Assembly (NCBI GenBank): GCA_003643975.1
Contig: QNAR01000001.1
Span: 1 to 34,479 of the forward strand
DNA from: Thermotogota bacterium
GTDB taxonomy: Bacteria > Thermotogota > Thermotogae > Petrotogales > Kosmotogaceae
Reading direction: 5' to 3'
Length of the DNA stretch: 34,479 nt
Shown: piece after piece, positions 1 to 34,479 of the stretch
Layout of the letters: each line of letters opens with the position of its first letter
How positions within the stretch are numbered: position 1 is the first letter of the stretch
The notes under the pieces: generated by a model
Told to the model about the DNA's origin: nothing
The model's database searches: none
The model's input: only the letters and a program-made list of their open reading frames with translations
Made by a program: the position numbers and the translations under genes

Positions 1-68
1 TCGACTCCTTTTAACGCATCAACTGCTCCAAAACTCTTCTTAATACCTTTAGCTTCAAGTAAACTCAT
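1..68 (-). CDS. Sugar ABC transporter ATP-binding protein, N-terminal fragment (runs off the left edge)
   Basis: Read manually, not in ORF track: ATG at 68 gives MSLLEAKGIKKSFGAVDALKGV, a typical sugar-ABC NBD start. SD GGAGGTG at 74-80. Follows the permease. Confidence 0.88.
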   Translation of the reverse strand, partial: MSLLEAKGIKKSFGAVDALKGV

Positions 69-91
69 AACAACACCTCCACAAGCTCCGT

Positions 92-1069
92 TCATTCCCC
101 AACAAGCTTCTTCTTGATCCTTATGTTACTTAAAGCAGCAGCAACGAGTATTATCCCTACAAATGCCTGATACCAATAAGCGGGAGCTCCAATGAGGATC
201 AGCCCGTTGTTGAGAGAAGCAAGAATTATACTACCCAGGAAGGCACCAAAGGCACTTCCATATCCACCTGTCATGAGTGTGCCACCTATAACGGCAGCGG
301 TGATTGCCTGAAGCTCCATTTCAACTCCAAGTGATGGATCTACAATACGGAATCTCGCAAAAGTGGCAATACCTGCAAGGCCCGCCATAAGACCACTTAT
401 CATGAACGTTGAGGTCTTGATTTTCCATGATTCTACTCCCATGGCATCAGCAACACTTGGATTCCCCCCGCTGGCTGATATCCAGTTTCCATAACGTGTC
501 CAGTCGAGAATGAAATAAAACAGGAAAGTGAATCCAACAAACCATAAACTTGACCAACGCATGTTGGGACCGAAACGGCCTCCAAAAATTTCTGCAATGA
601 ATTTTCCACTTGAAGGCAATAAAATAGGAAATCCCCCGGTAACAGCAAGAACAACCCCACGCCAGAACCATTGTGTTCCCAGCGTCGTTATGAACGATGG
701 AATACGCCCTTTTGTCGTAACAACACCATTAACAATTCCCTGGCCAGCGGCGAAAGCCAAAGCGATGATTACAGCCAGAATAGCTGGCACACCGTTTTTC
801 GCTAGTAGCGCAAAGATTATCGGCGTTAAGGCAAAGATCGAACCAACACTCAGGTCAAATTCTCCTGATATCATAACCAGGTTTATTCCCATCGTTACTA
901 AACCAAGTTCAGCAGCAACAGTAGAGATAGTAACCAGATTACCCAGCGATAAAAATTGTGGATTCATAATTCCAAAGATACCGAAAATTGCTACAAGAGA
1001 AACTACACCACCAACTTCTTTAAATCGCAGGTATTTCAGTATTAACGGTCCATTATTGTTTGTTGCCAC
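92..1069 (-). CDS. Sugar ABC transporter permease (RbsC/BPD_transp_2 family), probably for inositol
   Basis: Hydrophobic 325 aa with GEFDLSVGS, IPSFITTLG and ELQAITAAVIGGT motifs. GTG start with GGGAGA SD. Substrate inferred from operon. Confidence 0.92.
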   Translation of the reverse strand: MATNNNGPLILKYLRFKEVGGVVSLVAIFGIFGIMNPQFLSLGNLVTISTVAAELGLVTMGINLVMISGEFDLSVGSIFALTPIIFALLAKNGVPAILAVIIALAFAAGQGIVNGVVTTKGRIPSFITTLGTQWFWRGVVLAVTGGFPILLPSSGKFIAEIFGGRFGPNMRWSSLWFVGFTFLFYFILDWTRYGNWISASGGNPSVADAMGVESWKIKTSTFMISGLMAGLAGIATFARFRIVDPSLGVEMELQAITAAVIGGTLMTGGYGSAFGAFLGSIILASLNNGLILIGAPAYWYQAFVGIILVAAALSNIRIKKKLVGE

Positions 1070-1115
1070 TCAGTATCTCTCCCTTCTCAGGTCTGAAGAG
1101 TAATATGAGAATTCA

Positions 1116-1145
1116 GGAGGAAGAGGAGAGCTCTCCCCTTCCTCC
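1116..1145 (-). other. Intergenic stem-loop between binding-protein and permease genes (mRNA stabiliser or attenuator)
   Basis: GGAGGAAGAGGAGAG / CTCTCCCCTTCCTCC is a 15-bp inverted repeat with one mismatch, which is a G-U pair on the minus-strand mRNA. No U-tract. Lies 6 nt after the binding-protein stop. Confidence 0.75.
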
Positions 1146-1151
1146 CAAGTA

Positions 1152-2087
1152 TTAACGATAACCTTCTTTTACACTGTTTTCTACAGGGCCAACATTGTCC
1201 TTTGTAATAATGAAAGGTCCTGTTAGCACATCACCAATGGGAGAGAGACCATATTTTTTGTAGAAGTAAAGAAATTCCACTGCAAGATATCCCTGCAAGT
1301 ATTGCTGCTGATCAACAGTATATAGAACTTTTCCTTCTTCTATCCACTTGAGCATTTCTTCGGTAAGGTCAAAACCGCTTACCTTGACCTTTCCTTCAAG
1401 CCCCATGTCTTCTACCACGGTTACAGCTGGGAGTGTTCCTATAGGGCCAAGGGTGAAAATCATGTCGGTATCAGGATGTTTTCGCAGGTAACCTTCAAGA
1501 ACCGATACGCCTTTTGAAGGATCTACGGTAATATTCAATTTTTCGACAGGAATTCCTTTTGGACTGAGAGCATCCATTATACCCTTTGCCCTCATTTCCA
1601 TTCCAGCATGCCCTACTTCGTGAATTGCTATAACTGCGCGTTTAGGTGTGAATTGTGAGAGAACATACATTGCGCCATTGTATCCACCAAGATATTCGTT
1701 GTTTCCGATGTAAGCGATGTATGGAATTTTATCCAACCCTGTTCTTGGGTCTGGAACATTGATGGCGATGACCGGAATTCCGGAAGAGATCGCCCTTTTG
1801 AGAGGCTCTTCCACGGCGTTAACATCGGTTATTGTGACTATTAACCCATCTGGCTTCGCAGCAATGGCCGCGTTCAAATTATTAACGAAGGTTTGAAGAG
1901 AATACTTCACTGGTCCAAGATACGTTGCGTTCACTCCATATTTCTCAGCTGCATCATTCATGCCTTTCATCACGATTCCCCAGAATGGATCAGCAGGCCC
2001 TCCATGGGAAACCAGGTAGAAATTCATCTCTGCAAGTAAAAGACTCGAGCTAAGAACAACCAAAAGTATTACAAGAACTTTTTTCAT
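1152..2087 (-). CDS. Sugar ABC transporter substrate-binding protein (Peripla_BP_4 type), probably inositol-binding
   Basis: Signal peptide MKKVLVILLVVLSSSLLLA with no lipobox Cys. HGGPADPFW, GIPVIAIN and VDQQQYLQGY motifs. SD GGGAGG. Confidence 0.9.
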   Translation of the reverse strand: MKKVLVILLVVLSSSLLLAEMNFYLVSHGGPADPFWGIVMKGMNDAAEKYGVNATYLGPVKYSLQTFVNNLNAAIAAKPDGLIVTITDVNAVEEPLKRAISSGIPVIAINVPDPRTGLDKIPYIAYIGNNEYLGGYNGAMYVLSQFTPKRAVIAIHEVGHAGMEMRAKGIMDALSPKGIPVEKLNITVDPSKGVSVLEGYLRKHPDTDMIFTLGPIGTLPAVTVVEDMGLEGKVKVSGFDLTEEMLKWIEEGKVLYTVDQQQYLQGYLAVEFLYFYKKYGLSPIGDVLTGPFIITKDNVGPVENSVKEGYR

Positions 2088-2177
2088 GCAATACCCTCCC
2101 TTTCAAGTAATTTTGGAATTTACAAGAAAAATTCCCCGTTTTTTCCCTGTTTTCTATCCCCCCTTTCTTTCTGGTAT

Positions 2178-3407
2178 TTAGCGGGGTTGAGAAATATCTT
2201 TGTCTATGATTTTTTTGAGTTCTTCAAAATCCGGCATGATTCGAGCAACACCAGAATCAACAGCGGCCCTGGCCACTGCGACGGCAACAGCTTTGCCTAC
2301 ACCCGGGTCAAATGCCCACGGAATGATCTTGTTCTCGTTGATTTCTGCATCAGGCAAAAACCCCGCCAGGGCATCCACGGCAGCGAGTTTCATTTCATCG
2401 TTTATATCTCTCGCTCTGACGGATAATGCGCCACGGAAAAGACCCGGGAAAACGAGTACATTGTTTATCTGGTTATTGAAGTCGGATCTTCCGGTTGCCA
2501 CGATTCTCGCACCTGCTTCCTTGGCCTCATCTGGATAAATCTCTGGAATGGGGTTTGCAACGGCAAAAACTATGGGATCCTTTGCCATAGACTTAACCAT
2601 GTCTTTATTGACAAGCCCGCCTATGGAAGTTCCGATAAACACATCAGCACCTCTTATGGCATCTTTGAGAGTTCCTGTAAGCCCTTCAGGATTTATCAAG
2701 AGAGCAATTTCTTCGTGAAAAGCATTTAACAGCGTTTCAGGATATTCTTTATTTAAAATACCGTTTTTATCGCATGCCACGATGTTCTTGACGCCAGCTG
2801 CAAGAAGCATTTTTATGATCGCTCCGCCAGCAGCACCTATCCCAACTGTTGCAACCTTGATCTCGCTTAGCTTCTTACCAGTTATTTTCAGTGCATTTTT
2901 CAAGGCAGCGAGTATTATAATAGCCGCTCCATGCTGGTCATCGTGAAAAACCGGAATATCAAGCTTTTCCCTGAGTGCTTTCTCAATGTAAAAACACTGT
3001 GGCGAGGCAATATCTTCAAGATTCACTCCGCCAAAAGTGGGGCTAACCGTTTCTACAAATTCCACTATCTTCTCAGGATCCTGTGTGTTTATACAAAGAG
3101 GGTAAGCGTCAACATTTGCAAATTCCTTGAACAATACCGCTTTTCCTTCCATAACAGGCAGTGCAGCTTCAGGTCCTATATTTCCAAGTCCCAGCACAGC
3201 TGATCCATCTGAGACGATCGCCACTGCATTCCAGCGATTCGTGTAGTTGAAAACTTCATCAGGCTTTTTATGAATCAATCTGGATACATCTGCAACACCC
3301 GGTGTGTAGGCAAGGGCAAGCATCTTCTGATTATTAACCGGTACCCTGCTCTTGACTTCAAGCTTTCCTCTGAACTTTTTATGCAACTCTAATGCTTCGT
3401 TATTCAT
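2178..3407 (-). CDS. NAD(P)-dependent malic enzyme (small MaeB-N/YtsJ-like subfamily)
   Basis: AYTPGVA, SDGSAVLGLGNIG, PVMEGKAVLFK, NLEDI, FHDDQHG, GIGAAG and NQINNVLVFPG motifs. Confidence 0.93.
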   Translation of the reverse strand: MNNEALELHKKFRGKLEVKSRVPVNNQKMLALAYTPGVADVSRLIHKKPDEVFNYTNRWNAVAIVSDGSAVLGLGNIGPEAALPVMEGKAVLFKEFANVDAYPLCINTQDPEKIVEFVETVSPTFGGVNLEDIASPQCFYIEKALREKLDIPVFHDDQHGAAIIILAALKNALKITGKKLSEIKVATVGIGAAGGAIIKMLLAAGVKNIVACDKNGILNKEYPETLLNAFHEEIALLINPEGLTGTLKDAIRGADVFIGTSIGGLVNKDMVKSMAKDPIVFAVANPIPEIYPDEAKEAGARIVATGRSDFNNQINNVLVFPGLFRGALSVRARDINDEMKLAAVDALAGFLPDAEINENKIIPWAFDPGVGKAVAVAVARAAVDSGVARIMPDFEELKKIIDKDISQPR

Positions 3408-3420
3408 TTCAATCCCTCCA

Positions 3421-4434
3421 TCAAATCAATTCGGCAATCTTCACCGAACGATTTTCCTTAGCTGAAATGTCAGCAGCTCTGGCAACGAGGATTGAATAGT
3501 ATCCAGCCTCTACGCCAGCAGAAACGTCCTTATCTTCAAGAACGGATTCAACAAAAGCCCGAATTTCGTTGGCAAAAGACTGCATGTAGCGTTGAGGAAA
3601 GTAGTACAAAGGCTTATCGCTACAAACCGCAGCTTCTGTGCTCACAATGACGTTGGTTTCTCTATCGTTCTCGGCCCGTGCGCTACCTTTCGAACCAAAT
3701 ACTTCTACTCTTTGGTCGTATCCATAGGTGGTTTTTCTACTGACATCAATCGCACAAATCGCACCGTTTTCCATCTTCAATATGGCATAGGCGGTATCGA
3801 AATCTCCCGCTTCGCCTATTCTGGGGTCAAGGAGTACACTGCCACCAGCGTAAACTTCGACTACTTCTGACCCCGTTAAAAACCTTGCAGTGTCAAACTC
3901 ATGGATCATGAAATCGAAGAAGATGCCACCGGATTTCTTCACGAATTCTATATCGGGCAGGTGGGGATCTCTTGAAGTCGTTCTGATCAAATGAATTTCA
4001 CCGAGTTCGCCAGAATCTATAAAGTCTTTGACCTTTCTAAAGTTATGATCAAAGCGCCTATTAAAGGCAATCTGGATTTTAACGCCGGTGTTTTTTAGGT
4101 TTTTATAAAGCTCTCTGGCCGTTTCCAGATTATGTGCAAGGGGCTTTTCCATAAAAACATGTTTTTTTGCTTTAACAGCCGCTTTTAACATTTCACCATG
4201 TAATGTAGTTGGAGATGCGATAACCACGGCGTCTATCTCGGGATCTTCTAAAACATCCTGCCAATTGGCCGTGATTTCGAAGTCGCCCAAACGTTCAGCC
4301 CACTTCTTTGTTTCATCAACCCGCGGATCTGCCAGTGTTTTGACCTTGGCTTCCGGCACGTGCTGAATGAGGTTAGTTGTGTGAATCCTTCCCAATCTTC
4401 CCAACCCTATGACACCTATCCTCAAAGTTTCCAC
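3421..4434 (-). CDS. iolG: Inositol 2-dehydrogenase family (Gfo/Idh/MocA), second paralog
   Basis: GVIGLGRLG, EKPLA, FNRRFD, SRDP, DFMIHEFD and YGYDQRVEVFG motifs. Start moved from TTG 4455 (ORF track) to GTG 4434, which has SD AGGAGA upstream. Confidence 0.85.
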   Translation of the reverse strand: METLRIGVIGLGRLGRIHTTNLIQHVPEAKVKTLADPRVDETKKWAERLGDFEITANWQDVLEDPEIDAVVIASPTTLHGEMLKAAVKAKKHVFMEKPLAHNLETARELYKNLKNTGVKIQIAFNRRFDHNFRKVKDFIDSGELGEIHLIRTTSRDPHLPDIEFVKKSGGIFFDFMIHEFDTARFLTGSEVVEVYAGGSVLLDPRIGEAGDFDTAYAILKMENGAICAIDVSRKTTYGYDQRVEVFGSKGSARAENDRETNVIVSTEAAVCSDKPLYYFPQRYMQSFANEIRAFVESVLEDKDVSAGVEAGYYSILVARAADISAKENRSVKIAELI

Positions 4435-4451
4435 CGAATCATCTCCTGTTC

Positions 4452-5468
4452 TCAAAGAACTTCTTCGAGTTTTACTGGCCTATTCTCTTTAGCCGAGATC
4501 GTGGCAGCTTTGGCAATGACTATGGCCATCAACCCATCATGACCCGACACCGGAACTTCCTTATCTTCAATCAAGCTATCTATAAAATCTTTCATTTCAT
4601 CCTCAAATGATTGCATATATCTTTCAAGGAAGAAGTAAAGTGGCTTGTCACTTGCAACACACTCTTCATTACTGAGTATGACGTTTGTTTCGGTGTCATT
4701 TTCAGCCCGGGCACTCCCTTTTGAACCGAAGACTTCCACACGTTGGTCATAGCCATAGGCTGCTTTTCTGCTGTTGTCTATTATGCAGGTTGCTCCACTT
4801 CTGAATTTCAAAACAGATACAGCGGTATCGTAATCACCGGCATCACCAATTGTGGGATCTATGAGTACGCTTCCAAAGGCACAAACTTCAACGACTTCGT
4901 CTCCGGCAAGGTAACGAGCCATATCGAAATCGTGAATAGTCATATCCATGAAAATGCCACCAGAAACCTTTACGTATTCAATGGGTGGTGGGGCGGGGTC
5001 TCGTGATGTGATATTCACTATATGTACTTCTCCGATTTTTTCATCTTCAACAAGCTTTCTTACTTTCCTGAAATTATGGTCAAAGCGTCTGTTGAAACCT
5101 ATCTGAAGTTTTACCCCTTCTTCTGTTACAACTTCAAGCGCTTTTCTCGTTTTTTCCAGGTCCATATCGATGGGCTTTTCACAGAAAATATCTTTCTTCG
5201 CCCTTGCTGATGCGATTATCAGATCAGCATGAGTGTTGGTAGGCGAGCAGATGATCACCGCATCCACTTCGGGATTATCAATCACATCTTCAGGATCGGT
5301 CACAACGTTGTTTATTCCAACGGAATCAGCCCAGGCTTTGGTTTCTTCAAATCTCGGGTCACAAATTGTTATAACTTCCGCTCTTTCGACCTTTTGAACG
5401 AGATTTTTTGCGTGAATCCTTCCTATCCTGCCAGCTCCTATTACACCAACCTTGATTTTTTTATCCAT
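4452..5468 (-). CDS. iolG: myo-Inositol 2-dehydrogenase
   Basis: GVIGAGRIG, CEKPID, GFNRRFD, SRDP, DMTIHDFD and YGYDQRVE motifs. Adjacent to iolE. ATG 5468 preferred over GTG 5477 because GGAGTG is well spaced from it. Confidence 0.92.
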   Translation of the reverse strand: MDKKIKVGVIGAGRIGRIHAKNLVQKVERAEVITICDPRFEETKAWADSVGINNVVTDPEDVIDNPEVDAVIICSPTNTHADLIIASARAKKDIFCEKPIDMDLEKTRKALEVVTEEGVKLQIGFNRRFDHNFRKVRKLVEDEKIGEVHIVNITSRDPAPPPIEYVKVSGGIFMDMTIHDFDMARYLAGDEVVEVCAFGSVLIDPTIGDAGDYDTAVSVLKFRSGATCIIDNSRKAAYGYDQRVEVFGSKGSARAENDTETNVILSNEECVASDKPLYFFLERYMQSFEDEMKDFIDSLIEDKEVPVSGHDGLMAIVIAKAATISAKENRPVKLEEVL

Positions 5469-5480
5469 CTTCTTCACTCC

Positions 5481-6380
5481 CTAAAATCCGAGAATCTCTT
5501 TCAGATAGGCACGGGCTTTTTTCGCATATTCGAGAGGAGGGGCTATTTTTGGATCCTGTTCCGCTTCAACGACAATCCAGCCTTTGTAATTAATGTCATC
5601 AAGTGCTTTTGCTATCGGCTTGAAATCGATCATGCCATCTCCTGGAACGGTAAAAACGCCCTGCTTAACGGAATATAAAAAGCTCCAATCCTCCTGGAAA
5701 GAGCGCTTCATGACGTCCTCACGCAGATCTTTGAAATGAACGTGCTTTATACGTGAGCCGTAATCTTTTATCATTTGTAAAGGGTCTCCGCCTGCAAAAA
5801 CCAGGTGACCGGTATCGAGAAGCAAATAAACCAGATCAGGGTCAGTGCTTTCCATAAGCCTTCTGACTTCTTCATAGGTCTGAACCCCTGTTCCCATGTG
5901 GTGATGGAACACTATTTTCATATCTTTCTCAGCTGCAAGTTTTCCAAGCTCATGGAGCCCTTTGACGAGTTTCCCCCAATCTTCATCGCTGAAAATTGGC
6001 TTTTGGCTGTGCAATGGTGTATTCATAAGGCCTTGAACGCTTTTTCCGCTTTCGGATACGACTATCACTTTTGCACCCATAGCGTGAAGAAAATCCCTGT
6101 GCTTGATAAAAGCAGCAATAGTTTCTTCGGGATCTTTGGTGGTAAAGTAACTACTGAACCATGCACTTGCTATCTGCAATCCTCTGGGCTCAAGGGCCTT
6201 TTTAAGAACCATGGGATCACGTGGAAATTTGTTGCCAACTTCGCTACCTTCAAAGCCTGCCTCAGCCATTTCATCGATACACTGTTCAAAGGGAATATCA
6301 CCGCCAAGTTCAGGCATGTCATCATTGGTCCAAGCAATTGGAGCAATTGCCAATTTGATGTCTTCTCTTCTGATACCCAT
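5481..6380 (-). CDS. iolE: myo-Inosose-2 (2-keto-myo-inositol) dehydratase
   Basis: APIAWTNDDMPELG N-terminus plus HHHMGT, LLDTGH, HVHFKD, FTVPGDG and WIVVEAEQDP motifs. Confidence 0.95.
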   Translation of the reverse strand: MGIRREDIKLAIAPIAWTNDDMPELGGDIPFEQCIDEMAEAGFEGSEVGNKFPRDPMVLKKALEPRGLQIASAWFSSYFTTKDPEETIAAFIKHRDFLHAMGAKVIVVSESGKSVQGLMNTPLHSQKPIFSDEDWGKLVKGLHELGKLAAEKDMKIVFHHHMGTGVQTYEEVRRLMESTDPDLVYLLLDTGHLVFAGGDPLQMIKDYGSRIKHVHFKDLREDVMKRSFQEDWSFLYSVKQGVFTVPGDGMIDFKPIAKALDDINYKGWIVVEAEQDPKIAPPLEYAKKARAYLKEILGF

Positions 6381-6394
6381 CTAATTCCCTCCAG

Positions 6395-8278
6395 TCACCA
6401 CTTGCGGGCGTGTTTTTTCATATATTCGCTGTCTTCCATATATGCTTTTTTCACTGAATCGCTTTCGGATACCTCTGCAACGCCAACTCGCCACCATGAT
6501 TCATATCCACCGGACTGTGTGCCGGGTAAGACTTTCACGTCTATGAGGACGCTTGTGGATTCTTTTCTCGCTTCTTCCAAAGCTTTTCGAAGTTCATTTT
6601 CGTTACGCGCTGTGTAGGCTTTTGCACCTAAGCTCTTCGCTATTCCAGCAAAGTCTATCTGTATATAGTCATCATCGAGTTTTCCTGTTTCTTTCGAACG
6701 ATACCTCAGCTCATTGCCAAATCCTTTTGCGCTTCCATGGGATTTTTGAAGGCTGTTTATGCTCTGGAATCCACCGTTGTCGAGTATAATGACGTTTATC
6801 TTCATTCGTTCCTGCAAACTGGTAAGAAACTCAGAATGAAGCATAAGGAAACTCCCGTCACTCAAAAGGGCGTAGGCTTCCTTTTCAGGTTCGGCCATTT
6901 TCACGCCGAAAGTACCTGAAACTTCATAGCCCATACAGGAAAAACCGTATTCCATGTGATATGACTTGATACCTTTGCATCGCCATAGCCTGTGTAAATC
7001 CCCCGGAAGGCTACCAGCGGCTGCTACAAAAACGTCATTTTCAGTTGCGAAATCATTTATTATGCCAAGCGCTGTGGTTTGTGGGAGCCCTTTTTCAGAT
7101 TCCAGGTGATAAAGCCTGTCCACTTCCCTGTCCCATTCTTCTTTAAGTGTTTTTAGCTCTTCTTTTGAATAATTCGACCTATATCCTTCCTTCTTCAAAC
7201 CTTCCATCAGGACTTCAAGACCGAGCATGGCATCTGCGTTGAGGTGTTCGGCATCCATCTTCAGACCATCGAAATTATTGACATTTATGCTCAGGATTTT
7301 CACATTGGGGTTCTGAAAAGCGGTTTTTGAAGCTGTTGGGAAATCCATAAGCCTTGTACCAACTGCGATTATTAAATCCGCCTCCTTGGCGAGTTTGTTG
7401 GCAGCAAGGGTCCCTGTGGTGCCAACTCCACCCATGTTGAGCGGGTGATCCCACAGCATCGCTCCTTTTCCAGCCTGCGTGAAGGAAACAGGAATGTTAA
7501 AAGCTTCAGCAAATTCCCGTAAGGTATCCACTGCTTGAGAATAATGAACACCACCGCCAGCGATTATCAGCGGCTTTTTCTTAGTCTTAATGAGCCTTAG
7601 TGCTCTCACAAGAGCGCTCTCTGATGGTGGGCGCCTATCTATATGGTGTACTCTTTTCTCAAAGAATTCCACTGGATAATCATAGGCTTCACCCTGCACA
7701 TCTTGTGGAAGGGCAAGGGTAACAGCTCCTGTTTCTGCGGGGTCGGTGAGAACCCTCATAGCGTTTAGCGCTGCAGTAATTAGCTGTTCAGGTCTTTCTA
7801 TTTTGTCCCAGTATTTGCTCACAGCTTTGAAAGCGTCATTAGCCGTGATTTTTGGATTGTAAGGCATTTCTATTTGCTGAAGCACCGGGTCAGGCTGCCT
7901 ATCGGCAAAGATATCTCCCGGGAGCAAAAGCACAGGAATTCTGTTTACAGTTGCAGTAGCAGCACCTGTCACCATATTGAGTGCTCCGGGACCTATCGAA
8001 CTTGTACAGGCAAAGATTTCAAGCCTGTTTTTCTGTTTGGCGAAAGCAGTAGCAGCGTGAACTATCCCCTGCTCATTGTGTCCCTGATAAAATTTAAGAG
8101 AGAGGTCTTTCATGTTTTCAAGGCCTTCGCCAATGCCAAGGAGGTTGCCGTGGCCAAAAATCCCATATACTCCTTTGACAAATTTGTGTTCTTCCCCATC
8201 AAATTCGACATACTGGGCATCAAGGAATTTCAACAAAGCTTGAGCAGTAGTTAAGCGTATTGTTTTCAAATCATTCAC
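6395..8278 (-). CDS. iolD: 3D-(3,5/4)-trihydroxycyclohexane-1,2-dione acylhydrolase (ThDP-dependent, ring opening)
   Basis: RLTTAQAL, GIFGHGN, TSSIGPG, PDPVLQQ, AAGSLPGDLHRLW, YHMEYGFSCMGYE and C-terminal SWWRVGVAEVS motifs. Confidence 0.96.
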   Translation of the reverse strand: MNDLKTIRLTTAQALLKFLDAQYVEFDGEEHKFVKGVYGIFGHGNLLGIGEGLENMKDLSLKFYQGHNEQGIVHAATAFAKQKNRLEIFACTSSIGPGALNMVTGAATATVNRIPVLLLPGDIFADRQPDPVLQQIEMPYNPKITANDAFKAVSKYWDKIERPEQLITAALNAMRVLTDPAETGAVTLALPQDVQGEAYDYPVEFFEKRVHHIDRRPPSESALVRALRLIKTKKKPLIIAGGGVHYSQAVDTLREFAEAFNIPVSFTQAGKGAMLWDHPLNMGGVGTTGTLAANKLAKEADLIIAVGTRLMDFPTASKTAFQNPNVKILSINVNNFDGLKMDAEHLNADAMLGLEVLMEGLKKEGYRSNYSKEELKTLKEEWDREVDRLYHLESEKGLPQTTALGIINDFATENDVFVAAAGSLPGDLHRLWRCKGIKSYHMEYGFSCMGYEVSGTFGVKMAEPEKEAYALLSDGSFLMLHSEFLTSLQERMKINVIILDNGGFQSINSLQKSHGSAKGFGNELRYRSKETGKLDDDYIQIDFAGIAKSLGAKAYTARNENELRKALEEARKESTSVLIDVKVLPGTQSGGYESWWRVGVAEVSESDSVKKAYMEDSEYMKKHARKW

Positions 8279-9065
8279 CTCCGAAAGGCCATATGGAAGC
8301 GTCTTTTTCCGTTACCCACAGATGTTCCAGTTCAAAGGTAGGCACTGTATAAGGGTTACCATCAAGATGCCTTATGGCCCATATGTAATACATGGCGTAT
8401 CCCGGTGCACTTACCTGTGGATGAGAGAGATCATCAAGGATTTTCAGCGTATCACCATGCCTGATCTTATAAACATCCTCGCCCAACATCCCAAAGCCAA
8501 AGCCCTGCTCGGGAAAGAAGCGATAATGGTATATTTCAGGCTGAGGATGGTGGTGTGGCGGATAACTTGACCACTTGCCAGGGTAATTTACCACCTCTCC
8601 AAGCACCAGTTTGGCATCTGGGGCGTTGGTTACATCAAAAATAGTACGCACGATCCTCGTAGAAGTTTCGCGCATTGTGCCTTCGCCTCTGTGTTCTGAC
8701 CTGGTATCGTTCCCCTGATAAAGCCGACATTCAAAAACCGCATCATTTGTAGTTGCAAAAATTGCGATTTCTGCATTGGTTTTGGCCTCGATTTTTACCT
8801 CAGTGCTCATTGGAACATGCAGGCATACAGGTTCATTTTCCAAAAGAGAGTCTCTTTTTACCAGTTCTACCCTTCCATTCCATTCGAAAGATATTTCCCC
8901 TTTCATCAGCAGGAAAGCTCTTTCCTTTCCGGGCTGGCTTTTGTAGGTTTGTTGGCCCTTCAACAAAAGTAGACCAAAATCCATCATTGTATCTTTCTCT
9001 GATTCACCCTCCCGGGTTATTTCGTTAAAACCTTGTATGCGTTTCTTCGCTTTTAGCAAATACAT
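8271..9065 (-). CDS. iolB: 5-Deoxy-D-glucuronate isomerase
   Basis: LVLGEVVNYPGKWSSYPPHHH, EIYHYRF and HPQVSAPGYAMYYIW motifs. 8-nt overlap with iolD. Confidence 0.93.
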   Translation of the reverse strand: MYLLKAKKRIQGFNEITREGESEKDTMMDFGLLLLKGQQTYKSQPGKERAFLLMKGEISFEWNGRVELVKRDSLLENEPVCLHVPMSTEVKIEAKTNAEIAIFATTNDAVFECRLYQGNDTRSEHRGEGTMRETSTRIVRTIFDVTNAPDAKLVLGEVVNYPGKWSSYPPHHHPQPEIYHYRFFPEQGFGFGMLGEDVYKIRHGDTLKILDDLSHPQVSAPGYAMYYIWAIRHLDGNPYTVPTFELEHLWVTEKDASIWPFGGE

Positions 9066-9088
9066 TGCTCATCTCCTCCAGATTTGCA

Positions 9089-10051
9089 TTATTTTCTTAA
9101 AAGGACATTTTTAACGCTGGCTGCTATATCCTGAGCTGTCATATTGAAGCGTTTCTTCAGGTAGTCAACATCTCCAACTTCGCCAAACAAATCTTTTACC
9201 CCCACTCTTTCAATGGGTACAGGGCACGTTTCAGCGACCACTTCGGCAACTGCAGAACCAAGGCCGTTATATATATTGTGGTTTTCGGCTGTCACAATTG
9301 CCCCGGTTTCAGATGCACATTTTTCAATGAGCTCTCTATCTATGGGTTTAATGGTAAAGATGTTAACTACTCTTGCATCAATGCCCTCACTTGCCAGCAA
9401 ATCAGCGGCATCAAGAGCTTCTGCCACCATGATTCCCGTGGCAATAATAGTGACATCTTTCCCTTCTCTGAGAACTATTCCTTTTCCAATCTCAAAACTT
9501 GAACCTTCTTCGAATACCCGTATTGTTGTTTTTCTCGAAATCCTCACGTAGAATGGTCCGTAAGAATAGGTTATGTCTTTTAGAAGGGCTTTCATCATTA
9601 CAGTATCAACAGGCTCTATAATCGTGATGGTAGGAATTCCCCTCACAAAGCCAATATCTTCCAAAGGCATATGAGTTCCACCGTTATATGCAGCGGTTAC
9701 TCCTGGATCTGTTGCCATCATCTTCACGTTTAGCTTGTTATAGGCTATGGAGATATATACCTGATCAAGAGCCCTTCTAGTGCTGAAACAAGCAAAGGTA
9801 TGAGTGAAGGGGATCTTGCCAGTGGCAGAAAGACCTGCGGCAATGCCCATCATATTGGCTTCCTGAACTCCCACGTTAATCGCTCTTTCAGGGAATTTTT
9901 CTAAAAATCTGTAAGTACCATTGGAATGCATCAAATCCGCATCGAGTACGATTATATTTGGATCACTCTTTGCAAACTCTATGAGCTGGTCGATATAGAC
10001 ATCTCTCATCATTACAGTGTCGGGTTTTCTCTTTTCAACGAGTTTGATCAT
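9089..10051 (-). CDS. Split transketolase, C-terminal (pyrimidine-binding + C-terminal domain) subunit
   Basis: VLDADL, NVGVQEANMMGIAAG, RALDQ, NGGTHM, TIKPID and AENH motifs. ATGA overlap with the N-subunit. Confidence 0.92.
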   Translation of the reverse strand: MIKLVEKRKPDTVMMRDVYIDQLIEFAKSDPNIIVLDADLMHSNGTYRFLEKFPERAINVGVQEANMMGIAAGLSATGKIPFTHTFACFSTRRALDQVYISIAYNKLNVKMMATDPGVTAAYNGGTHMPLEDIGFVRGIPTITIIEPVDTVMMKALLKDITYSYGPFYVRISRKTTIRVFEEGSSFEIGKGIVLREGKDVTIIATGIMVAEALDAADLLASEGIDARVVNIFTIKPIDRELIEKCASETGAIVTAENHNIYNGLGSAVAEVVAETCPVPIERVGVKDLFGEVGDVDYLKKRFNMTAQDIAASVKNVLLRK

Positions 10052-10902
10052 CTAAGATCCCTTTCTTTCTCTTCCCATTCTTTTTGTAACGCGCTTATGG
10101 CATCGTTGATCTGCTCCTCATTAAACTTCATATGGTGGTTCAGCTCTATGCCTTCTGCAAAAGTGCAGCCTTTTCCTTTTATTGTGTGTAAAACAATTAC
10201 AGAGCTTTTCCCTTTTGTTTCCTTTGCTCTTTGTATTGCTTCATGTATCTGCATGACATTATGCCCATCAACATCCTGAGCGTGCCAGCCAAATTCCTCC
10301 CATTTTTTCCTCAAATCCCCAAGTGGATTGATATTGTCAATGTATCCATCAAGCTGTTGCTTGTTGTAATCGATGAACACTATGAGGTTATCGAGTCCGG
10401 CATTTCCAGCGAATAATGCACCTTCCCAAACCTGTCCTTCCTGGCATTCTCCATCGCCTAAAAGAACATAAACATAGTTTTCCTTGTTGTCCATCTTATG
10501 CCCCAGGGCAATTCCTATACCCATAGAAATACCCTGTCCGAGGGAGCCTGTGGACATATCTATACCCGGGGTATGATTTCTGTCAGCATGACTCGGTAAA
10601 TCCGTTCCCCCTCGATTCAGCGTTTTCAACCATTCCATGGGGAAAAAACCCTTCAAAGCCAGCGTTGCATACAAAGAAGGGCCTGCATGACCCTTTGACA
10701 TCACAAACCAATCACGGTCTTCCCATTTTGGGTTCTTGGGATCGTATCTCATAACTTTGCCATAAAGCACTGCGAGCAGTTCAACAATTGACATCGCGCC
10801 ACCAATGTGGCCAAATCCGAGATATCCGAGCTCCTTCAAGGTTTCAATGCGAATTTTTGTTGCGAATATTTCCAGTTCTTTCATTTCGTTGTCTGTGAGC
10901 AT
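10048..10902 (-). CDS. Split transketolase, N-terminal ThDP-binding subunit
   Basis: GHIGG, DRDWFVMSKGH, STGSLGQG, the GDGE...N ThDP motif and TIKGKG. Confidence 0.93.
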   Translation of the reverse strand: MLTDNEMKELEIFATKIRIETLKELGYLGFGHIGGAMSIVELLAVLYGKVMRYDPKNPKWEDRDWFVMSKGHAGPSLYATLALKGFFPMEWLKTLNRGGTDLPSHADRNHTPGIDMSTGSLGQGISMGIGIALGHKMDNKENYVYVLLGDGECQEGQVWEGALFAGNAGLDNLIVFIDYNKQQLDGYIDNINPLGDLRKKWEEFGWHAQDVDGHNVMQIHEAIQRAKETKGKSSVIVLHTIKGKGCTFAEGIELNHHMKFNEEQINDAISALQKEWEEKERDLR

Positions 10903-10908
10903 CAGAGT

Positions 10909-12171
10909 TTATTCACCTCGCTTGATTTTAGGGAGTGTAGAAGCTCCAAGGGGAAATACGGCGTATTTTGCGTTCATCCCCTTTTCACCAAAAGCTTCTT
11001 TTACAGCTTCAGTAGGGTTATCAAAGCATCTTATGCCAACTAACTTTTCTTCTGCGAATTCTTTATTGGTAACCAGGAAAATTTCCGATGTTTTTAACAC
11101 GACTTTGGATATTGCAGCTGCTTTGTGGCCACCCAGGACAAAATTTTCTTTCAGGCCTTCAACCAGTTCCGTAGGCTTTTTTCCAGAGGTAATCCATTCT
11201 TTGAAAGTTTTACTTCCGTATTTCTCTGGACATTCGGCAAAAAGAATCATTCTACCACCGGGTTTCAAAACCCCGGCGCAGTTATCTATCGCCTTTTGCG
11301 CTTGATAGAGGTTGATATCCTTTGGATATCCTCCAGCGCTTACAATGACAATGTCAAGAGGCTCTTTAATGGGAACAAGCCCACTTTTTTCAAGGCGTTC
11401 AGCCAATATCCTGTGTGCCTTGATCCAATCACCAGAAGCAGCATCGATCACTCTATGATGTTCGCCCACAACCACGTTCAAGACGAAATCAATTCCCAGA
11501 AAACTCACACCCTCTTCGATATCCATGCGTACAGGATTGTCGTAAATAGAAGCCGCTTCAGCACCATCTTCCATCATGTGGCTGTGATTTTGTCTGATCG
11601 TTTTGGCAGAAGCGACACCGGGTAGAATGGCTTTGGCACCACCGGAAAATCCGGCAAAATAATGAAATTCCACGTTGCCAAGGCAAATTCTGAAATCAGC
11701 CTCAACAACAGGGCGAAAAAATTCTACTCTCGTCCCCCGGGTGGTTGTGCCCACATAAACCGTATTGTCCACGTCATGATTCAAAACTCTAATTCTTTCG
11801 TAGATACTTTTGCCAACCGCCTTTTGCAATTCATCTTCCGTCATCTTTCTGTGAAGGCCTAAGGCAATTACAATTGTTATATCCTCATCATTCACACCTG
11901 CTTTATTCAGCCTGTCAATGACATGAGGCAAAAGAACATCACTGGGGCATGGCCGGGTCAAATCGCTGGTCACTATCACCACTTTCTGTCCTGGCTTAAC
12001 TAGCTGTTCAACTCTTTCCGTGCCCACCGGATGATTTAAGGCTTTTTCAACAAGTGCATTTTCTGAATCGGTGATGGATTGCCGTTGGGGGTGATACTCA
12101 CCAACAAATCCTTTCTCAGGTAATTCAACTTTTACAGTCGATTCACCATATGGAAGTTCAAAATTGAGCAT
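10909..12171 (-). CDS. larA: LarA-family nickel-pincer-dependent 2-hydroxyacid racemase/epimerase (predicted malate racemase)
   Basis: SDLTRP, ALGLHR, NHD, FHYFAGFSGGAK, NHS, GGYPKDINLYQAQKA and GGHKA motifs. Family assignment is firm; the substrate is inferred from context. Confidence 0.88.
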   Translation of the reverse strand: MLNFELPYGESTVKVELPEKGFVGEYHPQRQSITDSENALVEKALNHPVGTERVEQLVKPGQKVVIVTSDLTRPCPSDVLLPHVIDRLNKAGVNDEDITIVIALGLHRKMTEDELQKAVGKSIYERIRVLNHDVDNTVYVGTTTRGTRVEFFRPVVEADFRICLGNVEFHYFAGFSGGAKAILPGVASAKTIRQNHSHMMEDGAEAASIYDNPVRMDIEEGVSFLGIDFVLNVVVGEHHRVIDAASGDWIKAHRILAERLEKSGLVPIKEPLDIVIVSAGGYPKDINLYQAQKAIDNCAGVLKPGGRMILFAECPEKYGSKTFKEWITSGKKPTELVEGLKENFVLGGHKAAAISKVVLKTSEIFLVTNKEFAEEKLVGIRCFDNPTEAVKEAFGEKGMNAKYAVFPLGASTLPKIKRGE

Positions 12172-13436
12172 TATTTTTCAACCTTCCTGTACGCCTTTTT
12201 CAGAGCCTTAATAAGAGGAAGCTCTTTGCCAGATAAGAAGCGTACCATAGCTCCTCCAGCAGTACATATATAGCCAAACTTCTTATTGGCATTTTCTACG
12301 AGCTTCTGCGCAGCGGAGACACTATCTCCGCCTCCGATAACGCTATAACCCGGAGCTTCAGCAATGGCATTCCATATCTCTCTTGTCCCCTTTTCAAAAA
12401 GCGGGTTTTCATACGCTCCAGCGGGCCCGTTTATAAAAATCGTTCCTGCTTTCATGATTTCACCCTTATACAGCTCTATGGTCTTTTCACCTATATCAAG
12501 GAAAAGAGCATTATCAATTGGAAGCTCGTTGATAGAGCATTCCACACGTTTTCCATCTTTTTCATATGCAAAGTCTACAGGATTGAGAAACCTGTCGCCA
12601 AAGCGAGCAAGATAATCTTTGGCAGGTTCAATGAAGGCATCGAGAGAACGATCGAAAATGAATTTTTCCTGCTGCTTGCCGACCGATCTTCCCATAGCCA
12701 TTTGCATGACTATTCCCGTCACACCACAGGTCAAGATTTTATCAGCAGTGCCATTTTCGAGGACCTGTTTCATCATTCCGAAAGCATCGGATATTTTCAA
12801 CCCTCCAAGAACAAAAACAGCGGGCTTTTCAGGGCTTTCCATCACTTTTGTTAATGCTGAAAGCTCTTTGAAGAGAAGCCTGCCTGCCGCCGTAGGCAAA
12901 AGCTCTTCGAAAGCGACCATGGAAGGTGAGTTCCTATGTGCTGCCGAAAAAGCGTCGTTTACATAGTAATCTGCAAGAGGGGCAAGATTACGAACTATGT
13001 AGGTATTCAACATCTCATGCGCTTCGAGCTTTACAGCGTTCTCAAAGGTTGAAACTTCTTCTGTTAGATATCTAACATTTCCCAGCAGTACCGCTTCGCC
13101 TGGCTTCAGGCTTTTCACCATTTCCTGCGCAGCCGGCCCGGCAACATCATCGATGTATTTCACGGGTTTTCCAAGCTTTTCTGACAACTTTTCAGCATGC
13201 TCAGCCATGGAAATGAGATTATGGTAATCGAGCGTATCTCCCTGATGTGCTAGTATAGCCAGCTTTGCCCCTTTTTCCATTAGTTCCCTGATTGTAGGTA
13301 TACTTTGATTTATTCTATTTTCATTGGCTATTTTTTTTGTTTTCGGATCGAGAGGGGAGTTGATATCAATCCTCAGGATAACTGTCTTATCATGGAAGTT
13401 AAAGTCATCGAGAGTATTTATCAAAATCTCTCGCAT
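12171..13436 (-). CDS. pgk: Phosphoglycerate kinase family, archaeal-like, with an altered substrate site
   Basis: RIDINSP, AHQGD (canonical H[LQ]GR), LLGNVRY, VNDAFSAAHR, LGGLK, NGPAG, GGGD and TAGGA motifs. 1-nt TAATG overlaps on both sides. Confidence 0.9.
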   Translation of the reverse strand: MREILINTLDDFNFHDKTVILRIDINSPLDPKTKKIANENRINQSIPTIRELMEKGAKLAILAHQGDTLDYHNLISMAEHAEKLSEKLGKPVKYIDDVAGPAAQEMVKSLKPGEAVLLGNVRYLTEEVSTFENAVKLEAHEMLNTYIVRNLAPLADYYVNDAFSAAHRNSPSMVAFEELLPTAAGRLLFKELSALTKVMESPEKPAVFVLGGLKISDAFGMMKQVLENGTADKILTCGVTGIVMQMAMGRSVGKQQEKFIFDRSLDAFIEPAKDYLARFGDRFLNPVDFAYEKDGKRVECSINELPIDNALFLDIGEKTIELYKGEIMKAGTIFINGPAGAYENPLFEKGTREIWNAIAEAPGYSVIGGGDSVSAAQKLVENANKKFGYICTAGGAMVRFLSGKELPLIKALKKAYRKVEK

Positions 13437-14458
13437 TACTTATGCCTCCCTATTTTTAGGTATTTGTTCGTAAGCCCAACGGCTTCCAGCCTATCCGCCT
13501 GCATTTCCATAGCGGCTCTGATACCATCAATCGTCTCGGGAATAACCACGGACTCTTGTGGAATATGCAGGGAATATATGAGGTGGTCTTCAAAAGGCGT
13601 AACTGTTTCTTCCCATATGGAAATTTCGTACATATCGCCGCGCGGATTTCCCAAATCACGTGCATAGCGGAATATGGAAGCGTTACCCAGAAAACCATCT
13701 TCTATTTTTACCAGCCTGATTCTTGGGTGTTCTCTGAATATCTCAATGGCCTCTTCTTTGGAAACTTTCTTTTTGGGTTTGGCAAAAACGGTGATGAAAT
13801 GACCATGGGTAACGGGAGTGTGCACCAAAACGCCGGTGGCCTTCACATGAGGCATTATGAGCATTAAGTCAACCGCTTGATGGTTAGGAACCGGATCAAC
13901 TTTCAGCGCATTAGTAAGACCTCTGTGGTAATCTCCCGGATCAGCAACACGCCTCACAATATGAATCATCGCGGATTCCACTCCAACAGCTCTATCTAAG
14001 CAATCTACAGAACGAATTAAACCAGTGGTATTGCATGAAGTAAGTTTCAAGAATTGTTTTCCTATACCTTTTTCATAATTTGCATATCCGTGAAAAAACA
14101 CATCGGCAACGCTTGTTTTTTCTCCACCCTGGAAAATAGCTTTTTTGCCGTATTTTTCGTAAAGGACTTTGTTTTTCGCACCTACGCCAGCATTGGTTGC
14201 ATCAAGAACTATATCCACTTTTTTAATCAGGTCTTCCAGATTTCCAGAAATAGGAATGCCAGCTTTTTCAACCTTTTCCCGGTTTTCCTCAACGGAAAGG
14301 TAAAAATCGTAGGGCATTCCCTTCTCTTTTAGAGCCCTAACGGCAAGCGTCGGAGCAACATCCGCTACACCAACAAGTTCCATGTCTTCTTGAAGTGCAA
14401 CTCCATCAGCGAGACGTTGGCCTATCACACCATAACCAACTACACCAACTTTTACCAT
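13436..14458 (-). CDS. gap: Type II (archaeal-class) glyceraldehyde-3-phosphate dehydrogenase homolog, first gene of the operon
   Basis: GYGVIGQRLAD, IFQGGEK, catalytic SCNTTGL, IVRRVADP, RDLGNPRGDMYE and QESVVIPETIDGIRA all match class II GAPDH. SD GGAGG. Confidence 0.9.
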   Translation of the reverse strand: MVKVGVVGYGVIGQRLADGVALQEDMELVGVADVAPTLAVRALKEKGMPYDFYLSVEENREKVEKAGIPISGNLEDLIKKVDIVLDATNAGVGAKNKVLYEKYGKKAIFQGGEKTSVADVFFHGYANYEKGIGKQFLKLTSCNTTGLIRSVDCLDRAVGVESAMIHIVRRVADPGDYHRGLTNALKVDPVPNHQAVDLMLIMPHVKATGVLVHTPVTHGHFITVFAKPKKKVSKEEAIEIFREHPRIRLVKIEDGFLGNASIFRYARDLGNPRGDMYEISIWEETVTPFEDHLIYSLHIPQESVVIPETIDGIRAAMEMQADRLEAVGLTNKYLKIGRHK

Positions 14459-14472
14459 ATTAAATCCCTCCT

Positions 14473-14486
14473 TGTATGCGTATTCA
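14473..14486. promoter_or_regulatory. Possible third LacI-type operator next to the gap RBS (overlaps a Rex-like half site)
   Basis: Minus strand TGAATACGCATACA matches 11/14 positions of TGTAAGCGCATACA at 14740-14753. Confidence 0.4.
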
Positions 14487-14611
14487 CAAATCCCTCATAC
14501 AACAAATCATCTCACAAAGAATACCGATGAACAAAACCTAAAGACCTCCCATTAACGGCTTTTATTTTCAGTTATTCCGAAATAATGTCGATTAAGCATT
14601 CTGTTCTCATA

Positions 14612-14627
14612 ATGTATTCGCTTACAT
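14612..14627. promoter_or_regulatory. LacI-family operator, copy 2
   Basis: ATGTATTCGCTTACAT is a pseudo-palindrome with central CG, 15/16 identical to the reverse complement of 14739-14754. Confidence 0.65.
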
Positions 14628-14647
14628 CCAGTTTTTTCGATCCAACT

Positions 14648-14665
14648 ATGCGTATTTTTTCACAA
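14648..14665. promoter_or_regulatory. Candidate Rex (NADH sensor) site
   Basis: ATGCGTA-TTTT-TTCACAA versus consensus TTGTGAA-N4-TTCACAA: right half perfect, left half 4/7. Confidence 0.35.
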
Positions 14666-14738
14666 TGTTATCCGCATAATGTGCCAATATAGCCGTTTTT
14701 ATGCTGTTTATAACTTTTATTCACAACATCTATTCTTA

Positions 14739-14754
14739 ATGTAAGCGCATACAT
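14739..14754. promoter_or_regulatory. LacI-family operator, copy 1
   Basis: ATGTAAGCGCATACAT is a near-perfect palindrome with central CG. It abuts a minus-strand TTGTCA -35-like hexamer (14754-14759). Confidence 0.68.
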
Positions 14755-14801
14755 GACAACTCACTTTACTCTCTGTATCGATAAAATAAATTTAAAAATT
14801 T

Positions 14802-14824
14802 AAAAAAGGGCCTTTAGGCCCTTT
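14802..14824 (-). terminator. Intrinsic terminator of the BMP-family gene
   Basis: Minus strand AAAGGGCC-TAAA-GGCCCTTT running into a T6 tract, about 30 nt after the stop codon. Confidence 0.85.
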
Positions 14825-14856
14825 GCATATATTATATTTCTCACACTGTTTTACTA

Positions 14857-15918
14857 TTACTGTCTTGGGATAGTTCCTACTACGTTATCTACAAACCAAT
14901 CCATGCTGAGAAGCTCACTATCTGAAGGAATATCTCCAGCGGGAACTCTGAGTTTGCCCTCCTGATCATACAGTGGACCAACAAATGGATGGAATGTTTC
15001 ACTGATAATAGCTTCTTTGAAAACGGAAACGAGTTTTTTAACCGTATTGGGAACAAGATCACTTATGTCTAAATCCACAACGCCGTCGGCCATACCACCC
15101 CAGTATTGCTCGCTCTTCCATGTTCCAGCCATAACCTCTTTTATAACCCTTTCATAATAAGGTCCCCAATTCCATACAGGCGCACCAAGATATGACTTGG
15201 GCGCGAATTTTTCCATGTCGCTGTTATAGCCAATTGAGTAAACGCCGTATTCTTGTGCAGCTTGTTGGGCAGCCGGTGAATCCTGACCCTGCGCTATTAC
15301 ATCCGCGCCGATATTCAATAAAGAAATCGCCGCTTCCTTTTCCAGTGCAGGGTCATACCAAGAATTCACCCAGATAACATGAACTTTCGCAGCTGGATTT
15401 ACATATTCTATGCCAAGGGCAAAGGCGTTTATTCCCCTCACGACCTCTGGAATAGGATAAGCAGCTACATAGCCTATGATGTTGCTCTTTGTCATGATTC
15501 CTGCTATAAGCCCTGAAAGGAAATCCGGCTCGTAAATCCTCCCAAAATATGTGCCAACATTATTGGCGGTTTTATAACCTGAGCAGTGCATGAAAATAGT
15601 TTTTGGATATTTTTTGGCAACGTTTATAACCGAGTCCATATAACCGAAGCTCGTCGCAAAGATCAAATCATATCCTCTCTGAGCGTAGCTTCTTATTACA
15701 CTTTCAGATTCAGCACCTTCAGGCACGCTTTCAATGAAATCAGTTTTGATGGCATCGCCGAATACCTTTTCTACGTACTGTCTTCCAAGATCATGTGCAT
15801 AAGTCCAGCCAGCATCGCCAACCGGTCCAACATAAACATACGCCACTTTCAGTGCTTTAGCAGACAGGAACATTGAAGCAAGCAAAATCGCTATAACCAA
15901 AATCGTGCGTCTTTTCAT
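14857..15918 (-). CDS. BMP/PnrA-family ABC substrate-binding protein (nucleoside/purine type)
   Basis: YVGPVGDAGWTYAH, IFATSFGY, PIPEVVRGINAFALG, WYDP and GYNSDM motifs. Signal peptide without Cys. Confidence 0.9.
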   Translation of the reverse strand: MKRRTILVIAILLASMFLSAKALKVAYVYVGPVGDAGWTYAHDLGRQYVEKVFGDAIKTDFIESVPEGAESESVIRSYAQRGYDLIFATSFGYMDSVINVAKKYPKTIFMHCSGYKTANNVGTYFGRIYEPDFLSGLIAGIMTKSNIIGYVAAYPIPEVVRGINAFALGIEYVNPAAKVHVIWVNSWYDPALEKEAAISLLNIGADVIAQGQDSPAAQQAAQEYGVYSIGYNSDMEKFAPKSYLGAPVWNWGPYYERVIKEVMAGTWKSEQYWGGMADGVVDLDISDLVPNTVKKLVSVFKEAIISETFHPFVGPLYDQEGKLRVPAGDIPSDSELLSMDWFVDNVVGTIPRQ

Positions 15919-16007
15919 AAAATCATCCCCTTTGCATTCAATATGAAATTAAAAACCTGTTCTAAATATGCTTTCACAACACCATGATACACAAAAATCC
16001 ATTTTTA

Positions 16008-16169
16008 TCATAGAAAATTGAGATCATACAATTCAAGATAAGCATCTCTTGCGAGTTTTTCTTCTTCCCCCATTAAAAGTATTCCATTTATTTCTTCATT
16101 GCTAAATGTTGCCGCGAATGCGTTAATTATCAAAAACAGAATTACTGATATAACTATCATCTTTTTCAT
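16008..16169 (-). pseudogene. Truncated DUF2202 (ferritin-like) secreted protein remnant, 53 aa
   Basis: Read manually: MKKMIVISVILFLIINAFAATFSNEEINGILLMGEEEKLARDAYLELYDLNFL*. Signal peptide plus EEEKLARDxY, which I recognise as the DUF2202 first helix. SD AAAGGA. Ends at TGA TAA. Confidence 0.72.
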
Positions 16170-16262
16170 TTTGTTCCTTTCATTTTCGTTGTATCCTAAC
16201 TCTATAATATAATCGAATACTTAGAGTTATCTTAAAGCAGACTTGGAATCCGAGGTGAAGAA

Positions 16263-16838
16263 ATGGAAAGAACAAGGTGTCCCTGGGCTGGAACGGATCC
16301 GCTGTATGTTAAATATCACGATGAAGAGTGGGGTGTTCCTGTACATTCAGATAGAATTCACTTTGAATTTTTGATTTTAGAAGGCGCTCAAGCGGGATTG
16401 AGTTGGGCAACAATATTGAAACGACGGGAAGGTTACCGAAAAGCCTTCAGCGGTTTTGACCCCGGGCTTGTTGCAGATTACGACAATGAAAAAATCGAAG
16501 AACTGCTAAAAAACAGCGGCATAATAAGGAATAAGCGGAAGATACTTTCCGCCATAAACAATGCCAGGGCATTTTTAGAAGTACAAAAAGAGTTTGGCTC
16601 TTTCGATTCTTATATCTGGAGTTTTGTTGGAGGAAACCCCATTGTGAACCAATGGAAAAGCCTCGAAGAAGTTCCAGCATATACTGAGCTTTCCATTGCG
16701 CTCAGCAAAGATTTGAAAAAGAGGGGTTTTAGTTTTGTTGGACCCACTATCACTTATGCTCACATGCAAGCCGTGGGGCTTGTAAACGATCATCTTGTGA
16801 GCTGCTTCAGACATAAAGAAGTACAGCAGTTTTATTGA
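16263..16838 (+). CDS. tag: DNA-3-methyladenine glycosylase I
   Basis: RCPW, YHDEEWGVP, LEGAQAGLSW, IIRNKRK, FVGPT and MQAVGLVNDHLVSC motifs. Confidence 0.96.
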   Translation: MERTRCPWAGTDPLYVKYHDEEWGVPVHSDRIHFEFLILEGAQAGLSWATILKRREGYRKAFSGFDPGLVADYDNEKIEELLKNSGIIRNKRKILSAINNARAFLEVQKEFGSFDSYIWSFVGGNPIVNQWKSLEEVPAYTELSIALSKDLKKRGFSFVGPTITYAHMQAVGLVNDHLVSCFRHKEVQQFY

Positions 16839-16959
16839 GCATAAAATGCCTATATTGTAGCTAATCTTCAGAAGCGAAACAATATGGCTAATGCTCTTTT
16901 TGCCGCTTAAAGACCATTAATGAGGGTATTTTTTTCATCAGTTCGCATATTGATTATAT

Positions 16960-19149
16960 TTAGTTTTGCGGATCTTTCCTCATTAATTTCGAATACATCG
17001 TTGGTAACAGTGCAAGTGTCATAACGGAACTTGAAACCATAGTAAACCACATCAGAGAAGCCATGAACATGTGAATTTTCAGTGGTGAAACAAACAACGC
17101 TGACATTCCAATCGCGAGTCCAAAGGCATTGGCAATTATCGGTTTGGAAGTTGCCATAAACGCTTTTTTAGCGGCTTCAGGCGAGTTGTTATCTTTAAGT
17201 TTGTTTCTGTAATAAGAGCTGTAATGTATGGCATAATCTATTCCTACCCCAATGGTGATGCTTGCCATAGTTGCAGTGGTTATATTCAAAGGGATACGCA
17301 AAAATCCCATGAACCCGAACATACCAACCAATGTAATCCCGATTGGTATAGTTGCAAAGATCGAAACGAGGAAGTTTCTGAATGTAAGCAATAGCATTAC
17401 AAAAACCATAACTATTGCAAAAAGCATCGAATTTACTTGCTTGTTGATGATGCTGTCATTCATCTCTTTTGTAACGTAAGGTACACCTACAACAGAGAAT
17501 TTGATGTCCTCATTGCTCAAGCCTGTAATAGTTTCTTTTATCTTCTGGAGTGTTTCACCTTTTAAATCTTTTGGGAATACCATTATTCTCGATAAATTCT
17601 GGTCTCTTAAAAGAAAATTAGAAAGGGGATTCCCGGATTGTTTTGAGGCTAACATAAACAGCAAATTTGCGATTCCAATGGTTTTTGGATATGCAGGTGA
17701 ACTGAGGTTATAGGCGTTTTTATTTAGGTAACCCATCACGTCATACACTGAGATTATCTTGTTTACAAGCCCTTCTTCTTTTAGCTTCTTTTCCATCTCA
17801 AGAACTTCACCCGCTGTTTTAAGATCAAGAGGATCTTTTGAGGTGTTTATCACTGCAAACAGCGGCATTCCACCGCCATTTATCTCTTTGACTTTTTCAA
17901 AACTTTTGGCCACCTGAGTGCTTTTTTTGAAAAAGTCAAGCTGGTTAAATTCAATGACTATATACTTAAAGCCTATGACAGCCGTCAAAATATATATTAT
18001 GGCAAAAGCCATAACCCTTTTACCCCATAACTTAGAAACTGCTGTTGGGAGAAAGGTGTTTATTGGCTTTGGTTCGACTTTATCGAATTTTTTTATCTGA
18101 AGTGTAACCAGAGGTAGGAAGATCCAGGTTGCGACACCCGCAAAGCCTATTCCCAACGAAGCGTAAATGGCTAATTGAGATAATGCTGAGGAACCAGTAA
18201 CCAGCAGTGAAAGAAAGCCAGCGATTGTGGTTAGTGTGGTCATTATCATGGGAAGGCCAACTCCTTTGAGGGTTTTCTCAACGGTTCCTACCCTGTCTTC
18301 ATTCAAATTATCCATGAAATGAGACATAAAGTGGATGCCGTCTGCACTTCCCATGACAATGGTGAATATAGGAGCTAAAATGGTCAATATAGAAAGTTCC
18401 TTCCCTGTCCATCCCATAAAACCAACAGTCCATAAAGCACCGAGTCCTGCAGGGAAAATCGACAAAATAGTGTTTTTGGTTGAACCTATCTGTGACCTGA
18501 AAACGAGGACAATGAGAAAGCCCGCCAGCGGAGGAATAATCGAAATTATAACTAACAGATAGTCAACCAGTTTTTTCTGCAAGAATGCGTTTCCAGAACC
18601 ATAATACGTAAACCCACTGTTTCCAAAAATATCCTCTATCTCTTTAACAGCTTTCCTGTAATCAGCGCCCGGGTTAAGAAAAATGTTGAAACTGGCGTAG
18701 CTTTTTCCATCATTCTCAATCAGCGGGTTTAGCTCTCCCAGGTTAGAAAGAAACTTCTTCAACAAGGGAATGTCCTCTGCAGTTATCTCCTCCAGTTTTA
18801 TCGCCCTGAGCCCTGCGAATATCGTTCTGGGAGCAGGGCCGTTTACGCTTGAGACCGCTTCGAGATTTTCCAGCTGAGACTGGAGTTCTCGAAGCGCTTT
18901 GAACTTTTCGGTTTCGTCATTGTACTGAGGAATTTCTACCACAAAAATCAACTGATCGCCGCTGTCAAAAGTTTTTTCCATTTCTTTGTATGCCTTATTC
19001 GCAGGAGAATCCAAAGGAAGGAGTGCTGTTATATCGGGGTTTATCCTAATTCTTAACACCCCAAAAAGCGCAAATAAATTCACCAAAACGAGGATTGCAA
19101 AGAAAATTCTTTTCTTATTCGAAAGTAATTCAACGAATTTTTTAACCAT
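16960..19149 (-). CDS. MMPL/RND-family transporter (two-repeat, HpnN/YdfJ-like)
   Basis: Two repeats of TM, extracytoplasmic domain and 5 TM. IVMGSADGIHF and IGVGIDYAIHY TM4/TM10 motifs; MTTLTTIAGFLSL. Confidence 0.88.
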   Translation of the reverse strand: MVKKFVELLSNKKRIFFAILVLVNLFALFGVLRIRINPDITALLPLDSPANKAYKEMEKTFDSGDQLIFVVEIPQYNDETEKFKALRELQSQLENLEAVSSVNGPAPRTIFAGLRAIKLEEITAEDIPLLKKFLSNLGELNPLIENDGKSYASFNIFLNPGADYRKAVKEIEDIFGNSGFTYYGSGNAFLQKKLVDYLLVIISIIPPLAGFLIVLVFRSQIGSTKNTILSIFPAGLGALWTVGFMGWTGKELSILTILAPIFTIVMGSADGIHFMSHFMDNLNEDRVGTVEKTLKGVGLPMIMTTLTTIAGFLSLLVTGSSALSQLAIYASLGIGFAGVATWIFLPLVTLQIKKFDKVEPKPINTFLPTAVSKLWGKRVMAFAIIYILTAVIGFKYIVIEFNQLDFFKKSTQVAKSFEKVKEINGGGMPLFAVINTSKDPLDLKTAGEVLEMEKKLKEEGLVNKIISVYDVMGYLNKNAYNLSSPAYPKTIGIANLLFMLASKQSGNPLSNFLLRDQNLSRIMVFPKDLKGETLQKIKETITGLSNEDIKFSVVGVPYVTKEMNDSIINKQVNSMLFAIVMVFVMLLLTFRNFLVSIFATIPIGITLVGMFGFMGFLRIPLNITTATMASITIGVGIDYAIHYSSYYRNKLKDNNSPEAAKKAFMATSKPIIANAFGLAIGMSALFVSPLKIHMFMASLMWFTMVSSSVMTLALLPTMYSKLMRKDPQN

Positions 19150-19280
19150 AATGTCCTCCTGATAAAAGATTTGGAGTTTATGAAAAACGCAGACAATTTA
19201 GATTATATAATATAAGAGGGCTTTTGATAAATCTTTTTAGGCCTTGACGAGAAAGCGGCCTTTTTTTAGGGGGAAAAATA

Positions 19281-20399
19281 ATGGTGAAATTGAAGACATT
19301 TTTTCATGAAAGAATTAACAAATTACGAGAAGAAATTCTCACTCCGAGAAAAGCTAAAGGACTGCTAATAAGCCGTAGTGATAACTTTTCATGGTTAACC
19401 TTCGGAGCAAGAAACCACATAACACTCAACACTGTTGAAGGGGTTGCTTCCCTATTAATAACCGAGGATTCAGTAATTTTGTTGACTGACAACATCGAAA
19501 AAGAGAGGCTAAAGAGTGAAGAATTTTACAGTGATATCTGGGACAAATTGGAAGTTCTCGAATATAACTGGTGGGAAGGAGAAGAAAATGCACTTTCACG
19601 ACTTTTCATTGCTCCAGCAAAAGAGCTTATTTCCGATACCGGCAGATATGACACTTCGAACCTCAATTCCAGGATTGTCCCCTTTCGATATGCGCTTGTA
19701 GAACCTGAGATTGAAACTTATAGGCAGCTGGGAAAAGACTGTGACGAGATCTTTTGGGAGTTGATGCCAAAATTATCCCCGGAAAATACAGAGCTGCAAG
19801 TTCAGGGAATGTTTTATGAAGCCCTTGCCAAAAAAGGCATTGAACCTCTCTTGACGATAGTTTTCGGCGAAGACAGCTCAATACGATACAGGCATAACCT
19901 CTCCAGAAATATCACACTTGGAAAAAGCGTTTTTGTGAGTGTCTGCGCTCGAAAACGTGGGCTTGTTGTTTCTTCCACGAGATCCGCCCTCTTTGAGTTG
20001 AACAATGAACTCATAGAACAGCACAGGAAGAATTGCTACGTTGATGCAGTCGCCATAGCCAACTCTTTACCGGGAAATAGACTGTCGCGCGTATTCGCTG
20101 AGATAAGAAGAGCTTATAAGGCAATCGGTTATGAAGGAGAATGGGAGCTTCATCATCAAGGGGGAATTGCTGGATACAATCCCCGAGAATTATTGGCTTC
20201 AGATTTCAGTGAATATGTTTTGGAAAAAGGAGTCGCTGTTGCCTGGAACCCAACAATCACCGGCACTAAATCAGAAGATACTGCTATTGTAGGTGAAGTT
20301 CCTGAGATAATTTCATTTCCTGAGGGCAGTCATTGGCCAGTTATAAAGTTAAATGCCAATGATTATGTTATCCGAAGACCAGATATACTTGTTCTTTAG
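19281..20399 (+). CDS. M24 (Xaa-Pro peptidase/creatinase-fold) family protein
   Basis: Creatinase-like N-domain (NFSWLT) and C-domain YRH, HHQGG.GY..RE, AWNP, KSEDT motifs. Confidence 0.78.
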   Translation: MVKLKTFFHERINKLREEILTPRKAKGLLISRSDNFSWLTFGARNHITLNTVEGVASLLITEDSVILLTDNIEKERLKSEEFYSDIWDKLEVLEYNWWEGEENALSRLFIAPAKELISDTGRYDTSNLNSRIVPFRYALVEPEIETYRQLGKDCDEIFWELMPKLSPENTELQVQGMFYEALAKKGIEPLLTIVFGEDSSIRYRHNLSRNITLGKSVFVSVCARKRGLVVSSTRSALFELNNELIEQHRKNCYVDAVAIANSLPGNRLSRVFAEIRRAYKAIGYEGEWELHHQGGIAGYNPRELLASDFSEYVLEKGVAVAWNPTITGTKSEDTAIVGEVPEIISFPEGSHWPVIKLNANDYVIRRPDILVL

Positions 20400-20437
20400 T
20401 TTCTACATATTTCAAGATATAAATCCAAAAACCCGGG

Positions 20438-21550
20438 CTAAACTTTTTTCTCAAACGTCGCATATTCCTTGTAAAGCTCCCCACCAGCCCCAAGGGCATC
20501 TTGAAAACTCTTTTTGTTTTCAAAGCCTATTATGCCGCCTTCGGCCATTGTATAACCCTTTTTGATGGCGTTCATGCCAACATGGTAATGCATGGCAAAG
20601 GAAACGCCTTTCCCCTGGAATTTCTCCACCACGAAAACGGTAAAGGTCCTGAAGGTCTTTATTTCTTTCTTTGCTTTCAAGAATTTCAACCAGCCAAAGG
20701 GATAAAGGCGTCCATTTAACTCCTTGAGTACTTCATTGTAATTGGGAATACTCGCTGCAAACCCTATCGGTTCATCGCCATGATATGCGATGGCTACAAG
20801 ATCTGGATCGGCAAAGCGTTTCATATCTTTTACGATCTGAAGCATTTCTTCAAAGGAAGGTGGTCTGACCCCGACCCAATAATCGGGTATTGAGTTTTCC
20901 ATAACCGTTTTCAGATCACGCGCGACTTTTTTGAGATTTCTCATCTGGGGCGAAATGATTTCATAATCGTAGCGCTTTTTGGCAATTTCAATGAGTTGAA
21001 TAATTTTTTCTGGAACAGGCTTGCTCAAGTCGTATTTGAAACACGCCAGGTGGGTTTTCATAGCGAATCCGATTTCTTCCAGCAGTCGCTGGTAGTACGG
21101 GGGATTGTAGTTCATGTTGATAAAGGGTGGGTCATCAAAATTCTTTATGAGAATGGCTTTATAGTCATCACCATTTGTGGGTGAATCAGTACCGATGTAT
21201 TTTTCAATACGCATTTCTTTGAACCAGTTATCAGCGCCGTGAAAAAGAAGGTCAACAATGCTGAGATCGTCGTAGCTCTCAAAAAGGGTAAAAGATCCCA
21301 CGTTGTTACCGTGCTTCAAAACGTTTTTGTTGATATATACTCCAAGACGGCCCACAGGTTGATGTGCATTCATAACAAGGAAAAATTCTCTTCCGCCACT
21401 CATTACAGGAGCTCCTTTGCTAATCGCTTTCTTGACCATGGAATTCAGCGGTGGAATCCATTGGGGAGTGTTTTTATACAGCTCGTAGGGTAAGCGAATA
21501 AAGTTTTTCACATCTTTATCAGAAACAACTTTTTTGAGCCTCAATTTCAT
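20438..21550 (-). CDS. YghO-like double-GNAT N-acyltransferase
   Basis: FIRLPYELY..PQWIPPL, VGRL, FTLFE, MNYNPPYY, PNYNEVLKELNGRLYPFGWLKFL and the acetyl-CoA loop VVEKFQGKGV. Confidence 0.72.
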   Translation of the reverse strand: MKLRLKKVVSDKDVKNFIRLPYELYKNTPQWIPPLNSMVKKAISKGAPVMSGGREFFLVMNAHQPVGRLGVYINKNVLKHGNNVGSFTLFESYDDLSIVDLLFHGADNWFKEMRIEKYIGTDSPTNGDDYKAILIKNFDDPPFINMNYNPPYYQRLLEEIGFAMKTHLACFKYDLSKPVPEKIIQLIEIAKKRYDYEIISPQMRNLKKVARDLKTVMENSIPDYWVGVRPPSFEEMLQIVKDMKRFADPDLVAIAYHGDEPIGFAASIPNYNEVLKELNGRLYPFGWLKFLKAKKEIKTFRTFTVFVVEKFQGKGVSFAMHYHVGMNAIKKGYTMAEGGIIGFENKKSFQDALGAGGELYKEYATFEKKV

Positions 21551-22866
21551 TCCAAACTCCCTCCATCTTCCTGCATTTTCTTTTGAAAAGCCCTGTCAAT
21601 GGGATATGGCACCATGAGCAGTATACCGGTAATGAACAAAAGACCCGGCAGGCCTCCAAAAAGCAACCTTATTGCAAGCAGCACCTGTGGTTCCTGAGGT
21701 ACGTTGGGCTTATATCCCACTGCGTTCAGCGTTAATCCCACGACGAAGAGCATCAAGGATGTTCCGAGCTTCTGAAAGAAGGTAGTAAGGCCGTAGTACA
21801 TTCCTTCGCGCCTTTTGCCTGATATCAGGCGATCGTATTCTACAGCATCCGGCAAAATGGAAAATGGAAGTACGTGTGCAGCAGATACCCCAAAGCCCGT
21901 AACAACAATGGCAAAATACAGCCAGAAATTGGTGAGCTTGTCCCCCAAAAAAGCGATAAAAAGCAGACATAGCACGAGTTCTAACATTCCAAGCTGATAT
22001 GCTCTTCTTTTCTCCAGCTTTCCCGCTATCCAGACCCAAAGTGGGAGGAAAACAATGGAAGAAACAAAAAGAATGCCTATTAAGAAGCCTATCTCAGCTT
22101 CACGATTCATCACATAAGTTGCGAAATATATTATGGTAGCTGATACGACATTTATGCCTGTCCAGGTGAAGAAATACATGGAAACTGCGAGAAGAAAGGG
22201 TTTGTTCTTTACTATATCTTTCAAAGCGCTTCTATCAAAGCCTCCTTTGGCGTTGGAATGAACCGTCTTTTCCCTGATAATCGAAAAGACTACAAGTGGA
22301 GAGCTGATTACAATAACCCCAAAAATCGTTCCCATGACGCTGTAACCGGTGCCGGGATTTGTAAAACTCTGTATTATAAAGGCTGGAACCGCACCTGCTA
22401 TTAACCCCCCAAGGATTGAAAAGAACATACGATAAGCGTTAAGGCTCGTCCTTTCGTCGTAAGTTTCTGCAAGCTCAGGTGTGAGAGAATTGTACGGAAC
22501 CGCATAAGCGGTGCTGGCAGTTGTGTGAAAGAGAAAAGCGATGGTGGAGTAAAGTATTTTCAGCCCTGGGGACCAGTGAGGTATTGTCCATAGCATTATA
22601 AAAGTTATCCCATAAGGTATGGCAGCCCCGAGAATATAGGGTCGCCTTCTGCCAAGGCGAGAAGTCGTTTTATCTGAAAAACCGCCAAAAAGCGGGTCGC
22701 TAAAGGCATCCCATACTTTTCCAATCAAGATGGCAAAACCAGCCCATGCGGCATTCACCTGCGCCACATCTGTGAGATAAAAGAGAAAATAGAAACCGAT
22801 AATTGTCCATGAGATGCTCAATCCGAGATCTCCATAACCAAAGGCGAGTTTTTCTTTAACAGTCAT
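21547..22866 (-). CDS. MFS transporter, glycoside-pentoside-hexuronide (MelB/GPH) family
   Basis: KLAFGYGD, WDAFSDPLFG.SD.T.SRLGRRRPY, VPYNSL.PEL...YDERT and PDAVEYD....G.RREG.YYG motifs. ATG 22866 chosen over TTG 22881. ATGA overlap with the GNAT gene. Confidence 0.9.
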   Translation of the reverse strand: MTVKEKLAFGYGDLGLSISWTIIGFYFLFYLTDVAQVNAAWAGFAILIGKVWDAFSDPLFGGFSDKTTSRLGRRRPYILGAAIPYGITFIMLWTIPHWSPGLKILYSTIAFLFHTTASTAYAVPYNSLTPELAETYDERTSLNAYRMFFSILGGLIAGAVPAFIIQSFTNPGTGYSVMGTIFGVIVISSPLVVFSIIREKTVHSNAKGGFDRSALKDIVKNKPFLLAVSMYFFTWTGINVVSATIIYFATYVMNREAEIGFLIGILFVSSIVFLPLWVWIAGKLEKRRAYQLGMLELVLCLLFIAFLGDKLTNFWLYFAIVVTGFGVSAAHVLPFSILPDAVEYDRLISGKRREGMYYGLTTFFQKLGTSLMLFVVGLTLNAVGYKPNVPQEPQVLLAIRLLFGGLPGLLFITGILLMVPYPIDRAFQKKMQEDGGSLE

Positions 22867-22948
22867 AATGAAATTATACAATATCTAATGGCGATAACTG
22901 CGCAATTACATTGTTGTTCCGCCTCTTTTTTTATAATAACCATACATA

Positions 22949-22957
22949 TGTTAGAAT
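22949..22957 (+). promoter_or_regulatory. Extended -10 promoter (TG-n-TAGAAT) for the riboswitch leader
   Basis: TGTTAGAAT ends 6 nt before the first G of riboswitch P1 (22964). Confidence 0.6.
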
Positions 22958-22961
22958 ATTT

Positions 22962-23010
22962 ATGGATGATGGAGTCCGTCCTAATTGCCAAAAGGCTAAT
23001 GACTCCTACC
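22962..23010 (+). ncRNA. Fluoride riboswitch (crcB motif) aptamer
   Basis: GGATGATGGAGTCCGTCC-TAATT-GCC-AAAA-GGC-TAATGACTCCTAC. P1 22964-68/22977-81, conserved GATGGAGT, P2 GCC/GGC, conserved CTAATG, pseudoknot GGAGTC (22971-76) with GACTCC (23001-06), terminal CTAC. Confidence 0.92.
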
Positions 23011-23036
23011 TTTATGGGTAGGAGTTTTATTTTTTT
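23002..23036 (+). terminator. Riboswitch-controlled intrinsic terminator (expression platform)
   Basis: ACTCCTACC-TTTATG-GGTAGGAGT 9-bp stem followed by TTTATTTTTTT. The 5' arm is the pseudoknot strand of the aptamer. Confidence 0.9.
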
Positions 23037-23052
23037 CAGGCAGGCGGTGCAT

Positions 23053-23760
23053 TTGAAACACATTCCAAAGGAAAACAACCAGCTTTATTTTTTGCTTTTA
23101 GAATTTATTGAGAAGAAAAAAAGTAGCTGTCCCATTTGTCTTGCAACCGAGAAGAGCGTGATTGATTATTTTGATATATTACTCTATGAACGGGTTAATG
23201 ATCCAGAAACCCGAAGAGTCATTGACACTTCTATGGGGTTCTGCAGCAAACACACTGCTTTGCTTATGAGGATGGGAGACTCTTTTGGACAATCTATGAT
23301 ATACAGAAGTGTACTTACACATATTGCCAAAACATTGCCTTCACAGCTACCTCTAAAAAAAAGACGTATAATATTTCCCAAGGGCATAGATCACAAAAAC
23401 AGTTATAAAAATAAGTGTCCAGCTTGTGATTTTGAAAAGGAGTTTGAGGAGTTGTATCTCGATGAGTTTGTCTTGGGACTTGAAAAACCAGAATTCAGGA
23501 AATCCTTTGCCCAGTCCAGTGGCTTATGCATACCACATTTCATAAAGGCCATGGAAATATGCCAAAAAAGTGATACAGCCGATTTCTTGCTTGATACTCA
23601 ACTCAAGGTTATTGACAATTTAATAGCTGAACTGGATGAATTCATTCTCAAATTTGACTACAGGTTTTCAAACCAAAGAATGGGAAAAGAAAAAAATGCG
23701 TGGAAAAGGGCTGCGAGGCTTCTTGCCAGTAGGCATATTTTGGATGATTTAGATCAATGA
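23053..23760 (+). CDS. DUF6062-like protein with duplicated CxxC...CxxH metal-binding motifs
   Basis: CPIC...VNDP..R......GFCSKH and CPAC...GLCIPH, plus KFDYR and W.RA. The ORF-track start 22888 runs through the riboswitch, so TTG 23053 (SD AGGCGGTG) is the likely start. Family name is from memory. Confidence 0.75.
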   Translation: MKHIPKENNQLYFLLLEFIEKKKSSCPICLATEKSVIDYFDILLYERVNDPETRRVIDTSMGFCSKHTALLMRMGDSFGQSMIYRSVLTHIAKTLPSQLPLKKRRIIFPKGIDHKNSYKNKCPACDFEKEFEELYLDEFVLGLEKPEFRKSFAQSSGLCIPHFIKAMEICQKSDTADFLLDTQLKVIDNLIAELDEFILKFDYRFSNQRMGKEKNAWKRAARLLASRHILDDLDQ

Positions 23761-23784
23761 ATAACTTCCTGGGAGGTATAAAAG

Positions 23785-24726
23785 ATGAAAGTAAAAGAGT
23801 TTGGTGAAAAGGTGCTGAAAAATATATCCAAAGTGATAATCGGAAAAGACAGAGTCATACGAAAACTGCTGGCAGTTATGATCAGTGAGGGGCATGTATT
23901 GCTCAATGATGTGCCGGGTGTGGGTAAAACAATGCTTGCAAGGAGTTTAGCACTTTCATTGGGACTGAAATTCAAGCGTATTCAATGCACCCCTGACCTT
24001 TTACCAAGCGATGTGACCGGATTGAATATCCTGGATATGAAAACCAATGAGTTCGTCTTTCAACAGGGCCCTGTCTTTACCGACATACTCCTCGCAGATG
24101 AAGTGAACAGAACAACCCCCAGAACACAGTCAGCTTTGCTCGAGGCCATGGCGGAAAAACAGGTTACCGTCGACGGAAAAACTCAAGCGTTGAGCGATCT
24201 GTTCTTTGTAATAGCAACTCAGAACCCCGTGGAATTTGAAGGCACCTTCCCTCTTCCGGAAGCTCAGCTAGACAGATTTGCCATATGTATGACATTGGGG
24301 TATCCAGAGAGGGAGCAGGAAATCCTGATGCTCAATAACATGAAGGAAGAGCATCCCATCGTTGAACTTAAACCGGTATCCAATGCCGAGGAACTGAGGA
24401 AAATCAGAAAAAGTGTTAGAGAGATACATTTAGATAATTCTATTCTTTCTTATATCACCGACCTGGTATGGAGCACTCGCAAACACCCTGATCTTGCACT
24501 GGGTTCAAGTCCTCGTGGTTCCATCGCCCTGATGAACCTCTCCAGGGGACTCGCGGCTTTAAATGGAAGGGACTTTGTGATTCCAGACGATGTAAAGGAA
24601 ATAGCTGTTGAGGTTCTTGCACATAGGGTTATCTTAAAACCTGAAGCGCGTCTCATGCGCAAAACCAGAGAAATGGTTATAGAGGAAATTCTTGACAGCA
24701 CAGAGGTACCTATCAAGAATGGCTAA
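23785..24726 (+). CDS. moxR: MoxR-family AAA+ ATPase
   Basis: GHVLLNDVPGVGKT, RIQCTPDLLPSD, LADEVNR, ATQNP, LPEAQLDRF, SPRG and LAHR motifs. Confidence 0.95.
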   Translation: MKVKEFGEKVLKNISKVIIGKDRVIRKLLAVMISEGHVLLNDVPGVGKTMLARSLALSLGLKFKRIQCTPDLLPSDVTGLNILDMKTNEFVFQQGPVFTDILLADEVNRTTPRTQSALLEAMAEKQVTVDGKTQALSDLFFVIATQNPVEFEGTFPLPEAQLDRFAICMTLGYPEREQEILMLNNMKEEHPIVELKPVSNAEELRKIRKSVREIHLDNSILSYITDLVWSTRKHPDLALGSSPRGSIALMNLSRGLAALNGRDFVIPDDVKEIAVEVLAHRVILKPEARLMRKTREMVIEEILDSTEVPIKNG

Positions 24727-26002
24727 GCTGCAAGTGAAGTCTTTCAGGTCGCGCAAAGGCCCATTGTGTCTCCTGACTGTGCTAGGGCTTATCTGGCTTG
24801 TCTTTCAAATCAATGCTTTCTCATTGACAATAGCTGTTCTATCTGCCACGTTATGGTTAGAATATTTTATTACAGGATACTTTTTAAGAAAGACTACCAT
24901 CGAGAGAACGTTAAGTCAGAACAGAATTTTCACCGATCAGGCCCTGGAATTGGGTTACACTATAGAGAACCCTTTTCCGGGAGACCTCGAAATAGAGTTC
25001 GTTACGCTCATAGAAAAGGCAACCAGCACTTCAGGCATGAAAGCCCGGCGACTTTTGCTAAAGCCCAGGCAATCATTGTCAATCAGTACAGAACTTGTTT
25101 TTGCGCTGCGCGGAAGAAAGGACGTTTCCAGCTGTTCAATTGCATACAAAGATCCACTGGGCTTTTTCAAACACTGGGCGGTCTTCTCAAATCCGGAAGA
25201 AGTGCTTGTCCTCCCAAGGCTCATGGAATTTGAAACCTTCCCTTTGATGCTTAGAGAGCTCCTTCCCGGTTCCAAAAGCGATTTTCAGTTGCTTGAAGAC
25301 CCCACTTATCTTAAAGGGGTTAGGCGATACGCTTCTGACCCCATGAATCGAATACATTGGAAAATATCCGCAAAAATGAGAGAACTCTACACAAAGGAAT
25401 TCAACTTCACTGCCATCAGTAAAACCATGCTTTACTTAGATCTCAACCTCACAAAAGAGGTCTTTGCACGAGCCGTGTGGTCGCAGATGAGAAGAAATTA
25501 TGAAGAACAGGCAGTGTTAGCGGCATCTTCTCTAATTCGTTGGAGTCATGAACGGGGAAATAGAATCGAACTGGTTGTTGTGGGGGCTGACATTCTCAAA
25601 ACTGAATACAGGAAAAAAAGTTGGGTTGAAACAGTGGAACTCCTTGCACTAGCCAAAGGTACTGATGATGGCATTGAACTTTCAAACATTCTTTTAGAGG
25701 ATATAGAAAAGTTAACACCGTCGACTACATTGGTGATTTTCTCGCTTTATCTTACTGATTCCATCTTGCCTGTTCTATTGAAAGCCCGGTCCAAGTGCGC
25801 CAGAGTATTGGTATTGGTTATGCCTTATGGTTTCAGGGATCCGCGTTATAAAGCGGGTAGATCTTTCGAGCTGTTGCCACAGGATATGAAGCGCCTAAGA
25901 GAAAAAGCGGCCTTGCTCGAAAAAGAACAGATACTCGTAAGAATCGTCAGAGATAACCAGTCTTTGCAGGAGGTGGCAATGGAAATTGAAGAAGTTAAAT
26001 GA
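24719..26002 (+). CDS. DUF58 domain protein (MoxR-associated) with N-terminal TM helices
   Basis: RG...DPLGFF, VLVLP and GVRRY.SDPMNRIHWKISAK...LYTKEF motifs. ATG 24719 overlapping the moxR stop preferred over TTG 24692. Confidence 0.88.
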   Translation: MAKLQVKSFRSRKGPLCLLTVLGLIWLVFQINAFSLTIAVLSATLWLEYFITGYFLRKTTIERTLSQNRIFTDQALELGYTIENPFPGDLEIEFVTLIEKATSTSGMKARRLLLKPRQSLSISTELVFALRGRKDVSSCSIAYKDPLGFFKHWAVFSNPEEVLVLPRLMEFETFPLMLRELLPGSKSDFQLLEDPTYLKGVRRYASDPMNRIHWKISAKMRELYTKEFNFTAISKTMLYLDLNLTKEVFARAVWSQMRRNYEEQAVLAASSLIRWSHERGNRIELVVVGADILKTEYRKKSWVETVELLALAKGTDDGIELSNILLEDIEKLTPSTTLVIFSLYLTDSILPVLLKARSKCARVLVLVMPYGFRDPRYKAGRSFELLPQDMKRLREKAALLEKEQILVRIVRDNQSLQEVAMEIEEVK

Positions 26003-27386
26003 TTTACTCTCATTTTTCTACGCCTCTGCAGCAGTTATTTACGTTTCTGCCAGGGATTTTGGCCTGATAGGTACTTCTATTGTTCTTGCTGTGGTATTGT
26101 TCATGCTTTATTCCACAAGAATCAAGGCTGGCTGCTCGGCTTTTGTTATGTTGCCTTTTCTGCTTTTTTTCAGCATCTTTGTGTCCATGGGAACCCGGAG
26201 ACTCGATTTTGGAAGTTCGTTGTACTTCTTCATAGTATATGCGGCAATTTTGCTCTCCCTTTCAGCGGAAATCTGGACCGCTATTACAGGGCTTGTGCTC
26301 TTTGGAATTAGCCTTTCCCTGGGTGGATTCAGTAGTGCAGATGCCGTGATTTTTGTCTTTATAGTACTGCTCTGGTTCTTCACAAGAAATTTGAAAATTC
26401 CCATCATTTTTCTGACGTTGTTCCCACTATTGGCCATCATAATACTTTTATCAGCCAGTGGGATTGAACTGAGTATCACGGACCAATTCATGCCCAAAAA
26501 CCAATCAGCAAGTGAAACACCATCTGCAACTGCATTTGAAGAGTCTGTACCAGCGGAACCATTCTCGAATAATCCGATGGACTTAAACCCATCACCTTCC
26601 AGAACAGATAAAACCGTACCGGGTAAATTGTTGTTTATTCCTGATTTTTTATTGAATTTTCTTCTTGTAATTGGAGCTATCTCCATGCTGTTCATGATTG
26701 TCAAAGTAAAGGCTTTCAGCGGCTACCTTAAAATCCTCCTTCTGGGGACAGCGATTTTTGCCATTGTAATAGCTGGTTCTAGCTCGATATTTATGTTCCT
26801 TAACCAGACTGAAAACAAACCAACCACTTCGGGAACGGGTATAGGTCCCCAATTTTCTGGAAAAGTCGGTAGTACCATTCCGGGCGTTATTTCTGAGACA
26901 GCATCTTCGACAGCTCCAGCAAAGATAGTCAACGGTTTTTTTAGTATGAGTATTGAATGGATACTCTTGATAGCCGCTTCCAGCATAGTTGTTTTTACAG
27001 CTTTAGCCTTGATTAAGCTGATGAAAAAGGTTGCTAACGAAGCGCCGGAGGAAAAAGCAAAAACCAAGGAAATACCGGAAGAAATCGAGCTCTTGCCGCT
27101 GGATAAGTTACCCGATTTACGCATTTCAAGGTCTTATATACTCGCTGCCTATTGGTGGCTGAGAAGAAAATATTTTTCTACTTTGCACCACCTCACTCCT
27201 TATGAACTTCTCACTCTGGAAAAGGGAGAGACTACCTTTGAAGAGCTAACTGAAATTTACGTAAGAACAAAATACGCAGGTAGGTCACCTTCAAAAACTG
27301 AATGCGAAAAGTTCCACCAGCTTCTGGTTATTCTCGCAAAAAGATATGAGTCTCCCGAGGAGCTTAACGCATATAACCATAGATAG
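25986..27386 (+). CDS. Polytopic membrane protein with C-terminal DUF4129-like domain
   Basis: Multiple TM segments, two S/T/P-rich loops, and C-terminal AYWW...HLTPYE...LTEIYVRTKYA. Usual third gene of MoxR-DUF58 operons. Confidence 0.7.
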   Translation: MKKLNDLLSFFYASAAVIYVSARDFGLIGTSIVLAVVLFMLYSTRIKAGCSAFVMLPFLLFFSIFVSMGTRRLDFGSSLYFFIVYAAILLSLSAEIWTAITGLVLFGISLSLGGFSSADAVIFVFIVLLWFFTRNLKIPIIFLTLFPLLAIIILLSASGIELSITDQFMPKNQSASETPSATAFEESVPAEPFSNNPMDLNPSPSRTDKTVPGKLLFIPDFLLNFLLVIGAISMLFMIVKVKAFSGYLKILLLGTAIFAIVIAGSSSIFMFLNQTENKPTTSGTGIGPQFSGKVGSTIPGVISETASSTAPAKIVNGFFSMSIEWILLIAASSIVVFTALALIKLMKKVANEAPEEKAKTKEIPEEIELLPLDKLPDLRISRSYILAAYWWLRRKYFSTLHHLTPYELLTLEKGETTFEELTEIYVRTKYAGRSPSKTECEKFHQLLVILAKRYESPEELNAYNHR

Positions 27387-27417
27387 ATACGTGTAAGTTT
27401 CTCACAGCTCAGTTTAA

Positions 27418-27462
27418 TTAAGATATTTATTCTTTGATTTTATAATACTTCTATGCTTTAAT
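27418..27462 (+). promoter_or_regulatory. Candidate overlapping sigma70 promoters of the rbs operon
   Basis: TTAAGA(27418)-17 nt-TATAAT(27441), and TTGATT(27434)-17 nt-TTTAAT(27457) with TG at 27454-55. Confidence 0.5.
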
Positions 27463-27469
27463 TGTTTAT

Positions 27470-27493
27470 GTAAACGTTTACGTAAACGTTTAC
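27470..27493. promoter_or_regulatory. Tandem LacI-type (RbsR) operator
   Basis: GTAAACGTTTAC occurs twice back to back. Each copy is a perfect palindrome with central CG, directly before the GGAGGT SD of the LacI gene. Confidence 0.85.
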
Positions 27494-27500
27494 TGGAGGT

Positions 27501-28493
27501 ATGAAAGTGCAAAAGCATCCCGGAATTAAGGACATTGCCCGGATTGCAGGGGTTTCTATTGCAACAGTCTCAAGAGTATTAAACGGTAATTCCTATGTAA
27601 GCCCAGAACTCTCTGAAAGGGTTTTGAAAGCTGCTGGTAAGTTGGGTTATCAACCAAATCGAATCGCCAGAGGCCTGCGAAAAGGAAAGACAAATACCAT
27701 AGGTTTTCTTATTCCTGATATTGAAAATCCCTTCTTTTCAGCAATTGTGAAAGGTGCAGAGAATTTTCTCAGGAAGTATGGTTATACTATCTTGCTTTGT
27801 AGTTCGGCTGGAAAGGCTGAAAGAGAAGATGAACTCTTAAATGTGCTTTATTCCCATAAAGTCGATGGATTGATGACCGTTCCCCTGGAATCTCAGAACC
27901 CCTATCTTGAAAGGATTGAGAAATTAAGCGTTCCTGTTGTCGTTATCGATGACATAATAAACCAAAAGAATATTTCATCAGTGGCTTCTGATAATTATTC
28001 GGGTATGAAAAAACTCATGCAGTATCTTCTCGATACCAATCACAGGTCCTTCGCCTTTCTCAGCGGTGATCCGCATACATACTCTGGTAAAGAGCGCTTA
28101 CAAGCCTTTAGAGATGTGATGGTTCAGGAAAAGGAAAAAGTGGAGTATGAAATTCTCCTTGGTACATATACTTTTAGCAGTGGAATAGAAATGCTCAGAA
28201 AGCTCAGAAAAATTCCCGATGCCATTGTTTGCGGCAATGATATGATAGCGTTCGGAGTCCTAACTGAACTGCAAAAATTGCATTATAAGATACCAAATGA
28301 TGTATCTGTTACAGGTTTTGATGACGTGCTTTTTTCAAAGATGACAAATCCTCCACTAACAACTGTGAGACAAGATTATTACATGATGGGAAGAGTTGCT
28401 GCTCAATTGTTGATAGAAGATCTGAATTATAAAAAGCGAAATAGCATTTTGCTAAAAACCGAATTGGTAATTAGGGGGAGTTCTCGTGGATGA
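27501..28493 (+). CDS. rbsR: LacI-family transcriptional regulator (ribose operon repressor)
   Basis: IKDIARIAGVSIATVSRVLN HTH, LGYQPNRIARGL, ND..A.G, GFDD and PPLTTVRQ motifs. First gene of the rbs cluster. Confidence 0.9.
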   Translation: MKVQKHPGIKDIARIAGVSIATVSRVLNGNSYVSPELSERVLKAAGKLGYQPNRIARGLRKGKTNTIGFLIPDIENPFFSAIVKGAENFLRKYGYTILLCSSAGKAEREDELLNVLYSHKVDGLMTVPLESQNPYLERIEKLSVPVVVIDDIINQKNISSVASDNYSGMKKLMQYLLDTNHRSFAFLSGDPHTYSGKERLQAFRDVMVQEKEKVEYEILLGTYTFSSGIEMLRKLRKIPDAIVCGNDMIAFGVLTELQKLHYKIPNDVSVTGFDDVLFSKMTNPPLTTVRQDYYMMGRVAAQLLIEDLNYKKRNSILLKTELVIRGSSRG

Positions 28494-29979
28494 ACCTGGG
28501 GTTATTTTGAAGATGGAGGGGATTACCAAGAAGTTCCCCGGAGTTCTTGCATTGGATAAAGTAAACTTCAGCATGAAAAAAGAGGAAATTCACGCCCTTG
28601 TAGGTGAAAACGGTGCAGGGAAATCAACTTTGATAAAGATTTTAAGCGGTGTTCATAAGCCCGACGAAGGAAAAATCTTTCTCGATGGGGAATATGTTGC
28701 CTTTTCCAATCCAATTCACGCTATTGAAAAGGGTATTTCGGTTATATATCAGGAGCTAAATTTAGTTGAGGAGCTGAGTGTTGCCGAGAATATATATTTG
28801 GGAAAGGAAAACAGAAACTGGTGGAACCTTGGAAAGAAAGTACTCATTGAAAGGGCTGAAAAGCTTCTGAGCAAATTGAACTTTCCAATTTCTGCGAGTG
28901 AGAAAGTAAAGAATCTCAACGTATCCGAAAAGCAACTGGTTGAAATAGCAAAAGCCATGGCTACCAACGCAAAAGTAATCGTTATGGATGAGCCAACAGC
29001 TACTATCACGGAACATGAGGCCAAGCAGCTCTTTTCTCTCATGAGAGGGCTTAAAGAGCAGGGGGTTTCAATAATTTTCATCTCTCACAGGCTTGAAGAA
29101 GTATTTGAGATCGCAGATTCAGTTACTGTGCTCAGAGATGGGAAGCTCATTTCCACCGGGAAAATCGATCAATATGACAAGAACCGCCTCATATCAGATG
29201 TTGTGGGTAGAACCATATCAGATATGTATCCAAAGGAAAACACGGTCACTGATGTCAACGCTTTTGAAGTTGAGGAGCTTTCAGTGCCTGGATACGTGAA
29301 TAGACTCTCTTTTAACGTGAAAAAAGGTGAAATTCTTGGCATTGCTGGCCTTGTCGGTTGCGGGAAGAGCGAAGTTGCACTCGCAATTTATGGAGGCATC
29401 AAGGCTCATGCCAAAAAGGCCTTGCTGGATGGTGAGAGGGTTTCTTTACCTACAAGACCCGATATTTCCCTCGAAAGAGGTGTTCTGTTGATTCCTGAAG
29501 ACAGAAAGAGCCAGGGACTTGTTTTGCTGCTGAGCGTCACAAAGAATATCGTTTTGCCCAACACAAAATTCATCACAAAGCTCGGTCACATCAGATGGAA
29601 AGAAGGGCGTAAAATTTCCGGAAACCTTGTCAAAAAGCTCAACATAAAGACCCCTACGTTAAGTCAAAAAGCGGAAAATCTCTCAGGTGGCAATCAGCAG
29701 AAAGTAGTTTTGGCAAAAGGGCTTGTTAGAAAACCAAAATTGATCATATTTGCAGAACCAACAAGGGGTATAGATGTTGGTGCAAAGGTAGAAGTTTACA
29801 AGCTCATGAATGAGCTTGCAAACCAGGGAGTTGGAATAATAATGATCTCTTCCGAACTTCCAGAAATCGTGAGCATGAGCGATAGGGTTTTGGTTATGCA
29901 TAGAGGTGTACAAAAAGCCATTCTTGAGGGCGAAAACATAAATCAGGAAAACATTATGGCTGCTGCTATGGGAGGTTGA
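28486..29979 (+). CDS. rbsA: Ribose ABC transporter ATP-binding protein (two NBDs)
   Basis: GENGAGKST, MDEPT, ISHRL, PEDRK, LSGGNQQK and SSELPE motifs. Confidence 0.92.
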   Translation: MDEPGVILKMEGITKKFPGVLALDKVNFSMKKEEIHALVGENGAGKSTLIKILSGVHKPDEGKIFLDGEYVAFSNPIHAIEKGISVIYQELNLVEELSVAENIYLGKENRNWWNLGKKVLIERAEKLLSKLNFPISASEKVKNLNVSEKQLVEIAKAMATNAKVIVMDEPTATITEHEAKQLFSLMRGLKEQGVSIIFISHRLEEVFEIADSVTVLRDGKLISTGKIDQYDKNRLISDVVGRTISDMYPKENTVTDVNAFEVEELSVPGYVNRLSFNVKKGEILGIAGLVGCGKSEVALAIYGGIKAHAKKALLDGERVSLPTRPDISLERGVLLIPEDRKSQGLVLLLSVTKNIVLPNTKFITKLGHIRWKEGRKISGNLVKKLNIKTPTLSQKAENLSGGNQQKVVLAKGLVRKPKLIIFAEPTRGIDVGAKVEVYKLMNELANQGVGIIMISSELPEIVSMSDRVLVMHRGVQKAILEGENINQENIMAAAMGG

Positions 29980-30908
29980 TGATTTTGCTTAAAAAATTCT
30001 TGAATCTTTTGAGGAAATTTCCCATAATTCTTGGCTTTATAGGAGTTGTGGTATTGTTCAGCATTCTCACCAACAGGTTTTTCACCTTATCGAATTTCTT
30101 GAATGTTTTCAGACAAATCTCTATTAACGCCATAATCGCATTTGGAATGACTTTTGTTATACTCTCCGGTGGAATAGACCTATCAGTTGGGTCAGTGTTT
30201 GCCCTGGCAGCAGTGGTTGGAGCTTCGATTATAAAAGGCGGAAATGTTTTTCTGGGTTCTCTGGCCGCGCTGGGTGTAGGGGCTGCCATGGGGGCTTTCA
30301 ACGGGGCTATTATCGCCAAACTCAAACTTCAACCTTTTATCGTCACGCTGGCTACAATGGCTATTGCCCGTAGCTTTACCCAGGTTTATACACAGGGCCG
30401 GCCCATAACAGGGCTCCCTTCAACTTTCAGGGAAATTGGAAGAGGAGAGCTGTTCAGCGTTCCGGTTCCAATTTATATCATGTTCGCGGTATTTTTCATC
30501 TCGCTGTACATACTCTCAAATACAAAGCTTGGTCTTTATACATACTCCATAGGTGGAAACGAGGAAGCCACCAGATTGAGTGGCATTAAAGTAATAAGAT
30601 ACAAGGTCACGATTTACACTATAAGCGGCTTACTCTCTGCACTTAGTGCCCTCATCTTAACCGCAAGGCTCAACAGCGCCCAGCCTATTTTTGGAACTGG
30701 ATATGAGCTGGATGCCATAGCCGCTGTGGTATTGGGGGGAACCAGCTTATCAGGGGGTAAAGGAACTATTATTGGAACGCTTTTTGGAGCTATGGTAATG
30801 GGAGTAATCAACAACGGCATGAATCTGGTTAATGTTTCGCCTTTTTACCAGCAAGCGGTTAAAGGTGCTGTTATTCTTTTGGCAGTAATGGCTGAACGTT
30901 CGGAATAA
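29976..30908 (+). CDS. rbsC: Ribose ABC transporter permease
   Basis: GGIDLSVGS, PFIVTLA, GGNEEA..LSGI and YELDAIAAVVLGGTS motifs. Exact start uncertain (29976/29979/29985). Confidence 0.92.
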   Translation: MMILLKKFLNLLRKFPIILGFIGVVVLFSILTNRFFTLSNFLNVFRQISINAIIAFGMTFVILSGGIDLSVGSVFALAAVVGASIIKGGNVFLGSLAALGVGAAMGAFNGAIIAKLKLQPFIVTLATMAIARSFTQVYTQGRPITGLPSTFREIGRGELFSVPVPIYIMFAVFFISLYILSNTKLGLYTYSIGGNEEATRLSGIKVIRYKVTIYTISGLLSALSALILTARLNSAQPIFGTGYELDAIAAVVLGGTSLSGGKGTIIGTLFGAMVMGVINNGMNLVNVSPFYQQAVKGAVILLAVMAERSE

Positions 30909-30909
30909 A

Positions 30910-30924
30910 TGGGGCTTAGCCCCA
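30910..30924 (+). other. Short stem-loop between rbsC and rbsB
   Basis: TGGGGC-TTA-GCCCCA followed by ATTTT. Confidence 0.5.
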
Positions 30925-30946
30925 ATTTTGAAGGGGAGGGAACACT

Positions 30947-31819
30947 ATGAAAAAGATCCTTTTAATTGCAGTATTGGTAATTTCTGTTTTCGCACTAGCG
31001 GCTAATTACCGGATAGGGCTTTCTTTGTCGACACTTAACAATCCTTTCTTCGTAACTCTCAGAGATGGCGCACAAGACATGGCAAACAAGCTTGGTGTGG
31101 AACTGATCGTTGCGGATGCCCAGGATAACCCTGCGAAACAGCTCAGTGATATCGAAGACTTCATACAACAGAGGTTGAACCTGATTATCATCAACCCCAC
31201 AGACAGCGATGCAATAGTTACAGCTGTGGAAGAAGCAAATGACGCTTTCATACCCGTAATTACAGTAGATAGGGCTTCCAATGGTGGGCTGGTTGTATGC
31301 CATATCGCCTCCGATAACGTCGCGGGCGGAAGGATGGCTGGCGAATTGGTAGCAAGCCTTCTCAAGGGTGAAGGAAACGTAGTGGAACTGGAAGGTATCG
31401 TTGGGACATCCGCTGCAAGAGACCGTGGAGCAGGCTTTGAAGAAGCCATAGCTAATTACCCCGGAATAAAGCTTGTAGCGAAACAAACGGCGAATTTCAA
31501 TCGTGCTGAAGGCCTTACAGTTATGGAGAACATACTCGAAGCCCATCCAGATATCGACGCAGTTTTTGCCCAGAATGATGAAATGGCCCTGGGAGCAATT
31601 GAAGCTATCAAAAGTGCCGGGCTTCTGGACAAAATCATCGTGGTAGGGTTCGACGCCATTGATGATGCCGTTGCAGCGGTACAAAAAGGAGAAATGACCG
31701 CAACAATAGCCCAGCAACCTTACAAGATGGGGGAACTCGCTGTTCAAAAAGCTTTTGAATATCTGTCCACCCAGACGATATACATCCCTGTCGATCTCAA
31801 GCTGGTAATGCAAGAATAA
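30947..31819 (+). CDS. rbsB: D-ribose ABC transporter substrate-binding protein
   Basis: LSTLNNPFFV, NPTDSDA, VDR, HIASDNVAGG, SAARDRG, ANFNR, QNDEMALGA and TIAQQP, which include RbsB ligand residues. Confidence 0.94.
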   Translation: MKKILLIAVLVISVFALAANYRIGLSLSTLNNPFFVTLRDGAQDMANKLGVELIVADAQDNPAKQLSDIEDFIQQRLNLIIINPTDSDAIVTAVEEANDAFIPVITVDRASNGGLVVCHIASDNVAGGRMAGELVASLLKGEGNVVELEGIVGTSAARDRGAGFEEAIANYPGIKLVAKQTANFNRAEGLTVMENILEAHPDIDAVFAQNDEMALGAIEAIKSAGLLDKIIVVGFDAIDDAVAAVQKGEMTATIAQQPYKMGELAVQKAFEYLSTQTIYIPVDLKLVMQE

Positions 31820-31825
31820 GTGCTG

Positions 31826-31851
31826 AATGGGGGCATTTGCCCCCATTTTTT
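31826..31851 (+). terminator. Terminator-like hairpin between rbsB and rbsK
   Basis: AATGGGGGC-ATTT-GCCCCCATT running into a T6 tract, 6 nt after the rbsB stop. Confidence 0.75.
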
Positions 31852-31867
31852 CTTTGGGAGGATAATT

Positions 31868-32767
31868 ATGATTGCAGTAATCGGTAGTAACAACGTTGAT
31901 ATAGTTTTGCGAGTACGGCACTTTACTTTGCCCGGTGAAACACAGAAAAGTGAGGAACTTCGATTTTTCCCCGGTGGAAAAGGGGCAAATCAAGCAGTTG
32001 CTTCTAAAAGGCTCGGGGCTGATATTTATTTCCTAAGCTGTGTGGGTAATGACGCCAACGGGCAATTTATCACTGGAAAATTAAAAGATGAGGGATTAGA
32101 AGAGCATCTCGTTCCAACCAATGTACCAAATGGAGTTGCTGTTATCGAGGTAACCCGTTCTGGCGAGAATAGAATAGTGATTTACTCAGGTGCCAACGCT
32201 CATTTAACGGAAGAGCTTGTGAATTCTAAAAGAGAAGAGCTTTTAAAAGCAGATTTTCTCTTGCTTCAGAATGAAATTCCTTTTGCAGCGACTTTAGTAG
32301 CGGCGAAGTTGTTTAAGGATGCAGGAAAATTCGTCATATTCGATCCAGCACCGGCTACTGAAATCAGCGATGAAATCTCAAAATACGTGGACATAATAAC
32401 ACCAAATGAAGAAGAAGCCAAAGCAATAGCCAAGGCTGATATGTCTCCAAAGGCGCTTGTCGATGCTCTTTTAAAAATGGGATTTGGCAATGTATTGCTC
32501 AAACTTGGAAGCAAAGGCGGGATATTCAAAGGCGAACTCGGTTCTTTTGATTTTCGGGCTTTTGAAGTTAATACTGTGGACTCAACAGCAGCTGGTGATG
32601 CTTTTAATGGTGCACTTGCAACCGCACTGAATCGAAAAATGGACATTAAAGAAGCCGTGAAATTTGCCAGTGCTGCTGCGGCCATATCTGTTACCAGACA
32701 GGGAGCTCAGCCTTCACTTCCATATTTGGACGAAGTAATTTCTTTTCTCAGTGAGGTGAAGAAATGA
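31868..32767 (+). CDS. rbsK: Ribokinase
   Basis: GSNNVD, PGET, GGKGANQAVA, QNEIP, TPNEEE and VDSTAAGDAF motifs. Start corrected from 31820 to ATG 31868 (SD GGGAGG; the upstream extension is the hairpin). Confidence 0.95.
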   Translation: MIAVIGSNNVDIVLRVRHFTLPGETQKSEELRFFPGGKGANQAVASKRLGADIYFLSCVGNDANGQFITGKLKDEGLEEHLVPTNVPNGVAVIEVTRSGENRIVIYSGANAHLTEELVNSKREELLKADFLLLQNEIPFAATLVAAKLFKDAGKFVIFDPAPATEISDEISKYVDIITPNEEEAKAIAKADMSPKALVDALLKMGFGNVLLKLGSKGGIFKGELGSFDFRAFEVNTVDSTAAGDAFNGALATALNRKMDIKEAVKFASAAAAISVTRQGAQPSLPYLDEVISFLSEVKK

Positions 32768-33162
32768 AAAAAACTGGAATAATAAATAGAGAGCTTGGAG
32801 CTGTTATAGTCAAGCTGGGGCATACTGATGCCATTACAGTGTGTGATTGCGGATTACCACTTTCCGAAGAGAAAAAAGTTATCGACCTCTCCATGAGAAA
32901 GGGCTTTCCGGGATTGATAGAAATTCTTCAGCCGCTCCTCGAAGAAATTGTCGTTGAAAGAGCTATATTGGCCAAGGAGATAATAAAAGCAAACCCCGAA
33001 ATGCACAAAAAACTCTTGGAACTGTTAAAGAATGTGGATATTGAATATGTAGAGCACGAAGATTTCAAACATATGGCACTCGAAAAGTCCAGAGCCATAG
33101 TGAGAACAGGTGAAGCTACACCTTATTCCAATGTCATTCTCTTTTCAGGGGTAGACTTCTAA
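32764..33162 (+). CDS. rbsD: D-ribose pyranase
   Basis: LGHTD..VCDCGLP, IDLS, HEDFK and RTGEATPYSNVIL.SGV.F motifs. Confidence 0.96.
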   Translation: MKKTGIINRELGAVIVKLGHTDAITVCDCGLPLSEEKKVIDLSMRKGFPGLIEILQPLLEEIVVERAILAKEIIKANPEMHKKLLELLKNVDIEYVEHEDFKHMALEKSRAIVRTGEATPYSNVILFSGVDF

Positions 33163-34340
33163 AAGCCTACAATAAGAAAGTAAATACACACAGTTACCAA
33201 GGTAGAAACACTCAGTGGAATAATTATCCTTCTCACCAATGCCGTATAGCTGACAGAAAAGTATTGGGTAGTGAGTGCAACACAGAGATGCACTGGTGAG
33301 AGTAAAACCCCTGCAACGGCAAAGGTATAGGCGAGCAGGGCAGAAGGGAACATAACCTGCGTTGCAACAAGGCTCATCAACAATGGAAAGCTCAGTCCCA
33401 CAGATGCCTGGGTAACACCCGTCATCATTCCCATAATAAAAGGCAACGCGATAATCACCAGAACCGGCGGCACAGACCATGAAAGCAATTCATTGCTCAT
33501 GGTTTCGGGGATGTGCGATATCTCCACAAAAGCTTTGAAGAAAAAAACTGCAAGCAACAGAAAAAAGGTTTTCCACTTCAAGGAATTTTTGAAAATTTTA
33601 AGCCTATCCTTTTTTGTGAACAAATATATCAAGGATACAGCAAGCACTACAAGCCAGCCCGGTTGATTCAAAATAACCAGAACTATCACCATGGCTATGG
33701 GCCATGAAGAAATGAGCAATTCTTTAAGGGCATCAAGAGAGAATTTGATCTCAGGTCTTATCCTGACCATATAGAGATAACCTATGACAATTGCTGCGAT
33801 TCCCGCCGGGAGCATTCCGATAATCATCGATTTCAGTGGAGTATTTGCCATACTCGAAGCTATAACTATTGCTGGATACAAAGGCCAAAAGTACTCCATA
33901 GAATGTCTAAACCAATAATTCGTTACCATTGAATCTTCATTTGTAATGGTAGGATCTCTAAGCGCCATTTCTTTAACCATCGGCGCCGAGAACATAGCGC
34001 CTCCGGGCATTGGAAGCAGGCCCATGGTGGCTGGCATTAAAGAAATCGCAACTCTTGGAGCGGTGAATATCCTACCAATCGCAGAAGTAAACCTGGCGGC
34101 ATCACCGCTACGATTAAGCGTTTCACCCAGGAGATAAATGGAAAAGATCGTTATCATTACTTTCCAGAAATTCCAATCCGACACTTCTTTAACAAAGGCA
34201 TCATAATACAGCACAGGTTCAATTAAAAGCATCATACCTATTGCTAAAATTGCTATGATGAGAGAAATCGTGATATCTTTTATATAGCGTAGAGATAGCA
34301 TCATTGCTAAAATCCCAAGAAATACCGATAGTGTTGTCAT
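33159..34340 (-). CDS. DUF401-family membrane protein (ion-transporter superfamily-like)
   Basis: PA..GLLPMPGGAMFSAP, NYWFRH..E..WPLYP and LLSPVHLC motifs; many TM helices. Convergent 4-nt overlap with rbsD. Confidence 0.82.
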   Translation of the reverse strand: MTTLSVFLGILAMMLSLRYIKDITISLIIAILAIGMMLLIEPVLYYDAFVKEVSDWNFWKVMITIFSIYLLGETLNRSGDAARFTSAIGRIFTAPRVAISLMPATMGLLPMPGGAMFSAPMVKEMALRDPTITNEDSMVTNYWFRHSMEYFWPLYPAIVIASSMANTPLKSMIIGMLPAGIAAIVIGYLYMVRIRPEIKFSLDALKELLISSWPIAMVIVLVILNQPGWLVVLAVSLIYLFTKKDRLKIFKNSLKWKTFFLLLAVFFFKAFVEISHIPETMSNELLSWSVPPVLVIIALPFIMGMMTGVTQASVGLSFPLLMSLVATQVMFPSALLAYTFAVAGVLLSPVHLCVALTTQYFSVSYTALVRRIIIPLSVSTLVTVCIYFLIVGF

Positions 34341-34394
34341 GGAATCACCTTAGAAATAGTTTGCATAACGAATTATACAACAGGAGTGATAATT

Positions 34395-34479
34395 ATGGGA
34401 GGCCAAAAGGAAAATATTTTTGCTCTGAGATTTTCAAAAGAACTCCAGATTATTAACGAAAAATCTATGGATGGCGGCA
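34395..34479 (+). CDS. Start of an unidentified CDS running off the right edge
   Basis: SD AGGAGTG, then ATG 34395 and an open frame MGGQKENIFALRFSKELQIINEKSMDGG to the window end. Confidence 0.55.
   Translation, partial: MGGQKENIFALRFSKELQIINEKSMDGG

What the first reader, a model, noticed from the sequence alone, without database searches (positions are those of the whole stretch)
1..14458. Candidate new inositol catabolic pathway: transketolase cleavage to D-malate with substrate-level phosphorylation, replacing IolC/IolJ/IolA
Seen: one co-directional operon (1-nt TAATG overlaps at 13436 and 12171, ATGA overlap at 10048, enzyme-gene gaps of 23 nt or less) joins iolG-E-D-B and an ABC importer with class II GAPDH, PGK, LarA, split transketolase and malic enzyme. 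No iolC, iolJ or iolA is in the window. Established: IolG/E/D/B yield 2-deoxy-5-keto-D-gluconate (DKG, HOOC-CH2-CHOH-CHOH-CO-CH2OH), and transketolase removes a C2 ketol unit from ketoses with D-threo C3/C4. Inference: read from its keto end DKG has that configuration, so transketolase would leave OHC-CHOH-CH2-COO- (D-malate semialdehyde), a carboxylate mimic of D-glyceraldehyde-3-P. The GAPDH homolog would give D-malyl-1-phosphate, the PGK homolog D-malate + ATP, the LarA homolog L-malate, and malic enzyme pyruvate + CO2. The C2 unit would enter the pentose phosphate pool. All five extra enzymes get a role and the stereochemistry explains why a racemase is needed. I do not know a published description but cannot search the literature.
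Basis: partly seen in the sequence, partly recalled or inferred. Interest (0 to 1): 0.95.

Follow-up and report, generated by a model that had tools for sequence, protein, structure and literature searches.

The report
Kinase-free inositol route through transketolase
This anaerobe's inositol operon lacks the usual kinase, aldolase and final dehydrogenase and instead carries altered transketolase, GAPDH and PGK genes that likely split the six-carbon keto-acid and oxidise the four-carbon piece to D-malate while likely making ATP, an untested route that I found in no paper searched.

Summary
Observation confirmed: one minus-strand operon, gapII-pgk-larA-tktN-tktC-iolB-iolD-iolE-iolG-iolG-malic enzyme-ABC. 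No IolC or IolA reaches its cut-off here or in complete relatives, which also carry one FBA and separate housekeeping TK. The left-edge continuation is ABC ATPase, LacI and more ABC genes.
Among 61 iolD-positive Clostridia and Negativicutes: iolC only 47, gapII only 11, both 0, neither 3. Spirochaetes are less clean (both 2, neither 34 of 64). A D-malate/tartrate dehydrogenase sits in 7 of 50 related loci, 6 without LarA. The TK carries the His-to-Asp change of sulfofructose transketolases; the PGK has lost a phosphate-binding Arg.
Against: no assay; larB/C/E, which make LarA's cofactor, were not found here or in two complete relatives; 15 of 50 loci lack a nearby TK.
Best reading (0.7): TK cleaves 2-deoxy-5-keto-gluconate to D-malic semialdehyde, then D-malate plus ATP, then pyruvate. 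Not found in my literature searches. The scan proposed this route before on other genomes. New variant of a known kind; interest 0.75.

The parts
14740..14753 (.). LacI-type palindromic site, candidate operator
   Evidence: kept at the same place in G011; like sites precede the LacI gene on own contig C190 and in G009, G011. Pattern was drawn from these sites, so the shuffle control is circular
14613..14626 (.). LacI-type site, candidate operator
14473..14486 (.). weaker LacI-type site (2 mismatches) just before the gapII start
13436..14458 (-). class II (archaeal-type) GAPDH homolog; predicted phosphorylating D-malic semialdehyde dehydrogenase
   Evidence: NF003251 408 bits vs cut-off 185; TM 0.86-0.89 to archaeal GAPDH structures; SCNTT in 23 of 23, HHG changed to HQA
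12171..13436 (-). archaeal-type PGK homolog; predicted ATP-forming D-malyl-phosphate kinase
   Evidence: PF00162; best solved relative 2cun; HLGR changed to HQGD, Asp in 69 of 75
10909..12171 (-). LarA-family protein most like malate racemase LarAH6/Mar2
   Evidence: NF052593 493 bits vs cut-off 500; best solved relative Mar2 6d6z; Q292 and GHK350 kept
10048..10902 (-). split transketolase, N-terminal subunit
   Evidence: PF00456; best solved relative 6yak
9089..10051 (-). split transketolase, C-terminal subunit, DPG..NGGTH subfamily shared with sulfo-TK
8271..9065 (-). IolB-type 5-deoxyglucuronate isomerase
   Evidence: PF04962 183 bits; TIGR04378 only 95 vs 205, but 36-56% identical copies sit in iolC-containing Bacillota loci
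6395..8278 (-). IolD
   Evidence: TIGR04377 927 vs 715
5481..6380 (-). IolE
   Evidence: TIGR04379 429 vs 290
4452..5477 (-). IolG, first copy
   Evidence: TIGR04380 491 vs 355
3421..4455 (-). IolG, second copy
   Evidence: TIGR04380 421 vs 355
2178..3407 (-). malic enzyme (short bacterial type)
   Evidence: PF00390 and PF03949
1152..2087 (-). sugar ABC binding protein, best model rhizopine SBP (below cut-off)
   Evidence: NF052284 223 vs 420
92..1069 (-). sugar ABC permease
   Evidence: PF02653
1..68 (-). start of the ABC ATPase gene, continued on own contig C190

Best explanation
The operon likely degrades myo-inositol by a kinase-free route: IolG, IolE, IolD and IolB would make 2-deoxy-5-keto-D-gluconate (DKG), the split transketolase is predicted to move its two-carbon ketol unit to a sugar-phosphate acceptor, and the GAPDH and PGK homologs would oxidise the remaining D-malic semialdehyde to D-malate with ATP formation. 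D-malate would then reach pyruvate plus CO2 through a malate racemase and malic enzyme, or in other carriers through a D-malate dehydrogenase. Shown: genes, order, family matches, residue changes, distribution. From established knowledge: the IolG/E/D/B steps. Inferred: every step after DKG. The racemase step is the weakest in this organism.
For: (1) Exclusion with iolC in genomes picked by iolD alone: Clostridia 11 iolC, 6 gapII, 0 both, 3 neither of 20; Negativicutes 36, 5, 0, 0 of 41; 3 of 4 further Thermotogota have gapII and none iolC. Of 53 genomes picked by gapII, 1 has iolC over cut-off, in a separate canonical locus. (2) In 50 related loci with iolD and gapII/pgk: larA 35, tartrate/D-malate dehydrogenase 7, either 41, both 1, TK 35, malic enzyme 13, iolC 1, iolA 0 (TIGR02089 over cut-off for the two tested). 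Two unrelated D-malate-handling solutions point to D-malate. (3) TK has the His-to-Asp change (37 of 37) that PMC11659671 section 3.4 describes for sulfofructose transketolases, and its relatives elsewhere lie in sulfo-TK-like loci: a subfamily linked to non-phosphorylated anionic ketoses. (4) PGK keeps the carboxyl/hydroxyl and ATP-site motifs but has Asp for one phosphate-binding Arg. (5) Housekeeping class I gap, pgk and a full-length TK are elsewhere. (6) Fischer-projection reasoning from the recalled DKG structure gives D-threo at the keto end and D-malate as product. (7) Malic semialdehyde to D-malate to pyruvate is shown in Acinetobacter with other enzymes (PMC11353897, passages).
Against: No enzyme or growth data. 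larB, larC and larE were not found in the own genome (83.5% complete) or in complete G011 and G009; larB was found in only 16 of 36 genomes whose locus has larA, and G000 and G011 have no tartrate/D-malate dehydrogenase over cut-off. 15 of 50 loci lack a TK within the DNA held. The TK's canonical stereo-selecting Asp (role recalled) is Asn in 37 of 37, so the stereochemical argument is less tight than for a textbook TK. In spirochaetes exclusion is weak: iolC 18, gapII 14, both 2, neither 34 of 64 (Fisher p 0.31). gapII-pgk often occurs without iol genes (iolD in 43 of 84 loci). Related genomes are not independent.
Confidence: 0.7

Rival explanations
1. The upper route is as proposed, but in this organism D-malate is not handled by a working NPN racemase: it is excreted, or LarA uses a scavenged or differently made cofactor, or another enzyme takes D-malate. 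This is a variant of the best reading at its last step.
For: No larB/C/E found in G000, G011, G009; NPN is made by LarB, LarE and LarC (PMC11770544, passage); no TIGR02089 match over cut-off in G000 or G011.
Against: Cofactor-binding and catalytic motifs of LarA are as intact in 18-19 larB-negative loci as in 14 larB-positive ones; malic enzyme is coupled in the same operon.
Confidence: 0.12
2. DKG is phosphorylated by an unrecognised kinase, such as the TM0415-like enzyme encoded nearby, and split by the housekeeping class II aldolase; the TK-GAPDH-PGK-LarA genes serve a second substrate such as a keto-hexuronate.
For: A TM0415 homolog lies in the next gene cluster (9 loci held and own contig C39); its true acceptor is uncertain (PMC5931981, passages); use of an FBA in place of IolJ was proposed for Dysosmobacter (PMC13311982, passages); one gapII-pgk-TK-larA-malic locus has UxaE and no iolD (L168).
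Against: No IolA over cut-off to remove malonate semialdehyde in 5 of 5 genomes; Thermotoga maritima has TM0415 but no iolD match (control); the kinase appears in few loci; this does not explain exclusion with iolC or the D-malate dehydrogenase swap inside iol operons.
Confidence: 0.08
3. The extra genes are ordinary GAPDH, PGK and transketolase paralogs that raise glycolytic and pentose-phosphate flux during growth on inositol.
For: Annotation, fold and catalytic Cys are those of class II GAPDH; 3 of 4 basic residues of the PGK phosphate pocket remain.
Against: Conserved changes at phosphate-contact positions in TK and PGK; housekeeping copies exist; DKG would have no exit; malate genes are unexplained.
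Confidence: 0.05
4. D-malic semialdehyde is the intermediate, but it is made from an iol intermediate by an enzyme other than this TK, at least in lineages whose locus has no TK.
For: 15 of 50 loci have no TK in the DNA held; in several spirochaetes the best off-locus TK lies in a sulfo-TK-like cluster.
Against: 8 of 9 such spirochaete genomes still encode a TK of the same subfamily elsewhere; in this window the TK is coupled between larA and iolB.
Confidence: 0.05

Closest known systems
Canonical myo-inositol pathway (IolG-E-D-B-C-J-A; Bacillus subtilis, Salmonella, Anaerostipes)
   Same: IolG, IolE, IolD over cut-off, an IolB of the type found beside iolC in anaerobes, a sugar ABC importer, LacI-type sites.
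   Different: No IolC, dedicated IolJ or IolA; predicted C2+C4 split instead of C3+C3; no ATP spent on DKG.
Sulfo-TK pathway of sulfoquinovose (SqwGH; PMC9594981, PMC11659671)
   Same: Split TK of the same motif subfamily (His-to-Asp); ketol transfer from a non-phosphorylated anionic ketose; a variant that oxidises the leaving aldehyde with ATP gain.
   Different: Inositol context, carboxylate instead of sulfonate, one cleavage only, aldehyde predicted to be oxidised through an acyl-phosphate (GAPDH/PGK homologs) and not through acyl-CoA.
Acinetobacter baumannii L-carnitine pathway (PMC11353897)
   Same: Malic semialdehyde to D-malate to pyruvate; 7 related loci carry a tartrate/D-malate dehydrogenase family gene.
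   Different: There an aldehyde dehydrogenase oxidises the aldehyde with no ATP step; oxygen-dependent start; different source molecule.
Archaeal class II GAPDH (2czc, 1cf2, 1b7g, 2yyy) and archaeal PGK (2cun)
   Same: Fold, catalytic Cys motif, RR motif, PGK nucleotide motifs.
   Different: Bacterial clade with HHG to HQA, an Asp at the end of the second strand in place of the KTRP-type motif, and PGK Arg/Lys to Asp; not needed for housekeeping glycolysis here.
Malate racemase LarAH6/Mar2 (PMC7583248)
   Same: Best PDB and NCBIfam match; Gln before catalytic Lys and GHK motif kept.
   Different: Loop reads HYF where Mar2 has HYK; no larB/C/E found in this genome or two complete relatives.

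Membership tests
Canonical iol pathway | IolG, IolE, IolD, IolB present | tested here: met
   IolB is below its TIGR cut-off but matches IolB of iolC-containing loci
Canonical iol pathway | DKG kinase IolC | tested here: not met
   best 183 bits vs 300 in own genome; none in complete G011, G009
Canonical iol pathway | dedicated aldolase IolJ | tested here: not met
   one PF01116 gene per genome in 5 of 5, none at the operon; moonlighting by that FBA is not excluded
Canonical iol pathway | malonate-semialdehyde dehydrogenase IolA | tested here: not met
   0 of 5 genomes over the TIGR01722 cut-off
Class II GAPDH | fold, SCNTT nucleophile, RR and His motifs | tested here: met
Class II GAPDH | activity on D-glyceraldehyde 3-phosphate | not testable with these tools
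   HHG to HQA change suggests a changed anion site; role of that motif recalled
Phosphoglycerate kinase | full basic patch for the 3-phosphate | tested here: not met
   Arg of HLGR is Asp in 69, Ser in 5, Gly in 1 of 75; H64, R122, R168 kept; residue roles recalled
Sugar-phosphate transketolase | RSFHR phosphate-orienting motif (PMC11659671) | tested here: not met
   window reads R16, M41, F89, D115, R173
Sulfofructose transketolase SqwGH | His-to-Asp change in the head-group site | tested here: met
   D115 in 37 of 37; the paper's motif has Ala where the window has Met41
Sulfofructose transketolase SqwGH | sulfoquinovose gene context | tested here: not met
   context is iol; a separate TK fragment beside a GH31 gene lies on own contig C192
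Malate racemase LarAH6 | family score and substrate signature | tested here: inconclusive
   493 vs 500 bits; Q and GHK kept, loop Lys replaced by Phe
Malate racemase LarAH6 | NPN cofactor supply (larB, larC, larE) | tested here: not met
   own genome incomplete, but G011 and G009 are single-contig, 99% complete

The most novel reading that the evidence does not exclude
Anaerobes in at least five phyla finish inositol breakdown by an undescribed transketolase route, with two undescribed enzyme activities (a phosphorylating D-malic semialdehyde dehydrogenase and an ATP-forming D-malate kinase, both annotated as glycolytic enzymes). With the canonical kinase/aldolase route and a transaldolase route seen in other iolC-less operons, inositol catabolism would mirror the EMP/TAL/TK trio of sulfoquinovose; many carriers would also run a LarA racemase without the known cofactor genes.
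Probability: 0.65. Interest if true: 0.88.

Novelty: new variant of a known kind. Interest (0 to 1): 0.75.

Why it matters
Surveys treat iolC as a core inositol gene (PMC9430895), and recent gut studies report iolG/E/D/B without iolC/iolJ and leave the gap open (PMC13617567). This operon offers a concrete, assayable way to close such gaps in some anaerobes (I did not test the taxa of that paper). It would add a new substrate-level phosphorylation, give a source of D-malate that explains why malate racemases are common, and re-annotate a large bacterial clade of 'type II GAPDH' and PGK genes (4944 hits at E<=1e-20 among 7999 candidates scored; that count may include archaeal enzymes). By my own arithmetic the ATP gain over the canonical route is small (about 3.3 versus 3 per inositol to acetate with an ATP-dependent PFK).

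Tried and rejected
iolC/iolJ/iolA just past the left edge: rejected. Promoter and terminator scans were at chance level (21 vs 25.5 and 13 vs 14.7). The TktC tree did not finish its careful search; the quick tree shows no exclusive inositol clade, since sulfo-TK-like and iol-linked spirochaete copies intermix, so TK phylogeny does not predict substrate. The AlphaFold model (mean pLDDT 80.9; residues 171-178 and 255-270 below 50) only confirmed the fold. A search for a paper on class II GAPDH anion sites found nothing usable, so those residue roles are recalled. Two papers asked for by DOI (a Thermotoga inositol pathway paper and a species description) are not held, so growth data and the Thermotoga route were not checked. 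I did not look at sequencing runs and did not predict complexes.
Full report
Observation. The window is a whole contig of an 83.5% complete genome of 254 contigs; the closest named GAPDH relative is from Kosmotoga olearia (88%). Positions 1-14458 hold, on the minus strand, gapII, pgk, larA, tktN, tktC, iolB, iolD, iolE, two iolG, malic enzyme, an ABC binding protein, a permease and the start of an ATPase. Three LacI-type palindromes lie upstream of gapII; two recur at the same place in G011, and like sites precede the neighbouring LacI gene. The pattern came from these sites, so only the conservation counts.

What is missing. IolC: best 183 bits against a cut-off of 300 in the own genome, none in G009, G011, G034. 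IolA: 0 of 5 genomes over cut-off; class II aldolase: one per genome in 5 of 5. G011 has the same operon followed by ABC ATPase, LacI and a second ABC cluster, and own contigs C190 and C39 match that continuation. Housekeeping class I gap with pgk is on C159 and a full-length TK on C2. The IolB scores low on its TIGR model, but the same type sits beside iolC and an aldolase in canonical anaerobe loci, so DKG is the expected product.

Distribution. The genome scan kept the best 80 of 537 relatives. With the window and three relatives, 84 loci gave pgk 82, larA 51, iolD 43, TK 39 (two of these distant), malic enzyme 27, tartrate/D-malate dehydrogenase 5; many loci are cut by contig ends. To avoid picking by the feature counted, I took genomes by iolD alone: 21 of 399 in the class of G060, 65 of 301 in the class of G065, 42 of 251 in the class of G083, 8 of 151 in the own phylum. 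I dropped the three centre genomes and the four own-order genomes already seen. Of 20 Clostridia-class genomes: iolC 11, gapII 6, both 0, neither 3. Of 41 Negativicutes-class: 36, 5, 0, 0. Of 4 Thermotogota: 0, 3, 0, 1. Of 64 spirochaete-class: iolC 18 at E<=1e-70, gapII 14, both 2, neither 34. Class names are taken from the record titles of the centre loci. Fisher values (0.002, 1e-6, and 0.31 for spirochaetes) overstate because kin are not independent. In some gapII-positive genomes gapII is far from iolD (G436, G761, G793, G839).

A close TktN (E<=1e-75) was found in 24 of those 28 gapII-positive genomes, plus G139 on inspection, against 4 of 14 iolC-positive and 9 of 29 'neither' genomes chosen by me. 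Of 20 iol loci fetched from 19 'neither' genomes, 8 carry a transaldolase-family gene, 5 of them with an IolA. That suggests a third ending in which unphosphorylated DKG is a ketose donor, and supports by analogy that DKG can be cut without a kinase.

Product. In 50 related loci with iolD and gapII/pgk, larA is in 35 and a tartrate/D-malate dehydrogenase gene in 7; either in 41, both in 1; malic enzyme and the dehydrogenase never occur together. The window's LarA is closest to malate racemase Mar2 and keeps Q292 and GHK, with HYF for HYK. From the recalled structure of DKG (D-gluconate configuration at C3 and C4), reading from the keto end gives the D-xylulose pattern and leaves the aldehyde that oxidises to D-malate.

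Active sites. TktC has D115 for the phosphate-binding His, M41 for Ser and N123 for the conserved Asp in 37 of 37 sequences. PMC11659671 (section 3.4 read whole) reports RAFDR in sulfofructose TKs against RSFHR in ordinary ones. Off-operon members of the same motif group lie beside GH31, Fe-ADH, TauE, DUF4867 or CoA-ligase genes, as expected of sulfo-TK loci (gene-to-Sqw assignment partly recalled). PGK keeps D24, N26, R41, H64, R122, R168 in 75 of 75 and has Asp for the HLGR Arg in 69 of 75. GAPDH keeps SCNTT in 23 of 23 and changes HHG to HQA; an invariant D33 suggests NAD+ use (roles recalled).

Results against. LarB, LarC and LarE were not found in G000, G011 or G009; over 52 carriers larB was found in 24, and in 16 of the 36 whose locus has larA (many are incomplete). 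LarA motifs are equally intact in both groups. G000 and G011 have no TIGR02089 match over cut-off, so the fate of D-malate in this organism is open. 15 of 50 loci lack a TK in the DNA held, mostly spirochaetes; 8 of 9 such genomes tested have the TK subfamily elsewhere. gapII-pgk also occurs beside 4-aminobutyrate-type aminotransferases (4 loci), HpcH aldolases (4 loci) and UxaE, so it is a general module and its substrate range may be wider than malic semialdehyde. A TM0415-like PPi-dependent kinase lies in the next cluster.

Literature. Searches (open-licence PMC and bioRxiv only; listings seen) gave no description of a transketolase or D-malate branch of inositol catabolism. Passages seen: PMC11770544, PMC7583248 (plus section 8 whole), PMC13524815, PMC13617567, PMC9430895, PMC11353897, PMC13311982, PMC12482443, PMC9594981, PMC11659671 (plus section 3.4 whole), PMC5931981. 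'Transketolase' has 0 occurrences in the four inositol papers searched for it. Supplements were not read; the gene-context table of PMC7583248 may list these neighbours. Subscription papers were not searchable.

Earlier scan notes proposed the same route on other genomes and the transaldolase route (read after I had seen it). They are not counted as evidence.

Verdict. A real, conserved, iolC-replacing gene set with a coherent but unassayed mechanism; confidence 0.7. It works like the sulfo-TK pathway and ends like the Acinetobacter carnitine pathway, but is a member of neither. New variant of a known kind; interest 0.75.

Noticed in passing
L116, L117, L118, L121, L122, L129, L134, L135, L215: iol operons without iolC carry a long transaldolase-family gene, often with IolA: a likely third, transaldolase ending of inositol catabolism.
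   Followed up: partly
window 10909-12171; G000, G011, G009 and others: Intact LarA-family genes in many genomes with no larB found (20 of 36 tested): cofactor salvage, another biosynthesis or another function is unexplained.
   Followed up: partly
own genome C192: Fragment of a second split TK (60% to window TktC) beside an RpiB-like ORF and a GH31 gene: probable sulfo-TK locus in the same organism.
   Followed up: partly
L069, L096, L101, L038: gapII-pgk beside a 4-aminobutyrate-type aminotransferase without iol genes; would fit 4-amino-3-hydroxybutyrate as another source of malic semialdehyde.
   Followed up: partly
L161, L174, L175, L060: gapII-pgk beside HpcH/HpaI aldolases; one genome (G683) has four gapII copies. 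L174 and L091 also have an Asp/Glu/hydantoin racemase-family gene next to pgk.
   Followed up: no
L168: gapII-pgk-TK-malic enzyme-larA with UxaE (tagaturonate epimerase) and no iolD: TK cleavage of fructuronate to a tartrate is possible.
   Followed up: no
L018-L019, L020, L022; own contigs C190 and C39: Next cluster: LacI, a second ABC system, TM0415-like kinase, HAD phosphatase, DUF6454 and (in L022) a glycerophosphodiesterase: likely uptake of inositol phosphates.
   Followed up: partly
L120, L124-L128, L130-L133: iolD loci of spirochaete-class genomes with none of iolC, gapII or the transaldolase in the DNA held; two have an acylating aldehyde dehydrogenase. Their ending is unexplained.
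   Followed up: no
window 27501-33162: Ordinary ribose-type operon (LacI, ABC, PfkB, RbsD); window 23785-27386 has a MoxR ATPase with DUF58.
   Followed up: no

What the first reader, a model, noticed from the sequence alone, without database searches (positions are those of the whole stretch)
13236..13250. PGK homolog has Arg->Asp in the 3-phosphate-binding basic patch (HQGR -> HQGD)
Seen: residues 63-67 read AHQGD (GAT codon at 13238-13236), and LLENxR reads LLGNVR, while DIN, AAHR, GGGD and TAGGA are retained. Established: the H-x-G-R Arg binds the 3-phosphate of 3-phosphoglycerate. Inference: a charge reversal here argues for a kinase acting on a substrate without that phosphate, such as D-malate/malyl-phosphate.
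Basis: partly seen in the sequence, partly recalled or inferred. Interest (0 to 1): 0.82.

Follow-up and report, generated by a model that had tools for sequence, protein, structure and literature searches.

The report
PGK paralogue that likely makes D-malate
This bacterium carries a second, archaeal-type copy of the glycolytic enzyme phosphoglycerate kinase that lacks a phosphate-gripping arginine and sits among inositol- and malate-handling genes, so it likely makes ATP from D-malyl phosphate in an undescribed ending to inositol breakdown, which no assay has yet tested.

Summary
It marks a widespread paralogue clade: 119 of 120 best homologues read HQGD, an archaeal-type GAPDH lies beside it in 70 of 73 loci, and 48 of 50 genomes also hold a second PGK (this one too). 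Best reading (0.68): a transketolase cuts the inositol intermediate 2-deoxy-5-keto-D-gluconate to (R)-malic semialdehyde; the GAPDH copy makes D-malyl-1-phosphate; this kinase gives D-malate plus ATP; a malate racemase plus malic enzyme, or D-malate dehydrogenase, finish. In 19 sampled iolD-positive Clostridia, 11 had IolC, 4 this module and 4 a transaldolase, with no overlap. Corrections: the Asp is not required, since a sister clade has Ser or Gly in the same operons; LLGNVR is not diagnostic; HQGD is not confined to iol-TK-LarA clusters. Against: no assay, and no LarC/LarE found in this genus. I found no paper describing it; this scan noted the module before on other DNA.

The parts
13236..13238 (-). 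Asp67 codon (GAT), at the position of Arg65 of canonical PGK
13224..13238 (-). Rebuilt loop D67-T-L-D-Y71; D/E70 and Y71 are invariant in both non-Arg clades
13041..13052 (-). Clade-specific insertion S129-T-F-E132 (F131 and E132 invariant in 73 of 73 and 44 of 44); AlphaFold pLDDT under 50 at 130-134
13071..13088 (-). LLGNVR (117-122); R122 kept, G119 not diagnostic
12171..13436 (-). Archaeal-type PGK paralogue, 421 aa; predicted D-malate 1-kinase
13436..14458 (-). Type II (archaeal) GAPDH paralogue, PSHHGPD changed to PNHQAVD; stop overlaps the PGK start (TAATG); predicted phosphorylating malic-semialdehyde dehydrogenase
10909..12171 (-). LarA-family racemase, best match LarAH6 malate racemase (493 bits, cut-off 500); closest structure Mar2 6D6Z
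10048..10902 (-). Split transketolase, N-terminal subunit
9089..10051 (-). Split transketolase, C-terminal subunit; Asp at human His416 and Asn at human Asp424
8271..9065 (-). IolB/KduI-like isomerase (TIGR04378 95 bits, below the 205 cut-off)
6395..8278 (-). IolD (over cut-off)
5481..6380 (-). IolE (over cut-off)
4452..5477 (-). IolG inositol 2-dehydrogenase (over cut-off)
3421..4455 (-). Second IolG (over cut-off)
2178..3407 (-). Malic enzyme family (cofactor not assigned)
1152..2087 (-). Sugar ABC binding protein, best match rhizopine/inositol type (below cut-off)
92..1069 (-). Sugar ABC permease

Best explanation
The protein is an accessory archaeal-type PGK paralogue that likely acts as a D-malate 1-kinase, running D-malyl-1-phosphate + ADP to D-malate + ATP as the energy-conserving step of a predicted kinase-free lower inositol pathway. 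Shown: the gene order, the family assignments, the retained catalytic residues, the loss of the Arg65 equivalent, and the co-occurrence pattern. Inferred: IolG/E/D/B make 2-deoxy-5-keto-D-gluconate (DKG). Read from its CH2OH end DKG has the D-threo C3/C4 pair that transketolase donors need, so the split TK would move the two-carbon unit to an aldose phosphate and release (R)-3-hydroxy-4-oxobutanoate (malic semialdehyde). This is glyceraldehyde-3-phosphate with CH2-COO- in place of CH2-O-PO3. The GAPDH-II copy would oxidise it with Pi to D-malyl-1-phosphate and this kinase would release D-malate and ATP. The racemase plus malic enzyme, or in relatives a D-malate dehydrogenase, would take it to pyruvate. 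R41, H64, R122 and R168 would still hold a monoanionic carboxylate, while the third phosphate-binding Arg is dropped and the D/S67-Y71 loop and FE insertion reshape the pocket. In other bacteria the same pair would take the same aldehyde from 4-amino-3-hydroxybutyrate by transamination.
For: Own genome holds a canonical SHLGR PGK-TIM beside a type I GAPDH. 48 of 50 HQGD genomes have a further PGK match; of 40 fetched, 39 read H-x-G-R/K and 1 is cut before the motif. Only 3 of 30 relatives have the HQGD copy, and the same 3 are the only ones with iolD. In 73 GTDB loci: GAPDH-II 70, LarA 35, malic enzyme 25, tartrate/D-malate dehydrogenase (TTC) 6, iol genes 28, TK 27, iol plus TK 22; LarA and TTC never share one of these loci. 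Three of four neighbouring LarAs tested pass the LarAH6 malate-racemase cut-off; LarAH6/Mar2 is an assayed malate racemase (PMC7583248 passages). 25 of 28 iol-locus genomes lack IolC over cut-off, as do this genome and G458, G460, G482. Unselected Clostridia sample, 19 iolD-positive genomes: 11 IolC, 4 this module, 4 a transaldolase in the operon, no overlap (Fisher p=0.018 for IolC versus HQGD; kin not independent). A GABA-type transaminase lies upstream in non-iol loci and an MttB-family methyltransferase in L030; carnitine-derived malic semialdehyde is oxidised to D-malate in Acinetobacter (PMC11353897 passages). 7 of 12 genomes whose loci lack a malate gene have TTC over cut-off elsewhere. 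D24, N26, R41, H64, R122, H167, R168, D217 and GGA are invariant in 73 of 73, K214 in 71 of 73; the fold is PGK (pLDDT 91.9, TM 0.85 to 2CUN).
Against: No assay, docking or coordinates were available. No LarC or LarE was found in this genome (83.5% complete) or in the complete genomes G458 and G460, or in G482; G460 and G482 carry TTC in the operon, but this genome and G458 have none, so the D-malate sink in this genus is incomplete as far as I can see. 21 of 73 loci have no iol, TK, malate or transaminase gene within reach (many contigs are short). G460 has both LarA and TTC, so their exclusivity is not absolute. The DPG/NGGTH transketolase type is a wider family: 14 of 19 sampled copies are not within 1.5 kb of this PGK. 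LarAH6-type racemases and DmlA-type dehydrogenases also act on tartrate. From recall, not from a call: yeast R65Q/S/A mutants stay active on 3-phosphoglycerate (only the 1QPG title was seen; searches did not find the data). The window IolB is below its family cut-off. The TTC count has no lineage-matched control.
Confidence: 0.68

Rival explanations
1. The pair is a broader C4 hydroxy-diacid module whose main product is tartrate: TK cuts 5-keto-hexonates (5-ketogluconate, fructuronate, tagaturonate) to tartaric semialdehyde, which goes to tartrate plus ATP; malate is one of several products.
For: L100 has UxaE tagaturonate epimerase and a Zn-dehydrogenase ahead of GAPDH-PGK-TK-ME-LarA with no iolB/D/E. 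TTC is the tartrate dehydrogenase family. Malate racemases epimerise tartrate weakly (PMC11770544 passages). 5 of 73 loci have TK without iol genes.
Against: In this window IolD, IolE and an IolB-like gene give the 2-deoxy compound, hence malate. Malic enzyme accompanies the module in 25 of 73 loci. LarAH62 prefers D-malate about 60-180-fold over tartrates.
Confidence: 0.12
2. The kinase acts on another non-phosphorylated hydroxy acid (glycerate, lactate, 3-sulfolactate, a tetronate) or on succinate, with the GABA-type transaminase feeding succinic semialdehyde.
For: Loss of the Arg only says the distal phosphate is probably absent. The upstream transaminases pass TIGR00700, GABA transaminase. 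Dehalococcoidales loci carry Fe-alcohol dehydrogenase, 2-hydroxyacid dehydrogenase and aldehyde ferredoxin oxidoreductase.
Against: D24 and N26, which bind the 2-hydroxyl (PMC7729029 passage), are invariant. R122 and R168 are kept, suggesting a distal anion. The transaminase loci L023, L040 and L041 also carry malic enzyme and LarA, which succinate would not need. No sulfoglycolysis genes were recognised among the neighbours I scanned.
Confidence: 0.1
3. It is still a 3-phosphoglycerate kinase: a laterally spread archaeal-type GAPDH/PGK isoenzyme pair that handles the triose phosphate flux from the transketolase step.
For: Four of five basic-patch residues are kept. The position tolerates Lys. 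Yeast R65 mutants remain active (recalled). An independent HQGD occurs among Arg-type archaeal PGKs (P0239).
Against: Canonical GAPDH and PGK are present in the same genomes. The pair travels with D-malate sinks and also occurs without any transketolase. Arg65 binds the 3-phosphate and bridges to Asp218 in the closed form (PMC7729029 passages). It would leave the four-carbon TK product and the malate genes unexplained.
Confidence: 0.08

Closest known systems
Archaeal-type phosphoglycerate kinase (P. horikoshii 2CUN; EC 2.7.2.3)
   Same: Best PDB match by sequence (E 4.9e-87) and fold (38% identity, TM 0.85); catalytic and nucleotide motifs kept.
   Different: Arg/Lys65 lost, DTLDY loop and STFE insertion added; accessory second copy in bacteria, in a catabolic operon; separate clade.
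Canonical myo-inositol pathway (IolG-E-D-B-C-J-A, Bacillus subtilis type)
   Same: IolG (twice), IolE and IolD over cut-off, IolB-like gene, sugar ABC transporter.
   Different: No IolC over cut-off in this genome or three relatives; TK, GAPDH-II, PGK paralogue, LarA and malic enzyme stand in its place. IolJ and IolA were not searched by family.
Acinetobacter carnitine route: malic semialdehyde dehydrogenase plus D-malate dehydrogenase (PMC11353897)
   Same: Same predicted intermediate and product, and relatives use the same TTC/D-malate dehydrogenase family as sink.
   Different: There an ALDH-type enzyme oxidises the aldehyde in one step with no ATP; here a GAPDH/PGK-type couple would conserve ATP.
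Sulfoglycolysis variants sulfo-EMP, sulfo-SFT and sulfo-TK (named in PMC10755693 legend)
   Same: The same three ways of cutting a ketose analogue whose distal anion is not phosphate: kinase plus aldolase, transaldolase, transketolase; the 19-genome sample shows the same three-way split for inositol.
   Different: Carboxylate rather than sulfonate substrate; sequence membership of the TK in the SqwGH family was not tested.
Engineered malate kinase from aspartate kinase LysC (PMC5481828)
   Same: A malate/malyl-phosphate couple with a phosphorylating semialdehyde dehydrogenase.
   Different: Synthetic, L-malate, C4 carboxyl, amino-acid-kinase fold. That 2017 paper says malate kinase activity had not been reported. 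The present enzyme would be natural, D-specific, C1, PGK fold.

Membership tests
Phosphoglycerate kinase fold/family (PF00162) | Full-length profile match and two-domain PGK fold | tested here: met
   368.7 bits over positions 1-379; TM 0.85 to 2CUN
Phosphoglycerate kinase fold/family (PF00162) | Catalytic and nucleotide residues (R38, K215/219 region, D218, GGGD, GGA equivalents) | tested here: met
   R41, D217, D371 and G394-G395 in 73 of 73; K214 in 71 of 73, R in 2
Canonical 3-phosphoglycerate kinase (EC 2.7.2.3) | Complete basic patch for the 3-phosphate: H62, R65, R122, R170 | tested here: not met
   H64, R122 and R168 kept; R65 equivalent is Asp in 73 of 73; role from PMC7729029 passage
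Canonical 3-phosphoglycerate kinase (EC 2.7.2.3) | Is the genome's housekeeping PGK | tested here: not met
   Second canonical PGK in own genome and a further PGK match in 48 of 50 others; absent from 27 of 30 relatives
Canonical 3-phosphoglycerate kinase (EC 2.7.2.3) | Activity on 3-PG / 1,3-BPG | not testable with these tools
   needs an assay
LarAH6 malate racemase (neighbour gene) | NCBIfam NF052593 cut-off of 500 bits | tested here: inconclusive
   Window 493; relatives 561, 557, 536 pass and 475 fails
LarAH6 malate racemase (neighbour gene) | Nickel-pincer cofactor biosynthesis (LarC, LarE) in the genome | tested here: not met
   Not found in G000, G458, G460, G482; LarC found in 30 of 40 other module genomes; LarB not searched
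Canonical iol pathway | IolG, IolE, IolD over cut-off | tested here: met
Canonical iol pathway | IolC kinase | tested here: not met
   Best 183 bits against cut-off 300 in G000 (83.5% complete); none over cut-off in complete G458 and G460
Canonical iol pathway | IolJ aldolase and IolA dehydrogenase | not tested
   Not in the operon; no genome-wide family search run
Type II (archaeal) GAPDH (neighbour gene) | Profile match and SCNT catalytic motif | tested here: met
   NF003251 408 bits against 185; LTSCNTT
Type II (archaeal) GAPDH (neighbour gene) | PSHHGPD motif of the three solved enzymes whose alignments were shown | tested here: not met
   PNHQAVD here; PxHQxxD in 66 of 72 neighbours, 6 unread; the phosphate-binding role of these His residues is recalled, one search did not confirm it
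Sulfofructose transketolase SqwGH | Sequence membership and sulfoglycolysis gene context | not tested
   No SqwGH sequence was compared; no such family appeared

The most novel reading that the evidence does not exclude
The PGK family contains a widespread clade of natural D-malate 1-kinases that, with repurposed type II GAPDHs, form a portable module turning (R)-malic semialdehyde into D-malate plus ATP. The module completes an undescribed transketolase route of inositol fermentation, one of three interchangeable endings (kinase-aldolase, transaldolase, transketolase), and also serves anaerobic breakdown of demethylated carnitine without making trimethylamine.
Probability: 0.55. Interest if true: 0.85.

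Novelty: new variant of a known kind. Interest (0 to 1): 0.72.

Why it matters
If the reading holds, it adds a new substrate-level phosphorylation and a natural malate kinase, an activity that had to be engineered in 2017 (PMC5481828). It would explain part of why iolG/E/D/B often occur without iolC/J (noted in PMC13617567) and give LarAH6 malate racemases a source of D-malate. Surveys that require iolC as a core gene would miss these organisms. The test is cheap: one purified enzyme and commercial D-malate. The useful sequence marker is loss of Arg65 with D/E70-Y71 and F131-E132, not the Asp alone.

Tried and rejected
Sequencing or assembly error: rejected. HQGD as a sole housekeeping PGK: not found; the two exceptions among 50 are MAGs, G042 (one match) and G036 (two HQGD copies). 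LLGNVR as a specificity sign: rejected. Asp67 as the essential change: rejected by the Ser/Gly sister clade. The transketolase His-to-Asp change as module-specific evidence: weakened, since 14 of 19 sampled copies lie elsewhere. I looked for a new conserved basic residue replacing Arg65 and found none among the clade-specific positions (that alignment was unreliable around residues 200-300 and was redone for clade members). The AlphaFold model gave no coordinates to inspect, so no pocket geometry or docking was done. The promoter scan upstream of the GAPDH gene gave 3 sites against 2.2 expected, uninformative. Literature searches found no description of the module; searches did not retrieve R65 mutant kinetics; 45 did not retrieve archaeal GAPDH anion-site residues; 47 did not retrieve the split-TK paper; one gave one paper listing His416 and Asp424 as active-site residues only. 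Term searches in PMC13311982, PMC12482443 and PMC9430895 found no transketolase, transaldolase or malate. Desguin 2020 Table S1 lists malic enzyme but not PGK or GAPDH for LarAH group 6 (part 1 of 2 read). No complex prediction or read mapping was run. Left out of counts: G003 and G012 (seed genomes) from the 21 iolD-positive genomes; G153 and G395 were not scored by the tool; 7 Methanobrevibacter loci (L076-L082) from the 73-locus count.

Full report
Observation. The minus strand at 13250-13236 reads gca cat cag gga gat, A63-H64-Q65-G66-D67 of a 421-aa ORF at 13436-12171. Against solved structures D67 aligns with Arg in T. maritima PGK and with Lys in P. horikoshii and S. aureus PGK. A review passage states that pig PGK Arg65, Arg122 and Arg170 bind the 3-phosphate, His62 the bridging oxygen and Asp23/Asn25 the 2-hydroxyl, and that Arg65 and Arg170 bridge to Asp218 on closure (PMC7729029, passages). 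Only the Arg65 equivalent is lost here. The AlphaFold model is an ordinary PGK fold (pLDDT 91.9; TM 0.85 to 2CUN).

It marks a clade. 119 of the 120 listed homologues read HQGD; the nearest named ones are from Kosmotoga at 87%. Among 149 cluster representatives the position is R 113, K 3, D 14, S 5, others 9, gap 5. In a quick tree of 104 selected rows (SH-aLRT only), 39 of 41 non-Arg sequences group at 94, as an HQGD-TLDY branch (100) and an HQGS/G branch (99); P0122 falls just outside, and P0239 is a separate HQGD among Arg-type archaeal PGKs. Clade-specific positions cluster in the N-domain: N40, D67, T68, L69, Y71, N73, L74, Y123, S129, F131, E132, V135, M142. G119 of LLGNVR is not diagnostic.

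It is not the housekeeping enzyme. This genome has a canonical SHLGR PGK-TIM fusion beside a type I GAPDH. Of 50 HQGD genomes searched, 48 have a further PGK match. I fetched 40 of these: 39 read H-x-G-R/K and one is cut before the motif. Among 30 relatives all have the canonical copy, 3 have the HQGD copy, and the same 3 are the only ones with iolD.

Anatomy. The minus-strand run is GAPDH-II, PGK, LarA, TK-N, TK-C, iolB-like, iolD, iolE, iolG, iolG, malic enzyme, ABC binding protein, permease, with overlapping or near-adjacent stops and starts at most junctions. The complete same-genus genome G458 has the same order. IolC is not found over cut-off here (83.5% complete) or in G458, G460 and G482. 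In 73 GTDB loci, many cut short by contig ends, the neighbours are GAPDH-II 70, LarA 35, malic enzyme 25, TTC 6, iol genes 28, TK 27, iol plus TK 22, GABA-type transaminase 4 at my 50% threshold, and none of the iol, TK, malate or transaminase genes in 21. The window LarA scores 493 against a cut-off of 500 for the LarAH6 malate racemase family; three of four relatives tested pass. LarAH6/Mar2 is an assayed malate racemase (PMC7583248, passages and supplement 2 part 1).

Mechanism (inferred). IolG/E/D/B give 2-deoxy-5-keto-D-gluconate. By Fischer-projection reasoning (my own, from textbook configurations) it has the D-threo pair that transketolase needs, and the released fragment is the D-configured 2-hydroxy aldehyde OHC-CHOH-CH2-COO-, a carboxylate analogue of glyceraldehyde-3-phosphate. 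Oxidative phosphorylation by the GAPDH-II copy and transfer to ADP by this kinase would give D-malate, not L-malate. That is what the neighbours handle: a malate racemase with malic enzyme, or a TTC/D-malate dehydrogenase. These two sinks share none of the 73 loci (hypergeometric p=0.016, kin not independent), though G460 has both. A second entry to the same aldehyde fits the non-iol loci: GABA-type transaminases directly upstream (L023, L026, L028, L040, L041) and an MttB-family methyltransferase with TTC in L030 suggest 4-amino-3-hydroxybutyrate from carnitine. Carnitine-derived malic semialdehyde is oxidised to D-malate in Acinetobacter (PMC11353897, abstract and passages). My rough bookkeeping gives about 3.3 ATP per inositol to acetate against 3 for the IolC route; this is arithmetic, not a result.

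Independent test. In an evenly drawn sample of 399 scored Clostridia genomes, 21 had iolD. After removing two seed genomes, 11 of 19 had IolC over cut-off and none of them the HQGD kinase; 4 had the HQGD module, each with GAPDH-II, TK and LarA, and no IolC; the other 4 had a transaldolase-family gene and an aldehyde dehydrogenase in the iol operon (two of these four are 97% identical and not independent). Fisher p=0.018 for IolC against HQGD. Among 28 genomes with iol genes at the HQGD locus, 25 lack IolC. Of 5 such genomes with no TK at the locus, 3 have the same TK type elsewhere, one a related variant, one none. The three-way split mirrors the sulfo-EMP, sulfo-SFT and sulfo-TK pathways (named in PMC10755693, legend).

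Correction to the charge-reversal argument. The HQGS/G sister clade (54 metagenome loci) occurs with GAPDH-II in 35, a malate gene in 36, iol genes in 16 and TK in 4. In 44 full-length members position 67 is Ser 40 or Gly 4, with D68, E70, Y71, F131 and E132 invariant. So the shared signature is loss of the Arg, an acidic residue at 70, Y71 and the FE insertion. The partners also differ from their canonical forms: GAPDH PSHHGPD becomes PxHQxxD in 66 of 72, and the TK has Asp at human His416 and Asn at Asp424 in 26 of 30. The phosphate-binding roles of those His residues are recalled; one search shows only that His416 and Asp424 are active-site residues. This TK type is not specific to the module.

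Against. Nothing was assayed. LarC and LarE were not found in this genome, in G458, G460 or G482, and this genome and G458 lack TTC, so how this genus disposes of D-malate is open; LarC was found in 30 of 40 other module genomes. 21 of 73 loci give no hint of substrate, although 7 of 12 genomes without a malate gene at the locus have TTC elsewhere (no lineage control). Tartrate is a live alternative in loci such as L100 (UxaE). From recall, yeast R65 mutants keep activity on 3-PG.

What is known. Five searches aimed at the pathway (listings and abstract starts) and term searches in three inositol papers found no description. PMC5481828 (passages) says malate kinase activity was unreported in 2017. 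PMC13617567 (passages) notes that iolC and iolJ are more restricted than iolG/E/D/B. The Blautia schinkii and Megamonas papers were seen only as reference titles; subscription journals and bioRxiv supplements were not searchable and could hold a description. Earlier AI notes of this scan reach the same D-malate reading and the transaldolase variant on other genomes; I recorded my reading before opening them, and they are not evidence.

Verdict. The feature is real and is a good marker of a paralogous, probably non-glycolytic PGK clade. D-malate 1-kinase in a transketolase-type inositol pathway is the best explanation (0.68). New variant of a known kind; interest 0.72.

Noticed in passing
L095:7865-8941, L096:6913-7986, L097:7077-8150, L098:7997-9070: Transaldolase-family gene (PF00923) inside iol operons that lack IolC and the HQGD module, with an aldehyde dehydrogenase: a likely third, kinase-free way to cut DKG. 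Also noted by earlier scan reports.
   Followed up: partly
L099:8098-11139; L149-L200: Sister PGK clade HQGS/G-DIEY beside the same GAPDH-II, LarA, malic enzyme and iol genes; in G293 the LarA next to it is only about 195 aa.
   Followed up: yes
G000, G458 (whole genomes): LarA racemase present but no LarC or LarE found, and no TTC; cofactor salvage or D-malate excretion is open.
   Followed up: partly
L100:1677-11055: UxaE tagaturonate epimerase and a Zn-dehydrogenase head a GAPDH-II/PGK/TK/malic enzyme/LarA operon without iolB/D/E; possible hexuronate-to-tartrate variant.
   Followed up: no
L023, L026, L028, L040, L041 (about 5400-9000); L030:5618-15547; L034:1-2963: Sigma-54 activator plus GABA-type transaminase upstream of the pair; L030 has aldehyde ferredoxin oxidoreductase, MttB-family methyltransferase and TTC; L034 has a hydantoinase/oxoprolinase and a class III transaminase. 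Candidate anaerobic carnitine or 4-amino-3-hydroxybutyrate routes.
   Followed up: partly
L051, L054, L057: In Dehalococcoidales the pair is flanked by Fe-alcohol dehydrogenase and aldehyde ferredoxin oxidoreductase, with aconitase X and a fumarase subunit in L051/L054; substrate unexplained.
   Followed up: no
L243-L257: Split transketolases with DPG...NGGTH in place of HxG...EDGxSH form a wider family; 14 of 19 sampled copies are not beside this PGK, two sit by ThDP-enzyme genes.
   Followed up: partly
P0239: An independent HQGD (HQGDPGEG, no loop signature) nested among Arg-type archaeal PGKs; context not available.
   Followed up: no
window:14805-14824 (-): Terminator-like hairpin after the BMP-family lipoprotein gene (14857-15918), separating it from the operon.
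   Followed up: no
window:27501-33162 (+): Ordinary-looking ribose-type operon: LacI regulator, ABC ATPase, permease, binding protein, pfkB kinase, RbsD/FucU.
   Followed up: no
window:22888-27386 (+): DUF6062 gene, MoxR-type AAA ATPase and two genes with no Pfam match at 1e-10 (436 and 466 aa).
   Followed up: no
window:19281-22881: 372-aa and 370-aa ORFs with no NCBIfam or Pfam match at my thresholds (peptidase-like and acyltransferase-like by eye, unverified) next to an MFS sugar transporter; an MMPL-family gene lies at 16960-19149.
   Followed up: no

What the first reader, a model, noticed from the sequence alone, without database searches (positions are those of the whole stretch)
13436..14458. 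Archaeal-class GAPDH in a bacterial sugar operon, with a remodelled substrate motif
Seen: class II GAPDH motifs with an intact catalytic SCNT, but the segment I recall as PSHHG in archaeal enzymes reads PNHQA (about 13874-13888). An Asp at the end of beta-2 (VGVAD) suggests NAD over NADP. Established: bacteria, including Thermotogota, normally use class I GAPDH. Inference: an archaeal-type gap-pgk pair was recruited together as a phosphorylating semialdehyde dehydrogenase/kinase module.
Basis: partly seen in the sequence, partly recalled or inferred. Interest (0 to 1): 0.75.

Follow-up and report, generated by a model that had tools for sequence, protein, structure and literature searches.

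The report
GAPDH look-alike heading an inositol operon
An archaeal-style copy of the glycolytic enzyme GAPDH and its partner kinase lead an inositol-breakdown operon in a bacterium that already has ordinary glycolysis genes, and they likely oxidise a four-carbon acid aldehyde to D-malate while making ATP, a reaction predicted here and not yet assayed.

Summary
The ORF is a type II GAPDH by HMM and predicted fold, with SCNT intact, PNHQA at 13874-13888 and Asp33. It is the first gene of an operon: pgk, larA, split transketolase, iolB/D/E/G/G, malic enzyme, ABC transporter. Class I gap and pgk-tpi lie elsewhere in the genome.

QA and Asp33 mark a bacterial clade (86/86 loci); 120 archaeal-type relatives have HG/HA and 119 have Lys. 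A paper found no G3P activity for a 75%-identical ortholog (crude extract). In the window's phylum 7/151 genomes carry the gene; all 7 have iolD and a D-malate-handling gene. IolC was found in 1/39 carriers. Among 18 iolD-positive Clostridia, this gene (6) and iolC (9) never co-occur.

Likely route: transketolase cleaves 2-deoxy-5-keto-gluconate to D-malic semialdehyde; the pair oxidises it to D-malate plus ATP.

Caveats: no step is assayed. Q194 lies in the sulfate/Pi site, while the Arg pair for substrate phosphate is kept. LarA's cofactor genes were not found. An archaeal donor is not shown. The scan reached the same reading on at least eight other genomes.

The parts
13436..14458 (-). Type II GAPDH-like gene, first gene of the operon; predicted NAD-dependent phosphorylating D-malic semialdehyde dehydrogenase
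   Evidence: function inferred
14360..14362 (-). Asp33, where archaeal enzymes have Lys; predicted NAD preference
   Evidence: Asp in 86/86 clade loci, Lys in 119/120 archaeal-type proteins; role of the Lys from PMC12041015
14027..14038 (-). Catalytic S141-C142-N143-T144, intact
13949..13954 (-). Arg169-Arg170, the pair that binds substrate phosphate in M. fervidus GAPDH; kept
   Evidence: RR in 86/86 and 120/120; role from PMC12041015
13874..13888 (-). PNHQA (191-195); Q194-A195 replace His-Gly of the sulfate/Pi site
13799..13801 (-). His220, equivalent of the catalytic base His219; kept
   Evidence: alignment; role
12171..13436 (-). PGK-like gene overlapping gap by 1 nt; HQGD (Asp67) where ordinary PGKs have H-x-G-R/K; predicted D-malyl-1-phosphate:ADP phosphotransferase
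   Evidence: PF00162; best PDB hit 2CUN, 296 vs 205 bits for 1VPE; no basic residue at this position in 83/83 clade PGKs; R or K in the PDB chains shown, the genome's own PGK and 3 haloarchaeal PGKs
10909..12171 (-). LarA-family racemase, malate-racemase type (His349-Lys350)
   Evidence: NF052593 493 bits vs cut-off 500; best PDB hit Mar2 6D6Z; H/Q-K rule in PMC11770544
10048..10902 (-). Split transketolase, N-terminal subunit
9089..10051 (-). Split transketolase, C-terminal subunit; D115 and N123 replace the His and Asp of ordinary transketolases
   Evidence: D and N in 37/37 clade copies
8271..9065 (-). IolB/KduI-family isomerase
   Evidence: PF04962; TIGR04378 95 bits, below the cut-off of 205
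6395..8278 (-). iolD
   Evidence: TIGR04377 927/715
5481..6380 (-). iolE
   Evidence: TIGR04379 429/290
4452..5477 (-). iolG, first copy
   Evidence: TIGR04380 491/355
3421..4455 (-). iolG, second copy
   Evidence: TIGR04380 421/355
2178..3407 (-). Malic enzyme
   Evidence: PF00390 + PF03949
92..2087 (-). Sugar ABC binding protein (best model: rhizopine SBP, below cut-off) and permease; the ATPase and a LacI gene are on contig C190, in the order seen in G050
14613..14626 (.). Palindromic LacI-type operator candidate 1
   Evidence: identical in G050, similar in G048; 'LacI-type' is recalled
14740..14753 (.). Palindromic LacI-type operator candidate 2, 127 bp from the first; a weaker third site at 14473-14486
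14805..14824 (-). Terminator-like hairpin between the upstream BMP gene and the operon
   Evidence: consensus match only

Best explanation
The GAPDH-like and PGK-like genes head a myo-inositol operon that lacks iolC, iolJ and iolA, and they likely form an ATP-yielding module that oxidises D-malic semialdehyde to D-malate. Shown: operon order, family assignments, residue changes and co-occurrence. Inferred steps: (1) IolG, IolE, IolD and IolB turn inositol into 2-deoxy-5-keto-D-gluconate, as in the canonical route. (2) Instead of being phosphorylated, this ketose acid, which has D-fructose-like C3/C4 geometry when read from the keto end, is cut by the altered split transketolase. The C2 unit goes to an aldose phosphate of the pentose phosphate pathway, releasing OHC-CHOH-CH2-COO- with a D-configured hydroxyl, a near-isostere of G3P with carboxylate in place of phosphate. 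(3) The GAPDH-like enzyme (Cys142, His220, NAD+, Pi) forms D-malyl-1-phosphate; Arg169/Arg170 would hold the distal carboxylate. (4) The PGK-like enzyme transfers the phosphate to ADP. (5) D-malate is drained by LarA racemase plus malic enzyme here, or by a D-malate/tartrate decarboxylating dehydrogenase in the five other carriers of this phylum. My arithmetic, to acetate: about 3.3 ATP per inositol (about 4 with PPi-PFK) against 3 for the canonical route.
For: OPERON AND REGULATION: gaps of -8 to +23 nt from gap to mae; conserved palindromes upstream and a terminator before them; same gene order in G050. NOT HOUSEKEEPING: class I gap in the own genome and in 20/20 carriers. WET-LAB NEGATIVE: P. 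thermosuccinogenes type II GAPDH CDQ83_07070 had no activity on G3P with NAD+ or NADP+, while both class I enzymes worked (PMC6543838 Table 5). The species' type II protein P0065 is 75% identical and has PNHQA and Asp33, and its ends match the paper's primers by my own reading. OWN PHYLUM: gapII 7/151, iolD 8/151, all 7 within the 8; the eighth genome's contig breaks inside the operon. D-MALATE SINK: TIGR02089 passes its cut-off in exactly 5/151 genomes, all carriers and all beside the iol genes; the other 2 carriers have larA + mae. IOLC EXCLUSION: in a Clostridia sample of 300 scored genomes, iolD 18, of these gapII 6, iolC 9, both 0, neither 3 (Fisher p=0.009, kin not independent). IolC over cut-off in 1 of 39 carriers; in that one (G468) gap-pgk follows an aminotransferase in a separate operon. 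80 LOCI: pgk 78, larA 49, mae 23, larA/mae/LeuB-like 54, iolD or iolE 37; no PfkB kinase, class II aldolase or ALDH above 60 bits in the 37. 10 of 14 genomes whose gap-pgk locus lacks iolD/E have iolD elsewhere, against 18/300 background. All 5 spirochaete genomes whose iol locus lacked transketolase have the DPG/NGG type elsewhere. PARALLEL CHANGES: PGK basic residue lost 83/83; transketolase His-to-Asp and Asp-to-Asn 37/37. PRECEDENTS: transketolase plus semialdehyde dehydrogenase convert 5-keto-D-gluconate to tartrate (PMC13527115); malic semialdehyde to D-malate to pyruvate in Acinetobacter (PMC11353897 abstract).
Against: No step has been assayed with the proposed substrates. The negative G3P assay was in heat-treated crude extract with arsenate; the gel showing expression is a figure I could not see. 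The Arg pair assigned to G3P's phosphate is intact, and Q194 sits in the sulfate/Pi site, which fits an ordinary or a non-phosphorylating enzyme equally well. HQ and Asp33 also occur in another bacterial type II branch. LarA needs the NPN cofactor, but larB, larC and larE were not found in this genome (84% complete) or in the single-contig genomes G050 and G048. G000 and G050 also lack the TIGR02089 dehydrogenase, so the D-malate exit in this very genome is unexplained. 4 of 10 Clostridia carriers and 4 of 14 further carriers have no iolD found. In G310 the pair is about 160 kb from iolD. The fetched iol loci of small gut Clostridia show no transketolase or malate gene (the rest of those genomes was not searched for them). 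One iol locus (L040) has a weak PfkB hit at its edge.
Confidence: 0.77

Rival explanations
1. The pair is an ordinary second GAPDH/PGK for G3P, co-induced with inositol genes to supply or remove triose phosphate for the transketolase.
For: It passes the equivalog cut-offs; catalytic residues and the Arg pair for G3P phosphate are kept; HHA and HQG variants exist elsewhere.
Against: No G3P activity for the 75% ortholog; class I gap is always present; PGK basic-patch loss in 83/83; it does not explain the link to D-malate enzymes or the exclusion of iolC.
Confidence: 0.07
2. Same chemistry, but the true or broader substrate is another tetruronate such as tartrate semialdehyde, made by transketolase from 5-keto-gluconate or a related keto-aldonate; the product is tartrate.
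For: The TIGR02089 family and malate racemases also act on tartrate; 3 loci carry IolN and 2 carry IolO-like genes; transketolase cleavage of 5-keto-gluconate is published.
Against: This operon has IolE/IolD/IolB, whose product is the 2-deoxy compound, plus malic enzyme; IolN was not found in this genome. The reading may apply to other loci of the clade.
Confidence: 0.07
3. The GAPDH-like enzyme is a non-phosphorylating (hydrolytic) malic semialdehyde dehydrogenase because the Pi site is altered, and the PGK-like protein does something else or is a passenger.
For: Q194/A195 lie in the sulfate/Pi site; E. coli erythrose-4-phosphate dehydrogenase is a recalled precedent for a hydrolytic GAPDH paralogue.
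Against: pgk is in 78/80 loci, overlaps gap here, keeps its ATP-binding motifs and has dN/dS about 0.02 against G050, with dS near saturation; four of the five sulfate-site residues are kept.
Confidence: 0.06
4. The pair runs reductively (malate to malic semialdehyde) or serves an unrelated compound, and the inositol link is regulatory or historical.
For: Carriers without iolD exist, and some loci lie among unrelated genes.
Against: Catabolic neighbours, an NAD-type Asp, near-perfect co-occurrence with iolD in the phylum, and mutual exclusion with iolC.
Confidence: 0.03

Closest known systems
Archaeal type II phosphorylating GAPDH (TIGR01546/NF003251; PDB 2CZC, 1CF2, 2YYY, 1B7G)
   Same: Fold (TM 0.91-0.94), 36-42% identity, S-C-N-T, catalytic His, Arg-Arg, Gln301.
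   Different: Bacterial accessory gene beside class I gap; Lys-to-Asp at the cofactor site; HG-to-QA; 35 positions fixed differently between the two sets; separate branch of length 0.92, SH-aLRT 99; ortholog inactive on G3P.
Canonical myo-inositol catabolism (iolG/E/D/B/C/J/A; e.g. Anaerostipes, PMC8355322, passages seen)
   Same: IolG, IolE, IolD and an IolB-family gene are present.
   Different: No IolC kinase, IolJ aldolase or IolA in the operon; split transketolase, gapII, pgk, larA and mae instead; predicted C2+C4 cleavage rather than C3+C3.
Malic semialdehyde dehydrogenase and D-malate dehydrogenase of Acinetobacter carnitine catabolism (PMC11353897, abstract seen)
   Same: Same proposed intermediate, D-malate product and decarboxylating dehydrogenase as sink.
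   Different: That enzyme uses a Cys/Glu pair (ALDH type, recalled) and no phosphorylated step is described; here a GAPDH fold with a kinase is predicted to conserve ATP.
Transketolase + semialdehyde dehydrogenase route from 5-keto-D-gluconate to L-tartrate (PMC13527115, passages seen)
   Same: Transketolase cleaves an unphosphorylated 5-keto-aldonate to a C4 acid aldehyde.
   Different: Engineered in yeast, 2-hydroxy substrate, oxidation by succinate semialdehyde dehydrogenase, no kinase.
Engineered malate kinase / malate semialdehyde dehydrogenase (PMC5481828, passages seen)
   Same: Malyl-phosphate and malate semialdehyde chemistry; the paper states these activities were unreported in 2017.
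   Different: Built from aspartate kinase and Asd, L-malate, C4 position, reductive; here D-malate, C1 position, oxidative, natural (predicted).
Sulfo-transketolase and apiose transketolase pathways (recalled; the apiose paper was not held)
   Same: Split transketolase variants acting on unusual sugars, followed by oxidation of the released aldehyde.
   Different: Different substrates; not compared by any search.

Membership tests
Type II (archaeal) phosphorylating GAPDH | Scores above the family HMM cut-offs | tested here: met
   408/185 and 314/233
Type II (archaeal) phosphorylating GAPDH | Type II fold | tested here: met
   TM 0.91-0.94 to 2CZC/1CF2/2YYY/1B7G against at most 0.68 to class I (predicted model)
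Type II (archaeal) phosphorylating GAPDH | Catalytic Ser-Cys-Asn-Thr and His219 equivalent | tested here: met
   S141-T144 and H220
Type II (archaeal) phosphorylating GAPDH | Arg167/Arg168 substrate-phosphate site | tested here: met
   RR in 86/86
Type II (archaeal) phosphorylating GAPDH | His193-His194(-Gly) of the sulfate/Pi site | tested here: not met
   HQA; the second His is present in 120/120 archaeal-type proteins and 0/86 clade loci
Type II (archaeal) phosphorylating GAPDH | Lys at the end of beta-2 linked to NADP use | tested here: not met
   Asp33 in 86/86; Lys in 119/120 archaeal-type
Type II (archaeal) phosphorylating GAPDH | Oxidises G3P | not testable with these tools
   Published negative for a 75% identical ortholog in crude extract (PMC6543838)
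Glycolytic phosphoglycerate kinase | PF00162 and ATP-binding motifs | tested here: met
Glycolytic phosphoglycerate kinase | Basic residue after H-x-G in the 3-phosphate-binding patch (role recalled) | tested here: not met
   Asp in 70/83, Ser or Gly in 13/83; R or K in all comparators seen. The archaeal comparator set is small: one PDB chain and three haloarchaeal proteins.
Canonical iol pathway | IolG, IolE, IolD, IolB | tested here: met
   (IolB by Pfam only; below the TIGR04378 cut-off)
Canonical iol pathway | IolC kinase | tested here: not met
   Best 183 bits vs cut-off 300 in the own genome, 84% complete; none over cut-off in single-contig G050 and G048
Canonical iol pathway | IolJ aldolase and IolA in the cluster | tested here: not met
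   None in the operon; the genome has one class II aldolase and ALDH-family hits on other contigs, not identified further
LarAH6 malate racemase | NF052593 cut-off | tested here: inconclusive
   493 vs 500; the G048 orthologue passes at 506.6
LarAH6 malate racemase | Catalytic and NPN-binding residues and the H/Q-K malate signature | tested here: met
LarAH6 malate racemase | NPN biosynthesis genes larB/larC/larE in the genome | tested here: not met
   Not found in G000, G050, G048
ALDH-type malic semialdehyde dehydrogenase | PF00171 ALDH family | tested here: not met
   Only PF02800 hits the protein

The most novel reading that the evidence does not exclude
Anaerobic bacteria of several phyla share a third, kinase-free inositol pathway built from three co-adapted central-metabolism paralogues: a ketoacid transketolase, a natural phosphorylating D-malic semialdehyde dehydrogenase and a natural D-malate kinase. 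The GAPDH/PGK pair is a portable substrate-level-phosphorylation module also fed by other sources of malic semialdehyde, such as an aminotransferase. This would give the 'archaeal GAPDH in bacteria', for which a 2019 paper saw no functional evidence, a function.
Probability: 0.7. Interest if true: 0.8.

Novelty: new variant of a known kind. Interest (0 to 1): 0.66.

Why it matters
If right, this defines two enzyme activities that I did not find described in nature (phosphorylating D-malic semialdehyde dehydrogenase and D-malate 1-kinase) and a new branch of inositol catabolism in anaerobes, including gut Clostridia and spirochaetes. It corrects an equivalog-level annotation for a large protein clade and explains a published puzzle: a bacterial type II GAPDH with no G3P activity. 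It is directly testable with four purified proteins. A natural malate kinase and malyl-phosphate chemistry also matter to metabolic engineers, who had to build related activities by mutagenesis (PMC5481828). The parts are all of known families and the logic parallels other transketolase-based routes, so it is a variant, not a new category.

Tried and rejected
Literature searches found no paper describing this route. Searches returned nothing; some searches returned only canonical iol, carnitine or unrelated papers, judged from search listings. The library lacks most subscription journals, so absence from print is not shown. Two recalled papers were not held.

The metagenome scan for archaeal gap-pgk loci gave only two weak partial matches, so no archaeal PGK set and no PGK tree were built. 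Plasmid PGKs served only as a small motif control. The Atlas search of the PGK returned PGK clusters only.

The careful tree did not finish; the quick tree is reported. The class I outgroup sits on a very long branch and the root is not meaningful. dS was saturated for most gene pairs. The first ORF-based neighbourhood table dropped some genes behind antisense ORFs and was replaced by tblastn. The promoter scan gave no more sigma-70 matches than shuffles. RNA runs: none was listed. No earlier notes were found near this place or by words. No complex prediction or docking was run.

Rejected: 'only GAPDH in the genome'; 'HQA is a one-off mutation'; 'HQ or Asp33 alone is diagnostic'.
Full report
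OBSERVATION. The ORF at 13436-14458 (-) encodes 340 aa and passes both type II GAPDH models. Its closest solved relatives are four archaeal enzymes, by sequence and by predicted fold. In 120 archaeal-type relatives (hits of a Hodarchaeota protein, including named Pyrococcus, Thermococcus and Archaeoglobus proteins) the motif is PSHHG in 113 and PSHHA in 7, with Lys33 in 119. In 86 clade loci it is PxHQA in 86, with Asp33 in 86. Among 69 near-full-length representatives outside the clade that keep the catalytic Cys (of 150 listed; fragments, clade members and Cys-less rows dropped), HQA is absent, but HHA (25), HQG (3), HQS (1) and Asp33 (11) occur. The combination is the clade's signature, not either change alone.

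WHAT THE CHANGED RESIDUE DOES. A 2025 review (PMC12041015, section 38 read) gives for M. fervidus: Cys140 nucleophile, His219 base, a sulfate-marked site of Ser139, Asn141, Arg167, His193 and His194, Arg167/Arg168 for the substrate's phosphate, and a Lys tied to NADP use. Here Cys, the base His, both Arg and four of five sulfate-site residues are kept; His194 is Gln and the Lys is Asp. The enzyme therefore looks catalytically live and probably NAD-using, with an anion site still able to bind an anionic substrate tail. HQA by itself does not show a new substrate.

SURROUNDINGS. The gene is first in a tightly packed run: gap, pgk, larA, tktN, tktC, iolB, iolD, iolE, iolG, iolG, malic enzyme, ABC binding protein, permease. 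Gaps from gap to mae are -8 to +23 nt. Upstream are two strong and one weak palindrome and a terminator-like hairpin. The pattern gave 7 strand-matches against 1.1 expected, but it was drawn from these sites, so the real test is conservation: identical sites in G050, and three similar sites before a LacI gene that precedes gap in G048. The LacI orthologue and ABC ATPase are on contig C190, in G050's order. The genome has class I gap and a pgk-tpi fusion on C159 and no IolC over cut-off. The closest named protein is from Kosmotoga olearia, 88% identical, and the phylum control rings for the pattern expected of Thermotogota.

CLADE. The 120 nearest proteins are 72-99% identical; named ones are almost all bacterial, one is labelled Parvarchaeota. 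A quick IQ-TREE run of 78 rows separates 27 clade rows (with three Cys-less oddities) from 47 other type II rows, including 14 named archaea, by a branch of 0.92, SH-aLRT 99. The HQG group lies on the other side. The root is not resolved, so an archaeal donor is plausible but not shown. The PGK is likewise closest to an archaeal structure (2CUN; organism recalled as P. horikoshii) and only 34% identical to the genome's own PGK.

CO-OCCURRENCE. In the best 80 of 492 confirmed loci, tblastn finds pgk in 78, larA in 49, malic enzyme in 23, iolD or iolE in 37 and the transketolase pair in 33-34. None of the 37 has a PfkB kinase, class II aldolase or ALDH above 60 bits; one has a weak PfkB hit at its edge, and a true IolC query found nothing. 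In the phylum, gapII is in 7/151 genomes and iolD in 8/151, nested; the eighth has a contig break in the operon. The tartrate/D-malate dehydrogenase model TIGR02089 passes in exactly five genomes, all carriers, with the gene among the iol genes; the other two carriers have larA plus malic enzyme, and G048 has both larA and the dehydrogenase. Two unrelated D-malate-handling enzymes thus fill the same slot, which is the strongest pointer to the product. In a Clostridia sample (301 drawn, 300 scored) iolD is in 18, gapII in 10 and iolC in 9. Among the 18: gapII 6, iolC 9, both 0, neither 3 (p=0.009 with or without the centre genome, kin not independent). Five of the six have the pair beside iol genes; G310 does not. 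Over all 39 carriers tested, IolC passes in one, G468, whose gap-pgk follows a GABA-aminotransferase-family gene and precedes mae and larA. Ten of 14 carriers chosen because their locus lacked iolD/E have iolD elsewhere, and five of five spirochaete genomes without a linked transketolase have the same type elsewhere. Class I gap is in 20/20 carriers.

PARTNER ENZYMES CARRY PARALLEL CHANGES. The PGK has Asp (70) or Ser/Gly (13) in 83 clade copies where every comparator seen has Arg or Lys; from memory this residue binds the 3-phosphate of 3-phosphoglycerate. The transketolase C-subunit has DPG...NGG in 37/37 copies where the C. hydrogenoformans and human enzymes have HAG/HCG...EDG; from memory these are a phosphate-binding His and the Asp that reads the acceptor's 2-OH. 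LarA has the H-K malate signature of PMC11770544 (section 6 read), and Mar2 is its best structure (PMC7583248 passages).

EXPERIMENTAL CLUE. PMC6543838 (passages and supplement captions seen) expressed three P. thermosuccinogenes GAPDHs in E. coli. Both class I enzymes were active with NAD+; the type II enzyme CDQ83_07070 was inactive with NAD+ and NADP+, and the authors note no functional evidence for class II in bacteria. The species' type II protein P0065 is a clade member (75%, PNHQA, Asp33). The assay used heat-treated crude extract, and the expression gel is a supplementary figure I could not see, so misfolding is not excluded.

MECHANISM (inferred). The IolB product 2-deoxy-5-keto-D-gluconate, read from its keto end, is 5-deoxy-fructuronate with the D-threo C3/C4 arrangement that transketolases take (established chemistry, my reasoning). 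Removing two carbons leaves malic semialdehyde with a D-configured 2-OH, shaped like G3P with CH2-COO- for CH2-O-PO3. Oxidative phosphorylation gives D-malyl-1-phosphate, the kinase gives ATP and D-malate, and a racemase plus malic enzyme, or D-malate dehydrogenase, gives pyruvate and CO2. This accounts for the missing iolC/J/A, the intact Arg pair, the lost PGK Arg and the two alternative D-malate sinks. Precedents exist for each half: PMC13527115 for transketolase on 5-keto-gluconate and PMC11353897 for malic semialdehyde to D-malate to pyruvate. Transamination of 4-amino-3-hydroxybutyrate would give the same aldehyde in the two aminotransferase loci (inference; lead from an earlier scan note).

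AGAINST. Nothing is assayed positively. larB, larC and larE were not found in this genome, G050 or G048. This also holds for a whole family of the phylum: 17/18 genomes have a LarA match, 0/18 have larC and 0/16 tested have larB. It is therefore not peculiar to this operon, but it leaves the D-malate exit in G000 and G050 open. Eight carriers have no iolD found. The fetched iol loci of small gut Clostridia show no transketolase or malate gene.

NOVELTY. Ten literature searches (listed under Tried and rejected) found no description; subscription journals are largely outside the library. The scan's earlier agents reached the same reading on at least eight other genomes; I had written this reading before opening them and do not count them as evidence. 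New variant of a known kind; interest 0.66.

Noticed in passing
L105:4573-10857 (G187); similar layout in L106 (G218): An iolD-positive Clostridia locus with neither iolC nor gapII carries iolB, a transaldolase-like gene (NF002881, 121 bits, below cut-off) and IolA (TIGR01722 passes). Inference: another kinase-free route in which a transaldolase moves a C3 unit from 2-deoxy-5-keto-gluconate and releases malonic semialdehyde.
   Followed up: partly
window 10909-12171; G091-G107: Malate-racemase-type LarA without detectable cofactor genes: 17/18 genomes of family f8 have a LarA match, 0/18 have larC and 0/16 tested have larB; likewise G050 and G048. Suggests cofactor uptake, an unknown biosynthesis route or a cofactor-free role.
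   Followed up: partly
P0127, P0130, P0134: Three full-length type II GAPDH homologues lack the catalytic SCNT in the alignment yet pass NF003251 and fall on the clade's side of the tree: possible pseudo-enzymes.
   Followed up: partly
P0142, P0156, P0206, P0221: A separate type II branch with PSHQG and Asp33; one member is named as Dehalococcoidia. Context not examined.
   Followed up: no
L036:8638-14800; L056:8618-12300: gap-pgk (with mae-larA in L036) directly follows a GABA-aminotransferase-family gene and a sigma-54-type activator: a second possible source of malic semialdehyde.
   Followed up: partly
L008, L038, L053: gap-pgk-transketolase-larA occur with IolN (3 loci) and IolO-like genes (2 loci): possible tartrate-forming variant.
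   Followed up: partly
L011, L019, L041, L053, L058, L072, L074, L076, L077, L079-L082: A second PGK subtype (HQGSD/HQGGD, 44-50% identical to the window's) pairs with the same GAPDH clade.
   Followed up: partly
G000 contigs C190, C188, C99: Pairs of similar palindromes lie next to other LacI genes in the genome; those on C190 (2669, 2783) precede the probable inositol regulator.
   Followed up: partly
window 22888-27386 (+): DUF6062 gene, MoxR-type AAA ATPase and two downstream ORFs (436 and 466 aa) with no Pfam or NCBIfam hit at the thresholds used.
   Followed up: no
window 27501-33162 (+): Ordinary ribose operon: LacI, ABC transporter, ribokinase, RbsD.
   Followed up: no
window 19281-22881: A 372-aa ORF (+) and a 370-aa ORF (-) with no NCBIfam hit at the thresholds used; the latter overlaps a GPH-family sugar symporter gene.
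   Followed up: no

Follow-up and report, generated by a model that had tools for sequence, protein, structure and literature searches.

The riboswitch leader and the genes behind it

The window, by which we mean the whole stretch of 34,479 nucleotides that was analysed, carries on its forward strand a fluoride riboswitch aptamer of the crcB motif (RF01734), an intrinsic terminator overlapping it and, downstream, four packed genes coding for a DUF6062 protein, a MoxR-type AAA+ ATPase, a DUF58-like protein and a membrane protein. The sequence-only reading of this DNA had claimed a complete aptamer, and the Infernal/Rfam check bore this out: the match at 22956-23015 scores 42.5 bits, the gathering score being 34, has an E of 1.1e-8, spans model positions 1-64 and hence the full length of the model, and is both the sole Rfam match in the window and the only RF01734 match in the whole genome (83.5% complete). 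Read from the sequence, P1 pairs GGAUG (22964-22968) with CGUCC (22977-22981), a short second stem of three pairs is formed by GCC/GGC (22987-22989/22994-22996), and the six pairs of the pseudoknot join GGAGUC (22971-22976) to GACUCC (23001-23006). GATG at 22968-22971 and ATG at 22999-23001 are what we take to be the GAUG and AUG ligand segments. The linchpin positions are occupied by A22999 and U23007, corresponding to the A40-U48 linchpin of the fluoride riboswitch (PMC11077080; this and the other papers given here by PMC number are cited from excerpts). The aptamer helices covary, with 97.7% of cells paired and two-sided changes at 9 of 12 pairs (32 aligned sequences, one of them a false match).

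The terminator, which would represent the OFF state, has its stem at 23001-23026 and a U tract running to 23037 (an 11-bp hairpin of -17.2 kcal/mol with the tail UUAUUUUUUU). This stem holds the entire 3' strand of the pseudoknot, so that terminator and pseudoknot are mutually exclusive and the arrangement is that of an ON switch, in agreement with the earlier claim; the leader fold has a z of -3.43, equalled by 1 of 200 shuffles. The promoter fared less evenly. An extended -10 candidate, TGTTAGAAT, is present at 22949-22957 on the forward strand, from which transcription would start at about G22964, where P1 begins, and 11 of 30 homologous leaders share its TGnTAnnnT motif at the equivalent position (a raw count, with no shuffle comparison), but the promoter scan of the window is itself at chance level, with 13 sites against 13.6 in shuffles.

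Judged from their sequence, these elements support a real transcriptional ON switch in front of the DUF6062 gene, and we consider fluoride-dependent read-through into that gene very probable. It could be objected that the switch is leaky or dead and the genes expressed regardless of fluoride: its score is modest, its second stem has three pairs and its top pseudoknot pair is C-G, while a wobble at that pair favours switching and the T. petrophila switch, which has no wobble there, showed hardly any switching with E. coli polymerase (PMC11077080). However, P1 still pairs where an A-U has replaced a G-C, both terminator and promoter are intact, and the leader of a related genome (G048) is almost identical to that of the window, so a dead switch seems highly improbable.

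The likely start of the DUF6062 gene (23053-23760, + strand, 235 aa) is the TTG at 23053, which coincides in the alignment with the N-terminal end of the G048 homolog and lies 15-16 nt past the U tract, where 16 nt had been claimed. Its stop is separated from the moxR gene (23785-24726, +, 313 aa) by a 24-nt gap containing a ribosome site; moxR then overlaps the DUF58-like gene (24719-26002, +, 427 aa) by 8 nt, and the latter overlaps the membrane protein gene (25986-27386, +, 466 aa) by 17 nt. Gap and overlaps are as first described, and the terminator scan also upholds the statement that no terminator is to be seen after DUF6062: the junction of DUF6062 and moxR holds no stem followed by a T run, and the two weak matches of the scan both fall within the coding parts of the DUF58-like and membrane protein genes. 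The promoter scan gave two matches inside DUF6062, at chance level. From this layout, a single transcript reaching the last gene appears quite likely.

The four encoded proteins

The first protein matches PF19538 with 99.8 bits (cut-off 27) and is soluble, predicted all-helical (AF2 pLDDT 89.6) and built with two CxxC...CxxH repeats, whose residues C26, C29, C64, H67, C122, C125, C159 and H162 are each conserved in at least 132 of 134 DUF6062 homologs. Proteins with two such domains in tandem also occur. From this conservation, two zinc sites are likely, and a conserved patch (YExVND-R54, K200-x-DYR, E213, W217) likely binds a ligand or client. The fold search against the PDB gave no match (the best values were E 0.44 with Foldseek and Z 4.9 with VIA), from which one can conclude neither that the fold is new nor that it is different. 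Atlas clusters of the protein are all PF19538, a family of more than 5,000 clusters, and our literature search found no paper naming DUF6062. The automatic name 'ABC transporter substrate-binding protein' misfits a soluble, all-helical Cys/His protein and was set aside; the NCBIfam search returned no family for this protein, the DUF58-like protein or the membrane protein.

The ATPase (AAA_3, 211 bits, plus AAA_lid_2) is the one MoxR-type match in the genome of the window. Its invariant residues include P44, G45, G47, K48 and T49 as well as D105 and E106, so both Walker A and Walker B are intact, and its closest PDB relative is 2r44 (E 1.7e-105). The protein next to it is predicted to consist of an N-terminal membrane hairpin, an Ig-like domain and a vWA fold (AF2 pLDDT 83), and Foldseek relates its model to NorD, Rea1-MIDAS and BatB (E about 5e-5 to 2e-4); MoxR is thus predicted to have an adjacent vWA-fold partner. 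An intact MIDAS reads DxSxS; here the motif is degenerate (D241-L-N243-L-T), and N243 is invariant in 17 sequences. The window protein misses the PF01882 cut-off (22.4 against 23.4 bits), which the L078 homolog passes (25.3), and was filed as DUF58-like. By the same logic the last protein, with about eight hydrophobic segments by hydropathy, was filed as DUF4129-like: it misses the cut-off of PF13559 (DUF4129) with 15.1 against 24.8 bits, the best of seven class homologs reaching 20.8. Among 18 aligned homologs its invariant residues are confined, apart from Met1, to the conserved C-terminal DUF4129-like tail, and none lies in a membrane segment.

Recurrence of the switch with DUF6062 and moxR

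In the class of the window we surveyed 151 genomes with 80 DUF6062 places (related genomes, so that the counts are not independent), the RNA search scoring 32 candidates per genome. The DUF6062 gene lies at most 300 nt behind an RF01734 match at 22 places and within 10 kb on the same strand at 9 more; 49 places have no switch link, and an Rfam rescan of 14 of these unlinked loci found none with a switch. In 17 genomes from three families (9 mapped), the switch is followed by DUF6062 and then by moxR. In another family (f7), the switch stands 28-41 nt before moxR with no DUF6062 in 15 of 16 genomes, and DUF6062 is the last gene of a switch-led operon resembling group-4 hydrogenase; two further genomes (G090 and G005) also have the switch directly before moxR. 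Proximity to crcB recurs as well: in genus g12, moxR and crcB are no more than about 4 kb apart (7/7 genomes), and the gene order in G076 is crcB, DUF190, moxR, DUF58, membrane protein. Overall, moxR matches were found in 104 of the 151 genomes and are switch-led in 34, while none of 20 further moxR loci, taken from genomes without an adjacent match, has a switch. Because DUF6062 and the moxR trio each occur behind the switch without the other, they are separable modules and not a fixed machine, and DUF6062 as an obligate MoxR subunit is ruled out.

A rival view is that the switch controls DUF6062 alone, a switch-DUF6062 cassette having landed before a housekeeping moxR trio with its own promoter. 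In two genomes of the same genus (G049 and G050), whose moxR is 88% and 86% identical, the trio and its neighbouring genes are retained, and what is absent from this place is exactly the switch and DUF6062. The genome of the window has a second DUF6062 copy, on contig C156, sister to the G049 copy, and the window protein groups with that of G048, apart from the C156 copy (AU p 0.0014, for a group named after seeing the tree; these are quick trees, and one of them omitted roughly half of the loci with no link). The two promoter matches inside DUF6062, chance-level as they are, would also fit. However, the gap before moxR has a ribosome site and no terminator, and the switch stands directly before moxR in f7, in G090 and G005 and in Anaerolineae-class genomes; fluoride control of the trio therefore seems to have been selected for on its own, and we regard the cassette explanation as improbable.

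Among 80 DUF6062 loci from other phyla, 28 have a match to our riboswitch model R1, 21 of them within 300 nt (a false regex match in L170 stayed in alignment A3 and in this model but did not score), and Rfam confirms the switch at 16 of 19 chosen loci. In 150 Anaerolineae-class genomes, 23 of the 69 DUF6062 carriers have a switch upstream (16 at 300 nt or less, 7 more at 5 kb or less), and 30 of 31 nearby pairs are same-strand with the switch upstream. Neighbours there include crcB, enolase, MutS-like pairs, Na+/H+ antiporters and MoxR trios, mostly known members of the fluoride regulon according to excerpts of PMC11139923 and PMC2864571. A switch-led MutS-like protein gave E 1e-19 with the KamC reactivase model, far below the cut-off and a hint only. 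In five of the Anaerolineae-class genomes, 3 of 18 MoxR paralogs are switch-led, all in one subclade. Grouping the switch-led Anaerolineae-class MoxRs with those of the window's class as one clade is rejected (AU p 0.0014; 0.015 with a sister pair), which rules out a single fluoride-dedicated MoxR clade across phyla and makes two recruitments likely.

The links are thus strong and repeated in several phyla, and the association of DUF6062 and moxR with the fluoride switch is not chance. They support, by gene context, a previously undescribed fluoride-regulon role for window-type DUF6062 and for the MoxR-DUF58-membrane trios. The sequence-only reading had proposed one uncharacterised fluoride-response system and a first functional clue for this Cys/His family. 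The response part gains from the repeated switch links of both, but as two separable modules; the clue holds for the window-type branch and not for Clostridia-type DUF6062, where 0 of 80 loci (a redundant set) have a switch or fluoride gene, ruling out a fluoride link for the whole family. A class-wide test around L178 (Clostridia, 8 genomes) was excluded from the results.

Fluoride export, a proposed function and known systems

Two fluoride exporters explain most fluoride resistance and are present in more than 85% of surveyed genomes (PMC11139923, in part). The proposal of a locus with no fluoride exporter holds for the operon, none of whose four proteins has a CRCB or CLC domain, but not for the genome: a full crcB (PF02537, 92.4 bits), followed by a DUF190-like gene and with no riboswitch, lies on contig C63, so an exporter-free genome is ruled out, and no CLC was found. 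Exporters without a switch are the norm, about 15% of Flucs being switch-led (PMC11139923, in part). Within the class, 49 of the 151 genomes gave a crcB match; it was found in 4 of the 31 with switch-linked DUF6062 (that of the window and three others) against 44 of the 120 others. Since crcB is so sparse, the operon genes are direct candidates for coping without export, and this is relevant to the engineering of defluorinating strains.

The same figures could suggest that the membrane protein is a new fluoride exporter assembled by MoxR and the DUF58-like protein: no crcB was found in 27 of the 31 switch-linked genomes against 76 of the 120 others, and the 8 CLC homologs examined, of 18, lack the three CLC-F signatures given in the excerpt of PMC11139923. 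This is very improbable, however, as the conserved positions of the protein, Met1 excepted, lie in its soluble tail and none in a membrane segment, four linked genomes do have crcB, and a missing crcB is common across the class, many of whose genomes are incomplete.

The pairing recurs in unrelated bacteria, in many of which no known exporter was found, and the genes are therefore likely a repair-type fluoride defence. In the reading we prefer, accumulating fluoride would turn on the four packed genes through the aptamer/terminator switch. The two partners of MoxR would keep it at the membrane, where, working as a hexamer via the vWA fold of the DUF58-like protein in the manner of NorQ/NorD and CbbQ/CbbO (CbbQO being an activase), it would prise open proteins poisoned by fluoride or assemble them anew, while DUF6062 would be a separate soluble protein, likely two-zinc, and the unlinked crcB would provide basal export. 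A role of the operon in fluoride tolerance is, from its sequence context, reasonably probable; the fuller statement, that the switch turns on a non-export defence in which a membrane-held MoxR acts on fluoride-poisoned proteins, has about an even chance; and that it works by reactivating or reassembling enzymes or membrane complexes blocked by Mg-fluoride is a tentative suggestion, as is the rescue of metal-fluoride-inhibited enzymes that the sequence-only reading had given as an example. More speculative still is that DUF6062 and the membrane-anchored MoxR/vWA machine form the core of a defence that needs no exporter and was recruited on at least two occasions (Thermotogae, Chloroflexota), an ATP-driven 'fluoride activase' freeing magnesium fluoride-trapped enzymes or complexes and sufficient for tolerance without Fluc or CLC-F.

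The operon might instead be fluoride-induced with the trio serving to maintain the envelope or membrane proteins in general; it would then have been recruited on account of the damage that fluoride does to the envelope, and would free no blocked enzymes. Two of the three trio genes code for membrane proteins, the trio is common without the switch, RL3499 of Rhizobium, of the MRP type, matters to membrane integrity (PMC3893208, excerpt), and fluoride alters cell wall and morphology (PMC11139923, excerpt). The siting with crcB, enolase and MutS-like pairs nonetheless suggests a more specific role, as does the limitation of switch-led MoxRs to one subclade per phylum, and we hold envelope maintenance to be unlikely. 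Should repair be the function, MoxR-DUF58-DUF4129 operons would gain from this locus a first signal and a first class of clients; the switch in any case gives an inducing signal, and therefore a testable phenotype, for the DUF6062 family and a widespread MoxR operon type.

In the parts of the literature examined, no description of fluoride control of MoxR/vWA pairs was found. Among the matches listed, none links the switch to MoxR, DUF58 or DUF6062 (one paper contains both terms, mentioned separately), although supplements, chiefly those of Baker 2012, may list such genes; eight supplements of PMC2864571 contain no MoxR, COG0714 or COG1721, and no per-gene context table was seen in them. A parallel in gene arrangement is TK0513 of Thermococcus kodakarensis, where a fluoride switch leads a non-crcB gene and crcB has its own start site (PMC4247193, excerpt); there crcB is adjacent, whereas that of the window's genome is on another contig. 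Like the pairs NorQ/NorD, RavA/ViaA and CbbQ/CbbO and the MRP subfamily, the window has an AAA_3 ATPase with intact Walker motifs beside a partner of predicted vWA fold; unlike them, this partner has a degenerate MIDAS, a membrane hairpin and an Ig-like domain, and a multi-pass membrane gene stands third in the trio. The leader itself shares aptamer, pseudoknot and overlapping terminator with the known fluoride ON switches that precede crcB/Fluc, CLC-F, enolase, Na+/H+ antiporters, formate hydrogen lyase and mutS-like genes, and several of these targets (MutS-like pairs, antiporters and a hydrogenase-4-like operon) recur behind the switch in relatives of the window.

The fluoride riboswitch and its probable operon

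The fluoride riboswitch proposed in the sequence-only reading, at window positions 22956-23015 (+), is real. Rfam model RF01734 matches it with 42.5 bits against a cut-off of 34, which bears out the crcB-motif aptamer by the very check suggested for it, and no other RNA of the window was matched; its sequence can form P1, a short second stem and a six-pair pseudoknot, and the linchpin positions carry A and U. An alignment of 32 sequences keeps pairing in 97.7% of cells, with two-sided changes at 9 of the 12 pairs, figures that do not amount to a probability because the sequences are related. The mutually exclusive terminator was also found, as a hairpin of 11 pairs with a U tract (23001-23037) that takes up the 3' pseudoknot strand, and such sharing is how transcriptional ON switches are built according to the part of PMC11077080 consulted. 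The postulated promoter corresponds to an extended -10 box 6 nt upstream of P1, recurring there in 11 of 30 homologous leaders. A genome search of the window's own assembly (83.5% complete) gave no second RF01734 copy. The nearest relative by protein bears the source name Kosmotoga sp., and the organism probably belongs to the class Thermotogae. Variant fluoride aptamers, mostly from one family of the class (f7), were seen at loci L069-L071, L078-L081, L120 and L121: GGAGGAGU or GGUGGAGU replaces GAUGGAGU, CCAAUGAC or CCGAUGAC stands on the 3' side, and some fall under the Rfam cut-off, with pseudoknot and terminator retained.

The switch is followed by DUF6062 (99.8 bits), moxR, a DUF58-like gene and a membrane gene, the last three forming a trio. 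Their packing is as tight as had been claimed, with 24 nt between DUF6062 and moxR and then overlaps of 8 nt (moxR/DUF58-like) and 17 nt (DUF58-like/membrane). The DUF6062 protein is soluble and predicted all-helical (pLDDT 89.6), carries two CxxC...CxxH repeats that are present in 132 or more of 134 homologs, which also conserve the polar residues R54, K200, D202, Y203, R204 and E213, and matches 5,162 cluster representatives at E ≤ 0.001; structure searches returned no solved structure with its fold. Tandem double-DUF6062 proteins or adjacent gene pairs (proteins P0005, P0008, P0014, P0019, P0021; loci L124, L129, L134) suggest that it functions as a dimer. At L190:5587-7860 a single 757-aa open frame encodes a DUF6062 domain together with a complete enolase, which could reflect a genuine fusion or a stop lost in one assembly. 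In MoxR the Walker motifs are intact; the DUF58-like model combines a membrane hairpin, an Ig-like domain and a vWA fold with a degenerate D-x-N MIDAS, and matches NorD, Rea1-MIDAS and BatB in structure search. The last protein has about eight hydrophobic segments, none with an invariant residue, and its conservation is confined to a DUF4129-like tail, so that an anchor fits better than a channel.

Elsewhere in the window, a catabolic cluster at 92-14458 (-) encodes a GAPDH (DapB_N + Gp_dh_C) which we take to be archaeal-type in look, pgk, a LarA-like protein, a split transketolase, an IolB-like protein, a TPP enzyme, a TIM barrel, two Gfo/Idh/MocA proteins, a malic enzyme and sugar ABC parts; it likely serves inositol use. 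At 27470-27493 the operator-like palindrome GTAAACGTTTAC occurs twice in tandem, upstream of a LacI regulator and ribose-type ABC operon.

Recurrence behind fluoride switches

The survey suggested earlier shows that the link recurs. RF01734 is present in 80 and DUF6062 in 76 of the 151 genomes of the window's class; of 80 DUF6062 places, 22 follow a switch at no more than 300 nt, another nine have one on the same strand at up to 10 kb, and 49 show no link to one. Several layouts occur, the switch leading DUF6062 and the trio, DUF6062 alone, the trio and then DUF6062, or a hydrogenase-4-like operon and then DUF6062. Outside the class we took the best 80 of 229 DUF6062 loci, mostly from Chloroflexota with three titled Thermotogae; a covariance model built in part from six of these loci matches 28 (21 within 300 nt, 7 within 5 kb upstream), and Rfam alone passes 16 of 19 selected loci, the six included. 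An even draw of 150 genomes from the Anaerolineae, the class around locus L147, which partly overlaps that sample, has DUF6062 in 69 and the switch in 49, the two lying within 300 nt in 16 genomes and within 5 kb in seven more; 30 of 31 close pairs are on the same strand with the switch upstream. Neighbours of outside-class DUF6062 genes include crcB, enolase, MutS-like pairs, antiporters, P-type ATPases and MoxR trios. In the Clostridia-type branch, none of 80 redundant loci has a switch or such neighbours, and the functional clue proposed for the family does not extend to this branch. The most fitting reading of DUF6062 is a putative zinc protein in its own right, accompanying many fluoride genes.

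Several observations accompany this survey. DUF6062 proteins of L178, L186 and L169 cluster with Aerophobota ones despite Clostridia titles, which are probably unreliable; a class search around these records covered only 8 genomes. Many switches of the window's class head pairs of MutS_V-only proteins, at L104:1365-4441, L105-L111, L114, L115, L119 and L122; one such protein matches the KamC reactivase ATPase model below cut-off (E 1e-19), and the pairs may be enzyme reactivases, not repair proteins. Further recurrent genes of Chloroflexota switch-led operons (L161:4384-4977, L239:1727-2164, L241:4908-5375, L158:4353-4877) include two small families, whose tested members match nothing in Pfam or NCBIfam, and a protein with a zinc ribbon and HEAT repeats.

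The trio is also linked by itself. Of the 16 genomes of family f7, 15 have the switch 28-41 nt upstream of moxR, and in the sixteenth moxR starts at a contig end; all seven genomes of one genus (g12) have moxR and crcB no more than about 4 kb apart, and in genome G076 crcB, DUF190 and the trio share one strand. Among 18 Anaerolineae MoxR paralogs, from five genomes picked for having switch matches, three are switch-led, all in one subclade. A common clade of switch-led Anaerolineae and window-class MoxRs is rejected (AU p 0.0014, or 0.015 with a sister pair), which suggests two separate recruitments to the switch.

History of the cassette and fluoride exporters

Some observations speak against a fixed system. 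By coordinates, 104 of the 151 class genomes have moxR matches, which a switch leads in 34. Both same-genus genomes (G049, G050) retain the trio and, next to it, the flanking MFS gene (82 and 122 nt from moxR), without switch and DUF6062 there. The moxR genes of these two genomes are the sister lineage of the window's moxR, and the window's DUF6062 groups with that of genome G048, outside the main class clade (quick trees, a test chosen post hoc); the switch-DUF6062 cassette was thus reacquired from a donor resembling G048 or else lost on two occasions, between which the trees do not discriminate. The main clade includes a second, partial DUF6062 of the window's genome (contig C156:16-465), sister to the G049 copy, at the contig start with upstream DNA unassembled. 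Two complete or near-complete genomes (G093, G096) keep DUF6062 followed by the trio without a switch.

The absence of a fluoride exporter is true of the operon but not of the genome, which has crcB on another contig, without a switch. This genome is one of four crcB carriers among the 31 class genomes with switch-linked DUF6062, against 44 of 120 others, a comparison weakened by kinship and incomplete assemblies; CLC occurs in 18 of the 31 and neither crcB nor CLC in 10. Eight CLCs examined lack the CLC-F signatures given in the part of PMC11139923 consulted.

A possible role and known systems

The switch, the gene packing and the recurrent links are established. Fluoride would lock the pseudoknot, the terminator could then not form, and a single transcript would span all four genes. 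MoxR/vWA pairs act in maturation or remodelling of dedicated complexes (PMC3893208, in part), and enolase and phosphoryl-transfer enzymes are inhibited by fluoride (PMC11139923, in part); for these reasons we favour, quite tentatively, a MoxR system that would release or reassemble targets near the membrane, driven by ATP. The main rival is that the system would serve envelope maintenance instead.

The DUF6062/moxR link may have been mentioned before, in the list of genes associated with the fluoride switch that Baker 2012 reportedly gives. Our literature search found no mention of DUF6062, and this gene content is not among the switch targets described in the consulted parts of PMC11139923, PMC2864571 and PMC7266159. 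Compared with RF01734, the window RNA is an ordinary member, and it is the downstream gene content that sets it apart.
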